Source of the DNA: a virus
Lineage: Duplodnaviria; Caudoviricetes
Direction: 5' to 3' (one strand)
Virus record (IMG/VR): IMGVR_UViG_3300005326_000013
Location: 1 to 50,811 of that record
DNA: 50,811 nucleotides
The position numbers were made by a program, and so were the translations under genes. This document shows positions 1 to 50,811 of the stretch, in pieces; the stretch's first letter is position 1; each line of letters starts with the position of its first letter. The notes below the pieces were generated by a model. It ran no database searches. It had not been told where the DNA came from and was given only the letters and a program-made list of their open reading frames with translations.

Positions 1-123
1 TCCTTGCCGCTTCGGCTTCCAGCTTGTCAAGGGGTACGCCTTCCTCCTTGAAAATGATGTATTCCTTATCCTTTAGAGTATAGGAGTATTCCGGACTCAT
101 AAAGACGTTCTGGATAGGGTACA
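1..123. repeat. terminal direct repeat (circular assembly overlap), copy 1
   Basis: 1-123 is identical to 50689-50811. Confidence 0.97.
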
Positions 124-787
124 CATCGAATACGGGGGTGTCTCTTTTTACCACCTTCTGCATGATAGGTTCTTGGATAACCTGCTTCATGGGGCGTTGC
201 ATGTAGGGGTCCAAGAACGGCATCCCGTCATCCGCAAGGGGTTGACCATCATCCCCAAAGGCTACCTCTTCCCGTGGGTTGTACCCGGCAATTACCTCTT
301 CGATCTCCTGTTCGTAGCACCCCTTGATAATGCCGTAGCTGTGAATGAACACGAACATTAAGAGACGGCTGATCTTCTGAAAATAGTGGGCGTCTTTGGC
401 GTTCAGAAGCTTGTTCAAGAGTTTTTTGCTGGCTTTGGCCTCTGCGATGTCCTGGGGGTCTTCGCTCTCCATGTCGTTTTCAACGAAGTCCCGTGACTGA
501 AAATACTGGCTGACAAAGTTCCCTATCTGTTTCAAAATCCGTGATACAAACTCAGGCAAGAAGATGTCCGATTCCCACTCGTTCGGCTTATCCTTGCGGA
601 CACAATGAAGAAGGTCGTAATACTCCTTGAAGTCGTCGATTTCATTAGACTTATTGGACTGCGCTACCGTCCATTCATCGCTCAGGATGGACAAGAGCCT
701 TTCCTGAACGAGTTCGGGAATGTCCGAGTCCGACTTCAGTTTTTTGTCCGCTTTTTTGGTCTTGCCCTTGTTGTAGTATCGGCTCAT
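1..787 (-). CDS. portal protein, N-terminal part (continues across the origin into 49421-50811)
   Basis: Hand-translated from ATG at 787 (ATGA overlap with the upstream stop): MSRYYNKGKTKK...DVYPIQNVFMSPEY, in frame with the ORF at 50788; about 684 aa total. Confidence 0.88.
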   Translation of the reverse strand, partial: MSRYYNKGKTKKADKKLKSDSDIPELVQERLLSILSDEWTVAQSNKSNEIDDFKEYYDLLHCVRKDKPNEWESDIFLPEFVSRILKQIGNFVSQYFQSRDFVENDMESEDPQDIAEAKASKKLLNKLLNAKDAHYFQKISRLLMFVFIHSYGIIKGCYEQEIEEVIAGYNPREEVAFGDDGQPLADDGMPFLDPYMQRPMKQVIQEPIMQKVVKRDTPVFDVYPIQNVFMSPEYSYTLKDKEYIIFKEEGVPLDKLEAEAAR

Positions 788-1407
788 CTTCCCTGCCCCA
801 TCTTCGCTTTAAGGGCCTGCATAAGCATCTGCATCTTGTCGCCACCGCCTTGACCCATACCACCCATAGAGGGCCTCTGTTGCATCTGAGGCATACCCTG
901 CCCCCTACCGGCCATCTGGGGCCTTGGCTGCATTTGTGGTCTGGCTTGCCCACCTCCCTGCTGTTGCATTTTGGCCTGCATAAGCTTTTGCATCATGGCT
1001 TGGCGTGGATCACCCCCGCCTTGGGCTCCGCCGGCACCAGGCATGCCCTGGGGCTGTCCCTGCTGCGCCTGTTGCTGTTTGGCCATAGCCGCCGTCTTCT
1101 GCCGATTCACAAACCATTCCAGCATGGAGTTGACGTTCTCGGGCATGAGCTTGTCTTCGGCAGTATCGAACCACCTGCCGTTGTCGGTCCTCTTGAACCG
1201 GTCAGGATGGTTAGGGGTCCGGTATTTAGCCTGAAGCTCCCCGCCTTCCCCTACCTTGATATTGCCCTCATCAAAGGCAGTCTTGTAGTCGTACACATTC
1301 CGTGGGTCGTTCGGGTCCGGTGGAAGGCCATACCGCTTTGCCATGTCAGAATACCAATACTGAAAGGCAATCTCCTTGTTCCTGTCGCCACCTTTGCTGT
1401 TAGCCAT
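784..1407 (-). CDS. hypothetical protein with small globular N-terminal domain (YDY...KYRTPNHP) and Q/M/G low-complexity tail; possible virion protein
   Basis: 207-aa ORF between terL and portal, translationally coupled to portal. Confidence 0.6.
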   Translation of the reverse strand: MANSKGGDRNKEIAFQYWYSDMAKRYGLPPDPNDPRNVYDYKTAFDEGNIKVGEGGELQAKYRTPNHPDRFKRTDNGRWFDTAEDKLMPENVNSMLEWFVNRQKTAAMAKQQQAQQGQPQGMPGAGGAQGGGDPRQAMMQKLMQAKMQQQGGGQARPQMQPRPQMAGRGQGMPQMQQRPSMGGMGQGGGDKMQMLMQALKAKMGQGR

Positions 1408-1585
1408 TGGGTAGAAACTCCGCTTTGAATTCCATGATGTCTTTTCTGGGTATCATAAATGTTTTATTTCCTTGAAGTATTTTGATATTCATTGTATCAA
1501 AATCTTCACTCCATTCATAATCCATATCGGGATCAAAATCTGGAATAAGGTGTTTAAATACCGATGCTGCAAATAATCTATCCAT
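1400..1585 (-). CDS. small AT-rich hypothetical protein (61 aa)
   Basis: ATG at 1585 overlapping the terL end, GGAG-type RBS upstream. Confidence 0.55.
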   Translation of the reverse strand: MDRLFAASVFKHLIPDFDPDMDYEWSEDFDTMNIKILQGNKTFMIPRKDIMEFKAEFLPNG

Positions 1586-3131
1586 ACGCTCGTCTCCTCC
1601 CCTGAAACAGCGTTGAAGATTGATAATCGCTCTTGGGGGTATCATAGAAAGTCGGGTTAAGCGCCCCTAAGAACTCGATATTACGGCAAAAGTCAGACCA
1701 TTTCTCCGACACCCGTTTCACACTTTTGATCGCCTTGACGCTTTCCTGTCGCCATTCGACATGTCGCCAGTTGGTGAAGTGTTCCCTATGAACCTTGCAG
1801 TTGGAAAGAAACCATAGGGTCGGTCGGTAGTACCCATACTTCGGGTCCGGGGGTTCCATATCGGCCAAGAGGTTGTTCCCCATCCGTTTGCAATCCAAGG
1901 CGTTCTTCATCCTGAGTTTGATGTTCATACGGGCAGATTCGTTTTTGGTCTGGGCCTCGACTACCCTTCGGAGCCCGTAATCCCCTCTTCGGAGATCCTC
2001 AAACACGCTATACCCAGTATTCGCCTGTTTCATCTTGGACAAAGGGTCAATAAGGGTCGCCCGATTACACTCGCTATCCTCTGGAATAAGGGACTCAGCT
2101 TTAATCAAGTCCCGGAGTTCAATCGTGGTCACGTTGTCATGCCGGGCCACAAGCTCCTTCCACACAATCCATTCATGCCGGGGGGTGATAGCTACATAAC
2201 TCACATACCAGGGCTTACTGGGGTGATAGTCAATTATCCGGTAATGCCAGTATGTTGCAAACTCCCGCGGGTTGAATACGGCGTCAAAATCCTTGATATG
2301 AACAAGCGGGTCGAAGCTCTTGTACACCCTGCCCGACACTTGCCGAAAGACCCCATACCGTCTCATGGCGAGTTCGTCTTCATCGTCTATGTCGGAAAAG
2401 ATTCTCTCGATGGTATCCTTATTTATAACCGGATTATCGTCAGTCGCCCAACAAAACGCCTCAAGGCTGGCCGTGGTATCATTTTCTTCAACTGCCGGTA
2501 GCCCAAACTTCCTCTGTATGGTTTTACTCCGGTATATCCTCCTGGCCCTCTTCCATATCATGTCAAAGGTCCAGTCAAGGCCACGGACAGGAGTAAGGTT
2601 GATAGTAACATCCCCGCCCTCAATGATGAGCCTCATGTGGTTCTCATCCCACTTGGTACGGTCAATTTCCTCGTCCTGGTAGTAGGCCGCCCGCTGAACC
2701 GACATAAAGGCGTCTATATCCTGCTTAGACGACATGAACTCGATCTTCCTGTCTGCCCCCCCGTAGCGGTCCCTCACCGTCATTTGACTTGACCGGGCCG
2801 TCACGTCCTTCTTGATAAGCTCGGTAGGGAAAAGCCGCTTAAACTCCACATATTGCTGATTTTCCTCATCATCATCCGACTTGGGAAGGCACTTGCTTAT
2901 GCACCGTATGGGCTTCTCGAACCTGTTCCGCTTGGGGACAGGATGAATCCCTAGGAGCCTCATGGCCGCATCCAGCATACAGACGACGGTCCCACCTGCC
3001 TGATTCCCTTTGAACAAGGCCCGGGTGTCGGCCTCAGACATGAAATACTTGTACGCCGTCGGATGAGGCTTGAACTTGCTCAGCACCGCCTGCTGAAGAG
3101 GGTCAACCTTTATGGCAGGAGCGTCAACCAT
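1578..3131 (-). CDS. terL: terminase large subunit
   Basis: ATPase with Walker A variant KGNQAGGT, Walker B YYQDEE and LTP coupling motif; RNase H-like nuclease (IIDYHP, IDP, DFCRN); upstream of portal. Confidence 0.9.
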   Translation of the reverse strand: MVDAPAIKVDPLQQAVLSKFKPHPTAYKYFMSEADTRALFKGNQAGGTVVCMLDAAMRLLGIHPVPKRNRFEKPIRCISKCLPKSDDDEENQQYVEFKRLFPTELIKKDVTARSSQMTVRDRYGGADRKIEFMSSKQDIDAFMSVQRAAYYQDEEIDRTKWDENHMRLIIEGGDVTINLTPVRGLDWTFDMIWKRARRIYRSKTIQRKFGLPAVEENDTTASLEAFCWATDDNPVINKDTIERIFSDIDDEDELAMRRYGVFRQVSGRVYKSFDPLVHIKDFDAVFNPREFATYWHYRIIDYHPSKPWYVSYVAITPRHEWIVWKELVARHDNVTTIELRDLIKAESLIPEDSECNRATLIDPLSKMKQANTGYSVFEDLRRGDYGLRRVVEAQTKNESARMNIKLRMKNALDCKRMGNNLLADMEPPDPKYGYYRPTLWFLSNCKVHREHFTNWRHVEWRQESVKAIKSVKRVSEKWSDFCRNIEFLGALNPTFYDTPKSDYQSSTLFQGRRRAYG

Positions 3132-3294
3132 TACATTCGTCTATCAGCTTCAGGAGTTTTGTTAGTAATTTATTGTACTCACTCGTTGAATTACATACTT
3201 CGCATGATTCGAAGTGCCCACACAGGCACCTCGTCCAATGCACTTCCGGCCCTACAATAGCCACCAGTTTTTCAAGTATCTCCTTGCCGTCCAT
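3124..3294 (-). CDS. small Cys-containing hypothetical protein (56 aa)
   Basis: Hand-translated MDGKEILEKLVAIVG...CLCGHFESCEVC; GGGGAG RBS; fills the gap. Confidence 0.55.
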   Translation of the reverse strand: MDGKEILEKLVAIVGPEVHWTRCLCGHFESCEVCNSTSEYNKLLTKLLKLIDECNG

Positions 3295-3304
3295 GTTCTC
3301 TCCC

Positions 3305-3631
3305 CTATCTCTGTTTTCCCCAAACTACTTTGTAATTTTTACTGAACCAATCCGCATCGTCTTCGCTATCAAACTCTATGTAATCGCCTGTCTTTTTAAC
3401 CTCTTGGAAAGCCTTGTCAGGGGCATATTCTTTGAGCTTGTCGCCCCTTTGAAGTATGGTGGGGAATACGATATACTTTCCGTCTTCCTCCATGTATGCC
3501 ATTTTGTGAGAGGCTACTTCCCCATTCCCGTAGTCAATTTGTGGATATTTTTCAGGCTCAAGAATCCTTTTGACAAATGGCTTGTCCTTGTTTTGCATGA
3601 GGATTTTTACTACTTTAGCCCAATCATCCAT
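3305..3631 (-). CDS. hypothetical phage protein
   Basis: 108-aa ORF tightly packed in the late operon. Confidence 0.7.
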   Translation of the reverse strand: MDDWAKVVKILMQNKDKPFVKRILEPEKYPQIDYGNGEVASHKMAYMEEDGKYIVFPTILQRGDKLKEYAPDKAFQEVKKTGDYIEFDSEDDADWFSKNYKVVWGKQR

Positions 3632-3634
3632 AGC

Positions 3635-4504
3635 TTAAAAATAGCACACAACCTCTACCTTGCCAGCAGAGCCGGATGCAGCGTCACAGCACTTAAAGGC
3701 CATGATTTCACCAATCCCGCGCAACCAGTAGTTGCTCCCAGCCGTCAACAGGAAACCCATATTCGGCTCCGGGGCCGTAGTATTGGATGGGCTTGAACCG
3801 TCAATCGTGAACCGGATAGACTGCGTTTCGGCCATAAGAAGGGCAGTCTTGGCATAGTTACCAAGTTTACTGTATATCTCTTTCCCTATGGTCGGCGTGG
3901 TCACACTGGAACTGTCGCCCTGGCCTACGCCATATTCAGTAATTTCATACACCGAGGCATCGTCAAAGTAGCTGACATCCGTGTTTGCCTTGGACGCAAA
4001 GTAGATGGTCGTCAGCACACTCAGCGCCGTGAAGAACACATCCACTGCGCTTGAGAACGCCGATGCTGACGCCGTAAGGTCCGTATAAGCCACAATGTCC
4101 GCTTCCACCCCCGTCCTAGCGTTCGTGATACGGTACTGTGTCGTATCCCCGGCAGTCGTCTTGTAATAGAACCGCAAACGGTATCTGGTCCCGGCCACGG
4201 TTACAATGTCATGGTATCCATGCCCGTTGACATCGGTTGCCGTCACCTTCATGCATGTAGTGCCACCGCTATTGGTCCTATTCGCCGTTTCAGAGGCAAG
4301 TGTAGCATCCCCCGATGTCCATCCCGTAGGCGGGTCGCCTGCCGCAAAGTTGCCATACGTCAGGAGGTTCGCCCCCGTAATGCGGTAGTTGTCCTTGGCG
4401 CTTATGGGCATCCGGTAGGTGCTTGAGCTTATGCCCGTAATGGTATCGCCGGGGATGAGCTTTTCCCTCTTAAGCGGCATTCCTGAATAGTCGAAGACCC
4501 TCAT
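3635..4504 (-). CDS. putative virion protein with inserted carbohydrate-binding (CBM4/9-like) domain
   Basis: NLLTYGNF...PTGW, GTRYRLRFYYK and YFDDASVYE galactose-binding-fold motifs inside a small beta-rich phage protein (IRFTIDGSSP...GFLLTAG). Confidence 0.65.
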   Translation of the reverse strand: MRVFDYSGMPLKREKLIPGDTITGISSSTYRMPISAKDNYRITGANLLTYGNFAAGDPPTGWTSGDATLASETANRTNSGGTTCMKVTATDVNGHGYHDIVTVAGTRYRLRFYYKTTAGDTTQYRITNARTGVEADIVAYTDLTASASAFSSAVDVFFTALSVLTTIYFASKANTDVSYFDDASVYEITEYGVGQGDSSSVTTPTIGKEIYSKLGNYAKTALLMAETQSIRFTIDGSSPSNTTAPEPNMGFLLTAGSNYWLRGIGEIMAFKCCDAASGSAGKVEVVCYF

Positions 4505-4629
4505 TTCTTTTTTCTCCTTTTACCTTCAATTTTGTTCATAGTTCCGTATATATAAGCCGCTTTTCTCTTCCCCTTTAGTCCCTTCTTACGGGCTGATTTC
4601 GCCAGCGCGTCATGGATTTTCTTGGGCAT
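4501..4629 (-). CDS. small very basic protein (42 aa)
   Basis: MPKKIHDALAKSARKKGLKGKRKAAYIYGTMNKIEGKRRKKK; overlaps both neighbours (TAATG, ATGA). Confidence 0.7.
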   Translation of the reverse strand: MPKKIHDALAKSARKKGLKGKRKAAYIYGTMNKIEGKRRKKK

Positions 4630-5222
4630 TAGTGTATCGTCACGCTGAAGGACCGTTTTTGTGCCGCCATGTAGCTCAGCGCCCCACCGAACGTGCTATA
4701 ATTTACCGTTACCTTCATCCCTTGTAAGAAGTTAGCCCGTTTATCGTCAAACCGCACATCCGGGCAGCACAGTCCCCATATCCGTTTCACCGTCTCAGGT
4801 TGTTCCAGGTCCCCATACTGAAAGACCGTAACCCCCTTCATCTTCTTGATAAACTCAAGAGCCTCAAGCGAGGCGATAATAAACTTCCGAAACTCCCCAA
4901 GTACCCTTGCATCTCCCATGATCTCAGGGAACGCCCGTGTCATGCTGTAGACCACCTCAGCCGGTTCCCGTTCCACCACCACGATAGGAGCCTCAGGAAG
5001 CATCCGTCGCAAGCAAAGGGCCTTCACCGGATAAGTGTCCGCAACCCCTACATACTTCTTCCCGTAAACATCGTACGTAGTTTGCAGCACTCCCTCAATA
5101 TCCTTATCCTCATAAGTTGCAAGGATGTCGTGGTAGCACATCACGCTTTCCGTGTTGAACAGGTTCGCCAGCCATGCCGTCCTGCTCCTCGGAAGCCCTA
5201 TGATAAAGAACAGCCCCCCCAT
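4629..5222 (-). CDS. sulfotransferase-like P-loop protein
   Basis: 5'-PSB-like FFIIGLPRSRTAWL and 3'-PB-like VVEREPAEVVYS. Confidence 0.7.
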   Translation of the reverse strand: MGGLFFIIGLPRSRTAWLANLFNTESVMCYHDILATYEDKDIEGVLQTTYDVYGKKYVGVADTYPVKALCLRRMLPEAPIVVVEREPAEVVYSMTRAFPEIMGDARVLGEFRKFIIASLEALEFIKKMKGVTVFQYGDLEQPETVKRIWGLCCPDVRFDDKRANFLQGMKVTVNYSTFGGALSYMAAQKRSFSVTIH

Positions 5223-5233
5223 TATTAAGCCCC

Positions 5234-5936
5234 TTATTCTACGATACCCCCGTTTTTCAGCGCCAGAACAGACTGCTCCAAAATATACAATGGGATGTTG
5301 ATCGGTATGTCATCGTTGCGTTGAATCTTTATCATTTTTGTGTAATAACTTGGTTCTATTTTCTCACCCATGTCATTGTATTCATTATTCCAAATATGGA
5401 ATTGGTACAATGCCCCCATTTGTATATTATCAAATATCATTCGGCCTACCATTTAAATATAGACCATTTTTTCTTAGGTTCATGATATAATTCTGGATAA
5501 ACTATAGGCGGAAAAAACGTAACTAAATCATAATCATTAAAACCGTATAACAAGTTATTAATATGTAATGTCTTAGGACTTAACTTCGGGACTTTAATAT
5601 TTTTGCAACCACTTACCTTTTTATATGACATCATGCTTTCTACTTTTGGCATCACTACCCTCCCCCACCATTTTCTCCCCCGTTATATCTCTCGTAAGCC
5701 TCCATAAACTCCCGTGCCGTCAGCACCTCCACCCCCGCTTCCTGAACCACCCGTGCCCGTCGTGCCGCCTCCCTCCATGTATCCGTGGTAAACCACCCGT
5801 TTATGACCCCCTCGTACCCCTCCATCCTACTTCGAGTCAGGAGGTCGATAGCCCTTTGCGTAATCTCATGCTCACGGAGGTCGTCCGGGTCCTCTTCCTC
5901 AAGCTCAGCATCCCTCCCAAACCACGGCAATCTCAT
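5234..5936 (-). CDS. three small hypothetical genes (5234-5452, 5446-5655, 5655-5936); the first two are AT-rich
   Basis: tightly overlapping co-oriented ORFs. Confidence 0.5.
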
Positions 5937-5982
5937 GATTCCTCACATCAATTTTTATTCCCTATTCCCATCTTTTTATTCA

Positions 5983-6714
5983 TTAAAAAGTAAATAAACC
6001 GCTATATATATCCCACCATTGGTTAATATCGTAACCTAACACATTCGTTACATAATCATAAAGCTCTTGTGATGTCATTCCCTCCGCATAATCCGTAGTT
6101 CCACCAGAGTCATATTGAGCACCATTAGCTATCCATTCGTTGTAGACAGCCTCCGGTATCATTTGCAAATTCCCACTAGCATCATATACCGCCACATACC
6201 CATTCCCAGACTGCCCGTAAGCCATCTCAATTACTGAATCATTTGATGTGGCTACGTAATCCTCGCTCATAGACGGGTCAGACTGTACAAATTGCCCCGT
6301 ATTCCATAAATTCATCAATTCATCTAACTTGGCATAATCCTCTTCGCTCGCGTATGCCGGAGAATACCATCCCTGTATCTGTGCCACACTTTGAGCATTA
6401 CCATAATTTCCGCTAGTTCCACTAGTCTCTATCGCGTCATATAATCCCGCTATGTAATCCTGCATGTATTGCTCTGAATTAAAATTACCTTCCTCATCAT
6501 AATAAACCGACTGGTCTTCAGGCCCGTAATATCCCACAGCCTGGTTCTTGACATTTTCCGCAGCCCATTCGTCCAATCCCTTCGCCAGGTCGTACCCGCT
6601 TTGATCCGTCATCGCAGGTTGCTGTGTCTTCCCCAAGTAAGCCTGGTAGTAAGCGTCGGTCTTAGGCTTACCCGTAGCGTATTTGCTCATAGCATAGTCA
6701 AGCAGTCCAGTCAT
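5983..6714 (-). CDS. acidic Tyr/Gly-rich hypothetical protein, possibly internal virion
   Basis: 243-aa ORF; composition resembles the ejection-like protein at 38448. Confidence 0.6.
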   Translation of the reverse strand: MTGLLDYAMSKYATGKPKTDAYYQAYLGKTQQPAMTDQSGYDLAKGLDEWAAENVKNQAVGYYGPEDQSVYYDEEGNFNSEQYMQDYIAGLYDAIETSGTSGNYGNAQSVAQIQGWYSPAYASEEDYAKLDELMNLWNTGQFVQSDPSMSEDYVATSNDSVIEMAYGQSGNGYVAVYDASGNLQMIPEAVYNEWIANGAQYDSGGTTDYAEGMTSQELYDYVTNVLGYDINQWWDIYSGLFTF

Positions 6715-6858
6715 ATCATTCCACCTTTTGCCTTAGTGTAGCTTTCTGCAACAGTCGCTTCTGGCCCTTTTGTGTTGTCCCGGAGCAGATATTTACGTAC
6801 CGGACGGTCGGCTCGCTCCTGCCCCCGGTCGTCCTCCTGCCTGTACGCCTGGGGCGCC

Positions 6859-7434
6859 CTACGTACCCTCACCGCTCTCTCCCTCTGGCGCCTCAAAAAC
6901 CCCAGAATCAACCAATGTACCCTCTGCCCCTGGCTCTAAACTAGCCCCGGAATTAGTTGACATAACACCTGGTATCGGACACTCGGCATTATCACCTACA
7001 TCTATTATATTAGGGTCATCCGTATCACCCTGGCCCTGGGCGAGGTACCATGAGCTGAATGCGTCAGTGACGCGAGCATCGGCAGGGGTAACAGTGGTCT
7101 GTCGGTTGTCTACGTATATCTGATTCAGGAGATGAACGTCTGTGTGTGGGGATGATAACCGTGTTACTTTGTGCCATTCCTTTATGGCATCCAGGGAGAT
7201 CTTATCGTCGTCTGAGCTGATATGCTTTAGGAACTTGTCTTTGACTACTGGGGCATGTGCGAGGTATCCACGCAGGGTTGTATCAACGATCTGCTTGATT
7301 TGATCGGTATTGAGGATCTGAGAGATACGCTGGTTAGATAATCCTACTGATTTAGCTATATCTAATGTAGACTGGCCATCGCAATACATTTCAGCTATAT
7401 TCAAATCTCTCCTAGTATGGTCTGTTCTATACAT
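6859..7434 (-). CDS. terS: terminase small subunit (putative)
   Basis: N-terminal HTH (STLDIAKSVGLSNQRISQIL), helical oligomerisation region and acidic tail; near the start of the late operon, upstream of terL. Confidence 0.65.
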   Translation of the reverse strand: MYRTDHTRRDLNIAEMYCDGQSTLDIAKSVGLSNQRISQILNTDQIKQIVDTTLRGYLAHAPVVKDKFLKHISSDDDKISLDAIKEWHKVTRLSSPHTDVHLLNQIYVDNRQTTVTPADARVTDAFSSWYLAQGQGDTDDPNIIDVGDNAECPIPGVMSTNSGASLEPGAEGTLVDSGVFEAPEGESGEGT

Positions 7435-7449
7435 GCTAATATATATATA

Positions 7450-7722
7450 TTAACCTATAATAGACAATGTGGATATAGAAATTATGTCTTTAGAGTCCCA
7501 GTTAGATATTTTTGAGTAGTTATCCCATTTCCAGGGATCAAACTCACTCCAAACAAAGTTGCCATCAAGGATGCCTACCATGTCTGATTGCCCTTTAATT
7601 ACCATGTCCATGAGCAGGTAGTTGTCAATATCGTTGTATTGATAATACTTTGAGAGACAGTTTGAGCATAGGACAGTTGGGTTATCAATTTTTGTATGGC
7701 AGGCTTTACAGTGCCTTACCAT
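7450..7722 (-). CDS. Zn-finger hypothetical protein
   Basis: CKAC...CSNC; first ORF after the leftward promoter. Confidence 0.5.
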   Translation of the reverse strand: MVRHCKACHTKIDNPTVLCSNCLSKYYQYNDIDNYLLMDMVIKGQSDMVGILDGNFVWSEFDPWKWDNYSKISNWDSKDIISISTLSIIG

Positions 7723-7763
7723 ACGCAGTATCCTATCCCCTGTATCCTGTATCCCATAAGAAT

Positions 7764-7792
7764 AATTTATCAGGTTTTTTTGAGTCTGTCAA
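7764..7792 (-). promoter_or_regulatory. sigma70-type promoter for the leftward packaging/structural operon
   Basis: TTGACA-17 bp-TAAATT with extended -10 TG. Confidence 0.6.
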
Positions 7793-7801
7793 GTGAAATC
7801 C

Positions 7802-7835
7802 GTTCAAAAACTGAACTGAGTACAAAATATTGTAC
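7802..7835. promoter_or_regulatory. tandem palindromes GTTCA-N5-TGAAC and GTACAA-N4-TTGTAC (candidate enhancer/operator sites)
   Basis: inverted repeats at 7802-7816 and 7820-7835 in AT-rich intergenic DNA. Confidence 0.45.
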
Positions 7836-7980
7836 TTTCGGATACTTTGTACCCAGGGAACGGGTATCCAGTTTTGATATATTTGGATTCAATTTGCATA
7901 ACAGGATATTAATATTATATATAACCTGGATCAAGTATATGGATACTATGTATCCGTATATAATAGGCTACAGTCAATAA

Positions 7981-7993
7981 TATCAATAGGTTA
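7981..7993 (+). promoter_or_regulatory. IHF binding site
   Basis: TATCAATAGGTTA matches WATCAANNNNTTR exactly. Confidence 0.6.
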
Positions 7994-7997
7994 TGTA

Positions 7998-8014
7998 TTG
8001 GCATGAGGGTTGCT
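7998..8014 (+). promoter_or_regulatory. sigma54-type (-24/-12) promoter
   Basis: TTGGCATGAGGGTTGCT with GG(8000-8001)-N10-GC(8012-8013); RBS at 8043-8050 downstream. Confidence 0.6.
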
Positions 8015-8058
8015 TATGTAAAAGGCAGTCACAAACACTAACAGGGGAGGGCGCAAAA

Positions 8059-8422
8059 ATGCAGAAATACAGTGTGGAATGGAAACAGGCGCAACAAAAT
8101 AGTCAGGGCGGATGGGCGCAGTATCACCGGGGAGCCAGAAAACGGCAGAACGAATTTAACAGGGCGAATCACGAATATCTACGACTATGCAGATTGCCCC
8201 ATTGACTGCCTCAAAGGTCCGCACGTAAAAACAGGCTTTGTCCTCCGATTCTACCCTAAAGGGTGGGGTATTTACAACGGAGCAATCCAACACGTAAGTA
8301 AGCGAAATGTCTTCGCAATGCTTGACTGGTTGCATGAACAGCAAGCAAAACCACTCACAAACCTTTTTGAGAAACAGGAGGTGTTTCATGATCCGAACCG
8401 ATCCCACAATGTTGGTCTATGA
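8059..8422 (+). CDS. first gene of accessory block 1; frame ambiguous (48-aa ORF 8059-8205 or +1-frame ORF ending at 8422)
   Basis: strong RBS fits ATG 8059, but the longer ORF is in the +1 frame. Confidence 0.4.
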
Positions 8423-8855
8423 TGCCACAGAACAGCCGTGGACGATAGGGTATGGTGGCAACCCTGGCGACGATTTTGGAGTTATCGTAAGTCCTCACCG
8501 AGATCGTGCTATATGCAACCTTGAGCCAATAGACTACAAGATCGAAAACGCAAGGTTGATTTGTGCAGCTCCGCCCCTACTCAAGGTTGCTCAAAAGCTG
8601 TTGTTGTGGATGGAAGAATGCTCCTTGGCCTGCGATTTCAACCACGACGACATGGACCTTTACCACGAACTCAGGCAAGCGATCAGGACAGCGGGGGGAT
8701 TTTCAAGTGACACTTGGTGGTGGCAAGGACCCTGCATATGCAGCACATGCAGCCACGCATGGCAAGGTGTTGTGGAAATACCGGTCGAGGCTACGTGCCC
8801 GCAGGTTGACCTTGAATGTAGCGAATGTCACCAGATGACAGGAGGTCCGGCATGA
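8388..8855 (+). CDS. hypothetical protein, PW...NARLIxAAP phage family with C-terminal Zn ribbon
   Basis: TEQPW...ENARLICAAPPLL; CSTC/CSEC; CAGGAGG RBS. Confidence 0.7.
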   Translation: MIRTDPTMLVYDATEQPWTIGYGGNPGDDFGVIVSPHRDRAICNLEPIDYKIENARLICAAPPLLKVAQKLLLWMEECSLACDFNHDDMDLYHELRQAIRTAGGFSSDTWWWQGPCICSTCSHAWQGVVEIPVEATCPQVDLECSECHQMTGGPA

Positions 8856-9154
8856 GCCTGATGCAGCATTACGACAAAGTCATCACTCGGATGCAGGCCG
8901 ACATCTGTCGCTTGATCGAAGAGAAGGCCGAAATCGAAGCTTGCGTTGAAATGCTGATATCTATCCGGGACCAAGCTCGCGCAGTACACGCGACCGGAGC
9001 AGGAACCTACAACGACAAAAGGACCTCTGTTGACCGTAAAAAGCTATCCGCGCTTGGACTCATAGTTAAGGAATCGTACAAAACCATCCCTTCGGAATTT
9101 AACAGCTCCGAAGCGGAAACCGATGTCAAAAGCACTACCGGTGAGTCGTTATGA
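8852..9154 (+). CDS. coiled-coil hypothetical protein
   Basis: RBS plus ATGA overlap. Confidence 0.6.
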   Translation: MSLMQHYDKVITRMQADICRLIEEKAEIEACVEMLISIRDQARAVHATGAGTYNDKRTSVDRKKLSALGLIVKESYKTIPSEFNSSEAETDVKSTTGESL

Positions 9155-9325
9155 TAAGGGTTGCACAAGGGGAGAGGGATGGTGGAGATGGCATTCTATC
9201 CGAAATGATACGGAGTATTCCGCCGGGCAATACCTCACACGGACGGATTGCGAGCGATCGAACCGGGTTTTTACCTGGGAATAACCCCCACCCCGCCCCG
9301 CTCCGGGGGGCACAGGAGGAACATC

Positions 9326-9664
9326 ATGGAACATACACCGGGACCATGGAGAGTTTTTAGAACTCATAAATTGAGCCTGGACTACTGGTATGTGATAACC
9401 GATGCGAAAGGATATGGCCCAATCATGGATGTTGGCGGCCGAGACCTGAATGGGCAAATCGCGGAAGCAAAACACCTTATTACTGCCCCGCGTGAAATCG
9501 AAGCCAACGCCCGCCTCATCGCCTCCGCTCCGGAGATGTTGGACTGCCTCCGGGCTGCTATCGCCAGGGTAGAGGTCGCCAATGCCGAAGGGGACGCCAT
9601 CATTTCGGCATGGCTGCTGAGCGCAAGGGCCATCGTTGCTAAGGCGGAAGGGAGGAACTCATGA
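9326..9664 (+). CDS. hypothetical protein, HTPGPW...ANARLIAAAP phage family
   Basis: MEHTPGPW...EANARLIASAPEML; AGGAGG RBS. Confidence 0.75.
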   Translation: MEHTPGPWRVFRTHKLSLDYWYVITDAKGYGPIMDVGGRDLNGQIAEAKHLITAPREIEANARLIASAPEMLDCLRAAIARVEVANAEGDAIISAWLLSARAIVAKAEGRNS

Positions 9665-10287
9665 AAATGAAAATGGGGAGGGAGTTGGTTGCCGGGGACC
9701 GCGTGTTGATCGTTGAGGCAGGCGGGCTTATTGTCGCCCGCTATATCAAAAGCGTGGAAAGATTAGAAAACTGGATCGAAGTCTCATTGGACATTAACAA
9801 GCTGAAATCCATCAAGCTCGCCGGGCCGCTTGACAACGTCCTGGTCATGGAGGATTAACATGAAACACTTTTGCATAGGCCTGCTGTTCATCGCCGGCGT
9901 CATCCTATGCACAAACGAGGGCGCGTCGTTTCCGTGGGTCAACATGGGAGGTATCACACTTTGCGCCCTGTCCGTGGTATGGGCAAGGGTATAGGGGAGG
10001 GAAAAATGGATATGAAAACAAAAATATCACAAGCTCTCAACGGAGAATACAAAGGAATTGACGGACTTATCGCCGTTGCGTATTGGATAGGAAAACATGA
10101 CGGCGTAGTTGAGGTATGCGACAAGCATAGAGCCATTATCTCCGCCATGAGAGATAGGGCCAGGGCCGTCCGTTATCATCACCTTGCCAACAATGTCATT
10201 GGGCAAGGGCCAGGCCAAATATATCATCCGGACTATTCATCAGATTTCCCCGACTGGACGGTTGAAGAAATCAACCCTGTCCTTTAA
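9661..10287 (+). CDS. three small genes (9661-9858; 9860-9994 two-helix membrane peptide; 10006-10287)
   Basis: each has a GGAGG-like RBS; the 44-aa MKHFCIGLLFIAGVILC... was hand-translated. Confidence 0.6.
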
Positions 10288-10294
10288 ATATTTC

Positions 10295-10326
10295 AAAGCC
10301 CTGGGCATCCACCCCAGGGCTTTTTT
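10295..10326 (+). terminator. rho-independent terminator where the plus and minus blocks converge
   Basis: AAAGCCCTGGG-catccac-CCCAGGGCTTTTTT. Confidence 0.85.
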
Positions 10327-10341
10327 ATTGCCTATCGCCCC

Positions 10342-10848
10342 TTAAGGATGTTTATCTATCATTCCATCGCAATAATCAGCCAATTTAGAAATACTATCCC
10401 AAAATTTATTGTCAAGCGACTTATCGAGTCTCCAAGATGTTTTGATTTGGCCCGAGCAGGCCAAGTGCGCCATTACTAGCGCAGGGTTATCCGATACTTT
10501 CCATGTATCGTCTCTGGGATCATAGACCCTGAGCCCTTCCACTGGAAATAAATATTAATTCATAACTTTGATGCCTATTTATACTTAATATCTAAAGAGT
10601 TCCATTAATAACAGGATCTATAATACTTCCAGCCCGTTGATCCGCTCTCTTGTACTGTTTATGTTATCATCAATTAGCCTACGAATCGCTTCTATACAAC
10701 AAGTAGCCTCATCATCAAAATGCATTTCCTTTATCTCTGGACTATCATAATATTCACCAATAGCGCTCTTTAATTTTTGCAGTTCATCCAGAACGACTTT
10801 CAACCTATTGTATTTGTCGATAGCAGATATAATACTTTTTACTTTCAT
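10342..10848 (-). CDS. two AT-rich hypothetical genes (10342-10542, 10618-10848)
   Basis: co-oriented ORFs at the end of the replication operon. Confidence 0.5.
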
Positions 10849-10861
10849 AGCTTATCCCCTT

Positions 10862-11359
10862 TTAAAATTCCATGCTTTCCGTAATGCCCGAGTACATGGC
10901 GCACTCCATGTTTCCCACGAACCCGTCCAGCCCGTCCCTTGCCATGGCCTCCCTGCGGCATGTGTCGCATAACCCCAAGCGATTTGGCGTCTTGCGCGCA
11001 CAATTCTGACATCTGCTGACCCGTTCACCATGGGCTATTTTGTACCAGTCCTTTGTCTGCTGATTCTGTCTTGCCCACTTCCGCTTTGCCCTCTTCCAGT
11101 GGACCTCCTTCGCCGCCTGACACTCGGGGGCGTCACACCATTTCCGGGCAGTCCTATCGTCACCGTCCTGCTCAAATCTCCCCCGGCAGTTTCGGCAGGT
11201 ATAATACCGCTTTCCGCCCCTGGCCTTCTCCCGACGCCGGGCCTGAGCCTCAGCGTCCGCCGCGTCCCTGAGTTTCTCGCACTCAGGCTCATGGCACCAG
11301 CGTTGATTATACACGCCGCCCTTGATGATCCCTCCGCAATTCTCGCAGATGACTTCCAT
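10862..11359 (-). CDS. multi-Zn-finger basic protein
   Basis: repeated CxxC...WCxxPEC modules. Confidence 0.65.
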   Translation of the reverse strand: MEVICENCGGIIKGGVYNQRWCHEPECEKLRDAADAEAQARRREKARGGKRYYTCRNCRGRFEQDGDDRTARKWCDAPECQAAKEVHWKRAKRKWARQNQQTKDWYKIAHGERVSRCQNCARKTPNRLGLCDTCRREAMARDGLDGFVGNMECAMYSGITESMEF

Positions 11360-11360
11360 T

Positions 11361-11795
11361 TCATCCCCCCAGTATTATTTCAAGGAATTTCCGAAACGAC
11401 CTCACCTCGTGAACCTCATGCCCCAACGCCATTGCTTGAAGTTTCAGCCGCTTCTGCTCGTCTGACATCCTGCCTTTTGCCGCCTTGAGTTCCACCAATA
11501 GCACCCTGCCCCCAGGAGCCAGGATGGTACAGTCCGGCCAGCCTGGGGTGAGCATCCCCGACGCCTTACGAGACTGCCGGTTGATTTGGCACGGGTAGCC
11601 CTTGTCCTTGCAATATTTCTGGATCTTGCCGGAGAGCCTAGCTTCCGGGCCGGGGTCGGCGTTTGACGTTTCGGGTTCGGAAGGGGTAAGGTTCCCCCCT
11701 TTCGCGCCCCCGCTGTTGTGACCCTTCATAACCTGGTGGAACTTATCCAGGTATGCCTCAAGCTCAGCTTCCGTCTTGATCGGATGTGTTGTCAT
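11361..11795 (-). CDS. VRR-NUC domain nuclease
   Basis: GWPDCTIL...LVELKAAKGRMSDEQK motif. Confidence 0.88.
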   Translation of the reverse strand: MTTHPIKTEAELEAYLDKFHQVMKGHNSGGAKGGNLTPSEPETSNADPGPEARLSGKIQKYCKDKGYPCQINRQSRKASGMLTPGWPDCTILAPGGRVLLVELKAAKGRMSDEQKRLKLQAMALGHEVHEVRSFRKFLEIILGG

Positions 11796-13231
11796 GATTT
11801 GACCTCAATCAAGTTCATCTGATTTTCGTTTGCCGATGACTTGAACTTGTCTCTGACCTTTAGCCCTTTGACGAACGATATGCCTACCTCGAAATCCACC
11901 ACGCCTCCGGTCCCAGGCGTGAGGGCGACCGATAGGCCGACGCTTATCCCTGCCTCAGACAGGAGAAACGCCTCGTTTATGTCGTCCCTGTACGTATCGA
12001 GAGTGTGATGAATCAACTTTTCCACTTCCGCTTGCACTATCGGGCCGATACTTGCCATGTCATTCCCTCCTTGTAGGTTGTAGGTTGATTGTTTGCGCCC
12101 AGGATGCCCCACATTGCGAATTCACCCCTCCAACGTCATTTTCCACACTGACCACCAGAACTCTCAGCCTCGTGGCGATCTGACGCCTTCTCGGGCCGTT
12201 CCCTATAACACTCACAGCCCTGTTCGGCAAAGTTGCGGTCATGGCCCTCTTTTGGCGATACAGCCGCATATACGGTAATTTGGCATCCGGTTAAAGCCCA
12301 CATCGGTACAAGAGCGTCACAATTTCCCCACGACACATGAAGGTCACTTCTGAAATGCTCACACTCCCCGCACGACTTCATGGCGCTCCTCCCTTCAACC
12401 CCTCATGTATTCTCATCCCTGGTTTATACCAATACGGCTCTTTCGGGTCTTCCCGGTCAAGCCAGTTATACAGGTCGTCCCCTATCCTGGCCCTGAGGTT
12501 GCGCTCGTTCTCCCGGGCGAGTCTATCCCCCCCGTCGTAACGGTCGGGTTCTTCCAGGTCGGGCAGGCCGGTCCAGGTGGGGCGGGTCTCACTACGTTTC
12601 ATCATGGCTAAACTCCATAAACATTTCCCACCATTCCCCAACATTATCTTTTGGCAACGCTAGCGGATATAATTTCGGGCTAATTACATGTTGTTCTTCC
12701 CAATACTGTCTAAAATTATGTATGTCACGTAGGATCATATCAACAAACTCGTCAAGTGTCATTTCTTCCCCCTCTTCACCATGAAGCGGTCCCGGTCGAA
12801 GCCGTCCATGTCCTTCTTTTTCGCCGCCGCAATCTGGTCACGATAAAACGTAAAGCGGTCATAAAACCGTTGAAGCTCGGCCTTTTCGCGTTCGACTATA
12901 TCCCTTTGCCTCAACATTGATAGTTCGAGATCGCTAATGGTTTCCTCATGCCACTTGATAGACTTTTTATTCCCCATGTGGTTCACCCCCTTTCGCCACC
13001 CCCGTCAGCTTCCGCGCACCCCACCATGCCCTTATGCTAAAATCCCACCATGGCCTCCACATGCAAAACGTAATTACAGATATGAGTCCGCATATCAGGT
13101 CCATCCATGCAGCAATCCACCAGCCAAGCCAGTCGTTGAATTTCATGGTTCACCTCTCCAAAGCTACTAAAACGTAAAACAACCATCCCGCCAGGGCACA
13201 AATGCCCAAGATCACCACTACTATCGGCCAA
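11792..13231 (-). CDS. cluster of small hypothetical genes (about 11792-12058, 12136-12381, 12378-12605, an AT-rich ORF starting near 12762, 12759-12977, one or more at 13037-13231)
   Basis: overlapping co-oriented ORFs with GGAG RBSs; boundaries approximate. Confidence 0.5.
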
Positions 13232-13244
13232 TTTAGATCGTTAT

Positions 13245-15446
13245 TTAATCCGCCCATAGCCTTTTCTCTCCTCCATCGGTATTTAACCTAGAAGTTGCCT
13301 CATCGTTTTTCTTATTTAAAATACCTGCCACTTGGAAAAAGAACCCGGTCCCGTCTTTAATAAAATCTCTTAAATAACTGTCCTCTGATATTCGCTGCAT
13401 TTCTTTAAATACATTGATATTTTGAAACTTAGCCTGCCATTTTTCGATTTGATTAATTGTTATACGTTTTTGAACATTACCCATGGTCCTAACATAAAAG
13501 TCTGGGTCTTCATCTCCTGCCTCTAGTTTCCTGGCCACGGCCTCACGGTTTACTGTTGCGCTATTCTGCCATGCCCCAAGTGTGGTCAGCTTGAACCCGT
13601 TTTCTATTTTAAAGTGAAGTTCATGCCTATTAATATTGGTTCCTATAAAATGCTTTGCCTTTATTATTTTTAATGCACAGACAATGCTATCAGGTAAAAC
13701 AGCTATATTATCAAGTGCCATATAAAGCCGAGCTTTCTCACCAGTCGCCTCTCCACCCCTGGCATATTCGCTTCCGCTTTTTTTCTGAATACAAATCATG
13801 GCTACCCCATTATTGAGGGAATCATATATAGCCCGAATTGAGGATGGAATCTTGAAATATTCTCCTTCAATTTCTTCCAGATAATCGACACATGAAAGAC
13901 CATCGGGATTGAAATGTTGGATTGCCGCATCAAAGTCATAGCTTTTGCTCGCCACTCGAACCTTTTTCCAGTCCGACATGGGACGATCAAACCACTTTAT
14001 CCGGCTTTTGTATTCCGAACCACCCATCTCGGACATATAATAATCAATCTGATATTCCTGATGGAGATTTATATGGATGGTGTTCAAAATGAGGGCTGTC
14101 TTTCCTGCGTTTGACGAGCCAGCTAAGACGATGATGCTGTGGGGAGGAATTAAAACTTTTTCATGAAGCCCGAAGGGCAAAATTATAGGGAAAGCCCTTT
14201 CCACCTCTGCGTCTAGATCTAGCCACTCGACATGGGTGTCGGTGACGTAGTACATTCCCTTCTTTTTCTTATCTCTCTTTATCTTATTATATAGAACTAG
14301 TCTTGTAAGTATGACAGAACGGTTGTTTTTCTGCCCTCGGGTGGTAAGGCAAAACTCCCTATCTAGCTGTTCAACGGTGAAACAACCGACTGAATTTATT
14401 ACCCATTCTTCTATGGCTACCGCGAGGCTGTTTGGTTTCCTATTAACAGGTTCCTGCTTACACGTGCTTACATCCTGCTTACATCCTGCCAACATTTGCT
14501 TACAACTGCTTACATTGCTTACATAGGCTTTCTTGTCATCATCTAGGCTTACATCAAGAGCCTCCTGCTTACATGGATCATCTCCTACCGTCGCAACTTC
14601 TAAATTATCCTCAAGGAAACTAAACTCTCTGGGTTTCAAAATTCCACCTGACAATCCACTGGCGATTGTGGCCCTAGCTTCCTTTTCCTCAAGCCCGATT
14701 CCAACGGCAGACGCCAATAAGGCGGTTTCAACGTGGCCTTTGTCTAATAATCCGGCACCAACGAACTGCCCAAGATTGAAAGCTGAGGCGTTCAAAGTAA
14801 CGTTTCGAGTGTGGAGTGGGGCAGATGTTAGGGATACCAATTCGGAAGCAAAAGCCTTGTTCGCGTAGGACGATTTTCCGTTACTGTTGGGTAGTAAATT
14901 TTGAGCTTGTTGAAGGCTTGTTTCCGGCTTTGATTCGACCAAAAACAAGAGCCATTCTGGAGCTGCTATCAATGGATGCTTTCCTACCCATCCGTACCAT
15001 TTGCCGGAAGGATGCCCGGACGGTGGAAGAATCACATATCCTCCATCCCCCCTGACATCTAACCGGGGACCAATTTTACTTGCAGAATTGCGGATTATTC
15101 TATCAGTTGGCCATATCCAAAATAATTGGCATCCTCCGCCACCCGTTATTTGCATTAGTGTATCTGGTAGCTTTTCATATTCATTTTCCAATGCCGAAAG
15201 ACTTTCTGACCCCCCTGGCTCGTCAACATCAAGCACCCATTTTCCGCTTGCAGGGCCGGTTGGCATACCAATTGAAGCCCCGGGGTGATCTCCCCACCAG
15301 CGGATAATCTGGTTTAAATCGGTTGTTGCTTCTTTGAACCCTAGCTTAGTATATGGGTGTTTTGTTTCTCTTACGCAAGGAAATACTGGTATTCCCTTTT
15401 TCGCGTATCCTAACGCATTTTGCATAATTTGTCGATCTGTCGCCAT
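13245..15446 (-). CDS. bifunctional primase-polymerase fused to winged helix and RecA-fold helicase
   Basis: PVFPC, IGMPTG, VLDVD, LDVRGDGGYVILPPSGH (Prim-Pol); Walker A LAGSSNAGKT, MSEM, CVDYL. Confidence 0.88.
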   Translation of the reverse strand: MATDRQIMQNALGYAKKGIPVFPCVRETKHPYTKLGFKEATTDLNQIIRWWGDHPGASIGMPTGPASGKWVLDVDEPGGSESLSALENEYEKLPDTLMQITGGGGCQLFWIWPTDRIIRNSASKIGPRLDVRGDGGYVILPPSGHPSGKWYGWVGKHPLIAAPEWLLFLVESKPETSLQQAQNLLPNSNGKSSYANKAFASELVSLTSAPLHTRNVTLNASAFNLGQFVGAGLLDKGHVETALLASAVGIGLEEKEARATIASGLSGGILKPREFSFLEDNLEVATVGDDPCKQEALDVSLDDDKKAYVSNVSSCKQMLAGCKQDVSTCKQEPVNRKPNSLAVAIEEWVINSVGCFTVEQLDREFCLTTRGQKNNRSVILTRLVLYNKIKRDKKKKGMYYVTDTHVEWLDLDAEVERAFPIILPFGLHEKVLIPPHSIIVLAGSSNAGKTALILNTIHINLHQEYQIDYYMSEMGGSEYKSRIKWFDRPMSDWKKVRVASKSYDFDAAIQHFNPDGLSCVDYLEEIEGEYFKIPSSIRAIYDSLNNGVAMICIQKKSGSEYARGGEATGEKARLYMALDNIAVLPDSIVCALKIIKAKHFIGTNINRHELHFKIENGFKLTTLGAWQNSATVNREAVARKLEAGDEDPDFYVRTMGNVQKRITINQIEKWQAKFQNINVFKEMQRISEDSYLRDFIKDGTGFFFQVAGILNKKNDEATSRLNTDGGEKRLWAD
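14456..14573. repeat. GCTTACA iteron-like array (8 exact copies); putative replication origin
   Basis: copies at 14456, 14466, 14477, 14498, 14508, 14517, 14547, 14567, plus a degenerate one at 14488. Confidence 0.6.
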
Positions 15447-15463
15447 CTATCTTCTCCACGGAG

Positions 15464-15888
15464 CTATTCCCAAGGAGGTGCATCTAATTCATCTGTCTCA
15501 ATTTTTAATCGCCTATTGACTGATATATTTCTTCGGCACCAATGCACGATGCTATGGCAAGCCGTACATACAACAAGGATGTTTTTTGGCTCTCTACCCC
15601 ACCTTCAGAAATAGGGATCAGATGATGGGATATGAAAACTTCTTTTGGATAAAGATTGGCCTCAGTCCTTCCGCAAATTTGGCAATAATTGATGCATAAC
15701 TTTTTGGGTAGGTATTTATTATTAGGCCGTTTTTGGTTGTTATCGGGCTTCTTTACCCAAGTAAGAAATCTACGGCAAATTGGGCAGGTAGCCTTACCAT
15801 AATGCACGGACTCGGGAGTCTCGTAAATCTCTACCTCAACATCTTGCTCACAATTGGAACAATAGGTTGATTTATCTGTAATTTTCAT
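15464..15888 (-). pseudogene. Zn-ribbon/HNH endonuclease split by a 1-nt frameshift
   Basis: HHLIPISEGG in frame 0; KNILVVCTACHSIVH...PPWE* in the -1 frame, stop at 15464-15466. Confidence 0.75.
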
Positions 15889-15900
15889 CTGTTTCCTGTC

Positions 15901-15974
15901 AAAAAAAACCTCGGTCCTGTCTTAGCGTAAACTAGAACGCTGCCGGGGCGTTACCGCTTCCGGGGACCGAGGTT
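15901..15974 (-). ncRNA. C4-antisense-like three-stem RNA / terminator
   Basis: 11-bp closing stem plus U8, GUAA tetraloop arm, and CUAGUUUA complementary to upstream UAAACUAG (16021-16028). Confidence 0.55.
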
Positions 15975-16045
15975 GCTTGCGGATTAATGGGTGATTTTTG
16001 TGGCATGTCGCCGCCTCGCGCTAGTTTATGAATTCAGACAAACTT

Positions 16046-16074
16046 ACCATAACAAAACCTCATACCCTTGTTAA
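16046..16074 (-). promoter_or_regulatory. sigma70-type promoter for the HNH/primase leader
   Basis: TTAACA-17 bp-TATGGT. Confidence 0.5.
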
Positions 16075-16090
16075 GTGAAAAATGATTTGT

Positions 16091-16714
16091 TTAAAACGGA
16101 ATATCGTCATCGACAGGCGGAGGCGGGTTGTCTTCTGAAGCCCCCATGCCGCCGCTCATCTCTGCCATCCACTCCTTGGACTCCATGATGATGTTGCAGA
16201 TCCATTCAGGCGTGCTGGGTGGAATGGGTCCCCCCTCACTGAAGCTGTAATAGCGCGGTTCGTTTTCAGGTGTCTTTTTGGGTACTGCCGCCATCAATGG
16301 GACAATCGCGGTGATGTTGGCATAGGTCCGGTCGTTTTTCTCCTTGTGCATGACCTGGATGGAGCAGTTGACCCCGAGAAGTTTGGTCAGGTCAAATCCT
16401 TCCAGTTCAAGGGCCGTAAACGGTCGCCCGCGCCAGCTTTCCAGGTCTTTCCGGAGGTTGCTTTTCTCGTGAAGACTGTGGGTGTATTGTTTGCTGATTG
16501 CCCTGGGCAGGTTGACCTTCTCCCCGTCCCGTTCCAGGTCGATCCAAACATCCGGCAGTTCCCATTGAATCAGCACCTTGTGAATGTCTTTGTCCCATGT
16601 GGTATCATGTTGCGTTCCGAGGTCGTACACCCCGTAGCATACCGCTTGGTGCATCCCTGCCGGGATGGGTTCATAATTGCCGCCGTCTAGTTTGTCTTTT
16701 ACGATCAGTCCCAT
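16091..16714 (-). CDS. phage single-stranded DNA-binding/replication protein
   Basis: PAGMHQAVC..VYDLGTQ, SLHEKSNLRKDLESWRGR and acidic DDDIPF C-terminus. Confidence 0.75.
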   Translation of the reverse strand: MGLIVKDKLDGGNYEPIPAGMHQAVCYGVYDLGTQHDTTWDKDIHKVLIQWELPDVWIDLERDGEKVNLPRAISKQYTHSLHEKSNLRKDLESWRGRPFTALELEGFDLTKLLGVNCSIQVMHKEKNDRTYANITAIVPLMAAVPKKTPENEPRYYSFSEGGPIPPSTPEWICNIIMESKEWMAEMSGGMGASEDNPPPPVDDDIPF

Positions 16715-16726
16715 GATGTTCCTCCC

Positions 16727-17653
16727 TTAGATTAGTCCCCATCGTTCGTTGGCCTTCCGACTCATTTCCTTACAGGCATCAACCACCTCACAAAAACCCT
16801 CGCATCTGCGCCTGTCCCATGACTCCCAATTGTTGCACAGCCTTGCATGCCGATGTTTGAACGCCTCATTAACTTCATCAGCCAAAACCTTGTAAAAACT
16901 AAGAACATCGGCATTCAGAAGCCTCTGAATCGGAATCATATACAGGTTACGAGTGATCCCTCTGTTCTTGGCTATGTAAGTTCCACCATCCCGGCAAAGG
17001 GCCTGGACTTGCATTCGAGAGACAGGGAAACCATAGCGTTCGAAAAAAATTCGGTAACGATTAATCTGGAGATTCTCCGCCTTGAGATCCACCTTTGCCG
17101 GCGACTGCGATATGATGCTTTTCTGGACGGTTTTCGGTTGACCCTTGTTTGGCCCGCTCTTCAGAATAACCGGTTTTCCATCTTGATCCAACACGGTTTC
17201 TTCTTGTTTATCAACCGAGATCCCTAGAGCTTTAGCTACCTTGTAAGACCCCCACGTCTTGTAGTCCGTAATGATGTACTTTCCCAACTCCTGGTCGTCT
17301 GTTTCCAGCACATCGGCAATCCCGGCCATGTCCTTGTCGGATAATTTTTCTTCACTTAGGACGTTCCGGGTATAATGATGGATTGCCAGTTTATTGTGTG
17401 TAGACGTGCCAAACGCGGCCCACACTCGATCATTTGGATCTATAACATAGGACTCAGTGGCTTTCAGGTAGAGCGCCCTGGGGCCATTTCCTGCGCTCGA
17501 AGGGGATACCCCTGCCCACTGACGATCAAACCCTATCAGTTGCAGAAATGGGACCGTGGCGCATCGTTGCCCCATGCGGCATCCGTTTGGGGCAAGGCAT
17601 TTTATGATCTCTATTGTTTCCCCGTCTGGGCATCGGAACCACTTGGCTGCCAT
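16727..17653 (-). CDS. Cas4-like PD-(D/E)XK exonuclease
   Basis: GTSTH, GIADV, ITDYKT, QINRY and C-terminal Cys cluster; adjacent to SSB. Confidence 0.8.
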   Translation of the reverse strand: MAAKWFRCPDGETIEIIKCLAPNGCRMGQRCATVPFLQLIGFDRQWAGVSPSSAGNGPRALYLKATESYVIDPNDRVWAAFGTSTHNKLAIHHYTRNVLSEEKLSDKDMAGIADVLETDDQELGKYIITDYKTWGSYKVAKALGISVDKQEETVLDQDGKPVILKSGPNKGQPKTVQKSIISQSPAKVDLKAENLQINRYRIFFERYGFPVSRMQVQALCRDGGTYIAKNRGITRNLYMIPIQRLLNADVLSFYKVLADEVNEAFKHRHARLCNNWESWDRRRCEGFCEVVDACKEMSRKANERWGLI

Positions 17654-17862
17654 TTCTTAATCTCCTCCTCCCCTTCCCTGACGCCCTTAGCGAGGGCCTC
17701 TAGGATGTCGGCCTGGCCTTGGTAATAGGATTCTTTTTGCGCGTAGGTACTCCATAGATAATCGTGTTCGCCATGCTCTACTTTTGCATCATAATTATAT
17801 AGTTCTTTCTTTCTTGCCTCCTTCGCCAGTTGATCCAAGAACGTCCACGATAAGCAGCCCAT
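17611..17862 (-). CDS. hypothetical protein
   Basis: ATG at 17862 with G-rich RBS; MGCLSWTFLDQLAKE. Confidence 0.55.
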   Translation of the reverse strand: MGCLSWTFLDQLAKEARKKELYNYDAKVEHGEHDYLWSTYAQKESYYQGQADILEALAKGVREGEEEIKKWQPSGSDAQTGKQ

Positions 17863-17977
17863 GATCTCCCCCCTCCCCCGGCGCGGTCCCTGGCTCCGTA
17901 TTCCCGACCGTTGATCGGGTGACAATGACCGCCCCCTTACCCCAGGCAGTTGACCCTGCCGCCGAGAGGTTAAATGT

Positions 17978-18223
17978 TTACCCCAAAAGGAACAGGATCT
18001 TGGCCCAACCAAGCGCCAACCTAGCGGAGCCCCCGACCCTGTGTTCAGTGTTCCCTAACGCTTCATAGCAACCTGCCCAATCCTCCGTAGTAAGCTGAGC
18101 GTCCAAACGTTGCGACTCCAAGTTGCCCATGTGACACGCCGTATCCACGCCGCCGCCCGTGCCGTCGAACGTCCCGCAGGAGTCAGTCGCAGAGGGGCAG
18201 AGGGTCATGGCGTTAAACCTCAT
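17978..18223 (-). CDS. hypothetical protein (doubtful)
   Basis: 81-aa ORF coupled to the pentapeptide gene. Confidence 0.35.
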   Translation of the reverse strand: MRFNAMTLCPSATDSCGTFDGTGGGVDTACHMGNLESQRLDAQLTTEDWAGCYEALGNTEHRVGGSARLALGWAKILFLLG

Positions 18224-18815
18224 ATCCTTTGATCTTCCAGCCCTTCTCTTTGCAGATAGCTAAAATCAAATCGCTGTCCCTCATCTCGGGCGGGCCTGCT
18301 TTCCATAAGTCTTTACGTAACTCGAAATCCCACCACCGCTCCTCATTCTGATATGGGCATGGCCCTCCTTTTGCCCATTCATCAAACCGGTTAGGGTATG
18401 GGTGCGCCCAAGCGTCCCGGCGCATGAGTTCTAGGGTGATGGTATCGGACAATTTACCCAACGGCATTGACGACAATAGCCGGATGGAGGGCAGTTGATA
18501 GGATTCGATTTTGGCACCCCTGAGGTAGGCACCCATGAGGTAGGCACCCCTGAGGTCGGCACCCATGAGGTAGGCATCCCTGAGGTCGGCATCCCTGAGG
18601 TCGGCACCCATGAGGTAGGCATCCCTGAGGTAGGCATCCCTGAGGTCGGCACCCCTGAGGTCGGCACCCCCGAGGTAGGCATCCCTGAGGTAGGCATCCC
18701 TGAGGTCGGCACCCATGAGGTAGGCTTTTTTTGCGACAACCAACGATTTTAGGTTGTCAGCCTCCCCCTTGTGCATCACTTCGCCTGTCCGCAAATTTTT
18801 AATCTCGTATTCCAT
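18213..18815 (-). CDS. pentapeptide-repeat protein
   Basis: 14 A(D/Y)Lx(D/G) repeats followed by a globular C-terminal domain. Confidence 0.92.
   Translation of the reverse strand: MEYEIKNLRTGEVMHKGEADNLKSLVVAKKAYLMGADLRDAYLRDAYLGGADLRGADLRDAYLRDAYLMGADLRDADLRDAYLMGADLRGAYLMGAYLRGAKIESYQLPSIRLLSSMPLGKLSDTITLELMRRDAWAHPYPNRFDEWAKGGPCPYQNEERWWDFELRKDLWKAGPPEMRDSDLILAICKEKGWKIKGYEV
18516..18725. repeat. 14 x 15-bp near-perfect tandem repeat
   Basis: near-identical 15-bp units encoding the pentapeptides. Confidence 0.92.
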
Positions 18816-18817
18816 TT

Positions 18818-18955
18818 TTACCCTCCCTTTTCCTTTTGCGTATATGCGTCAATTGCCCGGCGTACCAGCTCCGCTACGGAAAGGCCGGTCTTACGGGCAA
18901 GCCCCTTGAGGGTCTTTCGCTGTTGTCCTGTGAGGTGGATGTTTGTTCGTTTCAT
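18818..18955 (-). CDS. ribbon-helix-helix (CopG/Arc-like) DNA-binding protein, 45 aa
   Basis: MKRTNIHLTGQQRKTLKGLARKTGLSVAELVRRAIDAY; below the ORF-track cutoff. Confidence 0.85.
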   Translation of the reverse strand: MKRTNIHLTGQQRKTLKGLARKTGLSVAELVRRAIDAYTQKEKGG

Positions 18956-18961
18956 GGCGGT

Positions 18962-18990
18962 ACGGTACGCCTACCGTGCGCACTTGTCAA
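18962..18990 (-). promoter_or_regulatory. leftward sigma70 promoter, probably giving a leaderless RHH mRNA
   Basis: TTGACA-17-TACCGT; ATG begins 7 nt past the -10; palindrome ACGGTA-N4-TACCGT overlaps the -10. Confidence 0.6.
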
Positions 18991-19029
18991 GAAAATAAAT
19001 TGGGTATTTTGAATACCCATTTTTTTCTC

Positions 19030-19058
19030 TTGACATGGGGAACGGGTTTTGCTAATAT
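19030..19058 (+). promoter_or_regulatory. rightward sigma70 promoter for accessory block 2
   Basis: TTGACA-17-TAATAT. Confidence 0.75.
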
Positions 19059-19109
19059 TCGACTTGCCAACCTAGCGGAGCCCTCCGACCAAACCCAAGG
19101 GAGGGAGCC

Positions 19110-19271
19110 ATGATTCAGCATTTCTTCGCACCAAAACATAACACCCTGTACGTCAATCCAATCAAAAACAATACCCGGCGGGCCATGGGCCTTGCCGCCG
19201 CTATGGCGTGGTCGTTCGCCCTGGGGGTCGTCGTGGGCAGCCTTCTGACGCTGGCGTGGGGGGCGTGGTGA
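19110..19271 (+). CDS. small membrane protein (53 aa)
   Basis: Hand-translated MIQHFFAPK...AWSFALGVVVGSLLTLAWGAW; GGAGG RBS. Confidence 0.6.
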   Translation: MIQHFFAPKHNTLYVNPIKNNTRRAMGLAAAMAWSFALGVVVGSLLTLAWGAW

Positions 19272-19621
19272 TGGCTGTGAAGTACCTGGAAGACATCCAT
19301 AAATTCACATACTCGGGCAAGGGGCCTCATTCGTTCATATATTTTATAACGATCAACCCCTTGAAGAATAGTCAGCATTTGAGCAGGGTAAAAATAGGTA
19401 TAAGTAAAGCGCCTCAAAAGCGTTTGGCAAGCATGCAAACTGGTAGCGCCTATACATTGAATTTATGGTACACGATAAAGGTCAATGAGGATATGGCCAA
19501 AAGGTTAGAGAGTAGCCTTCATGAAAAATTTAGATGGTCTAGGTATAATGGTGAATGGTTTACTATACATAAGGCGATAAGGAACTTTGTTACAGAACAT
19601 AAACATTTTGCCGCCGCATAG
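19271..19621 (+). CDS. GIY-YIG family (T5orf172/MUG113-like) protein
   Basis: FIYFI...VKIGIS..PQKRLASMQTG...LESSLH...GEWF. Confidence 0.85.
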   Translation: MAVKYLEDIHKFTYSGKGPHSFIYFITINPLKNSQHLSRVKIGISKAPQKRLASMQTGSAYTLNLWYTIKVNEDMAKRLESSLHEKFRWSRYNGEWFTIHKAIRNFVTEHKHFAAA

Positions 19622-19667
19622 AGCCCGTAGCGGCGCAGGGCAACCTGTTCTTCGGGGAGGGGGGATA

Positions 19668-20924
19668 ATGCCATACGAATACGGAGAGGTCACGGAAAGA
19701 ACGATAACGGGGTTCACCTGTGATCGCTGCAAGCGGTTTTTTGGCCGATGGGATTCCGATATAGGCGAGTTTGAAGAACGGTTCTCTTGGCAAAACACGG
19801 GCGGCTACTTCTCTAAATTCTGGGGCGACGGTAGTTCCGTTGAGGTTGTCATGTGCGAACGGTGCGGATACGAGATGTTCAAGGAGATTGCGACATGGAC
19901 GGATGGAGGTGAGTAATGGCAAAGTATACGGTAAAGCAAATGTTGGAAGAAGTAGTTGAACGGATTGAGGTAATCCACGAGCACCTTGAGGCACTTGAGA
20001 AAGTCGGCTCTTTCGTGGCGAACCGAATGCAAGGTTATCAAAACTTCCGTACTGACTACGGCAACCTCAGAAGCACGCTCATCGAAAGAGAGCTTGAAGA
20101 ATGGCGGGGCCTGCTCATGTGGGGCCTCGTTGTGGACGAAAAGACCCGTGACCGGATCAAAGCTATGGCACACGATAGGTTCCTTGGAGAGGATGCAAGC
20201 GTGTCACACTGGTTGTCACCAAATGGGGTAGAATTGAGTTCATGGCTTCACTCGGACGCAGAGGAGTTTCGTGAAATGGTACGGAAAGAGTTCGCGCCAA
20301 AGGAAGAGAAATAACATGGCAAAGCTGATCGGCAAGAACGTCTATATCACCTGGAAGGACGGCTCCGAATGGCACTGGTTCAAGGTAATTGATCGCGTAC
20401 CTGGAATGCTCATGATCCAGGGCATAGACTCGCCCGATGGTGTGCCGCATGACGGGGATGTGTTTTGGGTGCCGGTCAGCGACATCAAGACGATGGAGGA
20501 GGTGTAGTATGTCGTTGCTAGAGCCGAGATGTTTAGTATGCGGCGCTCCGCTTAACAAAAGTGCACCCTTTGAAAAAGATGTAAGGGATAGCGAGGTTTG
20601 CTCTGATAAATGCTATGAAATGTATTTATATGATGAGGACATCAAGGCAATGGAGGAAATATCATGAAATCCCTCGCCCTCCTCCTCCCCGCCCTGGCCC
20701 TCGTGGCGCTCCTGATCGTTGCCCTGTGCCAGCTCCAAGAGCGGTCTTCCTGGGCATACGAGACGAGCCTCGGGGGCGTGGCGGACGACAGGCACCGTGC
20801 CGCACTGGAATACCACGGGATCAAAGGGGCGTATATGGACAAGGGGGAGTGGGTGTTCGACAGGGGTGGGAAGAGGTGCAAACTATTTACAAAGGCATTC
20901 AAAGCGGAATGGGAGGCGAGATGA
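19668..20924 (+). CDS. five small hypothetical genes (19668-19916, 19916-20314, 20316-20507, 20509-20667, 20664-20924)
   Basis: coupled ORFs with RBSs; some Zn-finger or membrane-anchored. Confidence 0.6.
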
Positions 20925-21349
20925 GGATATATATAGCAAGCTCTTGGAAGAATAGCAAGATTTGTGTCGAAGTGGCGAAATACCTCCGATCTGAGGGGCA
21001 CGTAGTAGATTGTTTCGCTGATGTCTCTACCGGTCGCTACGTGTTCCATTTCTCGGAAATAGGCGCCCATGATAGCCTAAATGCAATCACATTTCTCCGT
21101 GACGAACGGAGCCAGAGGGCATTCAAAGAGGATCGCAGATGGTTGGATTGGTGCGAATGCTGCCTACTAATACTTCCAGCTGGGAGGTCTTCCCATTTAG
21201 AAGCTGGCTATGCCGCCGGAAAAGGAAAAAAGCTAATTATTTTAGGTGAGTTCCCGGTGGGCGAATTTGATGTAATGTACGGCTTTGCCGATGAGCTTAT
21301 TACATGGGACGACTGGTTTGCACGGCCTATCAATCATCGCCTGAGATAG
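20921..21349 (+). CDS. nucleoside 2-deoxyribosyltransferase-like protein
   Basis: MRIYIASSW, DRRWLDWCE and GRSSHLEAGYAAGKGK motifs. Confidence 0.75.
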   Translation: MRIYIASSWKNSKICVEVAKYLRSEGHVVDCFADVSTGRYVFHFSEIGAHDSLNAITFLRDERSQRAFKEDRRWLDWCECCLLILPAGRSSHLEAGYAAGKGKKLIILGEFPVGEFDVMYGFADELITWDDWFARPINHRLR

Positions 21350-21460
21350 AGGAAGAGGTGCAGGCTGTTCATGAAGGCGTTCAAAAGGAGAGGACATGAA
21401 AATTGTAGAATTTAAGGGGTGTAATACCGTTTATGAGAAGTGGCACAGAGAGGAGAAGTC

Positions 21461-22771
21461 ATGGACACGCTATTGAAGTTTTTGCTTATTGTGGCAATCT
21501 ATATATTTTCTGCCATTATGCACGAGGCCGATCTGTCAAGAAACTACAACGAAACTGGAGACGCGAAGGCTTGGTTTTTTGACATCAAACGATATCAACA
21601 ACCAGAAAGGAGAACACCATGAAAACAGCATTAAGAATTATCGTCCTGGTAGTGATCGCGCTTTGCCTATCCGTTATGGCATCGGCGGAGGATTTGACAA
21701 AATATACACATGCGACGGTGGAGAAGAAAGCAAAGCCCGTCACGTATGAGGTTACAATTAACATCACCTACAACGCCGTTTCGCCCGAGAAGGCCGTTGA
21801 ACTGGTGAAGGAAATGACGGACCGGCATAGCCCCGCCTGCAAGGTCGATGTGAGGGTGAAGAAGGGTGGAAATGACGAAATTCTGGTAATAAATTCCGAT
21901 ACTGTTTACGGCAATATTACTTATCTTCCAAACAAGTGACTTGTCCGCTTGGTTCCCCCGTGGCCCTGACGGATAAGCAATGGCAAAGGATCGGCAACGA
22001 TCACCACGGGGGAGCCGCCAATAAGAAGGGGGAATAAGCATGGCGACACTTTGCCCATATTGTCAGGCTGAAATTGAAGAGCATATTTTTAACAGATGGA
22101 ATGGCAACTACTGGACCTCCTGTGATGATTTTGAATGCCCATGCTGTAAGGCTGAGATGAGCATTGATGTGGAAGCTGAACCGATTTTTAACGCAGTCCG
22201 AAAGGCTGGGGATTCCCGATCACCACGGGGGAGCCGTCAATAACAAGGGGGGAGAATATAAAATGCCTGGATACGCTGACCCAAATGACGAAAGAAATAG
22301 CTCGAAATATCATACAGGAAAGTCTTGCATTGAAGGGTGTGGTCGTCCGGCTGGGACTGCATGGGGAAAGCACTGGTGTTTTGAGTGTAATGTCAAACGA
22401 ATTAACCGAATAAGCAGACAGCTTGATTCGATGTGTGGAGCCGCCAATAAGAAGGGGGGAGAGTGATGACATATTTTGTCGCAAACATCGAAATGGAAGT
22501 CCTTCAGTGCGATGGATGCAACGTCACTTTTGCAACGACTTCTGTTTTTATCAAAGCCCGGAGGGACGACCATAAAATATTCTACTGCCCTAATGGTTGC
22601 ATAAGATACTACCCACAAGAAAGCGGCAAGGAACGCTTGCAACGGTTACTGGATCAAGAACGTGAATGTTGTATCGCGGCAAGGGAGGAGGCCGGTCATC
22701 TGGAGCGCCGAGTGTGGGGATACAAAGGGCAATTGACCAAAGCCAAGAAGCAACTGAGAGGGGGAGAGTGA
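21461..22771 (+). CDS. small genes (21461-21622; 21619-21939 with signal peptide; Cys-rich 22040-22243, 22263-22466, 22463-22771)
   Basis: coupled ORFs with RBSs. Confidence 0.6.
21998..22459 (+). repeat. gene-junction direct repeats CGATCACCACGGGGGAGCCGYCAATAASAAGGGGG
   Basis: 21998-22032 and 22217-22251 (33/35 identical); partial copy at 22437-22459. Confidence 0.9.
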
Positions 22772-23694
22772 TGGAACGGAACTGTAGCGCTTGCGTGCAT
22801 AAAAGTAGCAGTGGCAACGGATGTAATTTACTATCCGGCCATTGTACATGGCAACCCAAGGAGGCACCCATGGAACGAGCGTGTAGAACTTGTCAGTTTA
22901 ACAGCCGGTCCTATACTAAGATGTGCAATAGTTGCTCGGGACAAGATGGCTTCCCGATGTGGGGGGTCGCTCCACGCTTGGATGGTGAGTATCGAATCTT
23001 CAACGGCAACCCACACTGGCTTCCCAAGGATGGGAAGAAGGTGGAACAAAACTGTATCACTTGTAAATGGATTACTTCATATCCAAGTAATTGTGCGGGA
23101 TGTTCTGGCGCAGGCAACTTTCCGCACTGGCAACCCAAGGAGGAGCCCATGAATCAAAGGATAAAGATGGACACAGGGCGGATGTGGTTAGAGAGTAAAC
23201 CGGCTACGAAGACAACCATCAAGATCATCCGCCCCGTCACGATTGCAAGCGTGGCGGCGGAGAACCCACCGAGGAAAGTGTTCGATAACCTATACAGATA
23301 TTTTGATATGGGGAAGTTTACATACGAAATATCCGCAAAAGAACTTGAAGTATATTTCGGAAGTTGTGGCCCGTACAATAAAGAGTGGTTCCTCTCCCAC
23401 GGCTTCATCGAAGAGGTAGAGGAGAGGGAGAAGATCGGAGTGGGGAGCTTGTGGAGACATGAGGATGGTGAGATCTACCGTCTTATCCAATGTGACGTTG
23501 GTCGAATGGTTTTAGTTGTTGAAATCTCTGATGATGAAGATATGGGGAACAGATGGACCTCACCAGTTGAGGTAACAAACCACCTTGACATTTCCGGCCC
23601 TGAATGGGACAAGATTACGCGCGATAATTCTTCCGAATTTTCCCGCCTACACGGGCGGATGGAGTACGTGGAGGATAACGATGGCAAAGAATGA
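22771..23694 (+). CDS. modular protein with three Cys-rich repeats fused to further domains
   Basis: CxxC...C..C...W(Q/L)PK modules; internal AAGGAGG-ATG sites. Confidence 0.6.
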   Translation: MERNCSACVHKSSSGNGCNLLSGHCTWQPKEAPMERACRTCQFNSRSYTKMCNSCSGQDGFPMWGVAPRLDGEYRIFNGNPHWLPKDGKKVEQNCITCKWITSYPSNCAGCSGAGNFPHWQPKEEPMNQRIKMDTGRMWLESKPATKTTIKIIRPVTIASVAAENPPRKVFDNLYRYFDMGKFTYEISAKELEVYFGSCGPYNKEWFLSHGFIEEVEEREKIGVGSLWRHEDGEIYRLIQCDVGRMVLVVEISDDEDMGNRWTSPVEVTNHLDISGPEWDKITRDNSSEFSRLHGRMEYVEDNDGKE

Positions 23695-24051
23695 GGTTAA
23701 GCGTATCGGGTGGGTGGGGAAGTCGGTGCCATTTGAGGAGGTTGCGCAGAGAACACCCTATGATGACACAGCTTTTTCCTTTGCATATTATGCGGACGAA
23801 GGTAAAAAGTCTGATTGGCACAAAGACGACTGGCCCCCGTACAAGGTCGAGATCATCATAAGGAGGGTGGAGTGATGAGCGGGTCTTCCCACACCATATA
23901 CGCCCCGATAACGTTCCCGCTAATATCATGTGAATGCGGCATGGCGTATATCCTCATAGCAGTAGTCTGCGATGATGAAAACAATACTACAACGATGGAA
24001 CAATCCCAAAGCTATTACTGTCCATATTGCGGAAAGGATAACAAATTATGA
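23681..24051 (+). CDS. two small hypothetical genes (23681-23875, 23875-24051)
   Basis: coupled ORFs. Confidence 0.55.
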
Positions 24052-24239
24052 GCGCTGAACTTTTACCGTGCCCCTTCTGTGGGGGGAAAGCTAGATTGCG
24101 AGAAGACTGGGCTTATTTTGGATATGTAGAATGCACGCGGTGCAGCGCAAGAGTAGCAAAAACCATTTCATATAAAATGCTTACGGCATCCGAAAAAAAG
24201 GAACTCGCAAAGCGATGGAACAGGAGGAGTGCAAAGTAA
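24048..24239 (+). CDS. Lar-like restriction-alleviation family Zn-finger protein
   Basis: ELLPCPFCGG...VECTRC...WNRR signature. Confidence 0.8.
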   Translation: MSAELLPCPFCGGKARLREDWAYFGYVECTRCSARVAKTISYKMLTASEKKELAKRWNRRSAK

Positions 24240-25556
24240 ATGATGGAAGACTACTACACGCTTGAGCAAGTCCGCATGGCGTTCTATGACTGGCTTATCA
24301 GGGAGCTTGTCCGGTCTGATGAACAGTTTATGCCTAAAGTTTTATCTCCCATCTGGCTTGACAAGAAATGGGATGAGTTCAAGAAGCACCTGACGGGGAG
24401 GGGGTAATAATGTCCCGGAAAGTTCCGTTCCAGTGTTGTAAATGTGGTAGGTTTATCGGCGGCTTAGAAAGGGTGAGTGGCCCGAGGATTTGAGGGTGAG
24501 GGAGGTGGTGTAATGGGAGTAGTCGAAGGATGCCTTGGGGGATATCATCCGGCGTGTAATGATTGTGGGATACAGGAAATTTGGGAAATATCACCGGAGG
24601 AGTACAATGAAAATGTCTGGTATTGGGAACAGTGGAAGTGCCCTGATTGCAAAAAGTATACTGAAGAAAATACAGGCTGAATTAGCCCGAGAAATTAGGT
24701 CTCGGCAATGGTATCAACACCGTGTAGACATGCTACAATGCGAGCAACACCGGATGCGCGATCCAGAGCGCACGCTGGTATGCGACATTATTGCCAACGG
24801 AACCTTATTGCCCGATCCGGACGGTAAGCGTTACGGAACAGTAAGCAGCAAGCCACCGCCCCTATCCTGCGGTTGCGACGGGTTCTACCAACTGTTCGGC
24901 GTTCACCGGCATGGGTGTAAGGAGGAGGATTAAAATGGTATACGTAAGTTTTATATCGATGCTTATTTTTTCAACCATATCAACATTGATAATTCATGAA
25001 GGATACGTTTCGCACAATATTGTAACTATAGGTATCGGCGGCTTCCAAGCTGGCTTGGCATTGGCTATGGCAGCGGTGTTTTGTGCATCCTTAATAAAGG
25101 GGAATTTCTAATGACAGACCTTACGCCGACAGACTACGGGTTCAAGTGGGGAGTATTGGAAGTCGAGCGGTGCATGTTTTACGATAGCGGTAGATTCACT
25201 GGCGCGGTTATGCTAGTTTGCCGTACTCCGAAGACGGAAGTCCATATTTACGTCACGAAGACCGGCAAGCTCAGAATATTCTATCCTGACGGAACGGAAT
25301 GGCATAAATCATGAAAACTATTTATGTCGTATCGAGGTGCAAGAAGGACGATACCCTGTATGGTCCCATGCACCTATCCGCAATCGAAGACGGAGTAACA
25401 TTGTGCGGACAGAAGGTGAAAGGGGATGCTTGGTGGATCACAGGCGTGCTGGGGCACAAATTATCTGGCGAGCCAACTTGTAAGAAGTGCTTACAAGTAC
25501 ACCTTATCCACGCCGACGATCTTGCGGTCACGGATACGGGCTACGGCAAAGCCTAG
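24240..25556 (+). CDS. run of small hypothetical genes to the end of accessory block 2
   Basis: overlapping ORFs including 24607-24933, 24935-25111 (membrane), 25111-25314 and 25311-25556. Confidence 0.5.
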
Positions 25557-26339
25557 CTCTACGGGGTCGTATTCAGCGATCTCAGCATATCCCGAAATGC
25601 CGTCCCCGAAGGTCTTGAGAAAACTGCCTGTGTTGACATACCATTGCAAGTCGGGGTGTATCCACGGGGCCGTCTGGTCAAGCTCCGTGTATGCCTGCTT
25701 GGTTCTATTCCCGTCATCCGTGATGTAAAGCTCAGACTGAGGTTCACACACCAGGAGCCGGTGAGTGTGTCCTTTGCATGATAAAGAGACGTCTCCCGCC
25801 TTGAATTTTAAATGCCTTTTGAGAATCAGCTTGGCGTTCGTCAGCCGCCGCTGAGGGTCGTCAGCCGTAGATGTGATTCCCTTACGCCCGTGGGTGTGGA
25901 GGCTCTTATACATCAGATTGCCCTTGGTATCCAAGACCACGAGCTTGAACATCCAAGTTCCGTACTCTATCCCTAAAGGCTCACAGATGGCCCTGGTGAG
26001 GTCACCAAAGCGCCATAACTTCAACGTATGATTACCTTGACACATAGCAATAGTTATATGCGCTATTGGTTTTAGGTTGCGCTTTTCTGCCTCTACTTGG
26101 AGAAGAGGGATGGGTTCTTTACAGGTCAGAGGGTCATAATGTTTATCGTCGATCATGATAGCTTCAATGGGGTCCCCATGATGGATGCCGTAATTGTGTT
26201 TGCACCCGGCATACTCCGAAAGCATCACGTGACACAACTGTTCCCATCCATCGTCATGCCGAAGGACGGAGCCCTCATGGTCATCCCCGAATAGAAACAG
26301 GTTGTGATCTTTCGGGAGACGCCTTGTAATGATTCGCAT
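25491..26339 (-). CDS. calcineurin-like metallophosphoesterase
   Basis: GDDHEG, GDPIE, GNH, HTHG and GHTH motifs. Confidence 0.85.
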   Translation of the reverse strand: MRIITRRLPKDHNLFLFGDDHEGSVLRHDDGWEQLCHVMLSEYAGCKHNYGIHHGDPIEAIMIDDKHYDPLTCKEPIPLLQVEAEKRNLKPIAHITIAMCQGNHTLKLWRFGDLTRAICEPLGIEYGTWMFKLVVLDTKGNLMYKSLHTHGRKGITSTADDPQRRLTNAKLILKRHLKFKAGDVSLSCKGHTHRLLVCEPQSELYITDDGNRTKQAYTELDQTAPWIHPDLQWYVNTGSFLKTFGDGISGYAEIAEYDPVELGFAVARIRDRKIVGVDKVYL

Positions 26340-26643
26340 AACTCCCCCTGGTAAAGGTTAGCTCGGAGCCTCTCATACAATTCGGGCACTTTTTCGTAGT
26401 AATGTCTTCAGGTATGGGAGCACCGCATGACGGACATCGGCTCTGGTCCACATATCGCTGTTTCTTCTTCCGCTGGTACGCCCGGCGCTTGGGTGTAGCA
26501 TCCCACTTTTTGACTCTAGCCCGGTTTTTCGTGTAACACTCATAGCAGAATATTAAACCTGGCAACGCTGGCTTAGGGCATTGTCGGCATAGCCCTAGAG
26601 CCTTATGGCGCTGAGCGTAGACTATGGAGTAGGTGCCGCTCAT
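26281..26643 (-). CDS. basic Cys-rich (Zn-finger) protein
   Basis: four CxxC motifs. Confidence 0.55.
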   Translation of the reverse strand: MSGTYSIVYAQRHKALGLCRQCPKPALPGLIFCYECYTKNRARVKKWDATPKRRAYQRKKKQRYVDQSRCPSCGAPIPEDITTKKCPNCMRGSELTFTRGSYANHYKASPERSQPVSIRG

Positions 26644-27053
26644 TTCTGCCCTGCCTTTAGTGTCGGCTTGACGTTGCTCTTATCCGCGCACGGGCCAGCC
26701 GCCCACCTTACCGCTTTGTAAACCCACCACGCCCTCAGCCGGGACATGCCGTCTTCCAAACATATCTCCCGAAGGAGCTGGTCGAAGTACTCTCTGTACT
26801 CAATGGGTAGATTGCATTCCCTCATGAGTTGGTATCCGGCGTCATGCACAAGAGAACCACGCATGAAGTTTCGAGTATCAATAGCGGGGCCTGAAGGACC
26901 ATCCCAACAATATCCGGCATGAACTGTAAGAAGCCCGGCAGCATCCAGTGACAGGAAGTCCTTGTGAATATTCAGCCCGGTGATTTCCGTCCAGATGGAA
27001 TAGTCTTCGGAAAGCTGATATTTATAGCCTGATTTGTAATATATTTTTGGCAT
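26640..27053 (-). CDS. DUF1353-like protein
   Basis: GYCWDGPSGP, SLVHDAGYQ and YKAVR motifs. Confidence 0.75.
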   Translation of the reverse strand: MPKIYYKSGYKYQLSEDYSIWTEITGLNIHKDFLSLDAAGLLTVHAGYCWDGPSGPAIDTRNFMRGSLVHDAGYQLMRECNLPIEYREYFDQLLREICLEDGMSRLRAWWVYKAVRWAAGPCADKSNVKPTLKAGQK

Positions 27054-27114
27054 ACCAAGTTCGTATTAGCTTACCCATGTCGTTACGTGGCCTTCCCATT
27101 GGTTTAATTCTGAT

Positions 27115-27327
27115 TCACACACCGTAGGGACGAAAACATCTGGATATCTCCATGGTAACCCCGCTATCAAGTGCTTGGTCTTGCACCGTCACCCACCCCA
27201 ATCCGCCACACCCGTAGCATGGTCCGTCTTCCTGAAACCCGGCTGGTTTATCGGTTGTTCCGTTTGGGTCGAATTTGTACCTTTTACCGCTTCCGTTACA
27301 AACTGGACATTTTTCTGCATGAGCCAT
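27115..27327 (-). CDS. DnaJ-type Zn-finger small protein
   Basis: CPVCNGSG...CYGCGGLG. Confidence 0.6.
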   Translation of the reverse strand: MAHAEKCPVCNGSGKRYKFDPNGTTDKPAGFQEDGPCYGCGGLGWVTVQDQALDSGVTMEISRCFRPYGV

Positions 27328-27345
27328 GTTCTAATCCTCCCTTAT

Positions 27346-27663
27346 TTATGGCGCGATCGGCACCCTCTTGATGGCCTCAGCCGCAAGCCCTATGATGGCA
27401 AGGTTGGCCTGGGCCTCCTTGTTCTCGGACTTCTTGACCTTGAGGTGGATTATCTCCCGGCCATCCGGCTTGACTTCTTTGGTCACTTCCACCTCGTCAA
27501 GTATGTGCTCCCCGTATGCTTCATACAGGACCGAGCCCCATTGTAGACGCACTGACGGTGCAAACATGGAGCAACTATTCAACATTATCATCAACACGCA
27601 CAAAACAAGCATGACAAGTGACGCCAGGAACCAGGACATAGCGGAAGATATTGACCCACGCAT
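27346..27663 (-). CDS. putative lipoprotein (lysis accessory, spanin-like?)
   Basis: hydrophobic N-terminus ending LNSC; near the endolysin. Confidence 0.5.
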   Translation of the reverse strand: MRGSISSAMSWFLASLVMLVLCVLMIMLNSCSMFAPSVRLQWGSVLYEAYGEHILDEVEVTKEVKPDGREIIHLKVKKSENKEAQANLAIIGLAAEAIKRVPIAP

Positions 27664-27667
27664 GATA

Positions 27668-27949
27668 TCACCTCTTCAATTGTACTTCGGTTTTCTTTTC
27701 AAGTTTGAAATCTTTAAGGTTACAATCAGTAAACCCTGTATATCTTTTCTTGCCCTCTTCGATAAACGCTACCGCTTCTTCCTCGGTGGCAAACTCTTGG
27801 ATCATCATTTTTTCAGTTGATTCCCAACAGATATTAGCATACGTGGCGTTTGACGGCATTGTGACGCCGAATTTATCCGGTTTCGGATAATTCACGGGGC
27901 ATGGAACCATAAACGTTGATACTACTATCCAAGTTACAACCCAGATCAT
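27668..27949 (-). CDS. AT-rich hypothetical protein
   Basis: 93-aa ORF with GGAGG RBS. Confidence 0.55.
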   Translation of the reverse strand: MIWVVTWIVVSTFMVPCPVNYPKPDKFGVTMPSNATYANICWESTEKMMIQEFATEEEAVAFIEEGKKRYTGFTDCNLKDFKLEKKTEVQLKR

Positions 27950-27959
27950 GACGCCCTCC

Positions 27960-28400
27960 TTACAGCTTCAGAAACGTATGCCCACCGATCACCGCTACGG
28001 GCTCTACGCCTACCGCCCAATAGGGGATCTTCTTGACTACGTTGTGGGCATAGAAGTGGTTTGCGCCTTTAACAATATCCCGTGTCCAGTTATGGTAAAC
28101 AATCCATGCCGCAGCACATATTTCTTTCCACCACACTTCGGCCCTGCGCTGACGGAAGTATTTAGTATACAGAAGGGGGGGGATCTCATCGTCGAAAATC
28201 AGCTTGCCCAATGGGGCCATGGACTCAAACTGAGCGGGCTGAAGGACAACCTCCCTGTAGGTATCAGGCCAACGCCGTTCGTTGACCCTAGTGCGTATTA
28301 CGCAGCCTACGGCCAACTTCCCCACAATTGATTCCCCCTCTGCCTCCCCACGGATACAGGCTTGCAGCCAGTCCAGTTCGCTAAGATCAGATGGTTTCAT
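27960..28400 (-). CDS. cell-wall hydrolase (SleB/Hydrolase_2 family), putative endolysin
   Basis: EAEGESIVGKLAVGCVI, VVLQPAQF, GANHFY, IGGHTF. Confidence 0.88.
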   Translation of the reverse strand: MKPSDLSELDWLQACIRGEAEGESIVGKLAVGCVIRTRVNERRWPDTYREVVLQPAQFESMAPLGKLIFDDEIPPLLYTKYFRQRRAEVWWKEICAAAWIVYHNWTRDIVKGANHFYAHNVVKKIPYWAVGVEPVAVIGGHTFLKL

Positions 28401-28828
28401 TCCAAAGTCCTCGGCAACCGCAGTTCAATGTCATGAAGTTTTTGAAATATTTTCTTGAGGGTCTCGGCCTGCTCCTTGCGGTCGCCCTTGAGTTCGTCTA
28501 AATGTTGCGCGAAGTACCGTTGGTTGATGAGCACGCCGTCGAGTCCCTTCTGGCAATCGGCAAACTGGTCCTTGCTTGCATACCGCAAATAGTCGTGCTC
28601 TTGGCCAGACCAAACTTTAATGCCTGTGATGATAAGGGGGATTACAATAACGGTGAGAGCAATAAGGACGGCTTTCTTAGAGATAAACCTGATGGCCCCG
28701 CCTTCGTCAAACAGTGTTTCCGTGTGATCCTTGATGTCTTCTTTTAGCAGGGCGTTGTAATGTTCGATCTTGCCATTGATCCGCTCTTCGCATTGAGGAT
28801 TGGGGCATTCTACCATTTGCTTACCCAT
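28397..28828 (-). CDS. single-TM coiled-coil membrane protein (holin/lysis-associated candidate)
   Basis: TM AVLIALTVIVIPLIITGI; immediately upstream of the hydrolase. Confidence 0.55.
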   Translation of the reverse strand: MGKQMVECPNPQCEERINGKIEHYNALLKEDIKDHTETLFDEGGAIRFISKKAVLIALTVIVIPLIITGIKVWSGQEHDYLRYASKDQFADCQKGLDGVLINQRYFAQHLDELKGDRKEQAETLKKIFQKLHDIELRLPRTLE

Positions 28829-28860
28829 CTTTTGACTCGATGGAGCTAGGTTTTTAGATA

Positions 28861-28970
28861 TGGCGCGTAGTAGGACTCGAACCTACATCCCGTGCATTCA
28901 GCCACGGACCTGCCCGATATGGAGGTTTTTCACCGGATACACTCACGGGTCCCCTTAGACGATACGCGCC
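28861..28970 (-). ncRNA. tRNA-like RNA with expanded anticodon arm
   Basis: GGCGCGTA/TACGCGCC acceptor, GTCT-AAGG-GGAC D arm, CCGTG/CACGG stem and canonical GTAGG-TTCGAGT-CCTAC T arm. Confidence 0.6.
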
Positions 28971-29298
28971 TTTTGGTGGTGCCGTTTCTCACTTCCTCCT
29001 GGGCGCCAGGGTTGGTACAGCGTGCCCCTCTGTGCAAGCCCTCCGGTTCCATGGCCCGGACTCGGTAGCATTTCAGGCAGTCATCCACTGTCGCACCATA
29101 GTTATACATATTTTTTAACAGCTGATTTACTCTTTTTCTTCTTTCATTTATCGTTTGGAACGACACTGGTTTTGTTCTGCACCATACGCAGTCCTCTGGC
29201 AGTTTCAGGCCGCTTCTGTTATACATTCCACACTTAGGGCATGTCTGCTCTCTGCCGAACTGTGTGTGTAAAATATCATCCACTGTCGCACCCCTCAC
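28930..29298 (-). CDS. hypothetical Zn-finger protein with internal 17-bp direct repeat
   Basis: GATVDD occurs twice; CPKC/CVWC. Confidence 0.4.
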   Translation of the reverse strand: MRGATVDDILHTQFGREQTCPKCGMYNRSGLKLPEDCVWCRTKPVSFQTINERRKRVNQLLKNMYNYGATVDDCLKCYRVRAMEPEGLHRGARCTNPGAQEEVRNGTTKRRVSSKGTRECIR

Positions 29299-29351
29299 TG
29301 GAACCGCCCCGTAGGGCGGTTCCGTAACTCCTTGCGCTCATGGCGCATGAG

Positions 29352-30011
29352 CTAACCATAGAACCCGACACTAGGCTTCTTTGTGTTCACCTGCCGGGTC
29401 CAGTCCACATCCATGATGCTCCTGTACCCAATCCACACGCCTTCGTTGTACACGGCTTCCAACTTTATAGCTTGTACAAGAAATCCAGTGTCGCTGGTGA
29501 ATGCCTTCGGGTTCCCTTTGTATTTGTCTTGAGCGAGCTTCTCCATGGCATCGGCAGTTGCCAGTTCCAGTTTTTCGGCGTCGTCCATGAGGTAGTCGTT
29601 CAGATTCAGATCCCCTATCATCCAGCCGAACCGGAACAGGGCAAACGTGCCCATATCACCATGCCGGGCATTCCACCCTTCCATAAAAAAATCCTTGACC
29701 AGTTTTTCATCACCGTCTTTTAGGTGAAGAACGTGATCTTCGACTACCAGCATGTGACCGGCGTTCCCCCACATCATCATGCCGCCGTTGGTCCTTACCC
29801 GCTCAATAACAGCATTGCAATAGCGGTCCACGTTGTACGCTTGGTATACCTCAGAGTCCGGCGCCGGGTATGGGCCTGGATCATGGGCTTTCCACTTCAT
29901 GACCGCCTGTTCACCTGCCGGCCCCGTATATTCGAACCACGGATACCTTGCCGTCCATGCCTGGGCAAGCCTCTGTTCCGCCCTGCTGGCTTGCGTCTCA
30001 TCGTAACCCAT
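29352..30011 (-). CDS. hypothetical protein
   Basis: 219-aa ORF with RBS. Confidence 0.7.
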   Translation of the reverse strand: MGYDETQASRAEQRLAQAWTARYPWFEYTGPAGEQAVMKWKAHDPGPYPAPDSEVYQAYNVDRYCNAVIERVRTNGGMMMWGNAGHMLVVEDHVLHLKDGDEKLVKDFFMEGWNARHGDMGTFALFRFGWMIGDLNLNDYLMDDAEKLELATADAMEKLAQDKYKGNPKAFTSDTGFLVQAIKLEAVYNEGVWIGYRSIMDVDWTRQVNTKKPSVGFYG

Positions 30012-30235
30012 TGTTACCCCCTATCGAATTAGAATTTGAGTTTTATGTCGATTCAATGGAAAATGTAAACCTCCGCCTGGGCTTGCCGTTATCTCTCCTG
30101 GAATGATGTCATCCCCAACAAGGTTGAACAGCCGCCAGAACTCGGCCAAGACGTCTGATCTGATGGGCATACCACCGTCTTCCTCGTTCTCTTTTTGGAG
30201 GTAGTCCAGCCGTGCCTGGATGTCTTCCCGTAGGC

Positions 30236-30571
30236 TCACTGGATCACCTTGATATCCATTGGCACATCTACAAACATGTGCCCGAACCAGCCTGTAATCG
30301 GCTCGCCCGTGGCCTTGTCCACAAAGCACCAGCCATCACCCGGGATGAACACCTGGCACTCCCGGTGGATAGTCCCGCGCATAACCCTCGGCGTGAACTC
30401 CCACACAGGGCCGGACACAAGCCGGGTCTGGTAGCCGTTTGCTTTGGCCTGGGCGCAGACGTCCTGGCTCTCTTCCACGCATGTGTAGTTGGGGTCCCAG
30501 GGCATGATGCCGGTGCCAGCACATGAGGCACAGAGCAGGCATCCCACGATTACAACAATCAGCTTTTTCAT
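30236..30571 (-). CDS. putative lipoprotein, possibly transglutaminase/Cys-protease-like
   Basis: MKKLIVVIVGCLLCASC lipobox; C(VEES)...H(REC)...VD arrangement. Confidence 0.5.
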   Translation of the reverse strand: MKKLIVVIVGCLLCASCAGTGIMPWDPNYTCVEESQDVCAQAKANGYQTRLVSGPVWEFTPRVMRGTIHRECQVFIPGDGWCFVDKATGEPITGWFGHMFVDVPMDIKVIQ

Positions 30572-30572
30572 T

Positions 30573-30857
30573 TTAGTTCACCTCCGGCTCTGTAATTGCG
30601 CTTATTTCCGTGTTGCTTATCCTCTGGATCTCGCTCGCCTCATAGCCTTTAACGATGGTCTTGATATAGCGCACCAGTTCCCGCTTGAGGCAGTTCTTTG
30701 GGCTCAAGGCGTCACAGTTGAGTCCGCCAGCGATTGCCGTGCTCACACGGGCGACGTCCTTGTCAGGGATGGTGATCGAGATCGTCACGTCTGCCGCTAG
30801 GGCTGGGGCAGCGAACATCAAGCTGATTACCAGTATTGCAAAAATGGCCTTCTTCAT
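30573..30857 (-). CDS. small secreted protein, candidate fibre partner
   Basis: MKKAIFAILVISLMFAAPALA signal peptide. Confidence 0.7.
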   Translation of the reverse strand: MKKAIFAILVISLMFAAPALAADVTISITIPDKDVARVSTAIAGGLNCDALSPKNCLKRELVRYIKTIVKGYEASEIQRISNTEISAITEPEVN

Positions 30858-30871
30858 GGCTCTATCCTCCG

Positions 30872-32524
30872 TTAATACCGTTCGGTTGTGATGTAAAACG
30901 TTGTGCTCCCCGTGGTCAGGGCTGATGTGTTGCCGTCTGTCGTGTCGATGGTGGCGTATATCGCAGTCGTGCCCGTCCAGCTTGGCAAATACCCGCCCTG
31001 GATCTGGGCCGCTCTGGTCATGGAAGTTCCCATGTCGGCGTCGGCAAGACCCTTTGTGACAGCCGCCGTCTTCACGTCGTGAGCTGCTAGTATTTCAGCC
31101 CCGCCCTCTGCTGTTACCCCTACTTCAAGGGTTGCCGCTGATACCGTCCCGCCAGTGTAGGCCGCAGTCGTGTCAGAGTAGAATCCGACAATTTTGGTCT
31201 TGGCCGGGAGGGTAGCGATCACGATCCCTTTGGTGGTGTCGGAGTCAGTGTAGGCCGCAAAGGTGGTTGTAACTTGGTAGACTTGGCGATTAACCTTGCC
31301 AGTATGATTGACTGTGATCCCTGTGCCTGACCCTTCCGTGATGTTGGCAGTTGAGGTGCTAAGGTTTCCGGTTACTGAAGCATCCCCCCCGCTCGGCGTC
31401 ACGGTCAGGTCGCCCGTAGCAGGCACGGCAAAGTCCACGTAGTTGGAGGCGCTTCCGTTGCTGTCGTCATACGTCAGGCGGAGGTTGGCACCAGTGGCGG
31501 AGTTGATTTCGACGGCTTTGTCGGGGGAGGTTGTGCCGATGCCAAGGAGGCCAGTGTTTAAAAGTTTTAAAGCACTGCCAAACGTTACATGATTGGTAAT
31601 ATTTGGAATAGTAAATCCGCCTCCACCATGAAAAGTAGCGTAATCAGCAGAGTTTGATTCATCTCGTAAAACTAAGTTGTTCAGGCTTGAAGTGTATATA
31701 GACCAATCATTATTGTCGGTATCAGTTAGCAGTATTTTAGGGGTAGCACTTTTCAATTCCAGCGAGACAGTTGGTGTCGTTGTACCTATTCCAACATTGC
31801 CAGCAAAGGAAGCCGGGCTCTTCACCGTCAAATTCCCCTCAACCGTCACATCCCCCGTCGCGTCAGTCAGGGCCTTGTAGCTTATGGCGGAGATGGTAAA
31901 TCGGCTTGTGCTTGACGGCGTGATGATAAGTTTGCCCGTGGTGGCTGCCGTAATGTAGTCCGTGTACGTGGTAGCAGCGGCAAGGGTAGTGCCAGTTACC
32001 CCACCGAGCGTGTAAGTGGCCGTCCCCACTGACCACGCCGAAAGGGTGATGACGACCTTGTACGTAGTGCCTGCAACGATAGTAGTTGCCGCTGAAGGCG
32101 TCTGCGTGCCCGTGCCGTCAGCGTTCTTGATAAGGCCAGGGCCAACAATCGGCGACTCCCATCCCGCACCCACTGTCCAGTTGCCTTCCGTAAGGGCGGG
32201 GGCAAGCTCAGCGCCTAGTGTGGCGTTGACGGTGAGGTTCTTGCCTGCCGCAGTGGTGCCGACAGTGACAGACCCGGAAGATGCGACGTTCCCCCCACTC
32301 ACGCTCAGCGGGCTATCGGCAAAGCCAGCCCCGGCAGCGCTCATGTACGGCACGTTGCCGTCCGTAACGCCCGTGAGGTCGATGGTGACGAAGGTGGGGG
32401 AAGACCCGCTACTAAGATCTTGAGGCCCCCCGTGGATACCCTGGCCCCCTAGTTGAGCGTAGGTCAAGTGCGCCAAGCTCCAGAGTATGACGAATCCCAG
32501 GACAATCCCAATGTACTTTTTCAT
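30872..32524 (-). CDS. fibre/spike-like protein with N-terminal signal peptide
   Basis: Thr/Gly-rich beta repeats GNVGIGTTTP and GIGTTSP; MKKYIGIVLGFVILWSLAHLTYA leader. Confidence 0.7.
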   Translation of the reverse strand: MKKYIGIVLGFVILWSLAHLTYAQLGGQGIHGGPQDLSSGSSPTFVTIDLTGVTDGNVPYMSAAGAGFADSPLSVSGGNVASSGSVTVGTTAAGKNLTVNATLGAELAPALTEGNWTVGAGWESPIVGPGLIKNADGTGTQTPSAATTIVAGTTYKVVITLSAWSVGTATYTLGGVTGTTLAAATTYTDYITAATTGKLIITPSSTSRFTISAISYKALTDATGDVTVEGNLTVKSPASFAGNVGIGTTTPTVSLELKSATPKILLTDTDNNDWSIYTSSLNNLVLRDESNSADYATFHGGGGFTIPNITNHVTFGSALKLLNTGLLGIGTTSPDKAVEINSATGANLRLTYDDSNGSASNYVDFAVPATGDLTVTPSGGDASVTGNLSTSTANITEGSGTGITVNHTGKVNRQVYQVTTTFAAYTDSDTTKGIVIATLPAKTKIVGFYSDTTAAYTGGTVSAATLEVGVTAEGGAEILAAHDVKTAAVTKGLADADMGTSMTRAAQIQGGYLPSWTGTTAIYATIDTTDGNTSALTTGSTTFYITTERY

Positions 32525-32536
32525 TGTCGTTACTCC

Positions 32537-33844
32537 TTATTTTGATTCAAGAGCTTCTATCCGTTCAGCCAATTCTTGAACAGCCTTTGTCAAAAGTTGA
32601 AGCATGTTCCCAATATTTCTACCAGGTATGTCAACAATTACTTCGTCATAATCTTCTTTGAGTTTTTTTCTTGGATCTCCCACACCGTTCTTAACCATAT
32701 TCAAAACTATATCATCCCGTCTTTGGGGTGGTTTATCTGTGCCCTTTTCGCGCCACATCCGTTTTTTGCTGATATGCCTTATACCGTCAGGAAGCGTATC
32801 ATGGTCAACATCTGCCCATCCGTCGCCCCTATCACTATTCTCCAAAGCACGAATACCACATATCTTTGCCAAAGCATCGTTGCCTGTATAGACAGACGAA
32901 AACTCTATGTACGCATTGGCCCGAACTGTTTCAGCACAATCCAATGCTTCCGATGGAGTGCTATCCTGTATGCCCATCTCCCCATTATTACCGAAATAAA
33001 ACCTAGAATATCCTCCATCAGTTACTTCTATGTGACCCGTTCCGCCAATATCGAAGTTTATGTCATAATTGCTTTGGCTTATAGTCACATCTGCGACCAT
33101 TGTACCGCCAAACTGTATATTAGAACCCGAAAAAGTCAAACCGTTTGCCGGAGAACATGCGCTAGTCGAACCGCTTGCTATCTTTACAAGCCCGGAATAG
33201 GCCGATACATCAGCCTCTAATCCACCATATTCATGCTTCAATGAACCCGTGGTGATATTGGTTGCACTATTGGCCCCCAATGTAGCTCTTGCCGTTGCCG
33301 CGTCAGTATCGTCTAAAACCGTTTTGGCAAACGTGGTGCATGTGACGGCACTTGTAGCGCCACTCGCTATTTGCACAAGGCCGGAATATGCGGAAACGTC
33401 AGCTTCAAGACCCCCGCGCTCATGGACAAGAGTTCCACTGTTGATGTCCGTAGCCGCATGATTATGGGAAGAGGCCGCAAAAGAGGCCGCATGGCTACCG
33501 TCCACCGTATCCGCATTCAGGTTTGTGACAACCGTGGTTGAAGCCGTTACCAAGTGCCCGTTACTGTCAACACTGAAGACTTCTGCTGAATCGCTATCGT
33601 TCACCTGTAACGGCTTGGTTGACCCGTCATTTGTGGACGCCTTAATAATGACCTGGCCCGTACCCCCAGTCTGGTCAAAGATCACGTCCCCGGTGCCGGT
33701 CTGAGTGAACGTGCAGGCATAATCCCCCAGGGTAAACGCAAGCGTCTCCGTCAGCGTCCCGCCTAGCTTGTAGTACCCGTTCTCAAGCGTGAGCCCGTTC
33801 GTGGCGTCAGGAAGGTATCGGATGTCGTCAAGTTTTATGGACAT
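32537..33844 (-). CDS. tail fibre with C-terminal intramolecular chaperone (peptidase S74-like)
   Basis: NLNADTVDG, duplicated GGLEADVSAYSGLV block and LLTKAVQELAERIEALE end; likely start MSIKL at 33844. Confidence 0.75.
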   Translation of the reverse strand: MSIKLDDIRYLPDATNGLTLENGYYKLGGTLTETLAFTLGDYACTFTQTGTGDVIFDQTGGTGQVIIKASTNDGSTKPLQVNDSDSAEVFSVDSNGHLVTASTTVVTNLNADTVDGSHAASFAASSHNHAATDINSGTLVHERGGLEADVSAYSGLVQIASGATSAVTCTTFAKTVLDDTDAATARATLGANSATNITTGSLKHEYGGLEADVSAYSGLVKIASGSTSACSPANGLTFSGSNIQFGGTMVADVTISQSNYDINFDIGGTGHIEVTDGGYSRFYFGNNGEMGIQDSTPSEALDCAETVRANAYIEFSSVYTGNDALAKICGIRALENSDRGDGWADVDHDTLPDGIRHISKKRMWREKGTDKPPQRRDDIVLNMVKNGVGDPRKKLKEDYDEVIVDIPGRNIGNMLQLLTKAVQELAERIEALESK

Positions 33845-36465
33845 TATTGCATCTCGATGTATTTTTTTATCAGTTCTTTCATGTCGCCGTCTTGCCTGTG
33901 CCAAAAAGCCTGGGCATGAAGCATAGGGTCTTTTACCATCAATTCTTTTTGGGCTTGCCTGCGTTTTTGGCCGAAATACTCTTTCAGATATATCCGCTTA
34001 GCCTCTACTGGTAGCCTTTTATATCCTTCTGTCGCAAGCAAGACCGGGAGTTCTTTTTCAACTTCCTTTCCCATGAACATTGAAAGCATTCGGTCTGCTT
34101 TTGGTATGCCACTTTTGGGAATAATGTTGGTCCATTCAATTCCTACTTTGCCTATTTCCTGCTCAACTTCCGTCTTTGTCCTACGTGATAACCCGGTAAG
34201 CTGTCTGAAAGACCCGGACCCCATTTTGTAACTTCCTATTTCAACCGGCATTCCGCTTCTCATACGTTCTGATTTAACCGGAGATTGACTTTCGGGGACC
34301 ATCTGCGAAACCCGAGGAAGATTGAGAAGTGTAGGGGCTAAAAGTGGGTTCTCCTTATAGTCTCTATAAATGTTTTCTTCCGGGTCAAAGGCACTATAGA
34401 AATCTTTCACGCTTCTTCCTGGAACAGTAAAAGAGGCCGCATATTGCCCAACATAACTTTTAACTTGCTTTTCAAAGCTATCTGCGGAAGAAGCCCTCAA
34501 CCAGTCAAGCGCGACAAGGCCAGTTCCGGCTACACGATTTAAACCAACGAATGCTTGCGCGAAATCAGACGGCTTTAATCTTTCAGGATGCACAAATGCT
34601 TCGGCGAGGAACAGGTATGTTGAAAACGGGGCAAAGGCTCTCGTATCCCAAACGGTTGCTTCTCCGGTTTTGGGGTCGGTCCCTGTTTTGACTTCATACC
34701 ATCTTTCGCCTGCGTAATCAGACTGCCTTAAGTGCATGGCGGAATCCAACATCAATGACCCTATGGTTGCCCTTGACGCTGCCTTGGCAAATTCTTCTGG
34801 TTCGCCATTGGCAAGCGCTTTTAACGTGCTAGGCTTTACTGCGTTCAAATATCCCAACGGAGAATGATCTTTTAAAAAAGGGATAGCGTTGGCAAAGTTA
34901 AATCTTGGAAAAGGGTTGATTGTCGTTAAAAGAGGGAACCTAGTCCACATTTTTACAAACTCTTGCGCGGCCTTTGATTTAGGGGATGCGGCAAACGTCA
35001 TTTCAAGTGCGTAATTCGCTGATTCTGCAAAGTATTCTTCTGGAATTTGAGACGGCTCAACGGTTTCAAGTTTCTTTCCATCCCTTGAAAGCAACTGTCT
35101 CATTTTTGCTTCAAATCCAAGTCTCCTAAAATGCATTTCCTGGGTTCTGTTTAGTGTATTGACTATTTGGGAAACTTGAGATCCTAACGCTACTTCATGC
35201 ACCGGCTGGCTAAAAAGTCTCGCCTTTGACAATGCTCCGTTATCAGCGTCAAGAACTTTCATTATCAGTTCACGTTTTTCTGGTTTAAGCTGGTTGATCG
35301 CCGATACCACAACATTCAGCCCTTCCCCCGCCTGCCTAAGTGTATCCCCTTCGCCCCCGACCGTCCCTCTAATGACGCCCTGCAAAGATTCATCAAGGGC
35401 AGAAAGCGACACTCTACCATTTTGCGACCAGATATTTCTCATGGTCGTAGCCACTTGCCCCACAAGCATCGACCGTCTAAAGTTTTCAAGGCTTGCGTAG
35501 CCATCCAGCACTCGGTCAACCATCGTAACAGGTTGAGATTTAAAAGCCTCATCCAGTATTTTCAATGCTTCGGGGGAATCAGATAGGGCCTCCATGATTT
35601 CTTTCTTCGCCCTGCTATGGTATGCCAGCACGCGCCCACTACCAGAAACGGTTTGCTCATACATTTTGGCAAACTGGACAGGGGTTATATCGTGCTTTTT
35701 TAGAATCTCAGGTATGAATTTTACCTCTATTTCTCCTAATGCTAGTTTCTCTCCTATCTGTTTAAATATTCTTTGAGATGTATCAAAGTCGCCCTTCAGT
35801 GCCGACACCGAAGCGGTTGTTATGTCGTCAACAATCCCCTCTTTGACTTTGGGTTTTGTGATCGACTTTAGCGGCCCTTCTGTTTCGAGTGGCGGTGGGA
35901 CTGCGTTGTCTATGGCTTGGCGTATGGGTGATACTGCTTGTTTTGCTTCGGGGGGCAGTTTTATCCCGTCAAACCCTTCCATGTCTTTAATGAAAGACTT
36001 ATAGTTCTTGAGGCCAATTTCTTCAGCCGCCTTCAAACCAGACTGGCCTTTCATCATAACGCTTTTGATTGTCCCGCCTGGTGGAATGAAGTAAACGGCC
36101 TCTTCCCCTAGCTTGCCAATAAACTCTGCCGCTTTCTTGGGTATTCCAGCACCAACAGCAGCCTCTTCTATAGGCTCTCCAACCATGCCTTTAGCCACGG
36201 CAGCAATGGGCGAAAAGATATATTGCAAGCCTCCAATGGCAAGCCTTAACGGAGTCCTACCCCAACCTGGATCGGTAAACGCCTTGCCCATTGTGTCAAG
36301 CCCTTCCTTGCGTTCTTCCTCATAAACCTCAACAGCACGGCGAAAAGGCTTGAAGGCTTGAGATCCAATATCGGCCAAGGTATCGTTAAGAGTCTTGAGG
36401 GTATGGCTCTTTTCGGCGTCTTCTAATTGCCTTAGCTCAAGCTCTTCTTCTGGTGTAAGAGACAT
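33844..36465 (-). CDS. large internal virion/ejection protein
   Basis: 873-aa helical protein downstream of the pilot-like genes. Confidence 0.6.
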   Translation of the reverse strand: MSLTPEEELELRQLEDAEKSHTLKTLNDTLADIGSQAFKPFRRAVEVYEEERKEGLDTMGKAFTDPGWGRTPLRLAIGGLQYIFSPIAAVAKGMVGEPIEEAAVGAGIPKKAAEFIGKLGEEAVYFIPPGGTIKSVMMKGQSGLKAAEEIGLKNYKSFIKDMEGFDGIKLPPEAKQAVSPIRQAIDNAVPPPLETEGPLKSITKPKVKEGIVDDITTASVSALKGDFDTSQRIFKQIGEKLALGEIEVKFIPEILKKHDITPVQFAKMYEQTVSGSGRVLAYHSRAKKEIMEALSDSPEALKILDEAFKSQPVTMVDRVLDGYASLENFRRSMLVGQVATTMRNIWSQNGRVSLSALDESLQGVIRGTVGGEGDTLRQAGEGLNVVVSAINQLKPEKRELIMKVLDADNGALSKARLFSQPVHEVALGSQVSQIVNTLNRTQEMHFRRLGFEAKMRQLLSRDGKKLETVEPSQIPEEYFAESANYALEMTFAASPKSKAAQEFVKMWTRFPLLTTINPFPRFNFANAIPFLKDHSPLGYLNAVKPSTLKALANGEPEEFAKAASRATIGSLMLDSAMHLRQSDYAGERWYEVKTGTDPKTGEATVWDTRAFAPFSTYLFLAEAFVHPERLKPSDFAQAFVGLNRVAGTGLVALDWLRASSADSFEKQVKSYVGQYAASFTVPGRSVKDFYSAFDPEENIYRDYKENPLLAPTLLNLPRVSQMVPESQSPVKSERMRSGMPVEIGSYKMGSGSFRQLTGLSRRTKTEVEQEIGKVGIEWTNIIPKSGIPKADRMLSMFMGKEVEKELPVLLATEGYKRLPVEAKRIYLKEYFGQKRRQAQKELMVKDPMLHAQAFWHRQDGDMKELIKKYIEMQ

Positions 36466-37523
36466 TACCTACCCTTATTTCTGAGTTCATCCAAACGATT
36501 TGGGTTATATTCTGGCGCTCCGTTCCCTTCAAGGTCTTCCGGGTGAAATTTTCCAGTCAACGCCATCTGCGATAAAACTTCAAACAATGAGTCTTTAACC
36601 CGTTCTTTTTTGACAGCCGTTACAGCCGCAATAACCTTCTTGGCGTCTTCCGTTGAAAGTTCTCCTTCCAGGTCAACACCTACAGACTTTGCAATTATGC
36701 CTAATTCTGTCTTAGACTTTTCTTTCTGAGACTTGGGCGGTGTTTTAGTAAACCCACGTCGGTATCCTTCGGCAAGATACTTGTTCAATTCCTCTTCCGG
36801 CATATCCGGATTATACTGGTTTCTCCATTCCAGTTCGGCCTGTTCGTCTATGCCTTTGGGGATCTTGTCTCCAAATCCCTGCTTAACCATCGCGTTCTTC
36901 CAGGCCGCTATTGACTGAGGGTTGGCCGCATCACTGGGCATTTGTTTCATCAAATTTGCCAGCGCGGAAGATTTCGTTACTTCTTGGCTCAGTTTTTGCT
37001 GTCTGAGCTTTTGAATTTGTAATTCTTCTGGAGTCTTCGGCGTCCCTGGGGCTTGGGCTTCTTGTACTAATTCACCTTCCGTCCCTCTGCGAAACACAGA
37101 ATGCCCAGGAGGTAACACCTTTTGAGTCCATCCCATTTTTTCAGCTTCATTCGCAGCATCAAGCTCACCCATTTTTTTCTTAAACGATTCCATACCGGAA
37201 TCGGGCTTCGGAGCGCGAAGGTTCTCCGTTTGCGCCTTTACCAGGTCAGTATCGGCAAGCTCTTTGCCCATTTTGTTTTTAAACGTATACGCGGTAATGG
37301 CGTTCTTCAAAATCTCTTCCTTACCAAGCGTAGGGAACTTATCCGCAAGACCCTGGGCTATATTTTGCGGTTCCATTCCCTCCATGGCAAGTTTCCACGC
37401 TTCCATCTGCATATTTTCCATACGTGGCTTTTTGAACTGCTCCATAAGCCCCTGAAACACCTGATCCAGCATCTGCATCTGAGCCAGACGCGACGTATCC
37501 CCGCCCTGAAATCCTCTAGGCAT
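36465..37523 (-). CDS. internal virion/ejection protein (putative)
   Basis: K/E/Q-rich helical 352 aa; position. Confidence 0.55.
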   Translation of the reverse strand: MPRGFQGGDTSRLAQMQMLDQVFQGLMEQFKKPRMENMQMEAWKLAMEGMEPQNIAQGLADKFPTLGKEEILKNAITAYTFKNKMGKELADTDLVKAQTENLRAPKPDSGMESFKKKMGELDAANEAEKMGWTQKVLPPGHSVFRRGTEGELVQEAQAPGTPKTPEELQIQKLRQQKLSQEVTKSSALANLMKQMPSDAANPQSIAAWKNAMVKQGFGDKIPKGIDEQAELEWRNQYNPDMPEEELNKYLAEGYRRGFTKTPPKSQKEKSKTELGIIAKSVGVDLEGELSTEDAKKVIAAVTAVKKERVKDSLFEVLSQMALTGKFHPEDLEGNGAPEYNPNRLDELRNKGR

Positions 37524-37534
37524 TTGCTATTCTC

Positions 37535-38434
37535 CTAAGCCCAATCGGAATAATCCGCCGAACTTCCTGAACCGCTATACCCGCTTGACGAGCTTCCGCT
37601 TGTGTTGAACAGGTTGCTGAGCCAAGATCCCAACCCCGTGTCATTGACAGCCTGCCCGCCCATCTTGGCACCCATCATGGCCATAATCATATCTTGCAGG
37701 GTGCCGCCGCCACTACTTGAGGTCTGGGAACCGGCGCTTCCTCCGTATCGAAGGCTATTCATCTGTTGTGCCCACTGAGAAATCTTCTCAAAGAACGCCA
37801 ACTCAGGGGCAACATCGATGAAGTATTTCATGTACTTGTCGTACTCGTCCTTGGCGAGGTCGCCTTTGGCACCATATTTGTCTTTATTCCAATCCATGAC
37901 CGCGCCATACCCCCCGGCGAGGTTCTTACTCTCCCGGTCCATAGCGTCAAGCTGAGAGGCCGCCGCCGCCCTCTTGGGACGCGACACAAAGTCGTATTGA
38001 TTGCCCATCAGGTTGACGCCCATGTCGGGCTTCTTTACGTCATACCGGATCTTCTTTGCGTCCCTGGCAAGGCGTTGCATGTCATTCTCGAACTGATCGG
38101 TTTTGACTCCACCCGTCCAAGTATAATCGCGGGTAATGTCGCCCATCTTGTCAAGATACTGCTCGGAGAACTCCTTCTGTTGCTTCTGTTGCGCCTCAAG
38201 CATCTCAAGGTAAGACATGGGGTCAATGGTTTCCCCGGTCTTCGGGTCTGTATATTCGTACCCCCAAAGCCAGTTATACCACGCCTTTAGAATGGCCTGT
38301 TCGTACCACTCCATCTCCCCCCAGTGTGCGGCTTCATAATCAACGGTCTGTTTGTTCGACCCCTCATCATCACCAAACAGCACAGGAAGGAGTCCACCAA
38401 CTAATGATCCTATAGCGCCAATCCAAGCGGCCAT
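37535..38434 (-). CDS. DNA pilot/ejection protein (putative)
   Basis: MAAWIGAIGSLVGGLL N-terminus and G/S-rich tail. Confidence 0.6.
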   Translation of the reverse strand: MAAWIGAIGSLVGGLLPVLFGDDEGSNKQTVDYEAAHWGEMEWYEQAILKAWYNWLWGYEYTDPKTGETIDPMSYLEMLEAQQKQQKEFSEQYLDKMGDITRDYTWTGGVKTDQFENDMQRLARDAKKIRYDVKKPDMGVNLMGNQYDFVSRPKRAAAASQLDAMDRESKNLAGGYGAVMDWNKDKYGAKGDLAKDEYDKYMKYFIDVAPELAFFEKISQWAQQMNSLRYGGSAGSQTSSSGGGTLQDMIMAMMGAKMGGQAVNDTGLGSWLSNLFNTSGSSSSGYSGSGSSADYSDWA

Positions 38435-38447
38435 TTGTCTATCCCTC

Positions 38448-39134
38448 CTAGCTCATCAAGGTTGAAAGCATTTGAGCTATAATTTGGTACATTTGCGTCT
38501 GGTCTTCACTGTAGCTTGTCGTCCCGCCCTCGCTGGTAGAAACCTTGCCCAAGTTCATAAGCTGCCCAAGCATGGTAGGCAACTGCGTTTTCAGCAACGC
38601 CGCTTGCATGGCCGTATCGTACTGTTTTTCCAGGGCAGTCCTTGCCAAGTTGGTTGACGTATCCGAAAGAGCGTCAGACATTACCGTGGAACTGAGAACC
38701 CCCTTGTTACCGTACTCCCCGAGAATATCCGGCAGCATTTCCGTAAGCATGTTGTTCATGCTTTGGTTATACATCCCGAACGCCTCGGAAGTGTACTTGT
38801 CGATATTCGGGATGTAATTCTCTATGGCCGGTTGCAAAAGAGGATAGAGCATTTCCATAAGTTGATCGGAATACCCACCCGACAACCCCGAATAAGAGGT
38901 TGACTTCGTGGTGCTTTTACTCCACGGATAGACATCCTCACCTTTGGGGAAATAGACCCCTGTACCACCAGTCCCTCCTGCGGCAGCTTTCTTGTTGTCC
39001 TGTGCAGTCAATCCCGCTTGCCAGTCATAGGAGTAACCACCGCTTCCGTTGGTGGAATTTGAGGTATATGGCCCAGTAGTTTGACCGTAGTAGTTTGTCG
39101 ATGAACCGTAAGGATAATAAGCGTTCGCGGCCAT
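38448..39134 (-). CDS. internal virion/ejection protein (putative)
   Basis: T/S/Y-rich N-terminus; GVLSST motif. Confidence 0.55.
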   Translation of the reverse strand: MAANAYYPYGSSTNYYGQTTGPYTSNSTNGSGGYSYDWQAGLTAQDNKKAAAGGTGGTGVYFPKGEDVYPWSKSTTKSTSYSGLSGGYSDQLMEMLYPLLQPAIENYIPNIDKYTSEAFGMYNQSMNNMLTEMLPDILGEYGNKGVLSSTVMSDALSDTSTNLARTALEKQYDTAMQAALLKTQLPTMLGQLMNLGKVSTSEGGTTSYSEDQTQMYQIIAQMLSTLMS

Positions 39135-39147
39135 GTTGTTCCCTCCA

Positions 39148-40224
39148 TCAGGCTTTCATGATAAATGCGAGACTATAGTATGGTGGTGTGTAAGACTTTG
39201 ATCCTGTTATTGTATGCGTATGCGCCCCTGTTGAATTGCTATGATACGTATATTGATATGAAGTTGACGTATCAGTAGAAGCTGTAACTTGGTGGTCATG
39301 GTCCCCGTCACTAACCGTCTCAATGTCCAGCGTCAAAGTATTTGCCCCTGCGCTTGCGGTTGTTCCGTCTGCCGAAAGAACTATGAAATAGTCCCGGAGA
39401 TCCGGGGTCCCGTTTGAGCCATTGCAAAGATACCATCCATACGGAGGTGTTATGCTTTCGAACATGGCTATAATGCCTGTCTCAGGGGATAATGTCGCGG
39501 CTGCGCTTGTCCACGCACTCAGGTAGGCCCTCTTGATGGCCTGCGTGATAGTTTCACTGTCAAAGGTAGCATGGGCATGGCTACCTGCCGCCTCAGTCTC
39601 ATAGACCGTATAGGTCGTTCCGGTGTTATAAAAGGCATTCAATTCGTCCGAATGCTTGTGGTTCGCAGCCGTGCTACAGGATATAGAGGTCGCCGCGCTT
39701 GCCACCGCCGTAGCCTTGGTAGACCCAGCCTTTAGAAACCGTTCGTCATCAAAGTCACGGGAAAGCCCTGTTGGGGCAGTATTCCCGGCAGTTAGAAAAA
39801 CGCAGTCAGCCGGGAAGGTCAATTCCCCAGTAGCCGTCAGTTTGATAAACTTCAACGTCTGGTACGCCGGGGTATAGCTAAACGTAACCGTATGCGTATG
39901 TTCTCCGCTTGCGGAAAGAGCCGAACTTGCAGGATACGGCGCGCCATCCCCCGTGGTATAAGGGCAGTACCCGGCCCTGTATAGTGTCCCGGTATGACTT
40001 CCCGTCGAACTGGTTGACCCTGCCGTACAGGTCAAAGACCCCCCTGTTGCGCCTACAGCATAAGTGCTTCCGGCCCCGACAATATGATACCCGTTCGCGC
40101 TCGTAAACCATTCATACCCGGTAGGGAGGACCGTGTTATTGAACGGCATTATGATCCCGGCAGGAATGTATCCGGGCCGTCTCCACCGTCTCAGTCTTTG
40201 GTACTCACAATGCGATTGAGGCAT
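39148..40224 (-). CDS. short tail fibre with three tail-collar-like modules and HxH motifs
   Basis: IPAGIIMPF..LPTGY, PYGWYLCNGSNGTPDLRD and repeated HTH/HAH; start re-called at 40224. Confidence 0.8.
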   Translation of the reverse strand: MPQSHCEYQRLRRWRRPGYIPAGIIMPFNNTVLPTGYEWFTSANGYHIVGAGSTYAVGATGGSLTCTAGSTSSTGSHTGTLYRAGYCPYTTGDGAPYPASSALSASGEHTHTVTFSYTPAYQTLKFIKLTATGELTFPADCVFLTAGNTAPTGLSRDFDDERFLKAGSTKATAVASAATSISCSTAANHKHSDELNAFYNTGTTYTVYETEAAGSHAHATFDSETITQAIKRAYLSAWTSAAATLSPETGIIAMFESITPPYGWYLCNGSNGTPDLRDYFIVLSADGTTASAGANTLTLDIETVSDGDHDHQVTASTDTSTSYQYTYHSNSTGAHTHTITGSKSYTPPYYSLAFIMKA

Positions 40225-40228
40225 CTTA

Positions 40229-41029
40229 TCACCATGCCAACTGCGAGGTTGTGCCTGAAACGCTGTATTCGATAACCACGCTTCTAAGCCATGCGTCTTC
40301 GGCCATTGCGTCAGTCCCGCCGACATTACGGTACACGCAGAAGTCCACCATGCACCCTACCGCGCCGGTCCCTCCTATCGTAATCGCAGGTGTGGCCCCG
40401 CTTGTTTGTCCATCCCCGCCGTTATCAGCCGTAAGGGCATCACTTATGACTTGTCCTGTCCCCCATGCCGCGTCTATCGCGTCATCATTCCTGCAAAACT
40501 TGGCTTTCAACCCCCATTCTACCGTATCACCGGCAGTTGATCCAGTTGCGGAAGTCCAGTAAAATTTAGCTTTTATGGTTCCTAAATTCCAATCCTCCGA
40601 CAGAACTGTGGAAAAACAAGCCAACTCCATTGTGGTTGAATCAAAGGCCAGATAGTCAAAGTTCACGTCATTCGTGGCTTTTTCCGTAGTTCCAGAGGCA
40701 GGGCCGTTTGTCGCATTGGGGATCATGCCCGCGGCAGGGACTTCAAAGGTTTGCCTGCGCCTGGTTCTCCACGCAGTATTCCCATTGTCCCAGAAGTGCA
40801 TGTCCCTGGTGTCAACCGTGACCTTCATTTCGCCGTCTGTCGAACCTGATCCCAAAGCCGCGTCATTGGCGACAAGCGTGAACACAACACCCCCTGCTCC
40901 GTGCGTGTGGGATGTTGCCGATTTACCGTCAAGCTGAGTCTGAGCGTCAACAAAGTTGGCCTGGGCCTTTACCAACCCACCATAAACCGTATCGCCGCCT
41001 GCTGTCGTAGTGATAGTCGTGAAAGCCAT
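40229..41029 (-). CDS. tail fibre/virion structural protein
   Basis: AGGDTVYGGLVKAQANF N-terminal attachment motif; beta-sandwich C-terminus. Confidence 0.65.
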   Translation of the reverse strand: MAFTTITTTAGGDTVYGGLVKAQANFVDAQTQLDGKSATSHTHGAGGVVFTLVANDAALGSGSTDGEMKVTVDTRDMHFWDNGNTAWRTRRRQTFEVPAAGMIPNATNGPASGTTEKATNDVNFDYLAFDSTTMELACFSTVLSEDWNLGTIKAKFYWTSATGSTAGDTVEWGLKAKFCRNDDAIDAAWGTGQVISDALTADNGGDGQTSGATPAITIGGTGAVGCMVDFCVYRNVGGTDAMAEDAWLRSVVIEYSVSGTTSQLAW

Positions 41030-42556
41030 TTAATCCACACCTCCAAGCGCCCCTTTTAATGCAGCTTTAAAATTTACTCCATATATCTCTACCGGGCCGT
41101 CACTCGCTATATTTGCCCATTCAGTCTGAATATTCATGAAGTTAAACCGCTTTTTAAATGTAAATGTGCTCGCTATATCGCTAGGGTAAATATCCCAATC
41201 TGCTATATAGATATACATATCAGCATCGTAAATATAGACATCATGGGACGACACATCTATGTCGGTAGTATAGAAGTATGAATCCTCATTATTCTTATAT
41301 AATCTAAAATCGCAATCAACCCCGTTAGGTGCATCCATGCGGATATTGATTGCTTTGCAATGCTTGTAATTATGCGGCATACCAAAATTAGTGTATGCCG
41401 TCTTTAAGTTTGTATCGGAGGCATAACTAACCGCGTTGTCTTCATAGTTAATGTCTTCCGTCCGGCTTAGTTTGTACAGGTGCCCGTCAGCCCCGCCTAT
41501 GAGCATAACGCCACCAGCCCAACAATAACTGGTAGCGGTGAAGGCAAACTTGTATTTACTCATGAGGTTGCCAGCATCGAGGTTAATGACATAAATCGAA
41601 CTGCTGTAATTAGTCCCGTCATGAAGCGTCAGCCAAAGCTGGTTATCAATACCGTTGTATCCGGCATAGGCTAGAGAACTAGCGTATTTGCGGCAGACAG
41701 TCAGAAAATCGTTCGACAAGGGCGTAAACTTCTGAACGTCGCCATACATTTGCGTAGGGGTCAGCCCTAGCCATTGACCATGAGACAGAAAGGAAATCAG
41801 GTTCCCGGCCCCCTGGACAGTCCTGTATGCGATACCTCCCCATCCGTCTATCAACGGCTCCACCCTGAATGAAGCGTCTCCTGGAAAGTTGTCTATCCTG
41901 TACAGCCGGTTTTCCTTGATAACCACCATCGATTGATAGAAGTCCACACAACCGATAATCGCATATCCATCGCTCGGGTCAACATCCAGATAACTCCATG
42001 TAGTTTCGTCGTTCACATTGGAATAATATAGCCTGTACGGGTAGTCCGAACTCCCCCAAGCATAAAGCCTGGTCCCTCTTACGAGCCCACCCTTGGCCTT
42101 TGGCGCTCCGGCAACGTCAGCATATGCCGCACCCGTCCAGCCAATAATCTCCCCACCATCGAAGATCATGAGCTTGTCGTGGAACTCACAGAATGTGGGG
42201 GTTGCGGCGACGGCCCCTATTTCAGCAGGGTCGTTAGTCCCATCAAGCTCGTATACCTTCGCCGCTGTCGCAAGAATGTAGTGTCTAGCGTCCTTAGCGT
42301 AGTAGTAGCACGCCAGGACGTCAGCGCTGGAGGGTAGAGCCGTGTTGCTGATCTTCGTCGTTCCTTGTCGCTTTTTGGCCGTTACAATGGGATCTCCCGA
42401 TACGTTCTTCTTCAACTGATAAAGCATGTTCTCGCACGAAGCGAGGTTATCCAACGCCATAAGGGTAGAGCCCACCTCTTCGGTGTACCCACCCTGAAAG
42501 TTTTCAATCTTTAGAAGCTGTTCCCGGTCGCCGTGCTTTGAAGAAAACTTTGGCAT
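41030..42556 (-). CDS. tail nozzle / tail tubular protein B (P22 gp10-like)
   Basis: FQGG start, beta-propeller repeats (RLYYSNVND..TW) and position after the adaptors. Confidence 0.75.
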   Translation of the reverse strand: MPKFSSKHGDREQLLKIENFQGGYTEEVGSTLMALDNLASCENMLYQLKKNVSGDPIVTAKKRQGTTKISNTALPSSADVLACYYYAKDARHYILATAAKVYELDGTNDPAEIGAVAATPTFCEFHDKLMIFDGGEIIGWTGAAYADVAGAPKAKGGLVRGTRLYAWGSSDYPYRLYYSNVNDETTWSYLDVDPSDGYAIIGCVDFYQSMVVIKENRLYRIDNFPGDASFRVEPLIDGWGGIAYRTVQGAGNLISFLSHGQWLGLTPTQMYGDVQKFTPLSNDFLTVCRKYASSLAYAGYNGIDNQLWLTLHDGTNYSSSIYVINLDAGNLMSKYKFAFTATSYCWAGGVMLIGGADGHLYKLSRTEDINYEDNAVSYASDTNLKTAYTNFGMPHNYKHCKAINIRMDAPNGVDCDFRLYKNNEDSYFYTTDIDVSSHDVYIYDADMYIYIADWDIYPSDIASTFTFKKRFNFMNIQTEWANIASDGPVEIYGVNFKAALKGALGGVD

Positions 42557-43192
42557 TTACAACTCCACGGCAGTATGAAAGTTCTTCCGCATTTCGATCA
42601 GGTTTCTCACCCGTTGGGTAAGGTTCTGAAACCATTTAAATTCATACGATGGGTCTTGCTCAAATTTATTCAGTAGCCTCGTATGCAAGGACTCGATTAG
42701 AACGCTGTCGAACAACCCGGCAAATGGCATGGTATTCGTCTTAGCTGTCAAGGCAGATTGCACCTGCCAATAGGGGATCTTGATGGTATACGCATCGTCG
42801 GGGGTGGGTAGAAAGTATACAGTTCCGGCCCCCGTAACGTAGAAGTGCGTCGGCTCCGCTTCCCCCGAGGTATGGGGGTTAAAGTCAAGCGAACTCTCTT
42901 CCGTCGTCAGGGCTATCCGGTTCCGGCTGTAGGTGTCCAGCACCCACCCGTAAGGCGCTGGGGTGTACATATCAGAGGCAAGATCGGTATAATATGCCGT
43001 CCCGTCAACGGTCGTTATCGTCCCGGTCGTCCTGCCAAGTTCGCTATTGTTCTCGGCGCACATGCCCAAGATCCAGGCAATATCAGCGTTCAACTGGCTC
43101 AGGCATTGTTCAAAGCTAGGAGTAGTCGAACTGTCAATTTGCTGGCCTAGCCTATATTCAAGAGCCGTTATGATAGTTGAAACCGTGCTCAT
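42557..43192 (-). CDS. head-tail adaptor / tail tubular protein A, paralogue 2
   Basis: ITTVDGTAYY, YFLPTPDDAYTIKIPYW. Confidence 0.7.
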   Translation of the reverse strand: MSTVSTIITALEYRLGQQIDSSTTPSFEQCLSQLNADIAWILGMCAENNSELGRTTGTITTVDGTAYYTDLASDMYTPAPYGWVLDTYSRNRIALTTEESSLDFNPHTSGEAEPTHFYVTGAGTVYFLPTPDDAYTIKIPYWQVQSALTAKTNTMPFAGLFDSVLIESLHTRLLNKFEQDPSYEFKWFQNLTQRVRNLIEMRKNFHTAVEL

Positions 43193-43884
43193 TGCTGTAC
43201 CGCCGCTTTAGGTGGCCTTACGTTCTCGCCCGTGAACCCCTCAGACCGCGTGATTTTGACCCGGTTCCGGCTGTTGATCCTCATGCGGATAAGGTTCCTC
43301 ACCCGTTCGCTCAGGAAGTTCATCCAAGACTGTTCGAATTCCACATTATACTCATCCCTGTTCTGGATACGGATAGCCAAGTTTTCAATGAATATAGGGT
43401 CGAACAACCCATTGAAAGGCATGGTATCCGTAGTCGCAGCCAGGGTGGTCTGGATTTGCCAGTACGGTATCTTGATGGTGTACGCCTGGTCCGGGGTGGG
43501 CAAAAAGTATACACTATTGGCCCCGTCCACGTAGAACCGTTCCGGTTGCGCCTCATTGGCCGCACCCGGAGAGAATCCTATCTTGGCCTTGGCGGAGGTG
43601 AGGTGGATCTTAGTTCTTGTGGAAGCCGCCTCAATCCATCCGTATTCATCCGGGGCATACATGGTGGTAGCAAAGTCCGTATAACTGGCCGTACCATCCA
43701 CCGTGGTAATAGACCCCTCAGTCTGCCCTATATCAGACCCTTCCTCCGCGCAGATAGCCAAGACCCACTTCACATCCTCGTTAAGCCACTGGATAACCTC
43801 AGTCGAAGATGGTTCGCTAGAGGCGTCCAGCGTAAGGGATACCCGGTATCCTACAGCCGTTACAATACTGGCAACTGTTGACAT
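43189..43884 (-). CDS. head-tail adaptor / tail tubular protein A, paralogue 1
   Basis: ITTVDGTASY, YFLPTPDQAYTIKIPYW. Confidence 0.7.
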   Translation of the reverse strand: MSTVASIVTAVGYRVSLTLDASSEPSSTEVIQWLNEDVKWVLAICAEEGSDIGQTEGSITTVDGTASYTDFATTMYAPDEYGWIEAASTRTKIHLTSAKAKIGFSPGAANEAQPERFYVDGANSVYFLPTPDQAYTIKIPYWQIQTTLAATTDTMPFNGLFDPIFIENLAIRIQNRDEYNVEFEQSWMNFLSERVRNLIRMRINSRNRVKITRSEGFTGENVRPPKAAVQQ

Positions 43885-43887
43885 ATC

Positions 43888-44379
43888 TTAGTCCCTTTGC
43901 AGAAAGCTGACGTTGGTTTCCTCTCCGAGCAACTTGCCCAGGACCATGAACTCACGCTTCTTGTCTTCCAGCCCGGACTTTTCCCGCTTGAGAACCGTAT
44001 GGGGATTCACCCTTTTTTCCTTGACTTCCTTCCTCGATGGCATCAGTTCCCTGATTTCCTTCTTCAGGTCTTTGAAACGCTTCTGGTAAAAGTCGGGATC
44101 TTTGTTGAACTCCTTCTCAGCCGTTTCCTTCCATTCCCTGATACCCTCAAGCCGGGTCTTCTTTTTCTTGAAGTTGGCCTCATACATGGCCCTGTGGTCG
44201 GGCGGGACATGGTTATGCTCCAGAGCCTTCTCCATCTGTTTCACTTCCTCGGCCATGCGTTCAATCCGCTGTGGGTAGCAAAACGAGGGCTTGTTGGCTC
44301 CCTTGTCCAAAGGGCCGTAGAACGTACGGTAGTCCTTTTCAGGGGATTTCTTGATGATAACAGTAGGTGATTCAGCCAT
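43888..44379 (-). CDS. K/E-rich coiled-coil hypothetical protein
   Basis: 163-aa ORF with RBS. Confidence 0.7.
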   Translation of the reverse strand: MAESPTVIIKKSPEKDYRTFYGPLDKGANKPSFCYPQRIERMAEEVKQMEKALEHNHVPPDHRAMYEANFKKKKTRLEGIREWKETAEKEFNKDPDFYQKRFKDLKKEIRELMPSRKEVKEKRVNPHTVLKREKSGLEDKKREFMVLGKLLGEETNVSFLQRD

Positions 44380-44421
44380 TTAAGTATCCTCTCTTTTCTT
44401 TGGTTTTCCCTTGTTAAAAGG

Positions 44422-44478
44422 TTGCGGAAGGGAGGAAGGGGAGGGACCTCCCTTTTCGGCCTCTCGGCCTATCCGCAA
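44422..44478 (-). ncRNA. three-way-junction structured RNA element
   Basis: UUGCGGA/UCCGCAA, GGCC-GAGA-GGCC and AGGGAGG/CCUCCCU stems. Confidence 0.5.
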
Positions 44479-44488
44479 GCTAAAAGGT

Positions 44489-44848
44489 TCAACCATCCAA
44501 TAATGCCTGTAAATTAGCCCTAGTTGTCGTCCCCGCGCCAAACAGCCCCGCCAGAATGGTTCTTGCCCTGGACCCTGTATTGAGATTGACCATGGCACAG
44601 GAAAGAACCTTGTCGCATTTACTAGCCTGGGTTCCGGTTAGCGCGTCGTATTCGGTCTGGTCTATAGCCTCAAACACTTCATCGCCTCTGAACACCCCGC
44701 TTGGTAAATGCACCCGGCACAGTTCAAAAACCTTGCTCCCATCGCACAGTGGACACGGGTTCTCTTCAACCATGCCGTTAGGGGTATCCTTGTAATAAAC
44801 ACCAGACCCGAAACACTTCTGACAAGTTTGGACTATGGTTACGCTCAT
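44489..44848 (-). CDS. DnaJ-type Zn-finger-containing protein
   Basis: CQKCFGSG...CPLCDGS. Confidence 0.6.
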   Translation of the reverse strand: MSVTIVQTCQKCFGSGVYYKDTPNGMVEENPCPLCDGSKVFELCRVHLPSGVFRGDEVFEAIDQTEYDALTGTQASKCDKVLSCAMVNLNTGSRARTILAGLFGAGTTTRANLQALLDG

Positions 44849-44850
44849 GT

Positions 44851-45834
44851 TTACGCCGCCACCTCAACAGCGATACCCGTTGTGGCCGCAGTCGGAACAG
44901 CACCCTGGACGTACACATTAAGGCTTGCCCCTCCAAGGGCCGTAGTCTTTATGGCAGCCGGGTCAACAATCAGCACATCGCCGGTCGTCTGAGCCGCTCC
45001 GAAATCAACCGCATCACCAACTGCCGAAGTTGCCAGGACACAATTCCAGAACACGGGCCGGATAATGAGCAACCTGCGCTCAACATCGGTCGCATTGTGC
45101 CCATAGAAGAAGCACGCGTCCCCGTGAGCCGCCTTATGCTGAAAGAGGCAATCCACGAAAGCTCCATCACGACAGACTTTGCCGGTTACGGTTTCCCTGT
45201 CCAGCTTGACATTCGGCCTTTCCACGCCGGACGCCCCGCGCTCGTTCACAAGGTCGCCAAAAGTGCATCCATAAAACTGTGAACTGTCGCCGTTCATCAG
45301 CACTTCAGCCGTCTGGTCCGTGGTAAGCAGGGTGGATTTGTAAAACTCACAGTTGTTGTACCGGGTATACTCTCCAGCTTCCTCGACGCAGTGAAGGCAC
45401 GTAGCCAGGGTGTTGCTGTTCTCGAACTTGATCCCGGTGAAGGTATTTCTGACGCCCGTGACCCTCAGCGTAGCCGTGTCATCAGCAGAGGTTGTCACGC
45501 CGAGAGATACCCTCGCGCCCGACCCGTACCCAAGGCCAGGAGGCGGGCCATTGCATCCGAAAACGTGAATGCGGTTTTTCGACCATGTAATCATAGCCGT
45601 TTCGACAACCGCAGAGTCACCGTCGATCAGGATGCAGTCGTTTGCGTTCGACGTGCAGGCGGTATAGGCCCTGCTCAACAGCTTGAAGGCGTGGGCCGTA
45701 TCCTTTCCGCTGTTGTTATCATTGCCATTCCGGTAGTCCACAAAAAATACATTCCCGAAAGTAGGCGGTATTCCCCCACCGATAACAGGCATTCCAAATG
45801 AGCTTACTCCGTGCGGAAAATGCGTAAATCCCAT
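44851..45834 (-). CDS. right-handed beta-helix (pectin-lyase-like fold) virion protein
   Basis: FFVDYRNGNDNNSGKDTAHAFK N-terminal motif, repeated N/G-C-x-F strands; start MGFTHF after AAGGAG. Confidence 0.65.
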   Translation of the reverse strand: MGFTHFPHGVSSFGMPVIGGGIPPTFGNVFFVDYRNGNDNNSGKDTAHAFKLLSRAYTACTSNANDCILIDGDSAVVETAMITWSKNRIHVFGCNGPPPGLGYGSGARVSLGVTTSADDTATLRVTGVRNTFTGIKFENSNTLATCLHCVEEAGEYTRYNNCEFYKSTLLTTDQTAEVLMNGDSSQFYGCTFGDLVNERGASGVERPNVKLDRETVTGKVCRDGAFVDCLFQHKAAHGDACFFYGHNATDVERRLLIIRPVFWNCVLATSAVGDAVDFGAAQTTGDVLIVDPAAIKTTALGGASLNVYVQGAVPTAATTGIAVEVAA

Positions 45835-45931
45835 GTTGTCTCCTTTTAGGAACACCGGGCATTTCTACCCGGTGCCGGGTGGATTTTCACCGCCCCTTAC
45901 CCTAGCTAAATGGTTGGTATCATTCGCTTTT

Positions 45932-46852
45932 TCAGCTTACCGAGCAACCGACCACAAATCTCCAGTCCATCCACCCCCAACCACACCGGAAATACGAACG
46001 ATACTTTCTCATCATCGTATCGAAATCTTCCGTGTTGCCGAACTCAAGCGGGGTGGCGTCGATCCACACAAGCCATTCCTTCATGCGGGCCGAATCGACC
46101 AGGAACCAGTCGTTCGTATCGTCGTCGTCAAGCATCGGAAGCTCAATGGATTTCCACTTGCCCCTCTGGAAGTTGGCATTGTTGTCGGCCACGTCCACCT
46201 TGCCCTGGCTGTTCATGACTTCCCAAACGGCCTCGGATAGGTTCGTCCCGTGGATGATGGTATCGAAGTTGGTATCGATCCGCTCCGAGATGTCGTTCCT
46301 GAAGCCCTTGGCCTGAATGCGAACGGCCTCAAGGTTCACGGCATCGAAGGACAGGGTTGACAGATTGTCGAACCCGTAGGTCGTGGACGTACCCGACTTC
46401 GTGGTGTGGGAATTGGAGCACAGGGCCACACCTTCCTCGTTCTCCATAAAGGTGAACGCGGAAGAATCGTGATACCAAAACGGCTCATGCGCGATCTTGT
46501 TCATCTTGCGCTTTGCCGCCTCGCCAAGGCCCTTCGCCCGGCTGTCGATCACATCGTACTGATCGGTATCGAGCAAAAGCCTCTGAACGATCATGCCCCC
46601 GGCGTACTCCTTGGGGGTGATCTTGGTCCAATACGAAGGAGACATTCCCTGATACTGCACAAGGCCCTGGAACTCTTCAGGGTCGGGAATTGCCCCTACT
46701 CCGTAATATTCGGACCATGCTTTACTGTCCTTGACAACCTTGAACAAGTTCTCCTTCACGGAAGGAAGGGCGTCGTACTGATCGTAAAACACCTTGTCCA
46801 GCCGCTTGTCCAAGAGCCTGATAAACTGCTTGTCGGTCAATGGGTTAGCCAT
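45932..46852 (-). CDS. major capsid protein (Mu gpT-like, HK97 fold)
   Basis: DGVAL-like EGVALCSNSH, DTNDWFL, EDFDTMMRKY and GWMDWRFVVG motifs. Confidence 0.85.
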   Translation of the reverse strand: MANPLTDKQFIRLLDKRLDKVFYDQYDALPSVKENLFKVVKDSKAWSEYYGVGAIPDPEEFQGLVQYQGMSPSYWTKITPKEYAGGMIVQRLLLDTDQYDVIDSRAKGLGEAAKRKMNKIAHEPFWYHDSSAFTFMENEEGVALCSNSHTTKSGTSTTYGFDNLSTLSFDAVNLEAVRIQAKGFRNDISERIDTNFDTIIHGTNLSEAVWEVMNSQGKVDVADNNANFQRGKWKSIELPMLDDDDTNDWFLVDSARMKEWLVWIDATPLEFGNTEDFDTMMRKYRSYFRCGWGWMDWRFVVGCSVS

Positions 46853-46882
46853 TTGTCAAATACTCCTGTAAACCGATATCGG

Positions 46883-47656
46883 TTAGGTATGCTGATGGTA
46901 TCCATTCCACAGAGAGAACACGGCAAATTCCTTGCCACTCTCTTCCAGGTTGATCGCGTGATAGTACGCGAAATAGTAGTTGGTCATGGTATAGTTGCCG
47001 TCGATGTAGTTGGCGGTCGCGCCGAAATAGATCGGGGCTACGCCGAGCACACCGGCAGACAGCACAAACTTGTCGCCAACCGCAATCCCGTACTTGAACG
47101 GAACCGTAACCACGTTCGCTCCGGTCCCGCAGTTCGTGACGATCCGGTACTGCCCACGGTTCGCCCCACTCCGACAATACGCCGTGGTATACGAATCCAT
47201 GATGTCCGTAACCGCGTTGCTGGTGCTGGTGATGGTCGTTCCGCCGGAACTTGCGGTAGTTACAGTGACTTCCGTAAGAGCCGTTCCGAACGCCCCATTG
47301 AAGATCGGGCCTTTAACCAGGGTAATTCCGGGGATAATCAGCGTAACCTGAACCTCGGAAGGACCAGTCAACGCGACCACCGATTGAGTCGTGCTGTAGG
47401 TCGTGCTGTTCCCGAAGTACGTCGAATTATAGGTTCGGGACCCATCCACAACACCGGACACGATACCCATGATCTTGTAGGCGTCTTCCTGGGCCTCTCC
47501 AGCAACATCCGCAATCTGCACATGCCCACCCGTCCCGGCAGTAATCCCAGGCATACAAAGCTGGCCTTCATACATGGTTTCGGAGGTGTGCAACCCGGTA
47601 CGAACGATAGGCGCGTGAGGGCCTACCAAACTCCCTGCATATTCAAAACCTGCCAT
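46883..47656 (-). CDS. capsid cement/decoration protein (putative)
   Basis: MAGFEY start, beta-rich; between scaffold and MCP. Confidence 0.6.
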   Translation of the reverse strand: MAGFEYAGSLVGPHAPIVRTGLHTSETMYEGQLCMPGITAGTGGHVQIADVAGEAQEDAYKIMGIVSGVVDGSRTYNSTYFGNSTTYSTTQSVVALTGPSEVQVTLIIPGITLVKGPIFNGAFGTALTEVTVTTASSGGTTITSTSNAVTDIMDSYTTAYCRSGANRGQYRIVTNCGTGANVVTVPFKYGIAVGDKFVLSAGVLGVAPIYFGATANYIDGNYTMTNYYFAYYHAINLEESGKEFAVFSLWNGYHQHT

Positions 47657-47716
47657 TGTCTTATCTCCTATAAGTCGGCCACATTACACTTCTTGCAGCC
47701 GATTACTTGAAAGGGT

Positions 47717-48196
47717 TTATTTACTATTCAAACTCCCGCAAAAACCGCACCCGGTTCCTACGTTTGGTTGATAAATTATCCTTGATATTGTTACCGTGCC
47801 AGCGGTTGCAGCGTCTTCCGTTGTAAGGCTATCATCGTCAGATAGCGTCAACGTACATCGGCTTAAACCTCTGACCGCGACGGTATAGTCACCGTCGTTT
47901 GTCCCGCTATCCGTTGCAATACGGATAGCCATGCCGCCTCTGAGAAGATTTTCGCCGAACAAGCATTTAGAATCACTTAGGTACGCGGCATCATCGCCGG
48001 ATTCCGCGGTGAACGAAATGGAGCCGGTTTCGTACATCTCTTCGACGTAAGTTGTTGGGGTGGGAGTCGCGTTCCCACCGTAGTTCCCTAATTTAGTCGG
48101 ACCTAGCCCGGACCACGGCATGGCCTTCTTGACACACTCCATGCCGCAGTATTGGCATCTGTAGGTGTATTCTGTTAGTTCCGGCACTCGGTCCAT
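47717..48196 (-). CDS. Zn-ribbon protein with inserted beta domain
   Basis: CQYCG at the N-terminus and CGFCG at the C-terminus. Confidence 0.6.
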   Translation of the reverse strand: MDRVPELTEYTYRCQYCGMECVKKAMPWSGLGPTKLGNYGGNATPTPTTYVEEMYETGSISFTAESGDDAAYLSDSKCLFGENLLRGGMAIRIATDSGTNDGDYTVAVRGLSRCTLTLSDDDSLTTEDAATAGTVTISRIIYQPNVGTGCGFCGSLNSK

Positions 48197-48199
48197 AGG

Positions 48200-48946
48200 C
48201 TACTTTCCAAACACCTCTTCAAGTTCCTTGTTCCCCCACCCAAGGTAGTCCATGTACTTTCGGGCCTGTGGAGACAGGTCCTTAGGAATACTGGACTTCT
48301 TAGCCGTGGTCGTGACCTTGCCAGATACCGTACCAAGAGGCATCCCAGCGGGCTTGTTTCCCGCAAGAGGGTTGGCCGGTTGAGCGTTCCTTTTCAGGAA
48401 GTAGTTCATGGCCGCTTCCTTGGCGAGCAGGGCACCAGCCGCGTCGGGCGGGAGGTCCATCCTCATCCGTGGAGCCGCAGCCTGGATCTCTTTGGCGAGG
48501 TCTTGTTTGACCGCCGCAAGCTGAGGGTTATTCAGCACTTCCCCCGCCGCTGCTACCATAGCCTTCTGAAAAAACTGCATCTTTTCCTGGTTCTTCCGGG
48601 CTGAAAGATCTTCCCATTTGTGTTCCAGCCATCTGTCGGGGTCGTCATAGATGGTCGGCCCTGATGATGCCGCCGGCTGGTCTGCCGCTGGTCTTTGGGT
48701 CTTCTGGTCGATAAGCGTCCCGATAGCTTGAAGCATGTCCTTTTCGCGCCTGCCGGTCCATGATGCCATCCGCTGAAACAGCCGTTCTTCAAGTTGCTGA
48801 ACGGGGTTCGGTTCCGGTTGCGCGGGCGGTTGAGCTTCGCCTTCGGGGGCCTGTGTTTCCTGTCCTTCGGCTTGTCCTTCCGGCTGGGCCGCTTCGCCAG
48901 GGGGTGTTTCCTGGGGCTGTGCGCCAGTGTCGGTTTCGTCTGCCAT
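48200..48946 (-). CDS. capsid scaffolding protein (putative)
   Basis: acidic P/Q/E N-terminus, helical core and short C-terminal helix-turn; AGGAGG RBS. Confidence 0.75.
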   Translation of the reverse strand: MADETDTGAQPQETPPGEAAQPEGQAEGQETQAPEGEAQPPAQPEPNPVQQLEERLFQRMASWTGRREKDMLQAIGTLIDQKTQRPAADQPAASSGPTIYDDPDRWLEHKWEDLSARKNQEKMQFFQKAMVAAAGEVLNNPQLAAVKQDLAKEIQAAAPRMRMDLPPDAAGALLAKEAAMNYFLKRNAQPANPLAGNKPAGMPLGTVSGKVTTTAKKSSIPKDLSPQARKYMDYLGWGNKELEEVFGK

Positions 48947-48979
48947 TTGTGCTTTCCTCCTGTTAGTTTGTGTGGTTGC

Positions 48980-49071
48980 AAAAAAAGGGCGACAATGTGA
49001 TGGTGTGGCACCACACTGCCGCCCTTAATTTGCTCTTAAAACTTGCCAGTTGGCCGACCGGCAAGCTAAGA
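48980..49071 (-). terminator. two-hairpin leader ending in a long terminator-like stem plus U7, upstream of the scaffold
   Basis: stems 49034-49071 and 48985-49026, then a U run. Confidence 0.6.
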
Positions 49072-49085
49072 TTACAGTTGTAAAA

Positions 49086-49424
49086 CTACCTCTTCAGCTT
49101 CCTCGCCTGTTCTTCGTGAATTTCTCGTTTCGTCAATGCCTCTGCCCACATCGTCATCTGTTGCCGGGCTATCTTGACTTCAAGACATGCCTGCTTGATG
49201 TCCTCCTTGTTCTTGTCAAATCCCTTGTCAGCAAGGGCAAGAATCTGGCCTACCTTTGCCGTGATAAGGTCAACCGCTCCGCTTAGGATCGCCTTGCCTT
49301 CGCTTGTCTGAAAGACCTTTTTGAGCAATTCCCCCACGAAGATTTCCTTCATCGCAATCTCTTGAAGGGACTCAGGAAACCTTGTGATATACTCCTTGAT
49401 GTCGAACCGTTGTTCCTCCGTCAT
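49086..49424 (-). CDS. hypothetical protein downstream of portal
   Basis: 112 aa; ATGA overlap with the portal stop. Confidence 0.7.
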   Translation of the reverse strand: MTEEQRFDIKEYITRFPESLQEIAMKEIFVGELLKKVFQTSEGKAILSGAVDLITAKVGQILALADKGFDKNKEDIKQACLEVKIARQQMTMWAEALTKREIHEEQARKLKR

Positions 49425-50811
49425 ACCGCCATCCCCCTTTGTGTCATGTTCATACGGTTAGCCTGTTCAGCCTGCCCCTGGGGAAGACCCGTCTGGTTCT
49501 GCGGCCCGCCTCCCGGCATACCACCAGGCTGTTGCCCTGCCCCGCCGGGCATCTGCCCCCCGGTAGCCAGTTGGTAGTAGGCGTTCAGTTTGGGGTCTTC
49601 CTCAAACATGAACTTCTTGAACGCCTTGAAATCCCCTCCCATGAGTTCGAGGACTTGCCCCATGATGTAGTTGACAACCATGGGCGTCTTGGGGTTCGGA
49701 AAGTTGACTACCCTTCCAAGCACCTGATCCCACATTCTGATCTTGACGGCCTTACTGTCTTCCGTCTCAAGGGCCTGCGATACGGGCTTGAACTTGTCTT
49801 CCCTGGCCGGGTTGTAAAACTGAGCGTACTCCCCGAGTATCCCTTCCAGCGTTTCGGGAAGCATGAAGTCATTACAAAGGCTTAAAAGCATATCGTAAAA
49901 CTCCGTGAACCCTATGAACTCAAGGGCCATGCTCTTCATGCCGATTCGGATGTTGCTATGTTGATTGACGATTGACGACGTTGTGGCCGTCTCCCGGCGG
50001 TCAGGCTCTACACCCATCGTTACAGGGCTTGTAGCCATGGCGTAGTCCATACGGCTTGTCAGCATTTGGTTCTGGACGATGCTACCCTGGATGTTGTCGG
50101 CAATCTGGAGTTCCCTGAGATCTTGAGTAATATCCTCCATCATGATTACGGACTCTGGGGATACTCTAACTTTCTCAGGTAATCCACTGAATTTCCTACC
50201 AATAAACGCCGGGGTTGTAGCCAATTTAGTCCGATAGTTCATCAGGTTAAAGCCGTCGTTTATGGCTATCTGGAGTTCCCGGTTGACCTCTCCGTCACCG
50301 AATCCGTTGTCGTTCAAGGGGTCCACATAGCATAGGAACCGCACCATAGGCCGCTTGCTGTACGGACTCGGCTGAAACCGGATAAGGTGCTCAATGTTCG
50401 GGGTCGTTCCGGTCGTGACAGCCGTGGTGACGATACAGTCGTAATACACGGCTTCCTTCTTCGGGTTGCCGTCCGTGTCAATCCCTACCTCGTAATCGGT
50501 CGGCCTTCCCTTCTCGTCGGAAGACTTGACTAAAAGCGGCAGCTTGCCCCACCGTTCAAGTAGGTCAAAACGGGGGACCGTAGGCGCGGAGGTGTCCTCT
50601 TTTCCTTCCTTGTTGTATGTCTCATGGCCTCGTTCGTCCTCTGATTTCTTGCCTATGTCCCGAAGGATATGGAGGTTGAAATACCCCATCCTTGCCGCTT
50701 CGGCTTCCAGCTTGTCAAGGGGTACGCCTTCCTCCTTGAAAATGATGTATTCCTTATCCTTTAGAGTATAGGAGTATTCCGGACTCATAAAGACGTTCTG
50801 GATAGGGTACA
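49421..50811 (-). CDS. portal protein, C-terminal part
   Basis: P22-like portal features (GFGDGE..ELQ..IN, ETAT motif, Q/G-rich tail); lies between terminase and scaffold. Confidence 0.88.
   Translation of the reverse strand, partial: YPIQNVFMSPEYSYTLKDKEYIIFKEEGVPLDKLEAEAARMGYFNLHILRDIGKKSEDERGHETYNKEGKEDTSAPTVPRFDLLERWGKLPLLVKSSDEKGRPTDYEVGIDTDGNPKKEAVYYDCIVTTAVTTGTTPNIEHLIRFQPSPYSKRPMVRFLCYVDPLNDNGFGDGEVNRELQIAINDGFNLMNYRTKLATTPAFIGRKFSGLPEKVRVSPESVIMMEDITQDLRELQIADNIQGSIVQNQMLTSRMDYAMATSPVTMGVEPDRRETATTSSIVNQHSNIRIGMKSMALEFIGFTEFYDMLLSLCNDFMLPETLEGILGEYAQFYNPAREDKFKPVSQALETEDSKAVKIRMWDQVLGRVVNFPNPKTPMVVNYIMGQVLELMGGDFKAFKKFMFEEDPKLNAYYQLATGGQMPGGAGQQPGGMPGGGPQNQTGLPQGQAEQANRMNMTQRGMAV
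50689..50811. repeat. terminal direct repeat (circular assembly overlap), copy 2
   Basis: identical to 1-123; portal ORF reads through in frame. Confidence 0.97.

Follow-up and report, generated by a model that had tools for sequence, protein, structure and literature searches.

Sigma-54 promoters remain silent until a signal-activated ATPase, the enhancer-binding protein, acts on them; pspA and glnHp2 are architectural models of such enhancer-dependent promoters with an IHF site. Phage genomes hold two other described arrangements that bear on the locus studied here. In temperate phages, switch regions like lambda OR, with its promoters PR and PRM, combine back-to-back promoters with adjacent operators. 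In lambda cosB, binding repeats for gpNu1 accompany the IHF site I1, ahead of the gene for the small terminase. We analyzed the entire virus record IMGVR_UViG_3300005326_000013 (50,811 bp, hereafter the window), which is rated complete and ends in a 123-bp terminal repeat, although the recorded repeat may be just a product of circular assembly. A 336-bp gap between two divergent gene blocks of this phage shares features with all three arrangements. A box in this gap at 7998-8014 matches sigma-54 promoters, and we tentatively favor, at close to but still below an even chance, the reading that a genuine sigma-54 promoter, dependent on an enhancer, stands there and serves the rightward block (8059-10287).

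Genome organization, relatives and host

Four gene blocks were distinguished in the window, the gap lying between blocks A and B (Table 1). Profile searches recognized a Prim-Pol primase (13245-15446), encoded 5 kb from the gap, a Hydrolase_2 murein hydrolase (27960-28400), a capsid protein and two SU10-type adaptor paralogues. Most proteins belong to no family, with PHROGs matches for 6/27 and 10/35 proteins. A large terminase was not recognized, as neither 1578-3131 nor 49421-50788 had a match in Pfam, PHROGs or NCBIfam. Two open reading frames within the gap, 7696-7980 (+) and 7770-7934 (-), were rejected as genes, having no family and an implausible composition.

Table 1 Coordinates of features in and around the divergent gap and of the gene blocks
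Feature	Position	Strand	Remarks
Block A	from 7722 leftward, through record start into structural genes	-	long
Second leftward gene	6859-7434	-	191 aa, N-terminal helix-turn-helix
First leftward gene	7450-7722	-	90 aa, Cys-rich, no relatives found
Dyad O3	7719-7733		2 mismatches; over ATG of leftward gene
GTATCC boxes, leftward leader	7728, 7742, 7749		O3 and leader boxes span 7719-7754
Leftward sigma-70 promoter, TTGACA-N17-TGnTAAATT	7764-7792	-	strong, 10/12 with TG; start ~7757
Palindrome GTTCA-N5-TGAAC	7802-7816		-216 of sigma-54 start; ~-52 of leftward promoter
Palindrome GTACAA-N4-TTGTAC	7820-7835		~-197 of sigma-54 start; ~-70 of leftward promoter
Dyad O2, GGATACTTTGTACCC	7840-7854		1 mismatch; centre at -178 of sigma-54 start
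Extra GTATCC beyond O2	7864-7869
Extended -10-like TGaTATATT	7875-7883	+	second weak rightward sigma-70 candidate; start ~7890
Dyad O1, GGATAC-N3-GTATCC	7941-7955		perfect; centre at -77 of sigma-54 start
-10 hexamer TATAAT	7959-7964	+	perfect; no usable -35 (TATATG); rival start ~7971
Putative IHF core, TATCAATAGGTTA	7981-7993	+	exact match to WATCAANNNNTTR; -44 to -32 of predicted start 8025
Sigma-54-type -24/-12 box, TTGGCATGAGGGTTGCT	7998-8014	+	GG 8000-8001, GC 8012-8013, GG-N10-GC
Shine-Dalgarno AGGGGAGGG and ATG, first rightward ORF	SD 8043-8051, ATG 8059-8061	+	strong RBS
Block B	8059-10287	+	short, small genes, including two phrog_1273 paralogues (8388-8855 and 9326-9664)
Widespread mobile cassette	8128-9175	+	all similarity to other phages begins or stops at these ends
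Intrinsic terminator closing block B	10295-10323	+	strong hairpin, 11-bp stem, T run
Block C	replication genes	-	leftward
Block D promoter, TTGACA-N17-TGcTAATAT	19030-19058	+	canonical sigma-70
Block D	from near 19.1 kb	+	rightward

The proteins of the two leftward genes next to the gap matched only themselves among 5.8 billion proteins, and viral contigs scanned with the proteins of 6859-7434, 7450-7722 and 1578-3131 as seeds yielded no relatives. The 191-aa helix-turn-helix protein may bind the GGATAC boxes described below or may be small-terminase-like. A minority of its Atlas neighbours have Terminase_5 (16% in one cluster) and another minority have a fold like Terminase_2, with a TM of 0.31 that falls below the bar; the Atlas rows serve as leads only. 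At the DNA level, megablast of 7400-10400 against phage records gave no match, 6800-8130 was present in 0/5 related virus records, and DNA left of 8128 was shared by 0/8 viral loci, 0/10 genome loci, 0/5 whole related records and 0/21 metagenome loci. The exact 17-mer of the box recurs in six loci of the viral contigs, none otherwise like the window. Contigs of four other sequencing runs cover only 8107-9217 and 9420-9621, plus a few identical low-depth pieces in X10, and no RNA datasets carrying the stretch are listed. With no relatives for the gap or for either leftward gene beside it, conservation speaks neither for nor against the box.

Block B had been described as an accessory operon. 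It is a closed unit with its own terminator, and a part of it (8128-9175) is a mobile cassette. The same abrupt ends of similarity at 8128 and 9175 were found in 8 viral loci and 10 MAG-binned loci, and the left end is 100% identical in L003, L005 and L025, whose copies are ~720 bp longer than that of the window. The L005 copy interrupts an RtcB gene, with the break exactly between positions 290 and 291 of the Pfam profile; the main gene of the L004 copy stands behind a sigma-70-like promoter and a divergent regulator gene. The contexts elsewhere are unrelated, either within other genes or behind a sigma-70-like promoter. Since similarity is confined to 8128-9175, the downstream genes are uninformative on the promoter here, save that it was not inherited with them. 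Rfam searches of the window and of L005 gave no match, and an intron reading of the cassette was discarded. Searches for the function of the block B proteins gave no match in Pfam, NCBIfam, PADLOC or PDB sequences, and the AlphaFold model of the 8388-8855 product (pLDDT 46) was too poor for a structure search.

A Gram-negative host having rpoN and IHF is plausible, given that the endolysin has relatives in phages of such hosts and that the genome carries canonical sigma-70 promoters. The endolysin matched 591 records, and all 12 listed are phages of Gram-negative Proteobacteria, which generally possess rpoN and IHF. The best match of the Prim-Pol protein was to a virus labelled Methanomicrobiales (37% identity). 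An archaeal host was nevertheless rejected, as both the Hydrolase_2 murein hydrolase (55 bits), with its Gram-negative phage relatives, and the canonical sigma-70 promoters stand against it. The MAG labels of cassette-bearing contigs were set aside as a host clue, being mutually inconsistent and ranging from Nitrospirota to Bacteroidota to an archaeon.

The sigma-54-type box and its surroundings

The original prediction had placed a sigma-54 box at 8000-8013, and an exact GG-N10-GC element is present there in non-coding DNA, facing the gene. The predicted start at 8025 puts GG at -25/-24 and GC at -13/-12 and lies 34 nt from the ATG at 8059. This orientation and distance agree with E. coli, where 35/42 of the intergenic-sense sigma-54 sites in Table 1 of PMC4591121 are <=100 nt from a gene. 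Scored against the sigma-54 consensus YTGGCACG-N4-TTGCW (13 specified positions), the box matched 12/13 and was the sole site of the genome reaching >=12/13; shuffled genomes (n=200) held a mean of 0.21 such sites, with at least one in 19.5%. The predicted site was also scored with an RpoN position weight matrix against genome background, using as the count matrix the 42 intergenic-sense E. coli sigma-54 ChIP-seq sites of Table 1 in PMC4591121 (Bonocora et al. 2015). At 16.26 bits, the box was the top site of the genome ahead of a runner-up at 13.86. It fell at the 47th percentile of matrix-drawn sites, like a median real E. coli site, and was identical at 15/17 positions to the yeaG motif in the same table.

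By this E. coli matrix, equally good sites arose 0.243 times per shuffled genome (n=300), and the chance expectation on the + strand of the gap was ~4e-4. About 3.8% of strand positions, according to a crude gene caller, are non-coding and <=150 nt upstream of a start, which gives 0.243 x 3.8% = ~0.009 sites per genome in a promoter-like position. Boxes of such quality are no rarity in a phage genome as a whole; what is rare is the position of this one. The same holds for the other motifs of the gap, each of which is modest singly, the unusual part being their placement. The related phage loci, 135.6 kb in total, contain one site of equal score; it lies across the start codon of a gene on the opposite strand in L008, a location that cannot be a promoter of the sigma-54 kind. 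In E. coli, according to Tables 1 and 2 of PMC4591121, only 50/135 sigma-54-bound sites are intergenic and most are not known promoters, and subtraction from Table 1 leaves 85/135 intragenic. The authors of that study write 'binding site' instead of 'promoter' and do not know which sites are productive.

The exact IHF consensus expected just upstream of the box is present, 5 bp away, and its 5' flank (7960-7980) is A/T-rich by eye; the site is putative, a sequence match only. Three matches to the IHF consensus occur genome-wide versus 2.2 expected, and P = 0.046 for a match within the gap. The RBS and ATG at 8043-8061 and both related palindromes were likewise where they had been read, and 5+5 palindromes in the gap number 6 versus 2.15 expected (P = 0.042). 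The palindromes had been proposed as the sigma-54 enhancer; given their distances from the strong leftward sigma-70 promoter, they may instead serve that promoter.

The claim that no good rightward sigma-70 pair exists held up: the promoter scan found none above its thresholds in 7735-8058, its only + strand matches, both 9/12, lying at 7622-7649 and 7705-7734. A looser scan gave as the best rightward candidates the TATAAT with a 2/6 -35 and TGaTATATT. By contrast, the leftward block and rightward block D both have a canonical TTGACA-N17-TGnTA..T promoter. The phage also encodes no recognizable activator, as the original prediction had stated: PF00158 had no match at E up to 1, and a six-frame search for GAFTGA-type motifs was likewise negative; phage-encoded sigma-54 was sought as PF04552, with no match.

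From these motifs we infer how the promoter would work in a host with rpoN. Host RNA polymerase with sigma-54 would dock at 7998-8014 as the promoter of block B and form a closed complex, with no transcription before a host AAA+ enhancer-binding protein, seated on the upstream dyads, reached it. A bend induced by IHF at 7981-7993 would bring this protein to the closed complex, where it would then hydrolyse ATP and allow transcription from the predicted start. The small accessory block, including the mobile cassette, would thereby be tied to a host signal. If real, the promoter would be canonical for sigma-54, unusual in its location but no new type of element, and would give the virus a simple way to condition operon expression on host physiology. 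A fuller version of this scenario strikes us as rather unlikely: that this is a lytic-type phage of a Gram-negative host whose accessory block fires only when the host enhancer-binding protein is active, so that the phage, having no sensor of its own, responds to a stress or nutrient signal of the host, the GGATAC dyads at -77 and -178 being the enhancer for the host activator.

GGATAC boxes and alternative readings of the gap

The strongest non-random signal of the gap is one unseen in the first reading, the GGATAC/GTATCC boxes. This hexamer occurs in 7 copies in the 336-bp gap, where 0.24 would be expected and the highest count among 2000 shuffles was 3. Three 15-bp operator-like dyads are spaced 101 and 121 bp apart, with O1 filling the spacer directly upstream of the TATAAT at 7959-7964, and they constitute a very strong repeat signal for some DNA-binding protein. 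A further perfect GGATAC dyad lies inside a structural gene (43837-43851). On account of this copy and of the boxes in the leftward leader, a phage DNA-binding protein fits better than a host activator. When metagenomes were scanned for the dyad pair O2...O1, 21 loci were returned, 0/21 related to the window by blastn or tblastx, and a sigma-54 box of comparable quality accompanied the paired dyads in 0/21 of these unrelated loci. The claim that the block is switched by a host regulator is thus only partly borne out: the matrix score, the distance to the gene and the lack of both a phage activator and a sigma-70 pair agree with it, whereas the GGATAC boxes suit a phage protein better.

The sigma-54 promoter reading is favored by how well the box scores and how it is oriented and spaced, by the IHF core next to it and by the upstream dyads (-77, -178, -197 and -216), together with a closed unit that has its own terminator, the lack of a normal block B promoter and the Gram-negative kin of the endolysin. 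It is weakened by being a single site of a quality expected 0.24 times per genome by chance, by the equal non-promoter site in L008, by the absence of relatives sharing the gap, and by the kin of the downstream genes, which sit inside other genes or follow a sigma-70-like promoter. None of the upstream dyads could be assigned to a known activator, the GGATAC family looks phage-specific with 0/21 paired-dyad loci carrying a box, most of the E. coli bound sites tabulated in PMC4591121 are not known promoters, and the IHF core is only 5 bp away, all of which further weaken it. With one box and no relatives, the case is weak alone. A serious alternative, which we hold to be possible but short of probable, is that the box is fortuitous and the gap is a divergent phage control region. 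In that region, a phage dimeric protein on the GGATAC-N3-GTATCC dyads would govern two promoters, the strong leftward sigma-70 promoter and a rightward one of the sigma-70 type (TATAAT 7959-7964 or TGaTATATT 7875-7883) that is weak or needs an activator. Cooperative binding or looping would be possible, with O2 lying between O1 in the promoter spacer and O3 over the start codon of the leftward gene. Phage operons without a -35 box mostly use phage activators, which argues for this account, as do the excess and spacing of the boxes, the position of O1 directly upstream of a perfect TATAAT, the helix-turn-helix protein encoded two genes away and the chance frequency of sigma-54-quality sites (0.24 per genome, and one in the DNA of relatives). 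The literature points the same way: within the texts that the search could access, no phage promoter driven through a host enhancer-binding protein was found described, and PMC7693777 has as its subject a sigma-54-like phage protein, not a promoter. However, the rightward sigma-70 candidates are poor (best -35 2/6, none above scan thresholds), a perfect TATAAT is unremarkable at 35% G+C (by a rough estimate, ~0.4 expected on one gap strand), and both the placement of the box (~4e-4 by the E. coli matrix) and the adjacent IHF core (0.046) would be left to chance.

Two further accounts seem improbable to us. The box might be a real docking site for the sigma-54 holoenzyme and yet no working promoter, being either silent or a place where parked polymerase would block or modulate transcription from the upstream sigma-70 candidates. 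As a motif it is as good as the sites to which sigma-54 binds in vivo in E. coli, 85/135 of which are intragenic by the tables of PMC4591121, and it lies downstream of both weak sigma-70 candidates, but a working promoter would need just what is seen here: this orientation, 34 nt to an ATG with a strong RBS, and an IHF core. There is a similarly slim chance that the GGATAC repeats and the IHF core form a packaging or replication assembly site, either a cosB-like small-terminase array or an iteron-type origin, upstream of a small-terminase-like gene, with the box incidental. This account concerns the repeats and is compatible with either promoter reading. Seven direct and inverted hexamer copies beside an AT-rich stretch and an IHF core are what it would lead one to expect, and the Terminase_5 and Terminase_2-like neighbours of the 191-aa protein and a terminal repeat that may reflect circular assembly only are in line with it; set against these are the distance of the Prim-Pol gene, the lack of a recognized large terminase nearby and the standing of the Atlas rows as leads. 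The sigma-54 promoter reading is directly testable, as 7790-8060 is a short, defined fragment that can be placed in a surrogate host.

Comparison with known systems

Like lambda cosB, the gap has direct and inverted short repeats and an IHF core upstream of a small helix-turn-helix protein heading a long leftward block; unlike cosB, it has a strong promoter inside the array, and no cosN-like nick site or large terminase was recognized. Back-to-back promoters and three spaced dyad copies, one in a -10/-35 spacer and one in the opposite leader, recall lambda OR, from which the gap differs in the 101- and 121-bp distances between dyads and in having no recognizable flanking repressor or integrase gene.

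Proteobacterial sigma-54 promoters with an IHF site, represented in the available sequence comparison by E. coli yeaG, ddpX and pspG, share with the locus a GG-N10-GC box of median quality. The 34-nt distance from predicted start to ATG, the IHF core between box and upstream dyads and the lack of an overlapping sigma-70 promoter are further likenesses to such promoters. The differences are a phage genome without sigma-54 or an activator, no neighbouring regulator gene that hints at the enhancer, and an IHF core very close to the box (-44 to -32). In having a high-scoring box for which neither a transcript nor an activator is on record, the locus also resembles the silent or intragenic E. coli sites among those tabulated in PMC4591121. 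Unlike them, the box here is intergenic, faces the gene and lies 34 nt off, which puts it in the class that, in Table 1 of that study, holds the known promoters.

Distribution and insertion of a mobile cassette

By sequence comparison, the segment at 8128–9175 is a widespread mobile gene cassette, with 18 loci on viral contigs and MAGs resembling it between defined left and right ends. Similarity begins at a left end of 31–35 nt, which is 100% identical in the loci L003, L005 and L025, and stops at a right end of 93–97% identity, from which the ATG overlapping the stop codon of the last gene is derived. Approximately 720 bp of other copies, corresponding to two small genes, is absent from the window's copy. 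Sequencing runs from wastewater, lagoon and seawater contain many cassette variants at high depth. The L005 copy interrupts an RtcB gene precisely between Pfam profile positions 290 and 291; both halves of the gene remain translatable, and GGGGAG is present at each of the two cassette/RtcB junctions. Scanning of the window and L005 gave no Rfam intron match for the cassette.

A segment of ~40 nt within the second phrog_1273 paralogue is common to many contigs of unrelated runs, which diverge in the flanks on either side. This pattern suggests either a very conserved core motif of the phrog_1273 protein family or a recombination hotspot.

Control elements

A sigma-54-type box on the contig of a distant relative (L008) scores the same as the window's box (16.3 bits) and overlaps the start codon of a helix-turn-helix gene on the opposite strand. 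It was taken as a chance match and used as a base-rate control. A second perfect GGATAC-N3-GTATCC dyad lies within the 5′ part of a SU10-adaptor-like gene; two perfect copies of this 12-specified-base dyad per 50.8 kb is far above chance. Another divergent control region contains a ribbon-helix-helix-like gene that seems nearly leaderless.

Coordinates of features in the window and in L008
Feature	Coordinates	Details
Cassette	8128–9175	other carriers: L003, L005, L023, L025, L001, L016 and others
Shared ~40-nt segment	9499–9544	
Divergent control region	18955–19060	
Ribbon-helix-helix-like gene	part of the divergent control region	44 aa; behind TTGACA-N17-TACCGT
19-bp palindrome	19001–19019	TGGGTATTTTGAATACCCA
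Near-consensus sigma-70 promoter	19030–19058	rightward
Second GGATAC dyad	43837–43851	
Sigma-54-type box	L008 2512–2528	
Long ORFs without terminase/portal match	1578–3131, 49421–50788, 30872–36465	Pfam, PHROGs, NCBIfam
Orphan left arm	1–7722	
Prim-Pol/helicase	13245–15446	

Genome content and affinities

The tailed-phage genome is apparently complete; no large terminase or portal was recognized among its long ORFs by Pfam, PHROGs or NCBIfam, and orphan proteins make up nearly all of the left arm. The sole full-length match to the Prim-Pol/helicase protein in the phage collection came from a virus assembly labelled with the host Methanomicrobiales (37% identity, 97% cover), and a Methanosarcina virus provided a further match. 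Outside this gene, the genome looks bacterial in character.
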